From Eledone cirrhosa (Eukaryota): 64,000 nucleotides of DNA. The notes beneath the pieces are model-generated. The model did not search any database, was not told where the DNA came from, and was given only the letters and a program-made list of their open reading frames with translations. The stretch is from positions 13,082,001 to 13,146,000 of the forward strand of contig OZ024766.1 of NCBI GenBank assembly GCA_964016885.1, written 5' to 3'. Shown in pieces: positions 1 through 64,000 of this stretch (positions are counted from its first letter, which is position 1; each line of letters starts with the position of its first letter). The translations under genes and the position numbers were made by a program.

Positions 1-315
1 TACATATATATACATGTGTGTGCATCCTCGGCCAATTGGTAGATACGCGTCACGCATGCATACATACAGACAGACATATATTCATAAAAATGCATAGAAC
101 ACATGTACATGTATGTCAATATACACATATACATATATACTCACATATAGAGAGAAGTATAAATCAATATAGTACATAGTATAATTGAGTACATAAAATA
201 CAAAAGGATTGTTAATATCGTATGTTTATTCCAAATACTTGTTGAGTGCTTTATATCAGTTATAAACATATTTGCTTGTTGTATCCCAACAATTTAAATA
301 GAACTTTTGCATATT

Positions 316-380
316 TATTTTATTATATATATTTCAAGGGCGACCAAGTCAATCTTGGTGCTCTTTCATCAGATAAAATA
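316..380 (-). ncRNA. Type I hammerhead ribozyme (Penelope-type, palindromic stem III)
   Basis: Minus strand reads TATTTTAT-CTGATGA-AAGAGC ACCAAG attga CTTGGT c GCCCTT-GAAA-TATATA-TA-ATAAAATA. It has an intact core, an 8-bp stem I, a long stem II, a self-complementary stem III loop and a UA cleavage site. Confidence 0.8.
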
Positions 381-499
381 CAAAATTTGTTTTATAAATA
401 ACGACATACCCATGGAAATCAACCTTAACGGTCGGAAATTCACTGGATAGGGGAAACTTATTAGGGGTTATTCAAAGTTATGTGTGAATATGCAAATGA

Positions 500-1450
500 A
501 TGTATGAAAAATTGAAAAAACAACTGTTTATTTAAATTACGCTGGGGAAAGATAGGGAAGAAAGAGAAGAAAGAGAGAGAAAAAATTACTGTTATGAGAT
601 AGATAGAGAGATAGAGAGAAGAAAGACATTTATAGAGGATGAACTCATGTAACGTAAATAAGTATTAAGTTTATATTAATGTTACGTATATTTACTAATT
701 ATTGTTAGAATTCTAATATAATACAATATAATATTTACTATTATAAGTATATAGAAAAATAGATATATAGAAAAAATAAATATATATAAAGACATTGAAT
801 AATAAATTGAAAATAAATAGATATAAAGTAGAAAATAGGAGAATCAATAGATAGAAGAATAGATATATGAGTGGATAAATGGCTATATCATGTTATAGAT
901 AATTGTTTAAATAAGTTATGAGGGATACTGGTTTATATTTAGTGTAAGTAATTAAATTAACTGAGTTAATAAGATTATTTATATGTTTTTAATGTTTTAA
1001 ATTAGGAAGATACTGAAAAACCCAGCTTTGTTTATTTATTAGTTAGTATGAGACCATTTTGACGAAGATATAAATGTTGAAAGATATATATAGCCAGAAT
1101 TAGTTATTGGTTATAACTCTAATATTAAATAATTAAAAAAAATTAAAAATATTAAAATATTAAAAGTTCTGGAAAAAATTTCTGGAAAAATAAAAAAAAA
1201 ATGTTTTTTAATCTCAGAAGATACTCAAAAAACCCTTTTAACAAAATAAAATACTTAAAAAGTACTTAAACTATTTAAAATGTTTAAAAATATTAAAAAA
1301 ATATTTAAAAATATTAAAAAATTTTAAATAATCTTTAAAAAGTAATTTTTTTAAGAAATAAATAATAATTTTTTAAAATAAGTAATTTTTAAATATATGA
1401 GATAGTTTAGAAGTAAAATAAAAATGAGATATTTTAGAAGTAAACTAAAA
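500..1450. repeat. AT-rich low-complexity tract, possibly the pLTR/UTR of a decayed Penelope-like element
   Basis: Extreme A/T bias with A-runs. It lies directly 5' of the hammerhead on the minus strand and has no ORF. Confidence 0.35.
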
Positions 1451-2049
1451 AATGGTGTCAAGTCATGTCACCAATTTGATCACTTTGAAGGGTGCTTCGG
1501 GTCCCTTCAGTCTTGCCACTAGCACTAGCATGACTACTTTACAGAGTGGGCTAGGGGCCTTCTGTCATGTCTACCTCACAGGGTGGACTGGGTGCTTATT
1601 TGTCATGTCATCAGCATGACTACCTTGCAGGGAGGGTTAGGTGTTCTTTTGTCATGTTACCTAACAGAGAGGACTTGGTGCTCTTTTGTCATGACACCTG
1701 CATGACCACCTTACAGGGTTGCCTGAGGGTTTAGCCATTTCAGCAGCATTGGAGGAGAGCATGTTAAGCTTTCCTTACTTGTATACATGGGTTGGTCAAG
1801 AGAGGTGTATCAGATGTGAAAGTGGGGGTGGGGTTGTGTGTATGTAGAGTGGGGATTGGAGAGGTAGGTCAGGGTGGTGTACTTAGCTGGTAAGGGGGTG
1901 GAGTGTTAAGATGTGAAAGGGAGGAAAATTGGAGCATACTTCAAACCACTAAATGTTGTGTCAACCCGTGCACATGGGAATGCAGGTCTCCTGCAGTACT
2001 GTATAACGCCAGAGATTTCAATCCTGTGTCATCACCTTTGAGAGGTACA

Positions 2050-2620
2050 ATGGTGTCAGGTCAGTTTTTACCTCCACATCCCAAGCATTCCTAGGTCTTC
2101 CTCTTCCATCAATTTCAAGTGGTCAACCTTTTATACAGCATCTCTACCTTCATACACATCACATGTCCATACCACAGCAATCTCCTCTCCTGCATACTGT
2201 ATCTTTTCCCTCTCATGCCCAGGTTCTCTCTCAGTTTATTTACACTTTCCCCTTCATGTATATTAATATTACACATCCATCGGAGAATTCAAGCTTCATT
2301 TCTATCCAATCTTCTGGGGTCCTCACTGCAATGCAGCATTGCTGTTTATATGCACACATCAATTTGGTGAAACAACCTTTTGTAGCTAGCAGCAGTAGTA
2401 ACACCCTAAACCTCTGCCATCTTGTTCTTACTCTTGTTACTGTACTTTCAGAACACCTACCTCCACTGCTTATTTGATACCCCAGGTAACAGAAACTGTC
2501 AACTGCTTCTATGGAACCCTTTAAATATTTGATAGAGCTTGTCTCCTAAACGTGATTGCTGCTTACTTCTCCAGCGCAGTGAACCAATGTAAAACCTACG
2601 TTCTTAGCTAACTTACCATG
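2050..2620 (-). mobile_element. Decayed RTE LINE fragment (C-terminal part of ORF)
   Basis: Resembles 16680-17230 of the larger RTE copy (e.g. tactgtactttcagaacacc, catgtccataccac). Confidence 0.7.
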
Positions 2621-2719
2621 TATGTGTGACCATTGGTTTCTGAGTCCAGTTATGGCACCATTGTTTATTAGGCGAGGCACTTCCAAACAGACCCTTCATA
2701 AAGTATGCTGACAAATATA

Positions 2720-3095
2720 TTTTGCAATCTAGGTGAGTTAATTAGAAGTGGAGGGGGCTGCTCTGAAATATGTATAGCTAGAATAAGGATAGGATGGAAA
2801 AAGTTTAGAGAGCTACTGCAACAGTTGACCACAAAAGGTTTCTCTCTCTCTGTACAAAAGGACAACTGTATGACACATGTGGGTGATATGCAATGATGCA
2901 TGGTAACGAAATAAGGGCTGTGACTGCAGAGGTTATGTAGACTGGAGAGATATGAAACAACCATGCTTTGTAGGATATGTTGTGTAAGTGTGAGAGAAAA
3001 GGGAGAGCTTGGACAAGTTGAAGAAGAAGCTGGGTTTAAGAGTGAGCTGAAGTGGTGTGTAAGAGAGAAGACTGTGTTTGTACAGACATAAAATG
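2720..3095 (+). mobile_element. Decayed RTE LINE fragment
   Basis: LGELIRSGGGCSEICIARIRIGWKKFRELL matches RTE LGDEINSGGGCSESTVARVRTGWKKFR. Confidence 0.75.
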
Positions 3096-3189
3096 AAAGG
3101 AGAATTTCTTAGTAAAACAGGTTTATTCAAAATATTAACAACATTGATGGCACTATTTTAGGTGAGTGACATGGTTTTTATCTAATTGT

Positions 3190-4249
3190 GTTGCATTAAG
3201 TAATCTTTATAAGAGAAAGATGTACCACAGACATCACAGTGATATAGTTCCTCTCCTGTATATGTTAGTGTCTAATTAAACCACAACATTTAGAGAAGGA
3301 TTTATCACAGACATCACAGTGATATGGTTCCTCTCCTGTATGTATATGTTGGTGTCTAGTGAAACCACAACATTTAGAGAAGGATTTATCACAGACATCA
3401 CAGTGATATGGTTCCTCTCCTGTAGATGTTGGTGTCTAGTGAAGCCACAACATTTAGAGAATGATGTACCAAATATATCAAAGTGATATGGCTTCCCAGC
3501 TGTATGTATATGTGTGTGTGTAGTTAATGTAACATTCAAAGAGAAGGATTTCCCTAAGATGTTACAATGATATGTATTTGTATTCTCATTAATTCACAAA
3601 TTTGAGAGAAGGATTTATCACTGATGTCAATGCATTATGATTTCTCTTCTGCATGTATACATTTGTGAGTAGTTAGGCTACTTTTCCCAGAGAATGATAT
3701 ACCACAGATATCACAGTGATATGGCTTGTCTCCTGTATGTATACGTTTGTGAGTAGTTAAGGTACCACTTTGAGAGAATGATTTATCACAGATATCACAG
3801 TGATATGGCTTCTCTTCTCTAACCTTTGTCATCTCACCAGCAATACTAAACACTTTAGATTGTGTTTCACATTTAATCTTCTTTGTCAATTTATTTGGCA
3901 TAATGATTTCTTCTTCAACAGAATATACAGATGTTTTTCTTGTAATATTTTTTATATTATATTTCTTATAAAATATTCTTCTATATTTCCCTCAACTGTG
4001 ATTTCAGTTAATATCTGAAGATAATACAAACTTCTGTTTCATCCAAGTTTAGTTAAAATACAAAACCATCTTATAGTGAAGAAAATAAACTCAGTTTTGA
4101 GGAAATATTTCACAGTAATTGAACTATAGATTTATATAAACAGTGTTATATAAGTTCTGTTTAGAAGGTTTTAGTCTTCAAATGATGATAAATAGAGATG
4201 ATGTATCCAAGATTGGAAATAATAATTTATCCCAATGTCATCTGATATT
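3190..4249 (-). pseudogene. C2H2 zinc-finger gene exon, truncated and degenerate
   Basis: ORF 3635-3901 has two fingers ([42 protein letters not shown]) then a stop; broken finger repeats continue to about 3190. A polypyrimidine-AG acceptor (tttctttcttatttcag) ends at 4250. Confidence 0.75.
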
Positions 4250-4929
4250 CTGAAATAAGAAAGAAACAGTATGAGATAATAGAGAATACTTTAGAAGCAG
4301 AGATAGATTTAACAGTGGAAATGTTATATTTCTATATTGGTAAACTGTAGATATCAACATTCTGTCCAGAGAAATTCTCTCCAATGTAAGCAGTGGTATT
4401 CCAGCATGCTCTATAAATTATATCCTTCTATCACTTCAGAGGTCTGCTCTATGGCAGTTTAGCAAAAATTGCATTCTTATAGGACTTATAAGAAAGTAAC
4501 AGTATGAGATAATAGAGAATACTTAAAATGCAGGGATAGATTTAACAGTGGAAATTTTACATTTTCACCATATTTCCTAGCATCGAAGACATTACTTTTT
4601 CCCTAATATAAGTCCAAAATATCTACCATATGTCCTGGAGGCCGAAGGTTGATTATTATTTTTTTTCAAAAATTGGTCGTCATTGGCGCCAGTAAGTACG
4701 GTACATTGGTAAACTGTAGAAATATACCTGCGTCAGATTTACTTATTCATATAAACTATAGCCCCTAGTACAGGGCCCCAAAACTGTGGTAACCTCGTGA
4801 GATGAGTTTGGAGCAGCTGACTGGCTACCCCCTCCTCACAATGGTGCCACCCAGTACCAGGCCCCCCAAAATTATAGTTCCACTGTGAGATGAGTTCACT
4901 GCAGCCAACTGGCCTGTCCCTCCTCATAA

Positions 4930-5275
4930 CAGAGCCATCCAGTTCCACACTGTAAACATGGTTGATGTTAGGAAGGGAATCCAGCTGTAAAATACCCCAC
5001 CAAATTTACAGACCTCACCTGAGCAAGGTGCGACACATGGCCAACCCTGGCCAGACTTGCCTCCTGGCATGGATGACCCGTCTAACCCATGCAAGAATGG
5101 AAAAATGGACGCTAAATGGTGATGATATATACATACACATATATATATATCTCACCCACACTGGACGTGTAGAAGACAGCAAAAAAGCATCCAGCCCACA
5201 CTTGCCTCTAAATGGGACCCGTCTAACACATGCTAGTGTGGAAGATGGACGTTAATTGAAGATGATGATGATGAT
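4930..5275 (+). mobile_element. Two RTE-type 3' tails
   Basis: catccagc...gacccgtctaacccatgc...ggacgttaa..(gat)n, the same tail as at 58500-58580 and (reverse complement) 16156-16215. Confidence 0.6.
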
Positions 5276-5477
5276 ATATAATTAAATGTTGTAGTTTGTT
5301 TGAAGCATTCTATATAAAATATAACGTTGAAAGAGATAGAAGGCTAAACAATGCAAAATGGACAATAAGATGAGGTAAGGAAAAGTAAAAGTTACCTGGT
5401 AATCTTTGTTTTGTTTTTTTGTTGTTGTTCTTTTATCTGTCCAATATTTCGGGACCTAAAAGTCCTTTCTTCAGGGT

Positions 5478-5954
5478 TTAAGCCTTTAACATTTACATTA
5501 TTCTATATATACTATTATATTTCCATGGTAATGTCTTTATCTCACATAACATTTACATTACTCTATATATACTATTATATTTCCATGGTAAAGTCTTTAC
5601 CTCACATAATATCGAATCTGATATTATTTATATTGAGAACAATACTTTAACATCAGTATGAGTGGCCAGTTACGAGTGGTTTAAAAAGAAAAAGAGGACA
5701 GAACTCTGGCCAGTTATTGCCGGTTTAAATGTTAAAGGGTTAACCCTTTAGCATTCACATTATTTTATATATACTATTATATTTTCATGGTAAAGGCTTT
5801 ATCTCACATAATATTGAATCTATCAGATTTTGAAAGTATTTATTTTGAGAACAATACCTTAACATCAGTCTGAGCGACCAGTTACAACCAGTTTCAACAG
5901 AAAGAGGTAGAGAATTCTGGCCAGTTTGGGCTGGTTTGTACACTAAAGGGTTAA
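5478..5954 (+). mobile_element. Two tandem TTAA-flanked MITEs (piggyBac-like CCCTTTAGCATT TIR) sharing one TTAA
   Basis: TTAA at 5478, 5740 and 5951, with TIRs ccctttagcatt / aatgttaaaggg. The first copy has an internal 60-bp unit duplicated. Confidence 0.75.
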
Positions 5955-6051
5955 GCAACTTTCAGTGGATAATGTTCCAATTTCCTCTCTTTGGGATTAA
6001 ATTTGGATTTTGATTAACATTTTTTCTAAGTTGTTTTCAAGCATTTTATAA

Positions 6052-7032
6052 AATTGATGGAAGCTATGAAGTAGGAAGACCTGGGATGAGGTGATAATAG
6101 CTGACCTGACACAATTGATGGAAGCTATAGAGTAGGAAGACCTGGGATGAGGTGATAAAAGGTGACCTGACACAATTTATGGAAGCTATGAAGTATGAAG
6201 ACCTGGGATGAGGTGATAACAGCTGACCTCACACAATTGATGGAAGCTATGAAGTAGGAAGACCTGGGATGAGGTGATAACAGCTGACCTGACACGATTG
6301 ATGGAAGCTATAGAGTAGGAAGACCTGGGATGAGGTGATAACAGCTGACCTCACACAATTGATGGAAGCTATAGAGAAGGAAGACCTGGGATGAGGTGAT
6401 AACAGCTGACCTGACACAATTGATGGAAGCTATGAAGTAGGAAGACCTGGGATGAGGTGATAAAAGCTGACCTGACACAATTGATGGAAGCTATGAAGTA
6501 GGAAGACCTGGGATGAGGTGATAAAAGCTGACCTGACACAATTGATGGAAGCTATGAAGTAGGAAGACCTGGGATGAGGTGATAATAGCTGACCTGACAC
6601 AATTGATGGAAGCTATGAAGTAGGAAGACCTAGGATGAGGTGATAATAGCTGACCTGACACAATTGATGGAAGCTATGGAGTAGGAAGACCTGGGATGAG
6701 GTGATAAAAGCTGACCTCACACAATTGATGGAAGATATGAAGTAGGAAGACCTGGGATGAGGTGATAATAGCTGACCTGACACAATTGATGGAAGCTATG
6801 GAGTAGGAAGACCTGGGATGAGGTGATAAAAGCTGACCTGACACAATTGATGGAAGCTATGGAGTAGGAAGACCTGGGATGAGGTGATAAAAGCTGACCT
6901 GACACAATTGATGGAAGCTATGGAGTAGGAAGACCTGGGATGAGGTGATAAAAGCTGACCTGACACAATTGATGGAAGATATGAAGTAGGAAGACCTGGG
7001 ATGAGGTGATAACAGCTGACCTCACACAATTG
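6052..7032 (+). repeat. 61-bp tandem array (about 16 copies) derived from the RTE ORF 3' end
   Basis: Unit aattgatggaagctat(g/a)(a/g)agtaggaagacctgggatgaggtgataanagctgacctgacac resembles IDGSYGVGRP..WDEVI.ADLT. It runs directly into unamplified RTE sequence at 7030-7110. Confidence 0.9.
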
Positions 7033-7169
7033 CACTTCTCTAAGACAATGACACAGGATCGAGATCTTTGGTGTTATACAGTAATATAGAAGACCAGCCA
7101 TCCCTAGCATTGGTATCAATGACTCCCACATGGACATCAATACACATCTATATATACACACCTAACATA

Positions 7170-7335
7170 TCGAAGACCTCTGTCGGTCAAGAATGACCAT
7201 GTGATTTGCAACTAGAAAGTTCCCTTCTGAGACACAAGTCCAGCAGTCACCCAAGTATACCAGTCTACCCTCTCCACGCCACCGATGTTGTCCAAGGGAA
7301 AGGTAATGGCTGATACAGCTTGGTACCAGTTACAT
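7170..7335 (-). mobile_element. SINE 3' portion
   Basis: gtccaagggaaaggtaatggctgatacagcttggtaccagt is shared with the SINE at 10670-10856 and is partly duplicated at 7448-7502. Confidence 0.5.
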
Positions 7336-7912
7336 CACTACATATATATATACTATATATATATCATATATACACTGTCTACAGTATATATACACAATAT
7401 ATATAGTATATATACGATGTGTACAATATATATTATACGCTATATATGTTGTCCAAGGGAAAGGCAATGGCTGATACAGCTTGGCACAAGTGACATCACA
7501 ACATATATATATATAACTTATATCCCAGACTTCCATAGATTATTTCTATTCTACAGCTATCTCTCTTCCCCAATTTCAAAATGTTCTGTTTACATTATTA
7601 TTATTATTATCATTCACTTGTTTCCACAATGTATATACTTCGACCTTGTTTTTGATATAAACTATGTTGGACATTGTGTCTTTCTCTACAAACTCATCCC
7701 TAACCCCTGCAATTACCTCTCCTTTCTCTCAAAGCTAGGTGACAATCTTCGAAATTCTTGCATACTTGCCTTGTCTAATATGCCTACTTATATCTGCTTA
7801 TTTCCCCCGAATCTCCTGTGATGATATATGTCATGATGGCTACCTATCTCACAATTTCCCACTCACCACCATTGGCTATTTGACCAATCAAACCACAGCA
7901 ACATGTCCTTAC

Positions 7913-8903
7913 CCATTACCAGCCCCAACAAACTCTGCCATTACTACTACTGTCCTTCTAGCCGTTACCAGCCCCAACAAACTCTGCCATTACTACTACT
8001 GTCCTTCTAGCCGTTACCAGCCCCAACAAACTCTGCCATTACTACTACTGTCCTTCTAGCCGTTACCAGCCCCCAACAAACTCTGTCATTACTACTACTG
8101 TGCTTCTAGCCGTTACCAGCCCCCAACAAACTCTGTCATTACTACTACTGTCCTTCTAGCCCTTACCAGCCCCAACAAACTCTGTCATTACTACTACTGT
8201 CCTTCTAGCCGTTACCAGCCCCCAACAAACTCTGTCATTACTACTACTGTCCTTCTAGCCGTTTCCAGCCCCAACAAACTCTGCCATTACTACTACTGTC
8301 CTTCTAGCCGTTACCAGCCCCCAACAAACTCTGCCATTACTACTACTGTCCTTCTAGCCGTTACCAGCCCCCAACAAACTCTGTCATTACTACTACTGTC
8401 CTTCTAGCCGTTTCCAGCCCCAACAAACTCTGCCATTACTACTACTGTCCTTCTAGCCGTTACCAGCCCCCAACAAACTCTGCCATTACTACTACTGTCC
8501 TTCTAGCCGTTACCAGCCCCCAACAAACTCTGTCATTACTACTACTGTCCTTCTAGCCGTTACCAGCCCCAACAAACTCTGCCATTACTACTACTGTCCT
8601 TCTAGCCCTTACCAGCCCCAACAAACTCTGCCATTACTACTACTGTCCTTCTAGCCCTTACCAGCCCCAACAAACACTGTCATTACTACTACTGTCCTTC
8701 TAGCCCTTACCAGCCCCAACAAACTCTGCCATTACTACTACTGTCCTTCTAGCCCTTACCAGCCCCAACAAACACTGCCATTACTACTACTGTCCTTCTA
8801 GCCCTTACCAGCCCCAACAAACACTGTCATTACTACTACTGTCCTTCTAGCCCTTACCAGCCCCAACAAACTCTGCCATTACTACTACTGTCCTTCTAGC
8901 CCT
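7913..8903 (+). repeat. 49/50-bp tandem array (about 20 copies)
   Basis: Unit ccattactactactgtccttctagccgttaccagccccaacaaactctg. Confidence 0.95.
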
Positions 8904-9039
8904 GCACCAAAGTATACTTGATTACTGTTATGTATGGAGAAGCGAAGGATAAATGTAACAACCCCGAATAAATAAATGAATATGAATCTGCGAGTTACCA
9001 AGCACCCATGCAAAGCTTTAATTCAGAGACAGGAAGCAT

Positions 9040-10625
9040 ACACACTCCCCTGCAAAAATTCACCTTTTCCCACAAATGATGGCAAATGTTCAAAACTCTG
9101 AGTCGGCAGCATCAACATAAGCACAATGAAAGGATGGGAAGGAGAAATTATAGACATGCTAGAGTGAAAGGATATTGACGTATGCTGTGTGCAAGAGACT
9201 AGGTGGAGAGCAGAGTTCGCTAGAGTCCTTGTAGGCAAAAGTTAGTGCTATAAATTTTTCTGGGTGGGAAATGACAATGGGATGGGTGGTGTAGGTATAC
9301 TATTAGCTGACAAATGGGTAGATAAAGTAATAACCACACATATTGTTAACCAGGTAATACTAGAGGGTGTCATACCAAAGGATTGGTGCAGCAGCATCAT
9401 CGTCAACTGCTACAAGGGTAAAGTAGATGCACTAGATAGAATAAACTATAGAGATATAAAGCTGATGGACCAGGTCATGAAAGTAATCGAAAGAGTCATA
9501 GCACATTTGATCAGGGAGTGGGTAAAACTAGGTGAGATGCAGTTTGGGCTTGTGCCAGGAAAAAGCACCACTGATGCTCTCTTCCTTGTGAGGCAGTTAC
9601 AGGTAAAGTACCTAGCTAAAAGCAAGCCGCTCTACCTGGCTCTTGTCGATATGGAAAAATTCTTCAACAGAGTGCTCCGTGCTATAATCTGGTGGGCTCT
9701 TAGAAAACTAAGAGTAGATTAGTGGCTTGTGAAAGCTGTACAAGCCATGTATAGGGGAGCAGTCAGCAAAGTTAGAGTTAACAATGACTATAGCGAGGAA
9801 TCTAGCATACAGGTCGGTGTCCACCAGGGCTCTGTTCTTAACCTTCTTCTGTTTATAATAGTATTGCAGGCTATAACAGAGGAGTTTAAGACCTGATGCC
9901 CATAGGAACTCCTATATGCGGATGATCTTACACTTATAGCTGAATCTATGGCAGAACTAAAGAAACAAGCACCACCAAACTCTGGGAGAGATCTGTAGAA
10001 ACAGTAGACAGCTTTTGCTACCTAGGTAGCGAAAGGAGCAGCGGAGGTGGGTGTTCTGAAAGTACAGTAACAGGATTGAAGAAGTTTAGGGAGCTACTGC
10101 CACTGCTAGCTGCAAAAGGCTTTTCCCTCAAAATGAAAGGCAGACAGTATGATACGTGCATACGAACAGCAATGCTACATGGTAGTGAGACCTGGGCACT
10201 GTCTGTAGAAGACTTGCGTAGATTAGAAAGAAACGAAGCTTGCATGCTCCGATGGACGTGTAATAGTAATATACGCGAACGGTAAAGCATTAACAAATTG
10301 AGAGAGAGACTGAACATAAGAGGAATCAAATGCTGTGTGCAGCAGAGGAGGTTGTGTTGTAGCCCCTGGGTACAAGCTGAAGCACATAGACAATATGCCC
10401 CACCCCCTCCCACTGTAAAGTGGCCGTGGAGGTGTCACAACAAAAAAACACCCATCACTCACTGTGAGGTTGATGTTAGGAAGGGCATCCAGCTGTGGAA
10501 ATCAAGCCGAAATCGGTTCCCATCTGAGCAAGACAAGGTCACCCTATCTGGCACTGCCCACAACAGGACAACCTGTCTAACCCATACTACCATGGAAGAA
10601 GGGACGTAAAACAGTGATGATGATA
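9040..10625 (+). mobile_element. Internally deleted RTE LINE
   Basis: The endonuclease N-terminus (GNDNGMGGVGILLADKWVDKVI) is fused directly to RT (IPKDWCSSIIVNCYKG, MQFGLVPGKSTTDA, YADD). It has stops, a second deletion removing the Cys-rich insert, and a (gat)n tail. Confidence 0.85.
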
Positions 10626-10669
10626 TAGATATATATACACTGTGTACAGTATATATACACTATATATAT

Positions 10670-10856
10670 GTCCAAGAGAAAGGTTATGACTGATATAGCT
10701 TGGCACCAGTGACATCACAACTCATTTCTACAGCTGAGTAAACTGGAGTAACGTGAAATAAAGTGTCTTGCTCAAGGACACAACACAACACCCTGTCCGA
10801 GAATCGAACTCACAACCTTTAGATTGCAAGCCCAATGCTTTAACCACTAAGCCATG
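10670..10856 (-). mobile_element. tRNA-derived SINE
   Basis: Minus strand has an A-box (tggcttagtggtt), a B-box (gagttcgattctc), then the tgtccttgagcaagacactt central domain. Confidence 0.75.
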
Positions 10857-10859
10857 ATA

Positions 10860-11220
10860 CGTTCCAGAAACAACCATGTTACAGAGAGACCAATCTATGA
10901 ATTGTTTGTAGTAGATTAGAGCAAAACACAATCAGTAAAACAATAATGGAATGAAAATATAAAAATTTGTTCATAATTAAAGCCTTAAGATGTCCCTTCC
11001 TTACGATATACACTTTAATAACATCGAAACTTATTTAATAAGTTTAAATTTTAAACACTTTTTACTCAGACGTACCGCGATAAGAAAATAGATATGTTCT
11101 AACGAATAATCCACGATGTGGCGAGGATTACCGCGATAGGAAATTAGATACGTTCCAAAGAAATATCCGCGATGTAACGGGACCGCGAAAAGTGAACCGC
11201 AATATAGCGGGGGATTACTG
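10860..11220. mobile_element. Tigger/pogo-like (Tc1-mariner) MITE end
   Basis: Ends ...ccgcgaaaagtgaaccgcaatatagcgggggattactg|TA (reverse complement CAGTAATCCCCCGCTATA). Internal ccgcgat repeats are present; the other TIR was not found. Confidence 0.5.
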
Positions 11221-12715
11221 TATATATACACACACAATATACATCTATCTATATACACTCATAACATTTATTTCGATGTTTGACATTAAAATGTTGACTG
11301 AAGGTGCGACAACTGTTTCTTGTGTGAGGTTGTTCCAGTGGTTGAAATATAGACGGAGGTGTAACGGAATATTATGTGTGGTTGTAACGACAAGTGGATG
11401 GATGGATGTAACTGTTGGTATGGTGGTTTCGGTGGAAAGAAAAATACCAGGAGTGTTGTTACAAAGTTTATTTTATTACAACAATATTCAATTTGAATAT
11501 TGAATGATAAAATAATTGACACAAAATATTCATACAATAATTTGGTGGCTCTTCGAGCCACGTAAATTCAAATATCACAGAATACGATTATAATACGTGT
11601 AAACAGAAATGAATGATACGTGTACAAATGCTGGACTCACTATGAAAGCGTGTGTGCGGCGTATCAGTATATTTACTTATTTGTATTGCAGGAGTCAGCG
11701 ATCAGCCAGGAAGGTGAGAATAAGTGGTAGACTGGTTTTTGGTGACGAGAGCTTGTAAAACGTCTTGTCTTGTCTGTATCCCACTTCTTTTCTGTTTTTG
11801 GCGTAAACAATCCCTGTCTTCATAAGAGTTGAATTTAGAAGGATAGATATATCCTCTAAACTTTGGTTAGTCTCCCAAGGGATTAGTTTGCCAAGCGTAA
11901 ACAAGTCATAAAGATGGATATATCCTCTGACCTATTTTCTGTCAGGCGTAAACACCTCTGACCTGCGTTTAGCCTCTCCCAAGGGGTTAGTCTCTTGGGC
12001 GTAAACAAGTTACCACGGCTTGTCCCAGAGGCGGGAAAGCTCAGATTCGGTTTCGAATCTTCGCCGCCGTTATAGTACCTCCCTTCCAGTGAGAAAGCTA
12101 AGATTGAACGATCTAGGTGCATGTGAAATGAAGATAGGTATGACTAGGTGTGTTGTTGAAGAAAATCAGTAAAAATAAAAAAACACATGAAAGTCATTTA
12201 CAAACAGGAGACATGAAAGAAAACATGCAAACCAAAAGGAATTTACATGCAGGAAAATGTACTGAGATGTTACATAATATTGAAAATGTTCGTACGAAAA
12301 GTTTGTTGATTAAAAGTTCGTTCATTTCATAGAAACGGGAAAATGTTCTTTTGTCTGTTCTTTTGATGTGGGTGATGCACAGAGTTAATTGATTTGTGTG
12401 TAGCAGTAGTTCATGACCACAGAAATTGGCCGATTCGTTGAAATGTACAAATTAGCCGAAATGTCGACCAGATGCATAATTTGTACTTACCCGATAAACT
12501 TGTACGTATCCCATGGCGTGGGCCATCGGACTGTTCTTCCGGATTTGGTGTGTCGGGGTTGTGCAGAATTTGCCGTGTTTGTGTCGGGCAAAATTGTTGG
12601 TGAGTCTGCTGGAGAAACGGTGGGTACTGGTGGCAATTCCTGTTCTATGAACGCTTTTTTTAAACGATCAATGGAGACGGTATTTCGCTTCCCGTTCAAG
12701 TTGAGGACGAAATAC

Positions 12716-15019
12716 TTAGGGCATTTCTGTATCACCTTGTAGGGCCCGGACGGAATACGGCGGACGATGTTGCGATGGAATACCGTCATTTCTAACGAAA
12801 ACATGCGTCCATGTATCGATGTCTTTTGGTATGTGTGAAGTAACGTGCTGTTGTTTAGGGGCTGAAGGAGACAGATGCGACATTGATGACCGTAAACGGT
12901 GCACATATTTTGTAGGGTCTGGAAGTTCTTGTGGCGAAACAGGAGTGATCATTTGTCCGGGTAGAGTGAGTACGGTGCCATACACCATTTCAGCCGGAGA
13001 ATGTCCGACTCCCTCTTTAACAGTGGAACGAATACCCAGAAGAATGAGTGGGAGGTATTCGAACCAGTTAGTGGAGTCTTCGTAAGCCTTGATAGATGAT
13101 TTTAGCTGGCGGTGTAAGCGTTCTACCATGCCGTTAGCGGCAGGGTGATACGCTGTTGTACGGATGTGTTTGCACCCGAGGAGACGAGTCAGCTCGGTAA
13201 ATAGGTTCGAATCGAACTGACGTCCTCTATCCGTAGTGATGGTCGCGGGTGTGCCGAAACGTGAAACCCAGTGAAACACTAACGTTTTGGCGACAGTTTC
13301 CGCAGTAATATCCGTCAGGGGAAAAGCTTCTGGCCAGCGAGAAAATCGGTCGACACAGGTGAGAAGATGAGTGTAGTTTTGAGAAGGAGGCAAAGGTCCA
13401 ACTATGTCTATATGCACATGTTGGAACCGTGCATCAGGTGTTGCGAAAGAAGCGATCGGGGCTTTGATGTGCCGGTGAATTTTCGCCTTCTGGCACGCGA
13501 TGCAGTTCCTAGCCCATTCGCGGGTGTCCTTGTTGATGTTGGGCCACACAAAGCGGGCAACCATCAGTTTCTGCGTGGCGCGGACGCCAGGATGTACCAG
13601 AGCATGCAGTGTCGAGAAAACGTCGCGTCGATGTTTCCGGGGCACGTATGGGCGCTCGCGGCCTGTGGAGATGTCACACCAAATATAACCCGAAGAAGAG
13701 GGCAGCAGGCATTCCTTCAATTTCAAGGATGATTTCCGGAGTTGCAGCAGTTCCTCGTCATTCTGTTGATCCGCTGCAATCTTCTGGTGGTCGATAGTGG
13801 CAGTGGTGTGGATTGCGTTAAGCTCCATGCGCGATAGGGCATAAGCTGCTGAGTTGGTGGCACCCTTAATGTACCGAATATCAGTAGTGTACTGAGAAAT
13901 GAAGTCCAGATGTCGGACCTCCCTGGGTGAGTGTCGGTCAGGCTTGGCATTGAACGCGTACACTAGTGGTTTGTGGTCGGTGTATATAGAGAACACACGA
14001 CCTTTTAGCATGTGTCGAAAATGCTTGACAGCAAGGTATGCTGCCAATAATTCACGACTAAATGTGCTGTACTTAGTTTCGGCGGGTTTTAATTGCTTAG
14101 AGACAAAAGATACAGGTCGCCAAATATCGCCAGAGAGTTGTTGAAGCACACCTCCAACTCCGAAATCGGATGCATCAGTCAATAAACACATTGGGGCGTC
14201 AGGTTTGGGGTAACTCAGCATTGTAGCCTCGGACAACATTTTCTTCAACTCAGCGAAAGCGGTATATTCTTTTTCGCTGAGCTTGATGTTTGCGTTTTTG
14301 GTTGTACGCTGCCGCAGCAAATCTGTGAGTGGTTGGGCTGTCTCTGCACAGTGGGGTATAAATCTTCTGTAGAAGTTTACCAGGCCAAGAAATTCTCGCA
14401 GTTTGCGGAGAGATATAGGTTGTGGAAAATCAATGATGGATTTGAATTTCTCCTTAAGTGGGCGAATACCATCTTTGTCAATGATGTGTCCCAGAAAATG
14501 AAGGGACGCAACTCCGAACTCACATTTGCTGGGGTTGATAACAATTCCATATTCACGCAAACGTGTGAATAGGAGATCCAGGTGTTTCTCATGTGCTTCA
14601 TCGGAGCTGCTGGCCACCAGTAAGTCGTCAATGTATGCGTATACAAAAGGTAGACCCCTGGTGACTGTATCGATGAATCGCTGGAATGTCTGCGCTGCAT
14701 TTCGCAAACCGAAAGGCATACGCAGAAATTCGAACATTCCAAAGGGTGTTGTGACGGCGGTCTTTGGAATATCTGCGGGCTCAACGGGTATCTGATTGTA
14801 AGCTCGCACAAGATCGATCTTCGAAAATATGCGAGCCCCGTGCAGCGAGCTAGAGAAGTCCTGTAGATGAGGCACTGGATAAGAGTTAGGAACGGTGCAG
14901 TTGTTCAGTGCACGGTAGTCGCCACAGATTCGCCAGTCGTTCGACGACTTCTTGGGTACACAGTGTATGGGTGAGGACCAGTTGCTGCTGGACGGACGTA
15001 TGATGCCGAGATCCAGCAT
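12716..15019 (-). CDS. pol: Gypsy pol (RT, RNase H, integrase); GPY/F tail continues frameshifted to 12487
   Basis: RT motifs [15 protein letters not shown] and YIDD; RNase H TDAS and YTDHKPL; integrase HHCC and D,D,E (HIDIVGP, TDRGRQF, NGMVER). Confidence 0.92.
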
Positions 15020-15272
15020 GTGCTGAAATTCTTGTTTGACGGACTTCAGCCGGTCTGGTGGTAGCCTTTAGGTCGTGCAGCGACAGGTGGGCCGTGTGTT
15101 ATTATGCGAACTGCGCTTCGATGTGCGCGAACCACAGTGTTAGATCGTGCACCCAGAATGGTGGAATTCTTAATGTAAATGCCGCCCTCACTGCCATTTC
15201 TGCCGTAGATGAATCGTCGTGTGCTAGAGACATCGTTTGTAGTGGATGATCAGAAGTTGTGTGTCTGTTTTA

Positions 15273-15283
15273 CGGGGTCACCA
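15273..15283 (-). promoter_or_regulatory. Primer-binding site, tRNA-Trp type
   Basis: TGGTGACCCCG lies 2 nt after the 5' LTR end (…CCGTTACA). Confidence 0.75.
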
Positions 15284-15694
15284 GTTGTAACGGAATATGT
15301 GGTTGTATCGATCAGCCAGGCAGGAGAGGAAATTAGTGACGGACTGGTGTATTTCGTGACGAGAGCTTGTAAAGGCCACTTGTGTTGTCTGTATATCACT
15401 TCTTTTCTGTCGGGGCGTAAACAACCCCTGTATTTATAAGAGTTGAAGTTAGAAGGATAGATATATCCTCTGAACTTTGGTTAGAGTCTCCCAAGGGATT
15501 AGTTTGCCAAGCGTAAACAACTCAGAAAGATGGATATATTCTCTGACCTTTTCTGTCAGGCGTAAACACCTCTGACCTGTGTTTAGCATCCCCCAGGGGG
15601 TTAGTCTCTTGAGCGTAAACAACTTACCATGGCTTGTTCCAGAGGCGGGAAAGCTCAGATTCGGTTTCCAATCTTTGCCGCCGTTGTATATATA

Positions 15695-16140
15695 TAACAA
15701 AGGAGGTGTGGTAAGGAACCAGAAGGACCATAATGCACCAGAGTACTCAATATATAAATATATATATATCAGTGGCAAAGAGTAACCTGGAAAGCAGGGT
15801 ATGCAGTTCAATCGCCATGGTGGAAAGTATGAAAGTTGGCCTACTTTCATACACAATCCTTAGAATTTGCTGTTTAGATTTCACTTTCAACGCTTGACCG
15901 GCTCCCCCACTCCCTCATTGCTCTACAGGCAAGTTCAGCCATCCCCACCTCCCACCCACTGCCATGATAGACTTAATTGTGTTTACCAGGAATTTTTGAC
16001 CAATCCTCTTGACAGCTACAATCTTCCCATATAAGGAAGTACCCCTTGAAAAGTTCGGCTATTTATTTACCAGGCTAAAAATTCTAATTTAGTCCAGAAA
16101 TAGCCGTCGAAACGGCTTGAGCTCTACTGTCGGGGTCATA
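15695..16140 (+). mobile_element. Penelope-like pLTR remnant with an inverted terminal piece
   Basis: 15695-15752 is the reverse complement of 22064-22125, and about 15900-16140 parallels about 21780-22030. Confidence 0.65.
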
Positions 16141-16155
16141 CATTTTCCTATATAT

Positions 16156-19100
16156 ATCATCATCATCATCATCTTCGTTTAACGTCCATTTCCCACGCTA
16201 GCATGGGTTAGACGGGAGTTGAGGCAAGGCTGGTCGGGTGACCGTGTCTCACTCATATAGAACTATCTGGCAGGTTTTCTACGGCTGGATGCCCTTCCTA
16301 ACACCAACCACATTTACAGTGTAGAACTGGGAACTTTTTACCATGTTACCTACACGACCACATTACAGCGTGGACTGTGTGTTTTTTTTTTTCCGTGACA
16401 CCTACACGAACTCGATTTCATTTTCTCATGCTGTTGGTGGGAGTGGGAGGATAGAGTAGGGGTAGTAGATTGGGGTGTATATTTGGTTAAGAGGTGCCTA
16501 CTGACTGTAGGTTTCGCTTTGTACATAGGCAAGGCGGGTCTTCTGTATTACTGCATAGCACCAAAGATCTCGGTCCAATGACATTGTCTTAGAGATATGT
16601 AAGTATGTAAGGTCGGAATTTATCAGATCATCCCAGGTTTTTCTGGGTTTACCTACTCCGTAACTACCATCAATTTTGATCGCCCTGCACTTTTTTATAC
16701 AACTGTCGTCTTTCATGCGCATCACATGGCCATACCAATGTAGTCTTCTCTCAAGTAAACAGCATCTGATCCCTCTTATTCCTAATTTCTCACTTAGTTC
16801 ATATATGCTTTGCCGTTCACGTATATTACTATTACATATCCAACGGAGCATGCATGCTTCGTTCCTTTCCAGCCTACGCAGGTCCTCAGCACGTAATGCC
16901 CATGCCTCACTGCCATGTAACATTGCTGTTCGTATACAGGCATCATACAATCTGCCTTTCATTTTTAGAGAGAAACCTTTTGTGGCCAACAGCAGTATAA
17001 GCGCTCTGAACTTTTTCCATCCCGTTCTGACTCTGGCTACTGTACTTTCAGAACACCCTCCACCACTGTTGATTTCGTCACCCAGGTAACGGAAAGTGTC
17101 TGCTATTTCTATAGAACCATCTGGGCAATGGAAGGAGCTAGTATCCTTTGGACACTTGCTACTTATTGCACCTGAGCATTGGCCACATATAAAGTCTACG
17201 TTCTTAGATAGTTTACCTGTGATCCCACTACATCTTTTATGTACCCATACTTTGCATTTGGGACATAAAATGGAATTTCTGCCTACTCCTTTCCTACACA
17301 CTGAGCATGGCCATTTCCTTGAGGGCACCTGTGCCCTATTTTCCTTTCTACAAACTAGAACTTTAGTCTTAGACAAGTTAACTTTAAGGCCTTTTGATTC
17401 TAGGCCATGCTTCCATGTTTCGAATTTCTTCTCTAGTTCAGCCATTGATTCAACTATGAGCGTTAGATCATCTGCGTATAGGAGTTCCCATGGGCAGCTG
17501 GTCTTGAACTCCTCTGTTATAGCCTGAAGGGCAATAATAAATAAGAGGGGGCTAAGGACAGAGCCTTGATGAATGCCAACTTTTACACTAAATTCTTCAC
17601 AATATTCATTGTTAATTCTAACCTTACTGACTGTTTCATTATACATAGCTTGTATAGCTCTCACCAGCCATTCATCTACATCTAGTTTTCTAAGAGCCCA
17701 CCAGATAATGGAGCGGGGGACTCTGTCAAAAGCTTTCTCCAAGTCTACAAAGGCAAAGTAGAGGGGCTTACTTTTAGCTAGGTACTTCTCTTGTAGTTGT
17801 TGTACAAGGAAAAGAGCGTCTGTGGTACTTTTACCTGACACAAACCCAAACTGCATTTCATCTAGATCAATTCGCTCTCTGATTAGTTGCGCTATTACTC
17901 TTTCTGTGACCTTCATGACCTGGTCAACTAACTTAATGCCTCTATAGTTTCCCCTATCTAGAGCATCCCCTTTACCCTTGTAGCAGTTAATGATGATGCT
18001 GCTACGCCAGTCTTTCGGTATGACCCCATTCTGTATTACTTGATTAACTATACAGGTGACCATAGTGTGTCCCGCCATACCAGATGCCTTCAACATCTCA
18101 GCAACTACCTCCGAAGGCCCAGCTGCCTTGCCTGTCTTCATATCTTTGATTGCCTTACTTATTATACTACCTTTACCTTGCACCATTGGATCGATTTGGG
18201 GCAGACTATCTTTCTCCCATTTATTCTCCTCATTTAATAGTCTCTCGTAGTGACACTTCCAGGCTTATCAGTGAGCGCAAGTACACCATTATCATTACAG
18301 ACACACTTCTCCCCGACAATATCACGGTTTTCCTTGAGACATTGTCTAGCAATCCTGAACACCTCACGTTTTTGGTCCTCACGTTGCGGAACATGCTTGA
18401 ACTTTCTATCCTCTGCTACCCTTTTTGCAAGGTACACTTGTCTCCTAGCTTCACTCCTGGCCACTTGATAGTGCTCTCTACTTCCCCCCATCCTGCCATT
18501 CTTTCCAAGCCTGCTTTTTGCCCTTGATTGTCTCTTCCACCTCACTGTTCCACCACCAAGTTACTCTCCTCCTGCCAATAGGTCTGCTCCAGCCACAGAT
18601 TTCATCTGTTGCTTTCAGCAGGTTCTCTTTCAAGAATTGCCACTGTTCCTCTCTATTGCACATCTCTAATTGCTCTTCCTTATTGTCAAAGGCAACAAAT
18701 AATAAGCTTTTAAATTTGTCACTGGCTATGGGGTCCTTCAACTTCCATATTCTTCTCCTCAAGGTAGGCCTCCTCTGTCGTCGAGTACGTCTATTCCTGA
18801 CTATGAGGTCACTAACTACTAGGCGATGTTGGGAGGTGCATTCTTCACGGGGGAGGGATTTAGAGTTTACAACAGACATTTTGTCCCGTCTTCTAGTAAG
18901 GATATAATCTATCTGGCTGGCGTGTTCCCCTGATCTATAGGTGATCAAGTGGTTTTCACGTTTTTTGAAGTTTGTGTTACATATAGTTAGGCTATTTGCA
19001 TCACAGAATTCCAGGATTCTGAAACCCTTCTCATTTCTATTTCCAACCCCATAGCCTCCATGAATTCCATCATAGCCATCACTATGTTGTCCAACGTGAC

Positions 19101-19720
19101 TGTTTAGATCGCTAGCAATAATTAAGTAGTCGCTGTCGGTTATTTGGGAGGTAGTGTGCATTAGCATCTCATAGAACCTGTCCTTTATAACATCAGGGAG
19201 ACCAGATTGGGGTGCATAAGCGGATATTATTGTCACAGTAATTCTATTTAGAACTAGTCTTAATTCAATTATTCTGTCATTCACTATATTTACGTCATTA
19301 CCTTATCTACCCATTTTTCAGCTAACATAATTCCTACACTACCCTGTCCGTTGTCATTTCCCACCCAGAAAAGTTTATAGCATCGTTTTTTACCCACGAT
19401 GAATCTGGCAGATCCCCCTCTCCACCTAGTCTCTTGAATACAACAAACATCAACTTCTTTACGTTCAATCATCTCTACAACCTCATTTGAGCGACCTTTC
19501 AATGTGCCTACGTTCATGGTACCAACTCTGAAGTTGGGAGGGTGGGATGGATGGGTTGGAGGGGCAGGGAGGGGTGTGGGAGACGGGATTTTGTTGGTCA
19601 TCTGTGTCTGAAATAAAGAGGGATCCTTGTATTCTCGTCTTGCAGCAGGAGGTGAATTTGTCTTTATCTGTGACATTGTCATTGAGTGCCATACGTACAT
19701 ATATATATGTGTGCATGTAT
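16156..19720 (-). mobile_element. Near full-length RTE (BovB-like) LINE; ORF broken into 4 pieces
   Basis: APE endonuclease (GTMNVG, CIQETRW, SQIDYIL, SQHRLV), RT (VDLEKAFD, HQGSVLSP, YADD), a PHD-like Cys insert (CSVC..CPKC..H..C..CGQC) and a (gat)n tail. Confidence 0.93.
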
Positions 19721-20143
19721 ATATACTACTGTACGTCTGTATACATATATGTATGTATGTATACATACTTTATATTTAAGTAACAGCCGCACTAAGAGTG
19801 AGAAATGAAATTTTGTTTCATTTTTTCCACACATATATATATATATATAGAATAGGGGAAGGGGGTGGGGCTACTGAAGCTACAAAGGACCGAGGGGCTG
19901 CCTCGGGTGGGCGAGAAAATGAAAAGGACGACGACAAAGAAAGAGGACTGGGGTGGAAGGACTAGGGAGGGATGGGGAGAAGAAGGAAATATAGAGGAAG
20001 CGATAAAAAGATATAAAAGATCTTACGTCTACCTTTGCAAGCAGGGGTTACCCATTACAAAATCGGCAAGTGGGGTGTTATAGCCCTAGTCTACCCCACG
20101 GGTCATTATGGGGTTTTAGGGCGAGGTAAGTCCTACGCAATCT

Positions 20144-20818
20144 GTGTTTACATGCAGTAACCAGTTCAATCCTCCCCACAACGCCGAGGTGACAACTCCT
20201 ATCGGGAAAATCTTCTTTAGGCTCATTGAAAAACACTTCCCACTACAACACCGCTACCACAACATAATTAACAAAAATACCATCAAACTCTCTTACAGCA
20301 CCACACCAAACTTTGCACAAAATATCGTCTCCTCTAACAACAAAAAACTCAACCCCTATGGAAGAAATAACCTAAATAGCAGTGGAGAGCCGACCAGGAG
20401 GTGCAACTGTCCTGATGGATCCATTTTCCCCCTCGACAACAGATGCAGAGATCGTAATGTGATCTACCAGTGCAACGTGAGGACGGACACCTCCAACAAA
20501 GCTTATATAGGATTAACCGCATGTGACTTCAAGACCCGGCTATACCAACACAGGAATACCTTCCGAAACCCGGCCCGGCGTCACGCCACTACACTTTCGG
20601 GCCACATATGGGACCTCAAGGATAACAACATTACCTATGATCTCACTTGGAGCCTACTGTCCAGAGCCAACTCTTACACGGGAGGACGCCGTCCGTGCAA
20701 TTTATGCTCGGAGGAAACTTTACAAATGAAAGATGGACTAGTTACTGCATGTAAACATAGATTGCGTAGGACTTACCTCGCCCTCAAACCCCATAATGAC
20801 CCGGGGAGGGGAGACTAG
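20144..20818 (+). CDS. Penelope RT C-terminus + GIY-YIG endonuclease fragment (true homology starts at about 20165)
   Basis: FNPP..TPIGK, NKNTIKLSYS, CNC..PL..C, NVIYQ..YIGLT..FKTRLYQH, CNLC.EE. Confidence 0.85.
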   Translation: MFTCSNQFNPPHNAEVTTPIGKIFFRLIEKHFPLQHRYHNIINKNTIKLSYSTTPNFAQNIVSSNNKKLNPYGRNNLNSSGEPTRRCNCPDGSIFPLDNRCRDRNVIYQCNVRTDTSNKAYIGLTACDFKTRLYQHRNTFRNPARRHATTLSGHIWDLKDNNITYDLTWSLLSRANSYTGGRRPCNLCSEETLQMKDGLVTACKHRLRRTYLALKPHNDPGRGD

Positions 20819-21931
20819 GGCTATAACACCCCACTTGCCGATTTTGTAATGGGTAACCCCTGCTTGCAAAGGTACGGTAGACGTAAGATCTTTTATATCT
20901 TTTTATCGCTTCCTCTATATTTCCTTCTTCCCCCCATCCCTCTCTAGTCCTTCCACCCCAGTCCTCTTTCTTTGTCGTCGTCCTTTTCATTTTCTCGCCC
21001 ACCCGAGGCAGCCTCTCGGTCCTTTGTAGCTTCAGTACCCCCACCCCCTTCCCCTATTCTATGATAGATTTGGCTGACTCCGCTTTTTATAGCAGATGTG
21101 TTAGACCCCGGATACTTGCCTCCTTATCCGACCGCTGCCCCTTTTCCGTGCTTTCTATATTTCTTAGTGGTATCTTTGCTTTAATTTCTCATATATCAGT
21201 ATTTTTTTTTGGGGGGGGAGGGGGGAGGGGATTCTGAACTAATTTTCCGTATCAAATTTTACTTCGTACGAGCTTTTATGTAGTTTGCACTAGAACTTTT
21301 GTATCGTGGCGGCACCCTTAGAGATAGTATTAGTATTCTTTTTCGGGACTCTGAATTATTATTTCGTATTAGTTTACTTTTTGCACTGGGTGGTTGCTGG
21401 CCTTGTGCCTGGGGTAGAAACCTTTATTTATTATTTCGTGGTAGTTTCTTTAGTATTTTGGCCCCTCACTTGTTGACCCGTCACCGTAAGATATACTTGG
21501 TTTATTACTTATACCTCTTAAAAGGGTCTCATTATAATTCCGTCCCACCTAGTAAACCTTTCTTTAGCCTAGCAGTACCAGTGAGAGACTTAGGTCGATT
21601 TGTTTATTTTTTTTCTTTTTTACATTTAATTGCTTTTTAACACTCTCGGTATTTTTCTATATATTTACCCCATATTGTTTTACTAATTGTTTTACTAATT
21701 GTTTCGACTTCCTCCCCCTCCCCCTCCCTAGTATCCTCTTTGACCTCATGCCCAGCTGTAGTCGGCACTATCAACGCATGACTGGGTCTCCTCCACCTCC
21801 TCTCCCTCTTTCTCCTACTGGCAGGTTCAGCTACCCCTTCCCTCCACAAATTGCCATCATAGAATTATTATGTCTCAACAACAAACTTTTGACCAATCCT
21901 CGTGACAATCACTTTTACCATATATGGAATT

Positions 21932-22027
21932 ACCCCTTTAGAAGCTCGGCTATTCAAATACCAGGATAAAAATGTTCATTTAGTCCAGAATTAGCCGTCG
22001 AAACGGCTTGAGCTCAGCCGTCGGGGT
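21932..22027 (+). ncRNA. Hammerhead-like fold with non-canonical core (second copy at 16041-16136)
   Basis: Stem I acccc/ggggt, stem II cggcta/tagccg, GAAA, stem III acggc/gccgt with a gagctc loop and a GUC site. The CUGANGA position reads TTTAGAA here and TTGAAAA in the other copy. Confidence 0.55.
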
Positions 22028-22160
22028 CCTACTCGTTCCTATTACCCACTCTACTACCCTAAGTATTGAGTACTTTGGTGCGTTATGGTCCACCTGGTTC
22101 CTTACCACATTTCCTCCGTTATATATAAATATATATATATATTTACACTTCTCATTTCAG

Positions 22161-22310
22161 AGACAGTTTCAGTATTTTTTGGCAAAAATAAGGAACCCTT
22201 TTGTACATCAATATGTACAACCAGACCTTTGAGCTGTTCAGGGGATGTAAACGCTTGGTCTATTTCTATAAAAGGAGAGGGTACCTGTATCGAAACATTA
22301 TCATTATCAG
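22161..22310 (+). CDS. Exon (phase 1-1) of EGF/F-type-lectin protein
   Basis: ctcatttcag acceptor and G|gtctgt donor; 150 nt open (xTVSVFFG...GTCIETLSLSG); joins the next exon in frame. Confidence 0.55.
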
Positions 22311-22469
22311 GTCTGTTGATCTTTATTCATTCAAACTTTAGTTGTTAATCTCTACAAACTGTGACTGTTAACCCTTTAGCATTTAAAGCGACTGTATCTG
22401 GCCAGAATTCTCTCACCTCTTTCTGTTCAAACTGGCTGTAACCAGCCGTTCATATTCATGTTAAGATAA

Positions 22470-23365
22470 TTGTTTCTACTTTAGGCACAAGGCCAGCAAT
22501 TACCCAGTGCATTACTCAGATCGTAAAGGGCCGTAACTCTATGCTGGAAAGCATGGCGTCCGACCCTCCACCGATACTGCCAACCCACCGTCCTTATTAA
22601 TGTTAAGATAATGTTCTCAAAATAGATAATATCAAAATCTAATATATTCAATATTATGTTTCTACTTTTGGGGGCACAAAGCCAGCAATTACCCCAGTGT
22701 ATTACTGATACTTTATTTTATCGACCCCCGTAAGGATGAATGGCAAAGTTATCCTCGACGGGATTTGAACTCAGACCATAATATTAGGTGAGATAATTAT
22801 GTGAGACTGGCAGTAATCGGTAGAGTGTCAGACATCATGTTTACGGCCCTTTATGTTCTGAGTTCAAATCCCGCCGAGGTTAACTTTGCCTTTCATCCTT
22901 ACAGGGGTCGATAAAATAAAGTACCAGTAATGCACTGGGGTAATTGCTGGATTGGACTGGCAGTAATCCGTAGAGCATCAGACACCATGTTTTGCAGCAT
23001 AGAATTATGGCCCTTTACGTTCTGAGTTCAAATCCTGCTGAAGTTAGCTTTGCCTTTCATTCTTACGGAGGTCGATAAATAAAGTACCAGTAATGCACTG
23101 GGGGTAATTGCTGACTGGCCTTGTGCCAAAAGTAGAAACAATTATTATTATTGGATTGGCAGTAATCCGTAGAGTGTCAGACACCATGCTTTGCAGCATA
23201 GAGTTATGGCCCTTTACGTTCTGATTTCAAACCCGCCAAGGTTTGCCTTTCATTCTTATGGGGGGAGGGGGGTCAATAAAATAAAGCACCAGTAATGCAC
23301 TGAGGTAATTCAGCAATTACCCCTGTGTATTACTGGTACCTTGTGCCAAATAGTAGAAACAATTA
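22470..23365. mobile_element. Cluster of SINE copies in both orientations, partly inserted into a reversed TTAA MITE starting at 22368
   Basis: Repeated gagttcaaatcccgccgaggttaactttgcctttcatcc...gtcgataaaataaagtaccag. atgttaagataat is duplicated around the first insert. Confidence 0.7.
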
Positions 23366-23432
23366 ACTGTAGATGAGAGAGAACTGTGGAAATGTAGTCC
23401 ATCAGTGTGATAAATTCTAACTTTTAACATAG

Positions 23433-23576
23433 GTTGTGCATCTCAATGGTATGGATATACTTGTAACAAGCAATGCCATTGTTTAAACGATGCTGACTGC
23501 CATCAACAAACTGGGGCTTGCCCATATGGCTGTGAAGAAGGATGGACCGGACCGGATTGCCAAGTAAAAACCTATA
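23433..23576 (+). CDS. Exon (phase 1-1) encoding MEGF/SREC-type EGF-like repeat
   Basis: ttttaacatag acceptor and A|gtaagt donor; 144 nt; GCASQWYGYTCNKQCHCLNDADCHQQTGACPYGCEEGWTGPDCQ. Confidence 0.88.
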
Positions 23577-23759
23577 GTAAGTAGATTTCTAATTATCATG
23601 CCGTTGTTGTTGCTGTCGCTGTTGAGGCTGAGGTTGCTATATCATCATCATCATCATCATCGTTTACGTCTATCTTCCATGCTAGCATGGGTTAGTCGGG
23701 AGTTGTCCCAATTGAGGCAAGATTGGTCGGGTGACCGTGTCTCGTTCGTATAGGACTAT

Positions 23760-24040
23760 ACTGTCTCAAGCCTGAAGGCTCATTAGGCCAATGCTTATCC
23801 TGGTTTCATGGCATAAAGCGACTGTGAGTACAAGACTTCCTCCTGGACAGGACATCAGTCCATTGCAGGGTTACACCCTCCACAGCTATTGCTGGTGCTC
23901 ATTTTCAGCAGAGTATACTGGAGCAACGTGAAATGAAGTGTTTTGCTCAAGAACACAACACACAACCCACCCCAGAAATCGAACCCATGACATTATGATT
24001 GTAAGTCCAACACACTTAACACTAGGCCACATGCCTCTAC
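23760..24040 (-). mobile_element. tRNA-derived SINE, near complete (parent of the 127-bp satellite)
   Basis: Pol III-like head at about 23975-24035 and tgttcttgagcaaaacactt domain; the tail matches the 41984-48195 unit. Confidence 0.75.
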
Positions 24041-24207
24041 TGGAAATATGGAATAATTTAGAGATAACGTAAAAGATATTTCAAAAGTTTAGTATATAGA
24101 AAACCATTTGTCTTTTCCCACTGGATCAATCATCATTTCAACTGACTGAGATCCATTTCATTTCATAGTAATTGACTTTCATTAAATTTTCTTTCATTCT
24201 TTGTCAG

Positions 24208-24465
24208 GAAATATAGCTATTGGTGAAGTAGCTACACAAACCACGACAGACAAAACAAGCAGTGTAATTCTAATGAAAAACAATGTTTGTCGCAATGAAA
24301 TGTACTCAATGTCAGCTAACCTGGCTGTAGATGGTAACTTCGATCAAAACCCACAACACAGATCTTGTTCTCATACAATGAGCTCTCCAACATCATTGTG
24401 GACTCTTGAACTCAGACAAACATACGATATTTCCCAACTAAGGATATATTATAACTATATTGATA
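24208..24465 (+). CDS. Exon (phase 1-1) encoding N-terminal half of an F-type lectin/galactose-binding-like domain
   Basis: ttctttgtcag acceptor and A|gtaagt donor; 258 nt; NIAIGEVATQ...ANLAVDGN...SCSHT...WTLEL...ISQLRIY. Confidence 0.85.
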
Positions 24466-24544
24466 GTAAGTTGGTTTTTTTGTTTGTTTGGAAAAATTTT
24501 GTCTTCTTGCCTGTTACACTTTACAATTTCACTTCCCTCTAGAA

Positions 24545-25588
24545 CAGAGGTTCTCAAAGTGGGTGCTACTGCCGCAAGAGGGGTGCTGGGGCTTAAGGAT
24601 GGGGGTGGAGAGGATATAATAGTATATCAAATATCAAATGATAAATTTTATATATAAATATAGTAAAATAAAAAAGTATATGATATTTATTGATACATAG
24701 TATATATTATATAGTGGATAGAAATGAAGCAAGTATATGCTGTTGCATGTGTGATGTCAATTTGTGTGAACGACAAAGTATAGACGAGTTGAGAGAGAAA
24801 CTGTGTATAAGAGGGATAAGTTGTAGTGTGTGGGAGAGAAGACTGTGTTGGTATGGACATGTGATGCGCATGGTGGATGACAGCTGGGTAAAGAACTGCC
24901 AAGAAATCCCAGTAGAAGGAAGACACAGTAGAGGAAGATCACGAAAAACATGGGCAGAGGTGGTGAGAGCAGACCTCAGATCACTGAAGCTCATGGAGAA
25001 GATGACAAGGTACTGTGACAAATGGAGAGATGCTGTGTTTAATAAGACCTGTCCCACCCTTACAAGCAGGGAAAAGCGGATGTAAAATGATGATAATGAT
25101 GATGATAGTGAAGGCTGAGTGATTAGAGAATCGGATTTGCAATCGTGAGGTTGTGAGGTTGTTCTTTCTACCTGGAGTTGCAACTGATAGATAGTATTAG
25201 CAATTGGAAAGACCAATGGAAGCATTGATTCCGTGGTCCAATTTGATGGAAGTTGATCGACTTTCGATATATTATAGAAGGTAGGACACCATGCTTTGCA
25301 GCATAGAGTTACGGCCCTTTATGATCTGAGTTTAAATCCGTCCTAGGTTAATTTTGCCTTTCACCTTTACTGGGTCGATAAAATACAGTACCAGTAATAC
25401 ACTGGAGTAATTGCTGGCCTTGTGCCAAAAGTAGAAAGAATTATTTATTATATATCAACCATTTTATGTATTATATATTATTTACAATTTGCTTGTAGGT
25501 AGGTCTCTCTGGAAATAGGTGTGGTGTTTTAGAGGGTATTACAAGGCCGTGTGGGGGGCGATGGCCCCAAAAAGTTTGAGAACCTCTG
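24545..25588. mobile_element. hAT (Charlie-like) MITE with nested RTE 3' fragment and SINEs
   Basis: 14-bp TIR CAGAGGTTCTCAAA / TTTGAGAACCTCTG and 8-bp TSD ctctagaa/ttctagaa; RTE piece at about 24715-25108. Confidence 0.85.
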
Positions 25589-26095
25589 TTCTAGAATGTC
25601 ACCATTTACTAAAGACATTTATTTATAAATGGCATGAAACACACATGTTCCTAATTGTTTAACTGTTTGGATACCAAACTGTCTGAATCAACTCTACCCC
25701 TTGAACTTGAACTGGCACTGTCGGTTACAACAATGAGTGTTCCAGTTGACACTATTACTGGAACAGCCTGCTCATGAAATTAACGTGCAAGTGGCTGAGT
25801 ATTCCACAGACATGCATACCCTTAACCCTCTAGCATTTACATTACTCCATATCTAATATTACATTTTTGTGGTAAAGACTTTATCTTACATAATTATCTC
25901 ACATAATATCAAATCTATGAGATTTTGATATTATATATCTTAAAACCTTCTATCCTAACTTTATGTAAGAACATTTGTTAAGTTATATTTTAACTCTTTA
26001 GCATTTACATTACTCTATATATACTATTGTTTTGTCACATTAAAGGCGTTACCTCACATAATACCTCACATAACATTTACATTACTCTATATATA

Positions 26096-28412
26096 TTTAG
26101 CAGTATTAGTTGTAGATGTTATCGAGACACGAGTAACATAATAACGACTTCAACCGCAGTAATTAGAGATGAAATGTTTGTTTATTTATATGGTTGAAGT
26201 TACAGATACAAAGAGGTTACCAAATGGAATGTGCCATTGCGCCGTTAAGCCGGCGAGGCTAGTGGTGCAATATCTCACTGTTACATTATGCGTGTTGCTG
26301 GCTCGAAGTTTCTGGTACAAGCTAGAGATTCTTCAAATCTACGCGGTGAATTTCTTCCTCAGGGCGCGTAGGGATACATCCTCTTCTACTGGCGCTGATT
26401 GGCTGAACTGAGCCAAATCACGCACAGAGAATGTATGTGAGCCCAAGGAATGTAGGTCACTACATCACCTCCAACCAGATTTTCAGCCGAAAATCGATAA
26501 CGAAGAAACCAAGGATCCACATATTATTAAATCAGCAAGAACAAATGCTGAAAGAGCACATCAGTGAAAAAATAATTGAGCAGAAGGTTACATGCAAGAA
26601 CAAAAAATGAGGCGCTACGGGCCGTGTTGAGCCGCTGTGTTAAATGACCAGTTGTTTTGTTGTTTATACGTGACCGCCAAAGGTCTAACAAAAAACGGAT
26701 AAAGTCTGACATGGGCGAGGTTGCTGTTCTTGCATTAAATGTTAATGGTAAGCGTTGTACCAGTAGCTGTGAACGAAGCTATTATGGTAGTTTACCAGTG
26801 CTGGCGAGAAAATGATGGCCCCCAGATGTATTGTCGAATGTGCTGTGGAGCCAGGAAAAAATGGCTGGTTGCTTTGTAAAGAACAAAAGGCAAGTTTAAT
26901 CTGTAGGTGGGTTGCAGTGTAAATTCCATAATTCGGGCGAATCCACAGAAGTGGCCGAAATGCTAACAAGTCCAGTTCAATTTGTTGCTTTCCCAGCGAG
27001 TCGGGCAAAAACAACAAGACGGATGGCCGTCATGGACGATCAGTGTGCAACGAGATGCGAAGCTGTTTGAGTTCAGCGGCAATTAGTATTCTCGTGCTGC
27101 GGTGACTGTTTGAATCCAGTGGATTAAGCTCTGTGAGCTGCCAGCATCTCAACCAGGTGAAAAGGGACTCGCAGAATATTACGTTTGAAGAACATATACC
27201 AAGAACAACATGTTGGTGTGTGATAAAAAAAATGTGTGCATATGCAGGCATGTAAAACAGCAAAGAATGTGAATGAACAAAAACCATGAGCAAGCAAATA
27301 GCAAAAGAGCACAAAACAAGTAAATGCATTCTACAAAGAAATATGTGAATGTAACAAACTGATAATTCAAAGTCAATCTAGGGGAGCAGAGAAATTGCTC
27401 AATAAGTTCAAAGTTTTTCAAAGTCAAATAGTTCACACATCACCAGTGTACAGACACTAGTTCTATCTGAAAACTGAAAAAGAAGTTTGTTAATGCCGTT
27501 AGGGGTTAGATGTATGGTGTTTTTGTGAGATTTCGTGGCCATTTTCCCGTCCCGCCACACGGTTGTGTTGCTTATTGTTAAAGCAAAGTCAAAGAATCTT
27601 CTGTAGAGTAGGAGTCACCAAATATGGCAGTCACGTCTGACGCCATAATGGTGAGAAAACTACTGTCTCAATTTCTCGCGTCCCTGTGGTAACGAGACAG
27701 AAGGTATGGTGGTTGCGTCGGTAAAGTTACAAGCCGTTTTTAAATTTCCGATGTGTGGTGGTTGGCGTTGGTAAGGTTATGAAGCTGCCACTCACTGTTC
27801 CCTGTATTGGTCAGTGGTTAAACAACGCTTTCGCTGTTGCTGTCATTGTTGTTGTCAAGCGTAGCCATGACATGTCGGTAGCCATCTTGAAATTTTTTCG
27901 TGGCGAAAAAGTTTTTGAAATACTGCTAATTTTTCAAAAATCTTAAAAGGAATATTCTGGATTTTCGCAAGTTGCGACGTGGCAATAAAAGTTAAACTGA
28001 ATGAATAAGAAGGGCTGCGTGATATTCTTACGTCGGTCACCACTTTAGCAGTATTAGTTGTAGATGTTATCGAGACACGAGTAACATAATAACGACTTCA
28101 ACCGCAGTAATTAGAGATGAAATGTTTGTTTATTTATATGGTTGAAGTTACAGATACAAAGAGGTTACCAAATGGAATGTGCCATTGCGCCGTTAAGCCG
28201 GCGAGGCTAGTGGTGCAATATCTCACTGTTACATTATGCGTGTTGCTGGCTCGAAGTTTCTGGTACAAGCTAGAGATTCTTCAAATGTACGCGGTGAATT
28301 TCTTCCTCAGGGCGCGTAGGGATACATCCTCTTCTACTGGCGCTGATTGGCTGAACTGAGCCAAATCACGCACAGAGAATGTATGTGAGCCCAAGGAATG
28401 TAGGTCACTACA
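26096..28412 (-). mobile_element. Non-autonomous LTR retrotransposon (369-bp LTRs at 26096-26464 and 28044-28412)
   Basis: Near-identical direct repeats, PBS TGGTGACCGACGT at 28030-28042, PPT ggttggaggtga, 4-bp TSD tata/tcta, and a 1.58-kb interior without a long ORF. Confidence 0.88.
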
Positions 28413-29621
28413 TCTACTATTGTATTTTCACAGTAAAGGCCTTACCTCACATAATACCTCACATAACATTTACATTACTCTATATATACTATTGTATTTT
28501 CACAGTAAAGGCTTTACCTCACATAATATCTCATATAACATTTACATTACTCTATATATACTATTGTATTTTCACAGTAAAGGCTTTACCTCACATAATA
28601 CCTCGCATAACATTTACATTACTCTATATATACTATTGTATTTTCACAGTAAAGGCTTTACCTCACATAATATCTCACATAACATTTACATTACTCTATA
28701 TATACTATTGTATTTTCACAGTAAAGGCTTTACCTCACATAATACCTCACATAACATTTACATTACTCTATATATACTATTGTATTTTCACAGTAAAGGC
28801 TTTACCTCTCATAATACCTCACATAACATTTACATTACTCTATATATACTATTGTATTTTCACAGTAAAGGCTTTACCTCACATAATACCTCACATAACA
28901 TTTACATTACTCTATATATACTATTGTATTGTCACAGTAAAGGCTTTACTTCACATGATACCTCACATAACATTTACGTTACTCTATATATACTATTGTA
29001 TTTTTGTGGTAAAGGCTTTACCTCACATAATATCTCACATAACATTTACATGACTCTATATATACTATTGTATTGTCACAGTAGAGGCTTTTCCTCACAT
29101 GATACCTCACATAACATTTACATTACTCTATATATACTATTGTATTGTCACAGTAAATGCTTTACTTCACATAATATCTCACATAGCATTTACATTACTC
29201 TTTATATACTATTGTATTTTCACAGTAGAGGCTTTACCTCACATAATACCTCACATAACATTTACATGACTCTATATATACTATTGTATTTTCAAAGTAA
29301 AGGCTTTACTTCACATAATATCTCACATAACATTTACATGACTCTATATATACTATTGTATTGTCACAGTAAAGGCTTTACCTCACATAATATCTCACAT
29401 AACATTTACATTACTCTATATATACTATTGTATTGTCACAGTAAAGGCTTTACCTCACATAATACCTCACATAACATTTACATTACTCTATATATACTAT
29501 TGTATTTTCACAGTAAAGGCTTTACTTCACATAATATCTCACATAACATTTACATTACTCTATATATACTATTGTATTTTCACAGTAAAGGCTTTACCTC
29601 ACATAATATCTCACATAACAT
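28413..29621 (+). repeat. 72-bp MITE-internal satellite (about 17 copies)
   Basis: Unit tactattgtattttcacagtaaaggctttacctcacataatacctcacataacatttacattactctatata. Confidence 0.95.
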
Positions 29622-29831
29622 CTCGTATACGAGAGACGTGTGTTGACGTGTGTGAACAAGCTCGGCTACCGAGTCGGATTTACTTACTCAAAAAGTGAGT
29701 TTTGATTAATTTTTTATACTGTAATATACGGTAACCCCTTGCCTTGGTCGTCAAACTTTGAGTTTATTTATTTTCGCCCCTTTTTGGGGCGAATTTTCCA
29801 GTTAAAAATTTATTACGGTAAACTAATAGAA

Positions 29832-31553
29832 ATGGACGGAATTTTCACATCTCATCCTAACGTGAAAGCCACGCCCCCTAAGAAAGGTGATACAGAGAAG
29901 CTAGAAGCACAAGGCTCTAAGTCTTCCCTCCTCACTTCTGCAAAAGAAACATGGAACACGGAATTAAAAGAAAAATTTGTAAAAATGGGTGAAAACCCAG
30001 AAAGTCACATAAACGCAGACAAAAACAACAACGACAATAACAGCAATAGTCACAACACCAACCAAGGAATAAATAACGATAACACCAAACAAAGCGAACC
30101 CACTACTGGTGCCTCCTTTGCACAGGCGGTCCGAAAAACACAAACCTGCAAGCAACTGGACATTACAACTCTGAGAGAAAAGATGAAGGAAGCGAAACAG
30201 TATGTAACTTTCAAAGAAGGAGGAGACTTCACAATCACCTCCCCACAAGAAATCAAAAGAGACACGACGCTAAGAACGATATCTTTCAGAACAATTTCTA
30301 ACATAACAAGGAAACCAACTCAATTATCCCAAAAAGAGATTGAGCTGGTCCTAAAAAATGTGTGGAGTGATATATCGTTCATACAAAAAGGGCCACTCTA
30401 TGGGAATATAACGGTCCTAATGAAGGATCAATTGACGGCCAGGAAATACTCTGTGGCGCCAATTGTTTCCAAGCTACATACATTTTTCCCCACATATTTA
30501 GGGAAAAGAACGCAGAAGATAAGGGTCTCCGGAATCCGGCCAAATGCATGCATTTCCTGGGTACTAACAGGATTTTTAGAAGACGAGGACGGAATCCTTT
30601 CAGTAGGAGAAGTCACCACAGACGTTTTCGGCGGTTTGAGCGTGGAGGTTCTGGGCCAAATGAGACCAGAACGAATAGCTAGAATACCACAGAGGGTGTC
30701 CCTCGATGGAGAAACATTTATATATATTTCAGCCGAGGGTAAGAGGCCCATATGTTACTACTGTTCAAGCAGGGGTCATCTAATGGCTGCTTGTCCTCAA
30801 TTGACAAAAAAAAAGGCTCTTTTGCCTATACCCCACACACCACCACCGCCACCACCACCACCACCACAACAACAACAAAAACAACACGGAAAAATAACAC
30901 AAGACACGGCCCCACCCAAAACAACTCCCAAAACACACACAAATACAACAAAACCCCAAAATACACCACTACCCGACAGCACGGACGAGGACCCAGCTGA
31001 AACGGCACCTAGTGACGAAGAGGGGGAACCCTTCCAACCTGTAAAAAGGAAAACAAGAAAGCACCACTCGAACATAAACGAAACAAACACACAACGACCA
31101 ACAAAAACAAAACAAACAGAACAAACAAAATCCGCCCCGACCCAAAACATAACACATACAACAAAACGTAAGCACACACAAGAACAACAAACAAACACAA
31201 CACAAATAAAACAGTATACATACATTAACACAAATAACAAAGAACTCGTAAAAACAATACACAAAGACCCTTTGGTGGAAACTGAAGGGCAATTCTTTGC
31301 AAGCGCGGCCAACAAACCGCATTTAAAAATGATAAGACTCCCAATGGACACCTATGCAAAACTAAGAGAGAACTTTCCTGAGGACGTGGGGAAAACATGT
31401 ACTCGACCCTATAACCGCGTCCTCTTGAAACGTTTCCCCACCCACACCTCACCAAACACCCCCACTCCACCACAGAACAACACCCCACCAAACAACCCCT
31501 CCAATACGCCCATGGATATTGTGCAACCTGCTCCTCAGGAGCCGAACAGGTAG
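29832..31553 (+). CDS. Tx1-like ORF1 (gag-like, zinc knuckle)
   Basis: First ATG at about 29832; CYYCSSRGHLMAAC CCHC knuckle followed by a P/T/Q-rich tail; stops 21 nt before ORF2. Confidence 0.8.
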   Translation: MDGIFTSHPNVKATPPKKGDTEKLEAQGSKSSLLTSAKETWNTELKEKFVKMGENPESHINADKNNNDNNSNSHNTNQGINNDNTKQSEPTTGASFAQAVRKTQTCKQLDITTLREKMKEAKQYVTFKEGGDFTITSPQEIKRDTTLRTISFRTISNITRKPTQLSQKEIELVLKNVWSDISFIQKGPLYGNITVLMKDQLTARKYSVAPIVSKLHTFFPTYLGKRTQKIRVSGIRPNACISWVLTGFLEDEDGILSVGEVTTDVFGGLSVEVLGQMRPERIARIPQRVSLDGETFIYISAEGKRPICYYCSSRGHLMAACPQLTKKKALLPIPHTPPPPPPPPPQQQQKQHGKITQDTAPPKTTPKTHTNTTKPQNTPLPDSTDEDPAETAPSDEEGEPFQPVKRKTRKHHSNINETNTQRPTKTKQTEQTKSAPTQNITHTTKRKHTQEQQTNTTQIKQYTYINTNNKELVKTIHKDPLVETEGQFFASAANKPHLKMIRLPMDTYAKLRENFPEDVGKTCTRPYNRVLLKRFPTHTSPNTPTPPQNNTPPNNPSNTPMDIVQPAPQEPNR

Positions 31554-31574
31554 GTCCTTCCTCTTTTAACCAAC

Positions 31575-34500
31575 ATGGCTGATATAAGAGTTGGGTGTCT
31601 GAATGTACGCGGCCTGGGACTGTCTTGGAAACAAGGCAAACTTTTAAACGATCTCAGGTCGCATAGAATGGACGTAATGGCTATTTGCGAGTCCAGGATC
31701 AGCAGCGAGCACCAACTGGCGCCCCTCTTCGACGACTTTGAGATCTTCGCATCTCTCTGTCAACCGGAGGGTGGGGGTGGAGTTGTCGTTCTGCTGCGAA
31801 AACACCTGGGCCTCGCCATACAGAAGGTGCACCTGGACCCGGAGGGTCGACTGGTGGTTTTAGACGTCGGCAGTAGTGAAAGTGGAGCCCTTAGACTAAT
31901 AGCTGTGTACGCCCCTTTTTGGGCAGCACGGCCGGAATACTTCCAACGTCTGGAAACTTTTCTGGGATCGTCCCGCTCCTTGCTTTTAGTGGGGGACTGG
32001 AATGGTATCCTGGATGCACGTTGGGACTATGTAGGGGCATGTGCCAATAGAGGGGGGTGTAAAAGCCTCAAAAGGTTAATCGGCCGATTTGACCTGGCCG
32101 ATAGATATCGACTAGATTTTCCGACTGTACCACTATGGACGTGGACCAATCGCAGTGGAACATCTAGGTCGTACCTAGATAGGGTCCTAGTTAGAGAGAA
32201 GGATAGGGACACATTTAGCTGTCCAAAAATGTTCATGGTTGACTATTCGGATCACAAGTTAGTGACCTGCATAGCCAACCTTGATAGAACCCATAGACAG
32301 GGACCCGGTTACTGGAAGCTGAACTTGTCCTTACCGAGAAGCAAAGCTTACAGTAAACGGATTAACACGTTAGTTAAGCAGAGTTTGACAGGGGCAATTG
32401 TCAACAACAGGTGGTGGATCTCTCTTAAGAGAGCAATTAGAATAGAATCGATAGGTTTTAGTCAGGAATTAGCAAGGGATAGGAACAAGACGGAAAGGGA
32501 ATTAGTAGATAGAGTAGAAGAGGCGATTAGGAGTGGCAATGTAGCCAGCGTGCTGGCATCAAGAATGGCCTTAGACCAGTTCTTTGAGGTGAAGCATGAA
32601 AGCTGCGTTGTCAGGAGTAAAATACGTGCTCTGGGTAATGAGGGAGCCAAAGCTGTGAGCTGGGCCCGAGTGACAGAGGCAAAAAGTGGGAACAAGTCCA
32701 CGATTCGGTCTTTGAAGGACCAGGATGGGCATGTGATCCTTGAACCTGGGCAGATGTGTGCGGCCTTTCAGCGGCACTTTGCACGACTGTTCGAGAGGGG
32801 CGGCGCGCCGGGTGAGACTATGGATTTCAATCCATACCTCGACGGTCTGCCGCGCCTTTCGGACGCGGAGGCGAAGTCCTGCGAAAGGACGATTTCAGCT
32901 GCTGAGCCAATGCGGCAAACGCAAATCCCCGGGTCTCGATGGTCTACTATACGAGCTATATGTAGCGATGCCGGGCTTGTTCTCCGATATCCTCGAAGCG
33001 GTCTACTGCAACTGGCAGCAGAACGGGAGAATTCCCAGTTCTGTGACCAAGGGCGTAGTTACGCTGGTGAGGAAGGATGAGAACAAGGGGGATGACATAA
33101 GTAACTTCAGGCCCATAACTCTGCTAAATACAGAGTTAAAGATTTTGGCCAAGGTGTTAGCGAAGAGGTTGGCGCTTGTCATCGGAAACCTGGTGGGAGA
33201 AGCGCAGACATGCGCAATCCCGTCCAGGTCCATTCATGACAATCTCCACCTTATGCGATACATCATAGAGAGGGTAGGGAATGAACCCGGCTTTGGTGGG
33301 GCCCTGATCAACTTGGATCAATCTAAAGCTTTCGATAGGGTTGACCATCGTTACCTGGATGCAGTGCTCGCGGCGGCAGGCTTCGGACCCGTTTTCAGGG
33401 GTTGGATTGCTGCGATGCACAGCAGCAACGTCTGCTCAAGGGTCAAGGTGAACGGCCACCTCTCGGAGCCGTTCCAAATCATGCGATCCATCCGACAGGG
33501 ATGCCCTCTCTCCTCCCTACTGTATGTGCTGGCTCTTGAGCCACTACTGCGGAAGTTGGAGCGGTTGCAGGGCATCCCTTTGGAACCGGGATTGCAGAAA
33601 GCGGCATCGGCCTACGCCGATGACGTGACAGTAATGGTGTCGAAAACCTCGCAAATCGGTGAGATCGGCACCTTACTGGAGGAATATGAAAGGTTTACAG
33701 GAGCCAAGCTGAACCGGGACAAGTCCGTCGGTTTGCAACTCGGAACATGGAGAGGCAAACCGATGCCCTCCAACGACGTCGTCGGACGCTGGACGGAGGG
33801 CCCGGTGGAGCTGCTTGGGGTCTGGTTCGGACCAGACCTCCAGGTGGAGAAAAACTGGAACGAGTTAACGGCCAGGGTGTTTGCCCTCACCCAGAAGTGG
33901 GCCCAGTGCAAACTATCCCTGAAAGGTCGAGCGGAGGTGGCGAATACTTATATAGCATCCGTCATCTACTACCGCTTGACCGTCGTGCCTTGCCCAGCGA
34001 AAAGACTCGCCAAAATGGAGTGCGCGCTGTTCCAATTTCTTTGGAACAAGCGGACCCCTTTGGTGAGGAGATCCATCTGCTGTCAACACCCTTCGAAAGG
34101 AGGGCTGGGGATATCATGGCTAAAGATGCGTAAACACGCATTAAGGCTACGGCACCTCCAGGTATTCCTCACCGGTCAACCGGTGTGGGCCCCGTTTGTG
34201 AGGCGAGCCTTTCCCAGACTCGTCTCGCTCACCGAGCTGCAAACCTGGGTCAAGCAAAGACCGAGAAAAGTGGGCGACTGGCACATTGAATGTGCCCAGG
34301 CGCTCACGGCCCTCTGGAAAGCGGACCCGGCAATCAGTGGAGACTCCACCTCGACATTCTATAGAGGGTTGGTACGCAGCAGGTGCAACGATGCTCTCGG
34401 AGAAGCTCTAGGCATGGAGGAAGATGAACTGGCCAGTCTGTTCGGTAGGACGTTTGGCCCTGGACCGATGGACAACTTCCAAAAGTCCCTGGCTTGGCAG

Positions 34501-34995
34501 TGCTACCGAGGGGCTCTACCCGTTCGAGACAAGCTCCACAGGCATGGGAGCCTGGGTAGAGATCCTTTGAATAAGATCTGTCCGAGATGCGTGCATGATG
34601 ACGAAACCGTTGCGCACGCATTCGTACACTGCCCAGGCATTGCTGACCTGTGGGGCTATGTGGAACGACTACTGTCGAGGGTGGGACCAATCCGGTTGAC
34701 CACCGAGTCTATTGTCACGATCAAACCGCCTCCCCCTTTCAAAAACGAAGGAGAGGCGGTTTTTCTCTGTGTGGTAGCCATGGCTAAAGAAGTTGTATGG
34801 TGGACGAGGCTGAAAGGGCTGAGGTCAGACACCTTTCTCTCCGGCCAACAACTGGTCCCCTTTTTCAAATACCATTTTAAAAGAAGGATCAGAATGGAGA
34901 GAGAGGTGCTCTACCCTAGCAAGTTTTATGAAAGGTGGGTGAAAGTAGGGAGAATGGCCAGAGTGAATGGGTCTTCTCTCTATATCAGCCTGTAG
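31575..34995 (+). CDS. Tx1-like ORF2 (APE endonuclease, RT, zf-RVT) with one frameshifting deletion near 32905
   Basis: CLNVRG, VGDWN, SYLDR, SDHK; KSPGLDG, FRPITLLN, LDQSKAFDRV, RQGCPLS, YADD; CPRC..ETVAHAFVHC. Confidence 0.9.
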
Positions 34996-35232
34996 GTGAA
35001 AGAAGAGCAAAAAGAGGAGACAAGGGAAGCACCTACTCTTTGTGCTCCTGAGGAGAAGGGTTGCACATTTTTTCCGGGGTGTGTGCGACCCATGTTAATG
35101 CCCCCTCCCTATTGAGGACTTCGTTTGTTGTTGTTATTTCATTGTTATATTTTTGTACTCGTTAATTATATGTAAACTTCCCCCCTTGTATCTGTCCCTA
35201 CCTTTTGTGCCCTAGTGGCAAATAAAGAAACC

Positions 35233-35655
35233 ACTCTATATATACTATTGTATTGTCACAGTAAAGGTTTTACCTCACATAATACCTCACATAGCATTTA
35301 CATTACTCTATATATACTATTGTATTGTCACAGTAAAGGCTTTACCTCACATAATATCTCACATAACATTTACATTACTCTATATATACTATTGTATTGT
35401 CACAGTAAAGGCTTTACCTCACATAATATCTCACATAACATTTACATTACTCTATATATACTATTGTATTTTCACAGTAAAGGCTTTACCTCACATAATA
35501 TCTCACATAACATTTACATTACTCTATATATACTATTGTATTGTCACAGTAAAGGCTTTACCTCACATAATATCTCACATAACATTTACATTACTCTATA
35601 TATACTATTATATTTTCACAGTAAAGACTTTACCTCACATAATATCTCACATAAT
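35233..35655 (+). repeat. 72-bp satellite, continuation (about 6 copies)
   Basis: Same unit as 28413-29621; runs into the MITE 3' body. Confidence 0.95.
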
Positions 35656-35816
35656 ATCGAATCTATGAGATTTTGATATTATTTATTTTAAGAACAATAC
35701 CATAACATAAGTATGAATGGCCAGTAACGGTCGATTTGAACAGAAAGAGGAGAGAGAATTCTAGCCGGATACGGCCGGTTTAAATGCTAAAGGGTTAACT
35801 GATTTGTTTATTAATT

Positions 35817-36299
35817 ACACTGGTCAAAAAAATGTTGCTTTTTTCTGCTGACCTAAGTTTGAGATGTGTTCTTGAGTAATTAGGGACCCCTGAGTTTACA
35901 AATGACAACACTTTTTCCTATCATGTCAAGTTTTTTTTCTTAAATCTCTGGGCTGGTCGATATTGGCCCCACCCATAGCTTCAACAGATAGGACTCCGCT
36001 CATGACACGTATTGCTAACTTAGGTTTTGTTGTTGTTGTTCAACTAATTTTGAGGTGCTGATGTCATATATGGCATCCCCTCCGCCCCACACCAGTCTGT
36101 CATTCTATAGCACATTCCTATGTTGTTATGTACTGTATGAATAATATAATTTTGTTGACCAGGGGTAGCCATGTTTCCTGTGTTTATCGGATAAGTCAAA
36201 CATGAGAACTTGATGTGTTAGCAAACAATGGATGACATATTTGAACTCAGCATCTCTAAATTAGCTTAAAACAACTGTAAAAGCTGTGTGGACCAGTGT
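35817..36299. mobile_element. Putative short DNA-transposon derivative
   Basis: Terminal inverted 9-mer acactggtc / gaccagtgt; the family was not recognised. Confidence 0.35.
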
Positions 36300-36307
36300 T
36301 ACTTATC

Positions 36308-39300
36308 GCAGAAACTGGTGCAGTAATACATCAACCCCAGTGCAGAAACTGGAGCATTAATACATCAACCCCAGTGCAGTAATACATCAATCCCAGTGCA
36401 GAAACTAGTGCAGTAATACATCAACCCCAGTGCAGTAATACATCAACCCCAGTGCAGTAACTGGTGCAGTAATACCTCAACCCCAGTGCAGTAATACATC
36501 AACCCCAGGGCAGAAACTGGTGCAGTAATACATCAACCCCAGTGCAGAAACTGGTGCAGTAATACATCAACCCCAGTGCAGAAACTGGTGCAGTAATACA
36601 TCAACCCCAGTGCAGTAATACATCAACCCCAGTGCAGAAACTGGTGCAGTAATACATCAACCCCAGTGCAGTAATACATCAACCCCAGTGCAGTAATACA
36701 TCAACCCCAGTGCAGTAATACATCAACCCCAGTGCAGTAATACATCAACCCCAGTGCAGAAACTGGTGCAGTAATACATCAACCCCAGTGCAGTAACTGG
36801 TGCAGTAATACATCAACCCCAGTGCAGTAACTGGTGCAGTAATACATCAACCCCAGTGCAGTAATACATCAACTCCAGTGCAGAAACTGGTGCAGTAATA
36901 CATCAACCCCAGTGCAGTAATACATCAACCCCAGTGCAGTAATACATCAACCCCAGTGCAGTAATACATCAACCCCAGTGCAGTAATACATCAACCCCAG
37001 TGCAGAAATTGGTGCAGTAATACATCAACCCCAGTGCAGTAATACATCAACCCCAGTGCAGAAACTGGTGCAGTAATACATCAACCCCAGTGCAGAAACT
37101 GGTGCAGTAATACATCAACCCCAGTGCAGTAACTGGTGCAGTAATACATCAACCCCAGTGCAGTAACTGGTGCAGTAATACATCAACCCCAGTGCAGTAA
37201 CTGGTGCAGTAATACATCAACCCCAGTGCAGAAACTGGTGCAGTAATACATCAACCCCAGTGCAGTAATACATCAACCCCAGTGCAGAAACTGGTGCAGT
37301 AATACGTCAACCCCAGTGCAGTAATACATCAAACCCAGTGCAGAAACTGGTGCAGTAATACATCAACCCCAGTGCAGTAACTGGTGCAGTAATACATCAA
37401 CCCCAGTGCAGTAACTGGTGCAGTAATACATCAACCCCAGTGCAGTAACTGGTGCAGTAATACATCAACCCCAGTGCAGTAACTGGTGCAGTAATACATC
37501 AACCCCAGTGCAGTAATACATCAACCCCAGTGCAGTAACTGGTGCAGTAATACATCAACCCCAGTGCAGAAACTGGTGCAGTAATACATTAACCCCAGTG
37601 CAGTAATACATCAACCCCAGTGCAGTAGTACATCAACCCCAGTGCAGAAACTGGTGCAGTAATACATCAACCCCAGTGCAGTAATACATCAACCCCAGTG
37701 CAGTAATACATCAACCGCAGTGCAGAAACTGGTGCAGTAATACATCAACCCCAGTGCAGTAATACATCAACTCCAGTGCAGAAACTGGTGCAGTAATACT
37801 TCAACCCCAGTGCAGAAACTGGTGCAGTAATACATCAACCCCAGTGCAGTAATACATCAACCCCAGTGCAGAAACTGGTGCAGTAATACATCAACCCCAG
37901 TGCAGTAATACATCAACCCCAGTGCAGAAACTGGTGCAGTAATACATCAACCCCAGTGCAGAAACTGGTGCAGTAATACATCAACCCCAGTGCAGTAACT
38001 GGTGCAGTAATACATCAACCCCAGTGCAGTAACTGGTGCAGTAATACATCAACCCCAGTGCAGTAATACATCAACCCCAGTGCAGAAACTGGTGCAGTAA
38101 TACATCAACCCCAGTGCAGTAATACATCAACCCCAGTGCAGTAATACATCAACCCCAGTGCAGAAACTGGTGCAGTAATACGTCAACCCCAGTGCAGTAA
38201 TACATCAACCCCAGTGCAGAAACTGGTGCAGTAATAAATCAACCCCAGGGCAGAAACTGGTGCAGTAATACATCAACCCCAGTGCAGAAACTGGTGCAGT
38301 AATACATCAACCCCAGTGCAGTAATATATCAACCCCAGTGCAGAAACTGGTGCAGTAATACATCAACCCCAGTGCAGTAATACATCAACCCCAGGGCAGA
38401 AACTGGTGCAGTAATACATCAACCCCAGTGCAGTAATACATCAACCCCAGGGCAGAAACTGGTGCAGTAATACATCAACCCCAGTGCAGAAACTGGTGCA
38501 GTAATACATCAACCCCAGGGCAGAAACTGGTGCAGTAATAATCAACCCCAGTGCAGTAATACATCAACCCCAGTGCAGAAACTGGTGCAGTAATACATCA
38601 ACCCCAGTGCAGTAATACATCAACCCCAGGGCAGAAACTGGTGCAGTAATACATCAACCCCAGTGCAGTAATACATCAACCCCAGGGCAGAAACTGTTGC
38701 AGTAATACATCAACCCCAGTGCAGAAACTGGTGCAGTAATACATCAACCCCAGGGCAGAAACTGGTGCAGTAATACATCAACCCCAGTGCAGAAACTGGT
38801 GCAGTAATACATCAACCCCAGTGCAGAAACTGGTGCAGTAATACATCAACCCAGTGCAGTAATACATCAACCCCAGTGCAGAAACTGGTGCAGTAATACA
38901 TCAACCCCAGTGCAGTAATACATCAACTCCAGTGCAGAAACTGGTGCAGTAATACATCAACCCCAGTGCAGAAACTGGTGCAGTAATACATCAACCCCAG
39001 TGCAGTAATACTTCAACCCCAGTGCAGAAACTGGTGCAGTAATACATCAACCCCAGGGCAGTAACTGGTGCAGTAATACATCAACCCCAGTGCAGTAACT
39101 GGTGCAGTAATACATCAACCCCAGTGCAGTAATACATCAACCCCAGTGCAGTAATACATCAACCCCAGTGCAGAAACTGGTGCAGTAATACATCAACCCC
39201 AGTGCAGTAACTGGTGCAGTAATATATCAACCCCAGGGCAGTAACTGGTGCAGTAATACATCAACCCCAGTGCAGAAACTGGTGAAGTAATACATCAACC

Positions 39301-41700
39301 CCAGGGCAGTAACTGGTGCAGTAATACATCAACCCCAGTGCAGTAACTGGTGCAGAAATACATCAACCCCAGTGCAGTAACTGGCGCAGTAATACATCAA
39401 CCCCACTTCAGTAATACATCAACCCCAGGGCAGAAACTGGTGCAGTAATACATCAAGCCCAGTGCAGAAAATGGTGCAGTAATACATCTACCCCAGTGCA
39501 GTAATACATCAACCCCAGTGCAGAAACTGGTGCAGTAATACATCAACCCCAGTGCAGTAATACATCAACCCCAGGGCAGAAACTGGTGCAGTAATACATC
39601 AACCCCAGTGCAGAAACTGGTGCAGTAATACATCAACCCCAGTGCAGAAACTGGTGCAGTAATACATCAACCCCAGTGCAGTAACTGGTGCAGTAATACA
39701 TCAACCCCAGTGCAGTAACTGGTGCAGTAATACATCAACCCCAGTGCAGAAACTGGTGCAGTAATACATCAACCCCAGTGCAGTAATACATCAACCCCAG
39801 TGCAGAAACTGGTGCAGTAATACATCAACCCCAGTGCAGAAACTGGTGCAGTAATACATCAACCCCAGTGCAGAAACTGGTGCAGTAATACATCAACACC
39901 AGTGCAGTAATACATCAACCCCAGTGCAGTAATACATCAACCCCAGTGCAGTAATACATCAACCCCAGTGCAGAAACTGGTGCAGTAATACATCAACCCC
40001 AGTGCAGAAACTGGTGCAGTAATACATCAACCCCAGGGCAGAAACTGGTGCAGTAATACATCAACCCCAGTGCAGTAATACATCAACCCCAGTGCAGAAA
40101 CTGGTGCAGTAATACATCAACCCCATTGCAGAAACTGGTGCAGTAATACATCAACCCCAGTGCAGAAACTGGTGCAGTAATACATCAACACCAGTGCAGT
40201 AATACATCAACCCCAGTGCAGTAATACATCAACCCCAGTGCAGTAATACATCAACCCCAGTGCAGAAACTGGTGCAGTAATACATCAACCCCAGTGCAGA
40301 AACTGGTGCAGTAATACATCAACCCCAGTGCAGAAACTGGTGCAGTAATACATCAACCCCAGGGCAGAAACTGGTGCAGTAATACATCAACCCCAGTGCA
40401 GTAATACATCAACCCCAGGGCAGAAACTGGTGCAGTAATACATCAACCCCAGGGCAGAAACTGGTGCAGTAATACATCAACCCCAGTGCAGAAACTGGTG
40501 CAGTAATACATCAACCCCAGTGCAGAAACTGGTGCAGTAATACATCAACCCCAGGGCAGAAACTGGTGCAGTAATACATCAACCCCAGTGCAGTAATACA
40601 TCAACCCCAGGGCAGAAACTGGTGCAGTAATACATCAACCCCAGGGCAGAAACTGGTGCAGTAATGCATCAACCCCAGTGCAGAAACTGGTGCAGTAATA
40701 CATCAACCCCAGTGTAGTAATACATCAACCCCAGGGCAGAAACTGGTGCAGTAATACATCAACCCCAGTGCAGTAATACATCAACCCAGGGCAGAAACTA
40801 GTGCAGTAATACATCAACCCCAGTGCAGAAACTGGTGCAGTACTACATCAACCCCAGGGCAGAAACTGGTGCAGTAATACATCAACCCCAGTGCAGTAAT
40901 ACATCAACCCCAGGGCAGAAACTGGTGCAGTAATACATCAACCCCAGTGCAGTAATACATCAACCCCAGGGCAGAAACTGGTGCAGTAATACATCAACCC
41001 CAGTGCAGTAATACATCAACCCCAGGGCAGAAACTGGTGCAGTAATACATCAACCCCAGTGCAGTAATACATCAACCCCAGGGCAGAAACTGGTGCAGTA
41101 ATACATCAACCCCAGTGCAGAAACTGGTGCAGTAATACATCAACCCCAGGGCAGAAACTGGTGCAGTAATACATCAACCCCAGTGCAGTAATACATCAAC
41201 CCCAGGGCAGAAACTGGTGCAGTAATACATCAACCCCAGGGCAGAAACTGGTGCAGTAATACATCAACCCCAGGGCAGAAACTGGTGCAGTAATACATCA
41301 ACCCCAGTGCAGAAACTGGTGCAGTAATACATCAACCCCAGTGCAGAAACTGGTGCAGTAATACATCAACCCCAGTGCAGTAATACATCAACCCCAGTGC
41401 AGAAACTGGTGCAGTAATATATCAACCCCAGTGCAGAAACTGGTGCAGTAATACATCAACCCCAGTGCAGTAATACATCAACCCCAGTGCAGAAACTGAT
41501 GCAGTAATACATCAACCCCAGTGCAGAAACTGGTGCAGTAATACATGAACCCCAGGGCAGAAACTGGTGCAGTAATACATCAACCCCAGGGCAGAAACTG
41601 GTGCAGTAATACATCAACACCAGGGCAGTAACTGGTGCAGTAATACATCAACCCCAGTGCAGTAACTGGTGCAGTAATACATCAACCCCAGGGCAGAAAC
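36308..41700 (+). repeat. Two-module minisatellite (22-bp gtgcagtaatacatcaacccca, with or without 12-bp gtgcagaaactg), about 5.4 kb
   Basis: 22- and 34-bp units are irregularly interspersed, with variants gtgcag/gggcag and aaactg/taactg. Confidence 0.95.
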
Positions 41701-41983
41701 TACTGCATTTGTTGACCATAGCTAGGGATATAGGTGTAGAAACTATACTCACTACCTTCAGTTCAGTATTTGTGCCAACCCTTACCTAGGGTCACACATC
41801 TTGGGTAATGTCCGAAAGAACTTGATCGTGAATGGCAGAGATCAAAGTAAGAGGCACTCAATGGCATTTCCAATTTATAAGAACCTGAAAGGCTTCGTCA
41901 CAAGCTGTCCCTCTTTATCATGTTTTGGGTTTCTTTGCTGTAATTTTGCTGACCCTTGCTTTCTACATAAATTATCTAAACGG

Positions 41984-44900
41984 CTAAAGTCTGTCTTAAA
42001 CCAGAAGGATGTTAGGCCGGTAGTTATCCTGGTTTCATTGTGTGAAGTGACTGAGAGTACAAGACTTCCCCCTGGACAGGACACCAGTCCATCACAGGGT
42101 AATGTTAAGTCTAAAGTCTGTCTTAAACCAGAAGGATGTTAGGCCGGTAGTTATCCTGGTTTCATTGTGTGAAGTGACTGACAGTACAAGACTTCCCCCT
42201 GGACAGGACACCAGTCCATCACAGGGTTATGTTAAGTCTAAAGTCTGTCTTAAACCAGAAGGATGTTAGGCCGGTAGTTATCCTGGTTTCATGGTGTGAA
42301 GTGACTGAGAGTACAAGACTTCCTCCTGGACAGGACACCAGTCCATCACAGGGTTATGTTAAGTCTAAAGTCTGTCTTAAGCCAGAAGGATGTTAGGCCG
42401 GTACTTATCCTGGTTTCATGGTGTGAAGTGACTGAGTGTACAAGACTTCCCCCTGGACAGGACACCAGTCCATCACAGGGTAATGTTAAGTCTAAAGTCT
42501 GTCTTAAACCAGAAGGATGTTAGGCCGATACTTATCCTGGTTTCATGGTGTGATGTGACTGAGAGTACAAGACTTCCCCCTGGACAGGACACCAGTCCAT
42601 CACAGGGTTATATTAAGTCTAAAGTCTGTCTTAAGCCAGAAGGATGTTAGGCCGGTACTTATCCTGGTTTCATGGTGTGATGTGACTGAGAGTACAAGAC
42701 TTCCCCCTGGACAGGACACCAGTCCATCACAGGGTAATGTTAAGTCTAAAGTCTGTCTTAAGCCAGAAGGATGTTAGGCCGGTACTTATCCTGGTTTCAT
42801 GGTGTGAAGTGACTGAGAGTACAAGACTTCCCCCTGGACAGGACACCAGTCCATCACAGGGTTATGTTAAGTCTAAAGTCTGTCTTAAACCAGAAGGATG
42901 TTAGGCCGGTACTTATCCTGGTTTCATGGTGTGAAGTGACTGAGAGTACAAGACTTCCTCCTGGACAGGACACCAGTCCATCACAGGGTTATGTTAAGTC
43001 TAAAGTCTGTCTTAAGCCAGAAGGATGTTAGGCCGGTACTTATCCTGGTTTCATGGTGTGAAGTGACTGAGAGTACAAGACTTCCCCCTGGACAGGACAC
43101 CAGCCCATCACAGGATTATGTTAAGTCTAAAGTCTGTCTTAAGCCAGAAGGATGTTAGGCCGGTACTTATCCTGGTTTCATGGTGTGATGTGACTGAGCG
43201 TACAAGACTTCCCCCTGGACAGGACACCAGTCCATCACAGGGTAATGTTAAGTCTAAAGTCTGTCTTAAACCAGAAGGGTGTTAGGCCGGTACTTATCCT
43301 GGTTTCATGGTGTGATGTGACTGAGAGTATAAGACTTCCCCCTGGACAGGACACCAGTCCATCACAGGGTAATGTTAAGTCTAAAGTCTGTCTTAAGCCA
43401 GAAGGATGTTAGGCCGGTACTTATCCTGGTTTCATGGTGTGAAGTGACTGAGAGTACAAGACTCCCCATGGACAGGACACCAGTCCATCACAGGGTAATG
43501 TTAAGTCTAAAGTCTGTCTTAAGCCAGAAGGATGTTAGGCCGGTACTTATCCTGGTTTCATGGTGTGAAGTGACTGAGAGTACAAGACTTCCCCCTGGAC
43601 AGGACACCAGTCCATCACAGGGTAATGTTAAGTCTAAAGTCTGTCTTAAGCCAGAAGGATGTTAGGCCGGTACTTATCCTGGTTTCATGGTGTGAAGTGA
43701 CTGAGAGTACAAGACTTCCCCCTGGACAGGACACCAGTCCATCACAGGGTAATGTTAAGTCTAAAGTCTGTCTTAAGCCAGAAGGATGTTAGGCCGGTAC
43801 TTATCCTGGTTTCATGGTGTGAAGTGACTGAGAGTACAAGACTTCCTCCTGGACAGGACACCAGTCCATCACAGGGTAATGTTAAGTCTAAAGTCTGTCT
43901 TAAGCCAGAAGGATGTTAGGCCGGTACTTATCTTGGTTTCATGGTGTGAAGTGACTGAGAGTACAAGACTTCCTCCTGGACAGGACACCAGTCCATCACA
44001 GGGTTATGTTAAGTCTAAAGTCTGTCTTAAACCAGAAGGATGTTAGGCCGGTACTTATCCTGGTTTCATGGTGTGAAGTGACTGAGAGTACAAGACTTCC
44101 TCCTGGACAGGACACCAGTCCATCACAGGGTTATGTTAAGTCTAAAGTCTGTCTTAAACCAGAAGGATGTTAGGCCGGTACTTATCCTGGTTTCATGGTG
44201 TGAAGTGACTGAGAGTACAAGACTTCCTCCTGGACAGGACACCAGTCCATCACAGGGTTATGTTAAGTCTAAAGTCTGTCTTAAACCAGAAGGATGTTAG
44301 GCCGGTACTTATCCTGGTTTCATGGTGTGATGTGACTGAGCGTACAAGACTTCCCCCTGGACAGGACACCAGTCCATCACAGGGTTATATTAAGTCTAAA
44401 GTCTGTCTTAAGCCAGAAGGATGTTAGGCCGGTACTTATCCTGGTTTCATGGTGTGATGTGACTGAGAGTACAAGACTTCCCCCTGGACAGGACACCAGT
44501 CCATCACAGGGTAATGTTAAGTCTAAAGTCTGTCTTAAGCCAGAAGGATGTTAGGCCGGTACTTATCCTGGTTTCATGGTGTGAAGTGACTGAGAGTACA
44601 AGACTTCCCCCTGGACAGGACACCAGTCCATCACAGGGTTATGTTAAGTCTAAAGTCTGTCTTAAACCAGAAGGATGTTAGGCCGGTACTTATCCTGGTT
44701 TCATGGTGTGAAGTGACTGAGAGTACAAGACTTCCTCCTGGACAGGACACCAGTCCATCACAGGGTTATGTTAAGTCTAAAGTCTGTCTTAAGCCAGAAG
44801 GATGTTAGGCCGGTACTTATCCTGGTTTCATGGTGTGAAGTGACTGAGAGTACAAGACTTCCCCCTGGACAGGACACCAGCCCATCACAGGATTATGTTA

Positions 44901-47900
44901 AGTCTAAAGTCTGTCTTAAGCCAGAAGGATGTTAGGCCGGTACTTATCCTGGTTTCATGGTGTGATGTGACTGAGCGTACAAGACTTCCCCCTGGACAGG
45001 ACACCAGTCCATCACAGGGTAATGTTAAGTCTAAAGTCTGTCTTAAACCAGAAGGGTGTTAGGCCGGTACTTATCCTGGTTTCATGGTGTGATGTGACTG
45101 AGAGTATAAGACTTCCCCCTGGACAGGACACCAGTCCATCACAGGGTAATGTTAAGTCTAAAGTCTGTCTTAAGCCAGAAGGATGTTAGGCCGGTACTTA
45201 TCCTGGTTTCATGGTGTGAAGTGACTGAGAGTACAAGACTCCCCATGGACAGGACACCAGTCCATCACAGGGTAATGTTAAGTCTAAAGTCTGTCTTAAG
45301 CCAGAAGGATGTTAGGCCGGTACTTATCCTGGTTTCATGGTGTGAAGTGACTGAGAGTACAGGACTTCCCCCTGGACAGGACACCAGTCCATCACAGGGT
45401 AATGTTAAGTCTAAAGTCTGTCTTAAGCCAGAAGGATGTTAGGCCGGTACTTATCCTGGTTTCATGGTGTGAAGTGACTGAGAGTACAAGACTTCCCCCT
45501 GGACAGGACACCAGTCCATCACAGGGTAATGTTAAGTCTAAAGTCTGTCTTAAGCCAGAAGGATGTTAGGCCGGTACTTATCCTGGTTTCATGGTGTGAA
45601 GTGACTGAGAGTACAAGACTTCCTCCTGGACAGGACACCAGTCCATCACAGGGTAATGTTAAGTCTAAAGTCTGTCTTAAGCCAGAAGGATGTTAGGCCG
45701 GTACTTATCTTGGTTTCATGGTGTGAAGTGACTGAGAGTACAAGACTTCCTCCTGGACAGGACACCAGTCCATCACAGGGTTATGTTAAGTCTAAAGTCT
45801 GTCTTAAACCAGAAGGATGTTAGGCCGGTACTTATCCTGGTTTCATGGTGTGAAGTGACTGAGAGTACAAGACTTCCTCCTGGACAGGACACCAGTCCAT
45901 CACAGGGTTATGTTAAGTCTAAAGTCTGTCTTAAACCAGAAGGATGTTAGGCCGGTACTTATCCTGGTTTCATGGTGTGAAGTGACTGAGAGTACAAGAC
46001 TTCCTCCTGGACAGGACACCAGTCCATCACAGGGTTATGTTAAGTCTAAAGTCTGTCTTAAACCAGAAGGATGTTAGGCCGGTACTTATCCTGGTTTCAT
46101 GGTGTGATGTGACTGAGCGTACAAGACTTCCCCCTGGACAGGACACCAGTCCATCACAGGGTAATGTTAAGTCTAAAGTCTGTCTTAAACCAGAAGGGTG
46201 TTAGGCCGGTACTTATCCTGGTTTCATGGTGTGATGTGACTGAGAGTATAAGACTTCCCCCTGGACAGGACACCAGTCCATCACAGGGTAATGTTAAGTC
46301 TAAAGTCTGTCTTAAGCCAGAAGGATGTTAGGCCGGTACTTATCCTGGTTTCATGGTGTGAAGTGACTGAGAGTACAAGACTCCCCATGGACAGGACACC
46401 AGTCCATCACAGGGTAATGTTAAGTCTAAAGTCTGTCTTAAGCCAGAAGGATGTTAGGCCGGTACTTATCCTGGTTTCATGGTGTGAAGTGACTGAGAGT
46501 ACAAGACTTCCCCCTGGACAGGACACCAGTCCATCACAGGGTAATGTTAAGTCTAAAGTCTGTCTTAAGCCAAAAGGATGTTAGGCCGGTACTTATCCTG
46601 GTTTCATGGTGTGAAGTGACTGAGAGTACAAGACTTCCCCCTGGACAGGACACCAGTCCATCACAGGGTAATGTTAAGTCTAAAGTCTGTCTTAAGCCAG
46701 AAGGATGTTAGGCCGGTACTTATTCTGGTTTCATGGTGTGAAGTGACTGAGAGTACAAGACTTCCTCCTGGACAGGACACCAGTCCATCACAGGGTTATG
46801 TTAAGTCTAAAGTCTGTCTTAAACCAGAAGGATGTTAGGCCGGTACTTATCCTGGTTTCATGGTGTGAAGTGACTGAGAGTACAAGACTTCCTCCTGGAC
46901 AGGACACCAGTCCATCACAGGGTTATGTTAAGTCTAAAGTCTGTCTTAAACCAGAAGGATGTTAGGCCGGTACTTATCCTGGTTTCATGGTGTGAAGTGA
47001 CTGAGAGTACAAGACTTCCTCCTGGACAGGACACCAGTCCATCACAGGGTTATGTTAAGTCTAAAGTCTGTCTTAAACCAGAAGGATGTTAGGCCGGTAC
47101 TTATCCTGGTTTCATGGTGTGAAGTGACTGAGAGTACAAGACTTCCTCCTGGACAGGACACCAGTCCATCACAGGGTTATGTTAAGTCTAAAGTCTGTCT
47201 TAAACCAGAAGGATGTTAGGCCGGTACTTATCCTGGTTTCATGGTGTGAAGTGACTGAGAGTACAAGACTTCCTCCTGGACAGGACACCAGTCCATCACA
47301 GGGTTATGTTAAGTCTAAAGTCTGTCTTAAACCAGAAGGATGTTAGGCCGGTACTTATCCTGGTTTCATGGTGTGAAGTGACTGAGAGTACAAGACTTCC
47401 TCCTGGACAGGACACCAGTCCATCACAGGGTTATGTTAAGTCTAAAGTCTGTCTTAAACCAGAAGGATGTTAGGCCGGTACTTATCCTGGTTTCATGGTG
47501 TGAAGTGACTGAGAGTACAAGACTTCCTCCTGGACAGGACACCAGTCCATCACAGGGTTATGTTAAGTCTAAAGTCTGTCTTAAACCAGAAGGATGTTAG
47601 GCCGGTTCTTATCCTGGTTTCATGGTGTGAAGTGACTGAGAGTACAAGACTTCCCCCCTGGACAGGACACCAGTCCATCACAGGGTAATGTTAAGTCTAA
47701 AGTCTGTCTTAAACCAGAAGGATGTTAGGCCGGTAGTTATCCTGGTTTCATGGTGTGAAGTGACTGAGAGTACAAGACTCCCCCTGGACAGGACACCAGT
47801 CCATCACAGGGTTATGTTAAGTCTAAACTCTGTCTTAAACCAGAATGATGTTAAGCTGGTAGTTATCCTGGTTTCATGGTGTGAAGTGACTGAGAGTACA

Positions 47901-48195
47901 AGACTTCCCCCTGGACAGGACACCAGTACATCACAGGGTTATGTTAAGTCTAAACTCTGTCTTAAACCAGAATGATGTTAAGCTGGTAGTTATCCTGGTT
48001 TCATGGTGTGAAGTGACTGAGAGTACAAGACTTCCCCCTGGACAGGACACCAATCCATCACAGGGTTATGTTAAGTCTAAAGTCTGTCTTAAGCTAGAAG
48101 AATGTTAGGCCGGTACTTATCCTGGTTTCATGGTGTGAAGTGACTGAGAGTACAAGACTTCCCCCTGGACAGGACACCAGTCCATCACAGGGTTA
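41984..48195 (+). repeat. 127-bp satellite (about 49 copies) derived from a SINE 3' tail
   Basis: The unit matches 23760-23875, and the last copy runs on into SINE body (…tttcagctgagtatactggag at about 48225-48243). Confidence 0.93.
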
Positions 48196-48344
48196 ACCCC
48201 CCAGTTATTGCTGTTACTTGTTTTTCAGCTGAGTATACTGGAGAGAATTGTCAGAGTCGTTAGAATGTCATATAGAATGCTTTGTGGTATTTGTTCCAGC
48301 TCTCTGAGTTCAAATCCCGCTGAAGTCAACTTTGCTTTTCATCC

Positions 48345-48952
48345 TTCCTCTCTCTCTCTCTCTCTCTCTTTCTCATTTCCTCTCTCTCTATCTCTTTATA
48401 GCTCTTTCTCATTTCCTCTCTCTCTATCTCTCTTTCTCATTTCCTCTCTCTCTATCTCTTTATAGCTCTTTCTCATTTCCTCTCTCTCTATCTCTTTATA
48501 GCTCTTTCTCATTTCCTCTATCTCTATCTCTCTTTCTCATTTCCTCTCTCTCTCTCTCTCTCTTTCTCATTTCCTCCCTCTCTCTCTATGTATATATCTC
48601 TTTCTCATTTCCTCTCTCTCTATATCTCTTTCTCATTTCCTCTCTCTCTCTCTCTTTCTCATTTCCTCTCTCTCTCTCTCTCTCTTTCTCATTTCCTCTC
48701 TCTATCTCTCTATATATCTTTCTCATTTCCTCTCTCTCTATATCTCTTTCTCATTTCCTCTCTCTCTCTCTCTTTCTCATTTCCTCTCTCTCTCTCTTTC
48801 TCATTTCCTCTCTCTCTCTCTTTCTCATTTCCTCTCTCTCTCTCTTTCTCATTTCCTCTCTCTCTCTCTATATATATATCTTTCTCATTTCCTCTCTCTA
48901 TATCTCTTTCTCATTTCCTCTCTCTCTCTCTCTCTCTATCTCTATCTTTCTC
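48345..48952 (+). repeat. Polypyrimidine tract, tctttctcatttcc(tc)n modules
   Basis: About 600 bp that is almost purely C/T. Confidence 0.9.
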
Positions 48953-49304
48953 TGGAAGAAATCTGCTCCACTCAGGCCTGGGGTGGGGTGGGCTCCCCCA
49001 GGCTTTAAAAATGCCCAAGAAACACCATATGTCAATATGGCGCCCCCTAAGACTCCATCAAGACTTACGCGACCTTACCATGCTGCAGCAACATAAAATG
49101 AAATGTTTTGCTCAAGAACACAACACGCAAGCCAGGTATCGAACCCAAGACATTACGATCGTAAGTCCAACACCCTCACCACTAGGCCACATGCCTCCAT
49201 ACATAAATTATCTAAACTATAATAAAGTAAGAAGTGCGGGACTGCGTACTGTTTATAATTTTTTATCCCCGTTAGTAAAATATGTTGGATTACTTTGAAT
49301 AAAT

Positions 49305-49970
49305 AATTGTCTCTACTTTTGGCACAAGGCCAGCAATTACCCCAGTGTATTACTGGTACTTTATTTTATCGACCCTGTAATAAATGTTTCTACTTTTGGG
49401 GGCACAAGGCCAGCAAATACCCCAGTGTATTACTGGTACTTTATTTTATCGACCCTGTAATAAATGTTTCTACTTTTGGGGGCACAAGGCCAGCAATTAC
49501 CCCAGTGTATTACTGGTACTTTATTTTATCGACCCTGTAATAAATGTTTCTACTTTTGGGGGCACAAGGCCAGCAATTACCCCAGTGTATTACTGGTACT
49601 TTATTTTATCGACCCTGTAATAAATGTTTCTACTTTTGGGGGCACAAGGCCAGCAATTACCCCAGTGTATTACTGGTACTTTATTTTACCAACCCTGTAA
49701 TAATTGTCTCTACTTTTGGCACAAGTCCAGCAAATACCCCAGTGTATTACTGGTACTTTATTTTACCAACCCCGTAATAATTGTCTCTACTTTTGGCACA
49801 AGTCCAGCAATTACCCCAGTGTATTACTGTTACTTTATTTTATCGACCCTGTAATAATTGTTTCTACTATAGGCACAAGGCCAACAATTACCCCAGTGTA
49901 TTACTGGTACTTTATTTTATCGACCCCGTAAGGATGAAAGGAAAAGTTAACTTCGGCGGGATTTGAACTC
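49305..49970 (+). repeat. 77/80-bp tandem array (about 8 copies) of a SINE 3' end
   Basis: Unit tttctacttttgggggcacaaggccagcaattaccccagtgtattactggtactttattttatcgaccc; the last copy continues into SINE body (aggatgaaagg...ggatttgaactc). Confidence 0.88.
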
Positions 49971-50561
49971 ACCTTGCCCAATTAAACCTCTCAATAGAAA
50001 TGTCACAGGATCGAGACCTCTGGCGTCATGCTGTACTGTAGAAGACCCCCCCCCCTTCCCATGTGCTGAAAATGAAATAAAACAAACATGTAGAGAACAC
50101 ACTAGTCTTCACCAATCTTCTCTTCCCCCCTCCCCATTCATAAGACCCTGCCCTCACCTGCTAAATATCCCACACACCTCGTTGATGCTACAACAATAAA
50201 AACACCCAGTTCATCCTGTAAGGTGGTCATACAAAAGTGTGCAGTCCACATTGTAACGTGTTTCGTGTAAAGAAGGGCATCCAGCCTTAGAAACCAAACC
50301 AAAATACACATCCATATGAGACCTGGTCTCCACACCTGACATGTCTCATAACGTGATAACCTGTTTAACCCATGCAGGTGTGATAAAAATGAACGTTAAA
50401 TGATAATGTTGAAGATGATGATGATGATATATATAAACAAACGTAGTAAAGTACCAAGGGAGACAACTCCACCTTTGCTCAATTTAAATCCCATGTTAGT
50501 ATTATTGAGCAGACCTCTCATTAAAGTTGTTCCAGCCGTGACTATCATGTTTATATGTATA

Positions 50562-50602
<41 letters not shown>

Positions 50603-51365
50603 GTATATATACATATATATACATGTGTAAACTGCAGAATATGATCTTTGTTGTTGTAAGACAGAAGAGAGTGATATTTGGCTGCTATTTCTACCAAGTC
50701 AAGTAACCAGGTAGGAGACTCCCTCGTTGATACGTAATACATATTTTACTGGGAGATGTTGTTTGTTTTACCAGGGGTTGGATACAATTGATGGAGTGAA
50801 TTGATATAACTGAAGGTATTAAATTATGTCAGGGACTTTTAACGTATGACACCGGTGTTATTCAGGAGAGTGAAACATTACCAACGACAGCACGCACCTG
50901 CCATCTTAATTATAACTTTAATTAATCTAATTATATCTTGTGTATCAATTATATCATGTTAAGGTGAAAGTTAATATTCTGTAGATAACATAGAGTGAGT
51001 TACATGTTCCAGGGTAGGTGTTCCATCTCCTACATGATTAAATATTTCATTTCATGAGAAACTACGCCACATCGTGAATTGGTTGTTCCACATTTTACAG
51101 GACAGTGAGAAATAGGTTTAAATCACCAACATCTGAACAATTAGCTTTCCTGGTCTTTCTTGAATTTACACTTGGACTTGAAATATAAAGTACGTATTAT
51201 TTGTATTGTTAACACAGCAGATATTGTGTACTTTTCTACACTCTGTGGTGAACAATCCCCATTTATTAAGACACACACACACTCTCTCTTACACTTTCTT
51301 ATACCAACATCTGTCTTACACAGTCATATATCCTGAGAACTTCGAAGAATTCTTCAAGAATTACC

Positions 51366-52617
<1,252 letters not shown>

Positions 52618-52977
52618 GGGAAATCTTTCATTAGTAACACTGAATATAATAAACACAAAATAACACACGCTTGTGAAAAACTTTTTACACAGTGAAATAT
52701 GTGGGAAATGTTTTTTTCTCTAACAGTTACTTAGACACAAACATACAGAGGAATGAAAGTTTTTAACTGTGAAACACGGACATCCTTCCTCTTACAAATC
52801 TAAAATTATTTTCCACCAATATCAAATGTGAATACTTGGCAGTTTGATAGACTCCAAACATTGCTGGCCATTTTTACAAATATATTTTCATTTGAAATTG
52901 AAATCTTTCTCTGATCTATTCTTGACTTTTTGAATTAATTTTAAATCTATGCCAGAAATTTCAGCCTTGGTTTGTCA

Positions 52978-53795
52978 ACACCAACATTCCCTGCTATAGT
53001 GTGTGTAATTAAGGGACCCTCTATCACATAAGGTAATGTCTTGTATGCTATGATAAATTTTGGAGGACTACACCAACATTCCCTTTTGTAGTGTGTGTAG
53101 TTAAGTGACCCTCTATCACCTGAGGTAATGTCTTCTCTGCTGTGATAACTTTTAGAGGCCTACACCAACATTCCTTGCTATAGTGTGTAATTGAAGGGAC
53201 CCTCTATCACCTGAGGTAATGTCTTCTCTGCTGTGATAACTTTTAGAGGCCTACACCAACATTCCTTGCTATAGTGTGTAATTGAAGGGACCCTCTATCA
53301 CCTGAGGTAATGTCTTCTCTGCTGTGATAACTTTTAGAGGCCTACACCAACATACCTTGCTATAGTGTGTAATTGAAGGGACCCTCTATCACCTGAGGTA
53401 ATGTCTTCTCTGCTATGATAACTTTTAGAGGCCTACACCAACATTCCCTCCTATAGTTTGTGTAAGAGACCCTCTATCACCTGTTCGCTGGTATGTTAAA
53501 TTTTAGATGCCTACACCAACATTCCCTCCTATAGTGTGTAATTGAAGGGACCCTCTATCACCTGAGGTAATGTCTTCTCTGCTATGATAACTTTTAGAGG
53601 CCTACACCAACATTCCCTCCTATAGTTTGTGTAAGAGACCCTCTATCACCTGTTCGCTGGTATGTTAAATTTTAGAAGCCTACACCAACATTCCCTGTTG
53701 TAGTGTGTAATTAAGGGCCCTCTATCACCTTAGGTAATGCTGTGTGTGTCTAGTCTCAGAAATTTTAGAGGGTAACACCAACATTTTCTGTTATA
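52978..53795 (+). repeat. About 91-bp tandem array (about 9 copies, some shorter variants)
   Basis: Unit caccaacattccttgctatagtgtgtaattgaagggaccctctatcacctgaggtaatgtc... Confidence 0.85.
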
Positions 53796-53977
53796 GTAAA
53801 TTTCTTTCTGACTCCTTTTTTTTTATTGATTTTATGTTTTGTAAATAATTTATTAATTTTTCATAATTAATTTTATAAATTGTATTTATGTCCTGAATTT
53901 CATTCTATTTGTTGTTAATAAAAGAATTATATTTAAGGAATTTATTAAGTCTATAACTTCAACTTTTTGTTATTTTG

Positions 53978-55703
53978 CCATCTAAATCTGTTGTTAACAC
54001 CATATGTAATGATATCATCTTGTAAGTAGTTTTAATACATCTAACACCCATCTAAATCTCTGTTATTAACACCATATGTAATGATATCATCTTGTAAGTA
54101 GTTTTAATACATCTAACACCCATCTAAATCTCTGTTATTAACACCACATGTAATGATATCATCTTGTAAGTAGTTTTAATATCTAACACACATCTAAATC
54201 TCTGTTATTAACACCATATGTAATGATATCTTGTAAGTAGTTTTAATACATCTAACACCCATCTAAATCTCTGTTATTAACACCATATGTAATGATATCA
54301 TCTTGTAAGTAGTTTTAATACATCTAACACCCATCTAAATCTCTGTTATTAACACCATATGTAATGATATCATCTTGTAAGTAGTTTTAATACATCTAAC
54401 ACCCATCTAAATCTCTGTTATTAACACCATATGTAATGATATCATCTTGTAAGTAGTTTTAATATCTAACACCCATCTAAATCTCTGTTATTAACACCAT
54501 ATGTAATGATATCATCTTGTAAGTTGTTTTAATACATCTAACACCCATCTAAATCTGTTATTAAGACCATATGTAATGATATCATCTTGTAAGTAGTTTT
54601 AATACATCTAACACCCATCTAAATCTGTTATTAACACCATATGTAATGATATCATCTTGTGGGTAGTTTTAATACATCTAACACCCATCTAAATCTCTGT
54701 TATTAACACCATATGTAATGATATCATCTTGTAAGTAGTTTTAATACATCTAACACCCATCTAAATCTCTGTTATTAACACCATATGTAATGATATCATC
54801 TTGTAAGTAGTTTTAATATCTAACATCCATCTAAATCTCTGTTTTTAATACCATATGCAATGATATCATCTTGTGGGTAGTTTTAATACATCTAACACCC
54901 ATCTAAATCTCTGTTATTAACACCATATGTAATGATATCATCTTGTAAGTAGTTTTAATATCTAACATCCATCTAAATCTCTGTTATTAACACCATATGT
55001 AATGATATCATCTTGTAAGTAGTTTTAATACATCTAACACCCATCTAAATCTCTGTTATTAACACCATATGTAATGATATCATCTTGTAAGTAGTTTTAA
55101 TACATCTAACACCCATCTAAATCTCTGTTATTAACACCATATGTAATATCATCTTGTAAGTAGTTTTAATACATCTAACACCCATCTAAATCTCTGTTAT
55201 TAACACCATATGTAATGATATCATCTTGTAAGTAGTTTTAATACATCTAACACCCATCTAAATCTCTGTTATTAACACCATATGTAATGATATCATCTTG
55301 TAAGTAGTTTTAATACATCTAACACCCATCTAAATCTCTGTTATTAACACCATATGTAATGATATCATCTTGTAAGTAGTTTTAATACATCTAACACCCA
55401 TCTAAATCTCTGTTATTAACACCATATGTAATGATATCATCTTGTAAGTAGTTTTAATATCTAACACCCATCTAAATCTCTGTTATTAACACCATATGTA
55501 ATGATATCATCTTGTAAGTAGTTTTAATACATCTAACACCCATCTAAATCTCTGTTATTAACACCATATGTAATGATATCATCTTGTAAATAGTTTTAAT
55601 ACATCTAACATCCATCTAAATCTCTGTTATTAACACCATATGTAATGATATCTTGTAAGTAGTTTTAATACATCTAACATCCATCTAAATCTCTGTTATT
55701 AAC
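53978..55703 (+). repeat. 72-bp AT-rich tandem array (about 24 copies), unrelated to the MITE 72-mer
   Basis: Unit ccatctaaatctctgttattaacaccatatgtaatgatatcatcttgtaagtagttttaatacatctaacac. Confidence 0.95.
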
Positions 55704-56104
55704 AGCACTAGCAGAAAAACCACCCTAGCATGTGTACTGTGTATATTGATATTATACACAAATATATATGCATGTAAATAAAATTGTAATTGACAATATA
55801 CACAGAAATTGAACGAAGACTGCGTTACACTGTCTTATTTAACCAGTAACGTAATCCATGATATATTAAAAAAAGAAGATATTTTATATAAACTGGATTA
55901 GGAGAAAATTAGTGACGGAAATATATGAATGTTTATTTAAGCGATTGCCACCGGAAGTGTTGACATTTGAACATTTTAAAGAAGTAAATCTTTAAATAAA
56001 TAATAAAATCTTAACTATAATAAAGTAAGGAGCGTGGGACTGCATCCAGAATATATTTTTTTACCCCGTTTGTAAAATAAGTTGGGTTACTTTGAATAAA
56101 TAAT

Positions 56105-56293
56105 TGTTTCTCCTTTAGGCACAAGGCCAGCAATTACCCCAGTGTATTACTGGTACTTTATTTTATCCACCCCGTAAGGATGAAAGGCAAAGTCAACCTC
56201 GGCGGGATTTGAACTTAGAATGGCAAGGGCCGTAACTCTATGCGTCAAAGCATGGCATCCGACCCTCTACCGATACTGCCAACTCACCGCCCG
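56105..56293 (-). mobile_element. SINE with TSD (opposite-orientation copy at about 56441-56620)
   Basis: actttgaataaataat is duplicated at both sides; B-box-like agttcaaatccc. Confidence 0.75.
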
Positions 56294-56649
56294 ACTTTGA
56301 ATAAATAATGAATGAATATTACATAATTTATCTATTAAATGTTGTGGCTGTTGATTAAATATATTTTATAGCTTATTTAAAGATTCACTTCTTTAAAATG
56401 GTCAAATGTCAACACTTCCTGTTAGCTGCCGTTATATTATTGGCAGTATCGGTAGAGGGTTGGACGCCATGCTTTGAAGCATAGAGTTGCGTCCCTTTAT
56501 GATCTGAGTTCAAATCCCGCCGAGATTAACTTTGCCTTTCATCCTTACGGGGTCAATAAAATAAAATACCAGTAATACACTGGGTAATTGCTGGCCTTGT
56601 GCCTAAAGTAGAAGCAGTTATATTATAACACTTATAATCACATAATCAC

Positions 56650-57165
56650 GTGCTGCTGTACAGGTCTGAGACTTGGACACTGACCAAGAAACTCACTCTG
56701 ATGGTGGATGGGTGCTACACGAGAATGCTGAGGATGGCTCTGAATATTAATCAGTATACACTGAGGATGAAAAACTCAGAGCTGTATGGGAGCCTCCCAA
56801 AAGTCAGCTCAAAAGTGACACAGAAGAGACTGTAGTTAGCTGGACATGCTCACCGACATCCAGAGTTGACACTGCACTCAGTGCTCCTGTGGGAGCCCCT
56901 ACATGGACACACTGGAAGAGGGAGACTGAGGTTAGCTGGACATGCTCACCGACATCCAGAGTTGACATTGCACTCAGTGCTCCTGTGGGAGCCCATACAT
57001 GGACACACAGGAAGAGAAAGACCAAGGTTAACGTATGTTGATGCCCTAAGGACAGACACTGGTCTGTTGGAGACGCAAGACATGGCAGCGATAATGAGGG
57101 ACAGAGACTGCTGGAGGGAACTCGTCCATGGATCTTGGGAATTTTACCTGCCCTAGATAGATAGA
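56650..57165 (+). mobile_element. 3' fragment of a second RTE-like LINE family with internal duplication
   Basis: LLYRSETWTLT..DGCYTRMLR, RLRLAGH, RPRLTYVDAL; (agat)n tail. Confidence 0.75.
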
Positions 57166-57563
57166 TATAATGACATATATTTCCGTCGCTAATTTTCTCC
57201 TAACGCAGTTTATATATAATATCGTCTTTTTTAATGTATCATGGATTACGTTACTGATTACATAAGACAGTGTAACACAGTCTTTGTTCAATTTCTGTGT
57301 ATTATATATTGCCAATTACGATTTTATTTGATGTATCATATCTACATGTATATATACTTGTGTATAATATCAATATACACACTACACAAGCTAGCAGTTT
57401 ATATATAATATCGTCTTTTTTAATGTATCATGGATTAATGATTACATAAGACAGTGTAACACAGTCTTTGTTCAATTTCTGAGTATTATATATTGTCAAT
57501 TACGATTTTATTTGATGTATAATATCTACATGTATATATACTTGTGTATAATAATACACACAC

Positions 57564-58580
57564 TTGTGTAATAGTAATATATACGAACGGCAAAGCATAA
57601 GTGAACTAAGTGAGAAATTAGGAATAAGAGGGATCAGATGCTGTTTACTCGAGAGAAGACTACGTTGGTATGGCCACGTGATGCGCATGAAAGACGACAG
57701 TTGTATAAAAAAGTGCAGGGCGATCAAAATAGATGGTAGCCACGGAGTAGTCAGACCCAGAAAAACCTGGGACGATCTGATAAATTCCGGCCTTACACAC
57801 TTGCACCTCTCTAAGACAATGTCCCTGGACCGAGGTCTTTGGCGCTATACAGTAATACAGAAGACCCGCCTTGCCTATGTACAAAGTAAAACCTACAGTC
57901 AGTAGGCACCTCTTAACCAAATATACACCCCAATCCACTACCCCTACCCTTTCCTCCCACTCCCACCAACACCACCCTCTCTCTATAAAGTTGCTACCAC
58001 AACATCCAGTCCAAATAAATGAGATAATGAGATCGAGGTCATGTAGGTGTCACAAGACAAAAACACACAGTCCACGCTGTAATGTGGCCGTGTAGGTAAC
58101 ACGGTAAAAACCTCCCAGTTCCACATTGTAAATGTGGTTCGAGTTAGGAAGGGCATCCAGCTGTAGAAAACCCGCCAGACATGTAGGTGTTACAACAAAA
58201 AAACACGCAGTCCACGCTGTAATGTGGCCGTGTAGGTAACACGGTAAAAACCTCCCAGTTCCACACTGTAAACGTGGTTGGTGTTAGGAAGGGCATCCAG
58301 CCGTAGAAAACCCACCAGACGTGTAGGTGTCACGAGACAAAAACACACAGTCCATGCTGTAATGTGGCCGTGTAGGTAACACGGTAAAAGGTTCCCAGTT
58401 CCACATTGTAAATGTGGTTGGTGTTAGGAAGGGCATCCAGCTGTAGAAAACCTTCCAGATAGTCCTATATGAGCGAGACACGGTCACCCGACCAACCTTG
58501 CCTCAGGTGGGACAACTCCCGTCTAACCCATGCTAGCGTGGAAAGTGGACGTTAAACGAAGATGATGATGCTGATGATGA
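57564..58580 (+). mobile_element. RTE LINE 3' fragment, same family as 16156-19720; 3' UTR segment triplicated
   Basis: The peptide nearly matches the C-terminus of 16498..18186; repeats at about 58040-58460; (gat)n tail. Confidence 0.9.
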
Positions 58581-58650
58581 CACAACACATGCTAGAAGGG
58601 TGGTTTTTCTGCTAGTCTACTTAACAAATTTCTCTTCTCATTGGCAACAG

Positions 58651-58780
58651 ATCAATTCTCTATGGACAGTCACCATGAATGTCTTCAACTTCTACTACCT
58701 CATTGCTTGCCGATTCCACATCCACGTAAGACGGCTGCCCCAAAACAGACGTTCGGCAGCTAATGTGAAGTTCTTCTTCA
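58651..58780 (+). CDS. TERT: TERT exon (C-terminal extension/thumb), phase 0-1
   Basis: ttctcattggcaacag acceptor and A|gtaagt donor. INSLWTVTMNVFNFYYLIACRFHIHVRRLPQNRRSAANVKFFF aligns without gaps to human TERT [43 protein letters not shown] (human sequence recalled, not searched). Confidence 0.8.
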
Positions 58781-58959
58781 GTAAGTTGATATTTGGAGCA
58801 TAACTTAATAAAGGTTCTGACATGGAATTATAATGAAAGGTTTTTAGAACAAACAGTTTTGTGTCATAGAAGTAGGGTTGTTTGGAACATAACTTAACAA
58901 AGGTTCTTATATAAAATTATCCATCAGAGTATTCGGTTTATGTGTGTTACTTATGTTTT

Positions 58960-59640
58960 AGAGAGTATTATGCACATAAAAAAATTCAACTTTTTTATCT
59001 CCTAGGGCCTGCATTAGGTGAAAAACTGCGTGTTTTTTTTCAGGTTTCTAGGGTTTTTTGAGGCGTTACGTCAGACCGATTTCCTTGAAATTGTAACTAT
59101 GTATTAGTCAGTCTCTTCTTCATAACGGGAGCAAAGAAAATCCAACTTTCTTATGGCCTAGGGCTCGCTTTAGGTGAAAAACTTCATTTTTTCAGCATTT
59201 TAGGGCTTTTTTTGAGGCGTTACATCAGACCGATTTCCTTGAAATTGTAACTATGTATTAGTCAGTCTCTTCTTCATACCGGGAGCAAAGAAAATCCAAC
59301 TTTCTTATGGCCTAGGGCTCGCTTTAGGTGAAAAACTTCATTTTTTCAGCATTTTAGGGCTTTTTTTGAAGCGTTACGTCAGACTGATTTCCTTGAAATT
59401 GTAACTATGTATTAGTCAGCCTCTTCTTCATACCGGGAGCAAAGAAAATCCAACTTTCTTATGGCCTAGGGCCCGCATTATGGTGAAAAACTTCATTTTT
59501 TTCAGCTTCTTAGGGCTTTTTTGAGGCGTTACGTCTATCAGATATCCCGAAATTTCAAGGTATATTATGCACATAAGAAAATTTCATTTCCTTGATCCCC
59601 TAGGGCCCACATTAGGTGAAAACCTGCATTTTTCCTGCTT
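58960..59640 (+). repeat. About 154-bp tandem repeat (about 4 copies)
   Basis: cctagggc...ttaggtgaaaaac...gaggcgttac recurs at about 59001, 59157, 59311, 59465 and 59599. Confidence 0.8.
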
Positions 59641-59754
59641 CATAGAGGGAAAAGCTTAGATTATCCAGCCATCAGACTATTCGGTTTATTTTCTTTACAT
59701 ATTGTCCAGGCATGCATTTTTTCCACAATTAGGTCTGTTGGTGGCCCGCGTTCC

Positions 59755-62700
59755 ATGTGGGAGTGGATTACATGTGGGGCTGGAGGGACAGTGGGAGTGG
59801 ATTACATGTGGGGCTGGAGGGACAGTGGGATTGGATTACATGTGGGGCTGGAGGGACAGTGGGAGTACATTACATGTGGGGCTGGAGGGACAGTGGGATT
59901 GCATTACATGTGGGGCTAGAGGGACAGTGGGATTGCATTACATGTGGGGCTGGAGGGACAGTGGGAGTGGATTACATGTGGGGCTGGAGGGACAGTGGGA
60001 GTGGATTACATGTGGGGCTGGAGGGACAGTGGGAGTACATTACATGTGGGGCTGGAGGGACAGTGGGATTGCATTACATGTGGGGCTGGAGGGACAGTGG
60101 GAGTGGATTACATGTGGGGCTGGAGGGACAGTGGGATTGCATTACATGTGGGGCTGGAGGGACAGTGGGAGTGGATTACATGTGGGGCTGGAGGGACAGT
60201 GGGAGTACATTACATGTGGGGCTGGAGGGACAGTGGGATTGCATTACATGTGGGGCTGGAGGGACAGTGGGAGTGGATTACATGTGGGGCTGGAGGGACA
60301 GTGGGATTGCATTACATGTGGGGCTGGAGGGACAGTGGGAGTGCATTACATGTGGGGCTGGAGGGACAGTGGAAGTGCATTACATGTGGGGCTGGAGGGA
60401 CTGGGATTGCATTACATGTGGGGCTGGAGGGACAGTGGGATTGGATTACATGTGGGGCTGGAGGGACAGTGGGAGTGGATTACATGTGGGGCTGGAGAGA
60501 CAGTGGGAGTGGATTACATGTGGGGCTGGAGAGACAGTGGGAGTGGATTACATGTGGGGCTGGAGGGACAGTGGGAGTGGATTACATGTGGGGCTGGAGG
60601 GACAGTGGGAGTGCATTACATGTGGGGCTGCAGGGACAGTGGGAGTGCATTACATGTGGGGCTGGAGGGACAGTGGGAGTGCATTACATGTGGGGCTGGA
60701 GGGACAGTGGGAGTGCATTACATGTGGGGCTGGAGGGACTGGGATTGCATTACATGTGGGGCTGGAGAGACAGTGGGAGTGCATTACATGTGGGGCTGCA
60801 GGGACAGTGGGAGTGCATTACATGTGGGGCTGGAGGGACAGTGGGAGTGCATTACATGTGGGGCTGGAGGGACAGTGGGAGTGCATTACATGTGGGGCTG
60901 GAGGGACAGTGGGAGTGCATTACATGTGGGGCTGGAGGGACTGGGATTGCATTACATGTGGGGCTGGAGAGACAGTGGGAGTGCATTACATGTGGGGCTG
61001 GAGGGACAGTGGGAGTGCATTACATGTGGGGCTGGAGGGACAGTGGGAGTGCATTACATGTGGGGCTGGAGGGACTGGGATTGCATTACATGTGGGGCTG
61101 GAGGGACAGTGGGATTGGATTACATGTGGGGCTGGAGGGACAGTGGGAGTGGATTACATGTGGGGCTGGAGAGACAGTGGGAGTGCATTACATGTGGGGC
61201 TGGAGAGACAGTGGGAGTGGATTACATGTGGGGCTGGAGGGACAGTGGGAGTGCATTACATGTGGGGCTGCAGGGACAGTGGGAGTGCATTACATGTGGG
61301 GCTGCAGGGACAGTGGGAGTGCATTACATGTGGGGCTGGAGGGACAGTGGGAGTGCATTACATGTGGGGCTGCAGGGACAGTGGGAGTGCATTACATGTG
61401 GGGCTGGAGAGACAGTGGGAGTGGATTACATGTGGGGCTGGAGGGACAGTGGGAGTGCATTACATGTGGGGCTGGAGGGACAGTGGGATTGCATTACATG
61501 TGGGGCTGGAGGGACTGGGATTGCATTACATGTGGAGCTGGAGGGACAGTGGGAGTACATTACATGTGTGGCTGGAGTGACAGTGGGAGTGGATTACATG
61601 TGGGGCTGGCGGGACAGTGGGAGTGGATTACATGTGGGGATGGAGGGACAGTGGCAGTGGATTACATGTGGGGCTGGAGGGACAGTGGGAGTGCATTACA
61701 TGTGGGGCTGGAGGGGCAGTGGGAGTGCATTACATGTGGGGCTGGAGGGACAGTGGGAGTGCATTACATGTGGGGCTGCAGGGACAGTGGGAGTGCATTA
61801 CATGTGGGGCTGGAGGGACAGTGGGAGTGCATTACATGTGGTGCTGGAGGGACAGTGGGAGTGCATTACATGTGGGGCTGGAGGGACAGTGGGATTGCAT
61901 TACATGTGGGGCTGGAGGGACAGTGGGAGTGGATTACATGTGGGGCTGGAGGGACAGTGGGAGTGGATTACATGTGGGGCTGGAGGGACAGTGGCAGTGG
62001 ATTACATGTGGGGCTGGAGGGACAGTGGGATTGCATTACATGTGGGGCTGGAGGGACAGTGGCAGTGGATTACATGTGGGGCTGGAGGGACAGTGGCAGT
62101 GGATTACATGTGGGGCTGGAGGGACAGTGGGATTGCATTACATGTGGGGCTGGAGGGACAGTGGCAGTGGATTACATGTGGGGCTGGAGGGACAGTGCCA
62201 GTGGATTACATGTGGGGCTGGAGGGACAGTGGGAGTGCATTACATGTGGGGCTGGAGGGACAGTGGCAGTGGATTACATGTGGGGCTGGAGGGACAGTGG
62301 CAGTGGATTACATGTGGGGCTGGAGGGACAGTGGGATTGCATTACATGTGGGGCTGGAGGGACAGTGGGAGTGGATTACATGTGGGGCTGGAGGGACAGT
62401 GGCAGTGGATTACATGTGGGGCTGGAGGGACAGTGGGAGTGCATTACATGTGGGGCTGGAGGGACAGTGGGAGTGCATTACATGTGGGGCTGGAGGGACA
62501 GTGGGATTGCATTACATGTGGGGCTGGAGGGACAGTGGCAGTGGATTACATGTGGGGCTGGAGGGACAGTGGGAGTGCATTACATGTGGGGCTGGAGGGA
62601 CAGTGGGATTGCATTACATGTGGGGCTGGAGGGACAGTGGCAGTGGATTACATGTGGGGCTGGAGGGACAGTGGGAGTGCATTACATGTGGGGCTGGAGG

Positions 62701-62820
62701 GACAGTGGGAGTGCATTACATGTGGGGCTGGAGGGACAGTGGGAGTGCATTACATGTGGGGCTGGAGGGACAGTGGGAGTGCATTACATGTGGGGCTGGA
62801 GGGACAGTGGGAGTGCATTA
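59755..62820 (+). repeat. G-rich 34-bp minisatellite (about 90 copies)
   Basis: Unit cattacatgtggggctggagggacagtgggagtg. Confidence 0.97.
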
Positions 62821-62822
62821 TA

Positions 62823-62849
62823 CCGTGCAACGCCGGGTACCACTGCTAG
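62823..62849 (+). mobile_element. Helitron-like 3' terminus
   Basis: Hairpin ccgtgcaacgccgg, then a spacer and CTAG followed by T. Confidence 0.5.
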
Positions 62850-62894
62850 TATGTCAAAACGGGGGCCCTACATATATAATGTCTCTATTTTCAG

Positions 62895-62953
62895 ATGGTA
62901 TCCGACATATTGCCAGCTACTTCATCCAGCAAACACGTTTCCACATGAAGAAG
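62895..62953 (+). CDS. TERT: TERT exon, 59 nt, phase 1-0
   Basis: tctctattttcag acceptor and AAG|gtgagt donor. It joins in frame to give NGIRHIASYFIQQTRFHMKK (compare human RVISDTASLC). Confidence 0.7.
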
Positions 62954-63272
62954 GTGAGTAGAGGTAGGTGGGGGACATGGGAGGGAGGGAGGTGGGTAAC
63001 TGGGGGATATGGGGGGGAGTAAGTGGGTAACGGGAGACATGGGACGGGGTAACTGGGGGACATGGGAGAGAGAATGGTGGCTAACTGGGGCACATGGGAG
63101 GGGCGTAGAGGGGTAACTGGGAGACGTGAGAGGGAGGGAGGTGGGGGACATGGGTAGGTGGGTAACTGGAGGACATGGGAGGGAGGAAGGTGGGTAACTG
63201 GGGGATATGTGAGGGTGGGATGGGGAGGCCTGGGAGTTTTTTGTTTGTGAAGGTGGTGGTGTGCTACATATA

Positions 63273-64000
63273 CCACTCTCTCCAGCCCCACATGTAATGC
63301 ACTCCCACTGTCCCTCCAGCCCCACATGTAATGCAATCCCACTGTCCCTCCAGCCCCACATGTAATGTACTCCCACTGTCCCTCCAGCCCCACATGTAAT
63401 GCACTCCCACTGTCTCTCCAGCCCCACATGTAATGCAATCCCACTGTCCCTCCAGCCCCACATGTAATGCACTCCCACTGTCACTCCAGCCCCACATGTA
63501 ATCCACTCCCATTGTCTCTCCAGCCACACATGTAATGCACTCCCACTGTCTCTCCAGCCCCACATGTAATGCAATCCCACTGTCCCTCCAGCCCCACATG
63601 TAATGCACTCCCACTGTCACTCCAGCCCCACATGTAATCCACTCCCATTGTCTCTCCAGCCCCACATGTAATGCACTCCCACTGTCCCTCCAGCCCCACA
63701 TGTAATCCACTCCCACTGTCTCTCCAGCCCCACATGTAATCCACTCCCACTGTCCCTCCAGCCCCACATGTAATGCACTCCCACTGTCTCTCCAGCCCCA
63801 CATGTAATGCAATCCCAGTACCTCCAGCCCCACATGTAATGCACTCCCACTGTCCCTCCAGCCCCACATGTAATGCACTCCCACTGTCCCTCCAGCCCCA
63901 CATGTAATGCACTCCCACTGTCTCTCCAGCCCCACATGTAATGCAATCCCAGTCCCTCCACCCCCACATGTAATGCACTCCCACTGTCCCTCCAGCCCCA
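63273..64000 (-). repeat. Same 34-bp minisatellite in inverted orientation (at least 21 copies, runs off the window)
   Basis: Unit cactcccactgtccctccagccccacatgtaatg is the reverse complement of the 59755-62820 unit. Confidence 0.97.

Follow-up and report, generated by a model that had tools for sequence, protein, structure and literature searches.

A Tx1-group LINE and an LTR element nested in the amplified repeat of a piggyBac-like MITE in Eledone cirrhosa

Did the LINE at this locus seek out the repeat of its host transposon, or did it simply land there? The question is raised by positions 25990-35798 of the 64-kb stretch of Eledone cirrhosa DNA analysed here (the window), which form a TTAA-flanked, piggyBac-like MITE of 9.8 kb with two insertions that split its inner array. 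An initial annotation had likened this arrangement to the Tx1D/Tx1L composite of Xenopus and had suggested that the LINE is specialised on the MITE repeat and that the composite could be moved as a unit. From left to right, the parts are as follows.

25990-26007, plus strand: TTAA target duplication on the left (25990-25993), followed by a 14-bp TIR whose second base is changed from C to T
25999-26095, plus strand: first array block (A) with about 1.3 of the 72-bp units, starting inside the left TIR
26096-26464, minus strand: non-autonomous LTR element, 3' LTR (369 bp), preceded on the minus strand by a purine-rich tract
26465-28043, minus strand: non-coding interior of the LTR element, longest ORF 115 aa
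28044-28412, minus strand: 5' LTR, 369 bp, one mismatch to the other LTR
28413-29621, plus strand: second array block (B) with about 16.8 of the 72-bp units
29622-29831, plus strand: LINE 5' UTR, 210 bp, with a 14-bp palindrome across the 5' junction (29621-29634)
29832-31553, plus strand: LINE ORF1, 573 aa, open, with a weak CCHC knuckle
31575-34995, plus strand: LINE ORF2 with APE endonuclease, reverse transcriptase (RT) and zf-RVT, without an in-frame stop in either piece
34996-35232, plus strand: LINE 3' UTR, 237 bp, with an AATAAA signal at its end and no poly(A) tract
35233-35654, plus strand: array block C, about 5.9 units, restarting 7 bp further along the unit than the end of block B
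35655-35798, plus strand: right end of the MITE with its unique arm, TIR (35781-35794) and TTAA (35795-35798)

The 9.8-kb span does carry both TIRs and both TTAAs, as first described, and 17 of the 18 bases agree between its ends at 25990 and 35798; owing to the C>T exchange at the second base inside the TTAA, the left end reads CTC. The 18-mer end motif occurs seven times in the window with at most three mismatches, against 0.09 expected occurrences (0 of 100 shuffles reached seven), and CCC follows the TTAA in five of the seven matches. piggyBac MITEs are characterised by a TTAA duplication and short TIRs starting with CCC (ends CCC...GGG). The TTAA duplication, the short TIRs and the lack of coding capacity are all present here, and no ORF of the 64-kb window stood out as a transposase. 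A T2-MITE or Kolobok identity was rejected, as the ends read CCC or CTC and not AGGRR or RR inside the TTAA.

The approximately 24-fold amplification of the inner unit was likewise confirmed, with a unit of 72 bp, three blocks and 23.99 units in total. The 22 whole units differ from the majority sequence by 3.0% on average (0-6 differences each), and the array is 72% AT and gene-free. The two whole units that border the LINE, one on each side, are identical at all but 1 of 72 bases, and the last four units on the left differ from the five on the right by a mean of 1.65 positions, compared with 2.17 among those four. The repeats on both sides thus form one continuous array, which was already complete when the LINE inserted; the LINE took no part in the amplification.

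One of the two insertions is a young LTR element on the minus strand (26096-28412), whose LTRs are identical at 368 of 369 positions and which has no recognisable coding sequence. It is flanked by TATA and TCTA, consistent with a duplicated 4-bp target in which one base differs. Two LTRs, a primer site, a purine tract, the duplication and the lack of coding sequence are features of a non-autonomous Ty3/Gypsy-type element; the Gypsy label rests on the TGG-starting, primer-site-like motif after the 5' LTR, which resembles that of a Gypsy element at 15.3 kb and which we take to correspond to tRNA-Trp. The LTR starts with TG and lacks a CA end, and the interior contains no tRNA and no Rfam match and does not resemble the Gypsy element at 11.8-15.7 kb.

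The LINE itself (29622-35232) is a young, 5.6-kb insertion of the L1/Tx1 group. The initial annotation had called it a full Tx1-like element, which holds for its length and its intact ORF1, but ORF2 is frameshifted near 32905, where about 17 bp are missing in comparison to its relative P0001, and this copy can no longer make full ORF2. In the Tx1 clade, ORF1 encodes RNA-binding domains and a CCHC knuckle. Here, the zf-CCHC match lies under the curated cut-off (E 0.0025-0.007), the language-model (Atlas) features stand at 0.90-0.92 to clusters of CCHC and ZCCHC3-type RNA-binding proteins, and residues 100-330 have no sequence homologue among 1006 candidates; PF23057, PF23058 and PF00098 are carried by Tx1-like hits. 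ORF2 matches PF03372, PF00078 and PF13966, and the catalytic residues of the endonuclease are kept, being invariant in a seven-row alignment with Tx1L. The fold of the 5' end is not unusual (z -1.27), and an RNA-gene head such as that of Tx1-Mar was not detected, with no Rfam match at E<=1 within 25500-36500 and no tRNA in the window.

Residues 1-420 of the RT align with Tx1L (ORF2 reference P14381, P0275) at 218 bits and 35% identity over 420 aa, compared with 123-125 bits for human L1 ORF2p (residues 3-405) and 57-79 bits for R2, where the Tx1L and human L1 scores come from two different searches and human L1 alone represents L1; by sequence, the RT is nearer to Tx1 than to L1. An RT tree of 56 rows, in which the RTE outgroup drew long branches, was rebuilt with 29 rows, leaving out RTE, both Pelobates, Paramuricea, Serrasalmus, one Branchiostoma and 21 unnamed rows; neither tree holds an L1 row, and the root is not fixed. 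In the 29-row tree, the 11-row lineage of the query is split from the other 18 rows (100/100), and the nearest named relatives, Argonauta GAB1597330.1 (63% identity) and Sepia CAE1328542.1 (52%), belong to one clade with full support. The RT is Tx1-like by its scores but lies in a separate lineage and not beside Tx1L (a single clade uniting Tx1L with the query lineage, a grouping named after the quick 56-row tree, was rejected by the AU test, p=0.00013). Since the LINE is not a close relative of Tx1L, any shared targeting habit would be convergent. The best RT match among 8000 candidates scored (proteins of 381-1213 aa) is 72-73% identical, and therefore no copy of the LINE family is among them. 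For Octopus vulgaris, 80 L1-Tx1 families have been reported (PMC13282606), and the family may already be present in that published library or in Repbase.

At the junction, 7 bp of the unit are absent, exactly as the insertion site had been drawn. Tx1L generates a target duplication of 23 bp. Around the Eledone LINE, there is no target-site duplication, neither of this fixed type nor of another length. A long duplication hidden by the array, for which 65 bp would be the tandem equivalent of the 7-bp loss, was rejected, as 4 of the 65 bases mismatch, which is within the range of ordinary units (2-8). According to parts of the literature on APE LINEs, duplications of 10-20 bp are usual (PMC6895275), and deletion of target bases is possible for site-specific elements too (PMC6895275, PMC4640811). 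The 18-bp site of the LINE has 26 matches in the window, most of them in the 72-bp array, where the LINE occupies 1 of about 24 equivalent positions; no second Tx1 piece was found in the 64 kb by tblastn. The hairpin loop of the endonuclease aligns without gaps to that of human L1 and is two residues shorter than that of Tx1L. Loop length is, however, a weak guide, because the loop of the R1Bm-loop chimera is shorter than that of L1, yet R1Bm is specific, and because grafting of the Tx1L loop did not transfer Tx1L specificity in the experiments described in part of PMC1950540.

Other copies of the LINE or of the composite were also looked for. The RT alignment gave 35 pattern matches and no confirmed match in GTDB genomes, the exact 27-bp repeat core had no match there, and the DNA of the LINE 3' junction had none in plasmids. 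A junction-spanning peptide returned six weak, unrelated hits at 32-39% identity, and no copy, from 1.84 billion representatives. As these collections are mostly prokaryotic, the blank searches say nothing on specificity; with no second LINE copy and its flanks in the collections searched, n=1 for the LINE, and a single copy cannot show that it seeks the MITE repeat.

The MITE family itself is represented elsewhere in the window.

5478-5954, plus strand: two short head-to-tail MITE copies with one common TTAA, 60-bp unit, two and one units
22368-22810, minus strand: partial MITE copy with two SINE-like inserts that have their own duplications (13 bp and 6-7 bp)
25822-25941, plus strand: left-half MITE-family copy that lacks a right end and lies just beyond the composite

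The short copies, which had been put forward as the basic form of the long one, are indeed two elements sharing one TTAA (5478-5743, 266 bp; 5740-5954, 215 bp), but their 60-bp unit and their 80-82% identity to the right arm of the long copy assign them to another subfamily. Altogether, MITE-family DNA in the window has received four insertions of three classes (the LINE, the LTR element and two SINE-like inserts). The SINE-like inserts are no clean measure of a MITE hotspot, as they belong to a group of such inserts concentrated at 22.3-23.4 kb. Their 3' ends are a little like that of the LINE, and as partners of the LINE they would reveal its target through their own insertions, but this partnership was rejected: four tails gave local scores of 14-18, scores that 28-330 of 2000 shuffles reached, and 115 of 4259 window segments score at least 18.

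Local evidence leans towards opportunistic nesting over targeting, because the LINE has no duplication and uses 1 of about 24 sites, and because the MITE family also took LTR and SINE-like inserts. We consider it probable that ordinary nesting at this site produced the 9.8-kb structure, with a LINE that at most loosely prefers AT-rich or repeated DNA. A non-autonomous piggyBac-type MITE, the ends of which are observed, would have inserted at a TTAA with a transposase presumably acting in trans, and a subterminal 72-bp segment would then have grown into the observed array of about 24 units by slippage or unequal exchange. The LINE would have entered this existing array by target-primed reverse transcription, with a putative priming nick at GAGT^AATG on the bottom strand suggested by the 3' junction, and the 7-base loss could stem from a second nick upstream or from later repair. 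The non-coding Gypsy-type element would have inserted independently at TATA in another unit, either before or after the LINE, and the 72%-AT, gene-free array may have been a tolerated landing place for both. Alternatively, the LINE family may be specialised on the MITE repeat, with an endonuclease that nicks at or near GAGT^AATG and an abundant, non-coding MITE offering a safe niche; this would be a case of convergence with both Tx1L and the crocodilian Tx1-Mar. We regard this as doubtful on present evidence, even though the prior for targeting is not small, since parts of PMC4494074 describe many Tx1 families as target-specific, several of them for DNA transposons, a habit that arose several times. 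The Tx1-like RT, the abundance of the target, a 5' end that looks complete (UTR and intact ORF1) and the preserved catalytic residues speak for specialisation, and low occupancy of the array is also compatible with a specific element. Against it stand n=1, the missing duplication, the unrelated elements in the same MITE family and an RT lineage that is not sister to that of Tx1L; moreover, at 43-45% identity, relatives fall into clusters with 385-732 members, as would suit high-copy families, although these counts may pool samples. A more specific proposal, tentative and in our view unlikely to be right, is that specialisation on the subterminal repeat of a piggyBac MITE arose independently in a Tx1 lineage of cephalopods that is unrelated to Tx1L and whose cutting deletes the target instead of duplicating it.

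Movement of the MITE with its LINE, and possibly its LTR element, as one unit by a piggyBac transposase, now or recently, with the LINE hitchhiking, is very improbable in our view. Both ends and both TTAAs are in place, but one copy is seen, without a second composite in collections that would hardly hold one, the array is continuous across the LINE, the cargo is roughly 40-fold larger than a short copy, and the second base of the left TIR carries a mutation; the TIR changes expected since the LTR insertion amount to about 0.04 in both TIRs (at most 0.2 at the upper age bound, with a borrowed rate). This part of the initial annotation is not supported. The 474 active piggyBac insertions of 3,666,023 bp (7.7 kb each) in Table 1 of PMC13282606 were rejected as support for long composites, as the TIR subtotal adds up only with 366,023. 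Misassembly at a collapsed tandem repeat as the source of the nesting would suit two insertions within a near-identical array and a LINE junction without duplication or tail, but we judge it extremely unlikely, given the distinct variants among units along the array, a unit phase that shifts by no more than 7 bp from one side of the LINE to the other, and the near-perfect 4-bp duplication of the LTR element.

If ordinary nesting is correct, the locus documents, in a tidy but unremarkable way, how a MITE turns into a satellite and gathers young insertions. If targeting were true, the LINE would show that TE-on-TE targeting by Tx1 LINEs also arose independently in an invertebrate, its APE endonuclease would have a new target, and its L1-sized hairpin loop would permit a comparison with Tx1L on the determinants of specificity. 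Amplification of MITE units into satellites would then create more landing sites, tying MITE-to-satellite growth to LINE spread in octopus genomes. We found no invertebrate LINE living on a transposon-borne satellite in the literature searched, and no target analysis of cephalopod L1-Tx1 families in the literature examined.

Tx1D of Xenopus laevis has TTAA ends and inner tandem repeats. Parts of PMC4494074 class it as a non-autonomous piggyBac element, and in both systems a two-ORF APE LINE lies inside a non-autonomous DNA transposon. The likeness to Tx1D/Tx1L first noted therefore stands for the layout, a TTAA MITE with a Tx1-like LINE in its amplified inner repeat, but not for kinship with Tx1L: ORF2 has about 1,145 aa in the Eledone LINE and 1,308 in Tx1L, and target specificity is proven for Tx1L, whereas it is only a candidate property, from one copy, here. 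Xmix and Xstir of Xenopus (T2-MITE) are also TTAA MITEs with an inner segment amplified into a tandem repeat (PMC6004289); compared by description only, T2-MITEs end in AGGRR (Kolobok type), whereas the Eledone MITE has CCC...GGG (piggyBac type). Crocodilian Tx1-Mar, Tx1-9_AMi and LTR-targeting Tx1 are likewise Tx1 LINEs on transposons (parts of PMC4494074), and as these families prefer Mariner-N4, Harbinger and LTR elements, the habit evolves repeatedly; if targeting is true, the Eledone LINE is a further case beside the published families that target Tx1D, Mariner, Harbinger and LTR elements. The crocodilian evidence in that source rests on many copies, truncated ones included, compared with one for Eledone, and the targets are not described there as tandem arrays, whereas the Eledone LINE sits in an array.

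The nested structure at 25990-35798 is genuine and probably unremarkable. The initial annotation had described a MITE with an amplified internal repeat, an LTR element and a LINE, and this anatomy was confirmed by the ends, the repeat count and the two insertions. The MITE is bounded by TTAA and a 14-bp TIR, with 17 of 18 end bases identical and a C-to-T exchange at position 2 of the left TIR. Its end motif matched seven times in the window (0.09 expected), at the following sites:

5478-5743: both ends of a short copy
5740: a second short copy, whose more diverged right end was recognised by alignment
22368: partial copy
25822: partial copy
25990-35798: both ends of the composite

Minus both insertions, the MITE measures ~1,880 bp, of which ~1,727 bp are 23.99 units of a 72-bp repeat that starts within the left TIR and corresponds to the 60-bp unit of the 5478 copy extended by an internal duplication of 12 bp. 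The right arms are 80-83% identical across four copies. The copies at 5478-5954 stand head-to-tail with one common TTAA, an arrangement that would arise if one had inserted into the other's target duplication. At 25822-25989, a left-half copy is followed by ~50 bp matching another repeat at 58800-58919 (minus strand), which the left TTAA of the composite directly adjoins; a continuation of this sequence was sought to the right of 35798 and not found. We take the CCC...GGG ends of the MITE to be of the piggyBac type. They differ from the AGGRR ends given for T2/Kolobok MITEs in the available text of PMC6004289, which also offers Xmix/Xstir as a precedent for a TTAA MITE with an amplified inner repeat.

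Two elements interrupt the array:

26096-28412, minus strand: LTR element with paired 369-bp LTRs
29622-35232, plus strand: LINE with a 210-bp 5' UTR, ORF1 (573 aa), a 21-bp spacer, ORF2 and a 237-bp 3' UTR

The LTRs, flanked by TATA and TCTA, differ by one mismatch, which dates the insertion to ~0.4 My (95% range 0.01-2.1) at a rate borrowed from O. bimaculoides (0.0036 per site per My, as quoted in the accessible part of PMC13282606). Within the interior, the longest ORF is at most 115 aa, tRNA and Rfam searches gave no match, and comparison with the window's Gypsy element (11.8-15.7 kb) revealed no similarity. The 5,136 coding bases of the LINE are free of in-frame stops, which bounds the decay of the element at ~1.6%, or 4.5 My at the same borrowed rate. 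ORF2 encodes endonuclease, RT and zf-RVT domains and changes frame near 32905, with ~17 bp fewer than its relative P0001; ORF1 matches CCHC weakly, and its features lie close to clusters of the CCHC and ZCCHC3 types. The 3' UTR ends with AATAAA and lacks poly(A). The whole 72-bp units flanking the LINE differ from each other by one base, and the end of the upstream block (28413-29621) is as similar to the downstream block (35233-35654) as neighbouring units are; it follows that the LINE entered an existing array, which was not amplified again together with the insert.

The proposed parallel to Xenopus Tx1L within Tx1D held in part. The RT piece (residues 1-420) scored 218 bits against Tx1L ORF2 (P14381) versus 123-125 bits against human L1 ORF2p, and nesting of the RT inside Tx1 is likely, the 29-row tree being unrooted and without an L1 row. 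Its nearest named relative is from Argonauta hians (63%), followed among cephalopods by Sepia pharaonis (52%). With these affinities the window, which is animal DNA, most likely comes from an octopod, and its C2H2 zinc-finger arrays and RTE elements agree with such a source. The tree joined the query with Argonauta (100/99) within an 11-row lineage including Sepia (100/100), and Tx1L with Oryzias and Leuciscus proteins (100/97). A group of the query lineage with Tx1L, named after an earlier tree had been seen, was rejected (p-AU 0.00013).

At the LINE junction, the array breaks off after CATAACAT and restarts at ACTCT, so that 7 bp are absent without any duplication. In a tandem array, such a loss is equivalent to a 65-bp duplication; a hidden one was rejected, as the two 65-mers are four mismatches apart, inside the range of 2-8 seen against 16 upstream units. 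Tx1L, in contrast, makes a 23-bp target duplication. The junction neither matches Tx1L nor excludes a specific enzyme, because a deletion results when the second nick lies upstream, 10-20 bp duplications being usual for APE LINEs (PMC6895275, available text). A perfect 14-bp palindrome spans the 5' junction (29621-29634) and may mark the real 5' end or stem from second-strand priming. The endonuclease hairpin loop, which helps choose the target, aligns ungapped with human L1 and is two residues shorter than that of Tx1L; among three close relatives shown, it is short in one and of Tx1L length in two. This evidence is weak because loop grafts did not transfer specificity, according to the accessible text of PMC1950540.

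Further elements in the window are:

3212-3991 (minus strand) and 51270-52628: C2H2 zinc-finger arrays, spread across several frames
11800-15700, minus strand: Gypsy-type LTR retrotransposon; its RT-RNaseH-integrase frame has 783 aa, its LTRs are ~92-94% identical and gag is mostly missing
16498-19769 (minus strand), 9246-10434, 24684-25085 and 57555-57905: RTE-type LINE copies, the longest with a PHD-like finger downstream of the RT
36308-41701: young large tandem array of 22/34-bp units
41984-48195: young large tandem array of 49 127-bp units (97% matches)
53978-55704: young large 72-bp tandem array without match to the MITE unit
59757-64000: young large 34-bp tandem arrays, with orientation flips around 62820-63280

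An abundant SINE-like repeat (22300-23400, 25277-25440, 49302-49971, 56104-56616) ends in GTAGAAAC plus short ATT-type repeats, and its 3' 80 bp form an eight-unit array at 49302-49931, a second mobile element seeding a satellite. On visual inspection, a 232-aa frame at 20120-20818 resembles the GIY-YIG endonuclease of Penelope-like elements, with no Pfam match. An exon-like frame at 24186-24542 matches F5/8 type C (galactose-binding) weakly; a lectin-domain gene may contain or adjoin the composite.

Opportunistic nesting of the LINE in the array is the reading that we consider fairly probable. The LINE occupies one of ~24 array sites, and tblastn found no other Tx1 sequence in the 64-kb window. 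Besides the LTR element, the MITE family also hosts two SINE-like inserts with duplications of 13 bp and 6-7 bp, in its copy at 22368-22810; that copy lies within a local cluster of such inserts. Specialisation of the LINE on the MITE repeat appeared unlikely, yet worth considering, when one copy in a repeat was weighed on priors alone. This estimate is our judgement rather than a computed value and assumes that ~40% of Tx1 families are specific, ~40% of those for transposons or satellites, and that a non-specific copy lands in repeats ~60% of the time, the last based on a genome repeat share of 66% (PMC13282606, available text). Local signs lowered it slightly, and targeting is thus rather doubtful. 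Searches for a second copy in collections with little cephalopod DNA were blank and, for that reason, uninformative on specificity: GTDB, where none of 35 protein-based candidates was confirmed and the repeat core had 0 matches, plasmids (0), the junction peptide (six matches, all unrelated) and ORF1 (0 of 1006). That the whole composite moved as one unit, as had been suggested, was not borne out and is very improbable; the mutated left TIR counts mildly against recent movement.

The accessible text of PMC13282606 lists 80 L1-Tx1 and 36 piggyBac families for O. vulgaris, and no target analysis was found in it. Within the literature searched, no cephalopod Tx1 was described as targeting a MITE, which is not proof of absence because Repbase Reports and most subscription papers lay outside its scope. 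Tx1L is cited as the standard case (PMC6719617 and PMC1919474, both in part), and the available portion of PMC4494074, with a flank criterion of 20% for target preference, describes Tx1 families with a preference for Tx1D, Mariner-N4, Harbinger or LTR elements. Targeting of the MITE repeat, if true, would be one more case among these already published Tx1 preferences for transposons.

Follow-up and report, generated by a model that had tools for sequence, protein, structure and literature searches.

Does an exon of the telomerase gene TERT that lies between two long inverted arrays of one minisatellite mark a splicing switch, or an accident that the locus tolerates? The question is raised by a window of 64,000 nucleotides from Eledone cirrhosa (GCA_964016885.1 OZ024766.1:13082001-13146000), in which a first-pass annotation had seen a copy-number-tunable telomerase splicing switch. 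We consider it likely that the window repeats are a tolerated accident instead of a splicing switch. A locus-private minisatellite was probably copied once, in inverted orientation, across a TERT exon and spread by segmental duplication, and would be tolerated, not regulatory.

The exons were assigned by homology. The most 5' TERT exon detected in the window copy is a 130-nt exon that begins INSLWTV (58651-58780, + strand) and shares 67% identity with an Octopus vulgaris TERT and 56% with an Argonauta protein, two proteins that carry Pfam TERT_C; against the PDB it gave four weak matches, all of them to TERT (best E 0.029). The 59-nt exon (NGIRHIASYFIQQTRFHMKK region; 62895-62953, + strand) is in frame with it and is 50% identical to O. 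vulgaris TERT 103-128 (E 0.002), a query that also detects three further exons. Homolog searches with the 43-aa exon and with O. vulgaris TERT gave no match among longer proteins. Homology to TERT_C thus identifies the exons as TERT C-terminal extension (thumb/CTE). The good splice sites that the first-pass annotation had pointed out are canonical AG/GT (TTTTCAG before the exon, GTGAGT after it), and the length, 59 nt, is indeed not a multiple of three. Skipping the exon would shift the frame of the thumb domain, as had been anticipated, and the 7th codon then read in the following exon, of 56 nt, is a stop.

The upstream 34-bp array (59757-62820, + strand; period 34, 90.4 copies, 95% matches, G-rich sense strand) is separated by a spacer of 459 bp (62821-63279) from the downstream array, the reverse complement of the 34-mer (- strand), which occupies 63280-64000 in the window (21.3 copies). 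In the neighbouring assembly sequence the downstream array runs on for a further 3.1 kb beyond the window end, to extended coordinate 67140, for a total of 113.8 copies. These figures bear out an earlier count of about 90 upstream and at least 21 inverted downstream copies around about 450 bp. Tandem arrays as such are ordinary here: they make up 33-55% of the sequence in the five blocks first examined, and each intron between detected TERT exons carries at least one. Among 293 arrays in 1.62 Mb (partly redundant), the window pair is the only strong inverted pair within 5 kb that is not (AT)n, with two weak inverted pairs besides. The unit itself is private to the duplicated block described below, in that a 30-mer core gave 330 exact genome matches (0 for the reversed control) and all 330 fall within four copies of the TERT-tail block. 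A dispersed satellite family was rejected on the same ground, the exact 34-mer core being confined to those four copies. An origin of the 34-mer in the G-rich spacer was also considered and set aside, the relation not being significant (108 of 500 shuffles were as good).

Near-full matches to the spacer occur at four places in the genome: A (the window), B (C27:14.25 Mb), C (C27:14.72 Mb) and D (C23:29.10 Mb). All four copies have both arrays with identical borders and different unit orders, and the exon-bearing spacer is intact in each. Upstream and downstream unit counts are 90/114 in A, 66/19 in B, 47/36 in C and 31/97 in D; unit number therefore does vary, as the proposal of a tunable copy number supposed, but between paralogues, and a regulatory effect is unsupported. 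Flanks common to the copies span about 60-120 kb. Measured over about 4.57 kb of unique flank, divergence from A is 0.48% for B, 0.33% for C and 0.70% for D, and it lies at 0.33-0.70% in all nine segments. Since both arrays have the same borders in all four copies, the inversion is older than the duplications. DNA-like runs X1-X3 have a depth of 31-33 over the exon, a value that comes without a single-copy control and so gives no copy number.

These comparisons also bear on the possibility that faulty assembly, through chimeric fold-back reads or false haplotype duplication, produced the inversion or the truncated window copy. A and C, the closest pair at 0.33%, have a zinc-finger frameshift in common and may, judged from their sequences, be two haplotypes on one scaffold. 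The catalytic TERT exons were not found although the telomeres are canonical (see below), which points to a missing or misplaced piece. Against an assembly product, the four copies share borders while differing in unit orders and SNPs, and the identical borders are not what a single chimeric fold-back would give. The two arms are inexact mirrors, differing in unit order with a longest exact stretch in common of 167 nt, which argues against a chimeric fold-back read, and there is no N gap in or near any of the four copies. We therefore give an assembly product a very slim chance, and regard the inverted-array arrangement around the exon as real, locally rare and of a known kind.

How the arrays came to face each other is suggested by the element that hosts the upstream one. 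This element is presumably Helitron-like, a label given for the 3' palindrome and CTAG that mark such elements. Its body (58940-59755, + strand) contains an internal 154-bp tandem array (58981-59535), and its 3' end (62821-62849, + strand) has an imperfect GC palindrome, then CTAG before T. The best piece of the body is 77-90% identical in each of four dispersed copies (L005-L008), and 36 of the 40 spacer matches listed in the genome are the Helitron-like 3' end alone; palindrome, CTAG before T and dispersed copies were thus all found. In all three dispersed copies with junction sequence, a few bases stand at the site where the window has the 34-bp array, placing the insertion of the upstream array near the 3' end of the element. 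The interruption of the element by the array points to a single local event of inverted copying that preceded the duplications, and from the geometry and short junction microhomologies we infer that the downstream array served as template for the inverted copy that entered the element. A template switch in repair or replication would have copied the downstream array, inverted, to the upstream site, ordinary minisatellite turnover would have kept arm identity up, and segmental duplication would then have spread the inverted pair, with unit counts diverging between copies.

Two families of mobile element resemble this arrangement in part. Non-autonomous Helitrons can carry internal tandem arrays, and the host here is likewise a dispersed element with a 3' GC palindrome and CTAG whose window copy holds both 154-bp and 34-bp arrays; the 34-mer, however, does not belong to the family, being absent from the dispersed copies and from the rest of the genome. 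Foldback elements have tandem-repeat terminal inverted repeats, with long inverted arms around a short loop, and the window too has two long inverted arms of tandem units around a short loop. A foldback transposon was nevertheless rejected: the four copies moved within 60-120 kb duplications with long common flanks, not bounded by the arms, and 330 of 330 core matches lie inside those flanks.

We next consider what the arrays would do in RNA. In a predicted fold of 5+5 units they form 154 array-array pairs, with a duplex at -347 kcal/mol. The first-pass suggestion of double-stranded RNA is upheld by this prediction, while its size of at least 700 bp is not, the potential stem reaching up to about 3.06 kb. 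Transcribed introns are predicted to pair and to be ADAR-edited: they would form a long duplex, which octopod ADAR would presumably hyper-edit and unwind. In PMC5625713, Octopus is described as having exceptionally high hyper-editing and dsRNA potential, and ADARs as unwinding such duplexes. Between the upstream array and the 3' splice site of the 59-nt exon lie 74 nt, and between its 5' splice site and the downstream array 326 nt. Because neither splice site falls within the stem formed by the two arrays, and both are transcribed 326 nt ahead of any unit that could pair, exon definition would be expected to prevail in most cases. The MFE fold places 35 pairs between the exon and the G-rich spacer and 51 between the 3' splice region and that spacer, which means that an open loop is not assured. 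That the MFE loop need not be open, and that the inverted pair is locally rare, are counter-points to the tolerated-accident reading. The age of the arrays, which predate the duplications, also counts against it when taken with the human TERT case, where repeat pairing can drive skipping (PMC3948165).

G-quadruplexes offered another possible activity for the arrays, and the first-pass annotation had the array G-strand folding into them. No canonical G4 motif was present in the 34-bp array even when loops of up to 12 nt were allowed, and the array's G4Hunter-type score has a mean of 1.09 and a maximum of 1.84, by which a non-canonical G4 is possible. Six canonical motifs with loops up to 7 lie instead in the G-rich start of the following intron (62954-63279, + strand), which contains degenerate ~32-bp repeats. 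This intron start appears to be a stronger candidate for a G4 or G-run than the arrays are, and it is a candidate splicing enhancer; G-runs downstream of a 5' splice site often enhance exon inclusion. The back-splicing that had been suggested also finds little footing, a single 59-nt exon being a poor circle candidate and very short beside the Alu-type single-exon circles, which favour long exons (PMC5748671).

The window copy as assembled cannot encode full TERT: it is a truncated duplicate of the gene tail. TERT was found in this assembly only as five partial 3' copies on three scaffolds, C27 (13.14, 14.24-14.25 and 14.70-14.73 Mb), C23 (29.10 Mb) and C10 (54.77 Mb). The 103-nt penultimate exon has three genome matches (B, C and the lone C10 piece) and none in A; the last TERT exon is in B and C only, among the blocks examined, and is absent from A; and in D the 59-nt exon alone remains, flanked by both arrays. 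Beyond its 49-mer array, 16.5 kb long, A passes via a fold-back into sequence that lies beyond the gene end in C. This fold-back (3.5 kb, extended 86320-89770, 88-97% arm identity) marks the breakpoint where A lost the last two exons.

The missing 5' part of the gene was sought locally and genome-wide. With octopod and bivalve TERT queries, no RT or TRBD exon was detected upstream in about 320 kb of A, 410 kb of B or 370 kb of C, where the search ended at the first gap; the sensitivity of local tblastn is such that CTE exons of 20-25 residues were recovered at E 0.002-0.03 in 140-184 kb. A genome-wide PF12009 search for the TERT 5' part gave 13 candidates, none convincing, and its control matched nowhere. 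Three protein queries and four motif stretches run genome-wide returned only CTE exons, retroelement-type RT frames or matches at E >0.3, in searches insensitive to short exons (one missed three of the five known TERT exons). One motif-E-like match (C10:54807965-54808024, - strand, E 0.048) lies 43 kb upstream of the lone C10 exon, on the same strand as the C10 fragment, and 0 of 30 shuffles reached E 0.05. It was set aside as likely chance, since the closer O. vulgaris query misses it and many query-region pairs were tried.

Of 20 scaffold ends inspected, four consist of (CCCTAA)n across 3 kb. These canonical (TTAGGG)n telomeres make telomerase loss unlikely and suggest that a complete TERT exists, unassembled, distant or undetected. 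The absence of catalytic exons is most likely an assembly hole or a matter of undetected small exons. TERT in this assembly should be used with the warning that it is present only as duplicated 3' fragments. Because the arrays are older than the duplications, they are likely to be present in the functional TERT gene as well.

The evidence on splicing comes from four runs of one study that contain the 130-nt exon, the run type being unrecorded for all four. Over 58460-58980, X1-X3 each yield a contig spanning the 130-nt exon and its flanks. X4 yields one 578-nt contig, of depth 10 and with no differing letter, that aligns to 58649-58780 and leaves the unique flanks uncovered; because its cover is bounded by the exon we take X4 as likely RNA. 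The X4 contig aligns on the minus strand, with record positions 419-550 on the exon. Its orientation was deduced from two further records on the minus strand, clipped at the first base of the stretch, which indicate that positions are given in the record's own direction. Read this way, the contig has 30 nt before the 130-nt exon and 418 nt 3' of it; in the opposite orientation it would be uninformative on skipping. Inclusion accounts for 418 nt as 59+56+103+200, which would bring the end of the contig to the point at which a high-copy repeat begins within the last exon (20-mers are shared from offset 175 and 30-mers from 185, in 0.68 Mb). Skipping would need 259 nt of the last exon, well inside that repeat. 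The first-pass annotation had named inclusion versus skipping as the check to make, and by length this one likely RNA sample fits inclusion and fits skipping poorly, in lengths instead of letters. The predominant form therefore probably includes the 59-nt exon and would derive from a copy in which the last exons are present, thus not from A as assembled, a conclusion that depends on one run, on the deduced orientation and on contigs, which drop rare isoforms. The 30 upstream letters are one word length less one, a hint of an upstream exon with more than one continuation.

These data can be set against the proposal that, in a functional TERT, pairing of the arrays loops out the 59-nt exon at certain stages or in certain tissues, producing a premature stop and NMD, with array length and ADAR tuning telomerase dose. 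The near-perfect complementarity of up to about 3 kb, the frameshift on skipping and the retention of both arrays in all four copies suit this proposal, and NMD would hide the skipped form from ordinary RNA data. Precedents exist for human TERT VNTR pairing (PMC3948165), for the VNTR6-1 switch (PMC11830802) and for duplexes that loop out exons (PMC7404189). The lone RNA-like contig, however, appears unbranched across all four downstream junctions and fits inclusion; unit number, at 19 to 114, bears no sign of constraint; and the window copy has the coding defect already described. A working telomerase switch at this site, as first annotated, is thus unsupported, the last two exons being absent and no TERT exon lying upstream in about 320 kb. 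We regard looping-out of this kind in a functional TERT as unlikely. It is a little more doubtful still that a functional octopod TERT carries the same inverted pair and that its multi-kb duplex of many registers, tuned by length and by ADAR, acts on the thumb exon as a poison switch. If true, such a poison switch would be a second independent invention of repeat-controlled TERT splicing, by an inverted pair, coupled to the strongest editing system among the animals surveyed. It would represent convergent control of telomerase by intronic tandem repeats in human and octopod, and a natural test of ADAR editing protecting exons from looping-out. For the present the locus is chiefly of use as a natural test case, in which a 59-nt exon apparently survives although the complementary RNA on its two sides reaches up to 3 kb, and in which paralogues span 19 to 114 units per arm.

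The pair could instead have mattered at the DNA level, with the long inverted repeat extruding hairpins or stalling forks and so driving the duplications and deletions that scattered the TERT tail. Five partial tail copies on three scaffolds, and a second fold-back of about 3.5 kb at the 3' breakpoint of A, would accord with such instability. The breakpoints observed, however, are outside the 34-mer arrays (D near 58790 and in the 49-mer array, A at about 86290), and the spacer between the arms, the exon within it, came through intact in 4 of 4 copies. We consider this DNA-level role very unlikely.

Among known systems the closest in gene and position is the human TERT intron 6 38-bp VNTR6-1 (minus-beta skipping). 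In PMC3948165 skipping of exons 7-8 is driven by a 38-bp VNTR through RNA pairing, and PMC11830802 describes VNTR6-1 as a G4 splicing switch. Both cases have a G-rich variable tandem repeat in TERT introns and a possible skipped, frameshifting product, with RNA pairing or G4 proposed as the means in the human gene (PMC3948165; PMC11830802). There a single array pairs with non-repeat pre-mRNA and acts on RT-domain exons 7-8, and its function has been shown. Here, by contrast, two inverted arrays flank a CTE exon in a truncated copy, the unit has no canonical G4 motif, and no skipping was seen in one likely RNA run; pairing of repeats across the exon is found as a prediction only (the 154 pairs of the 5+5-unit fold).

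Inverted intronic repeats of the Alu type are the other comparison. RNA duplexes can loop out exons (PMC7404189), and as with Alu-type repeats (PMC7404189, PMC5625713 and PMC5748671) long near-perfect complementary arms lie in the introns around an exon. Alu-type repeats are dispersed elements, whereas the window arms are a locus-private tandem repeat that pairs in many registers. By analogy, then, the arrangement would work like an inverted intronic repeat pair, and its membership among repeat-controlled TERT switches is that of a candidate. Open-access literature on octopus or cephalopod telomerase, and on inverted intronic repeats with skipping, yielded no description of this arrangement.

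Several neighbouring features were recorded in the same block. A C2H2 zinc-finger exon lies in the window at 51270-52620 (+ strand), 6 kb upstream of the TERT fragment and on the same strand. It has 12 fingers in one frame in B and is frameshifted in A and C (6 fingers) and in D (7). The 5' exons of this zinc-finger gene could be a source of transcripts that splice into the TERT tail. Long retroelement-like frames at 12716-15067 (-), 16498-19769 (-) and 29706-34995 (+) were labelled by eye from their translations as RT, RNase H and integrase-like, and as endonuclease and RT-like. Other large arrays occupy 36308-41696, 41984-48195 and 53978-55704 in the window and 69755-86289 in extended coordinates; these arrays (a 22/34-bp mix, 127 bp, 72 bp and 49 bp) differ in length between the duplicates.
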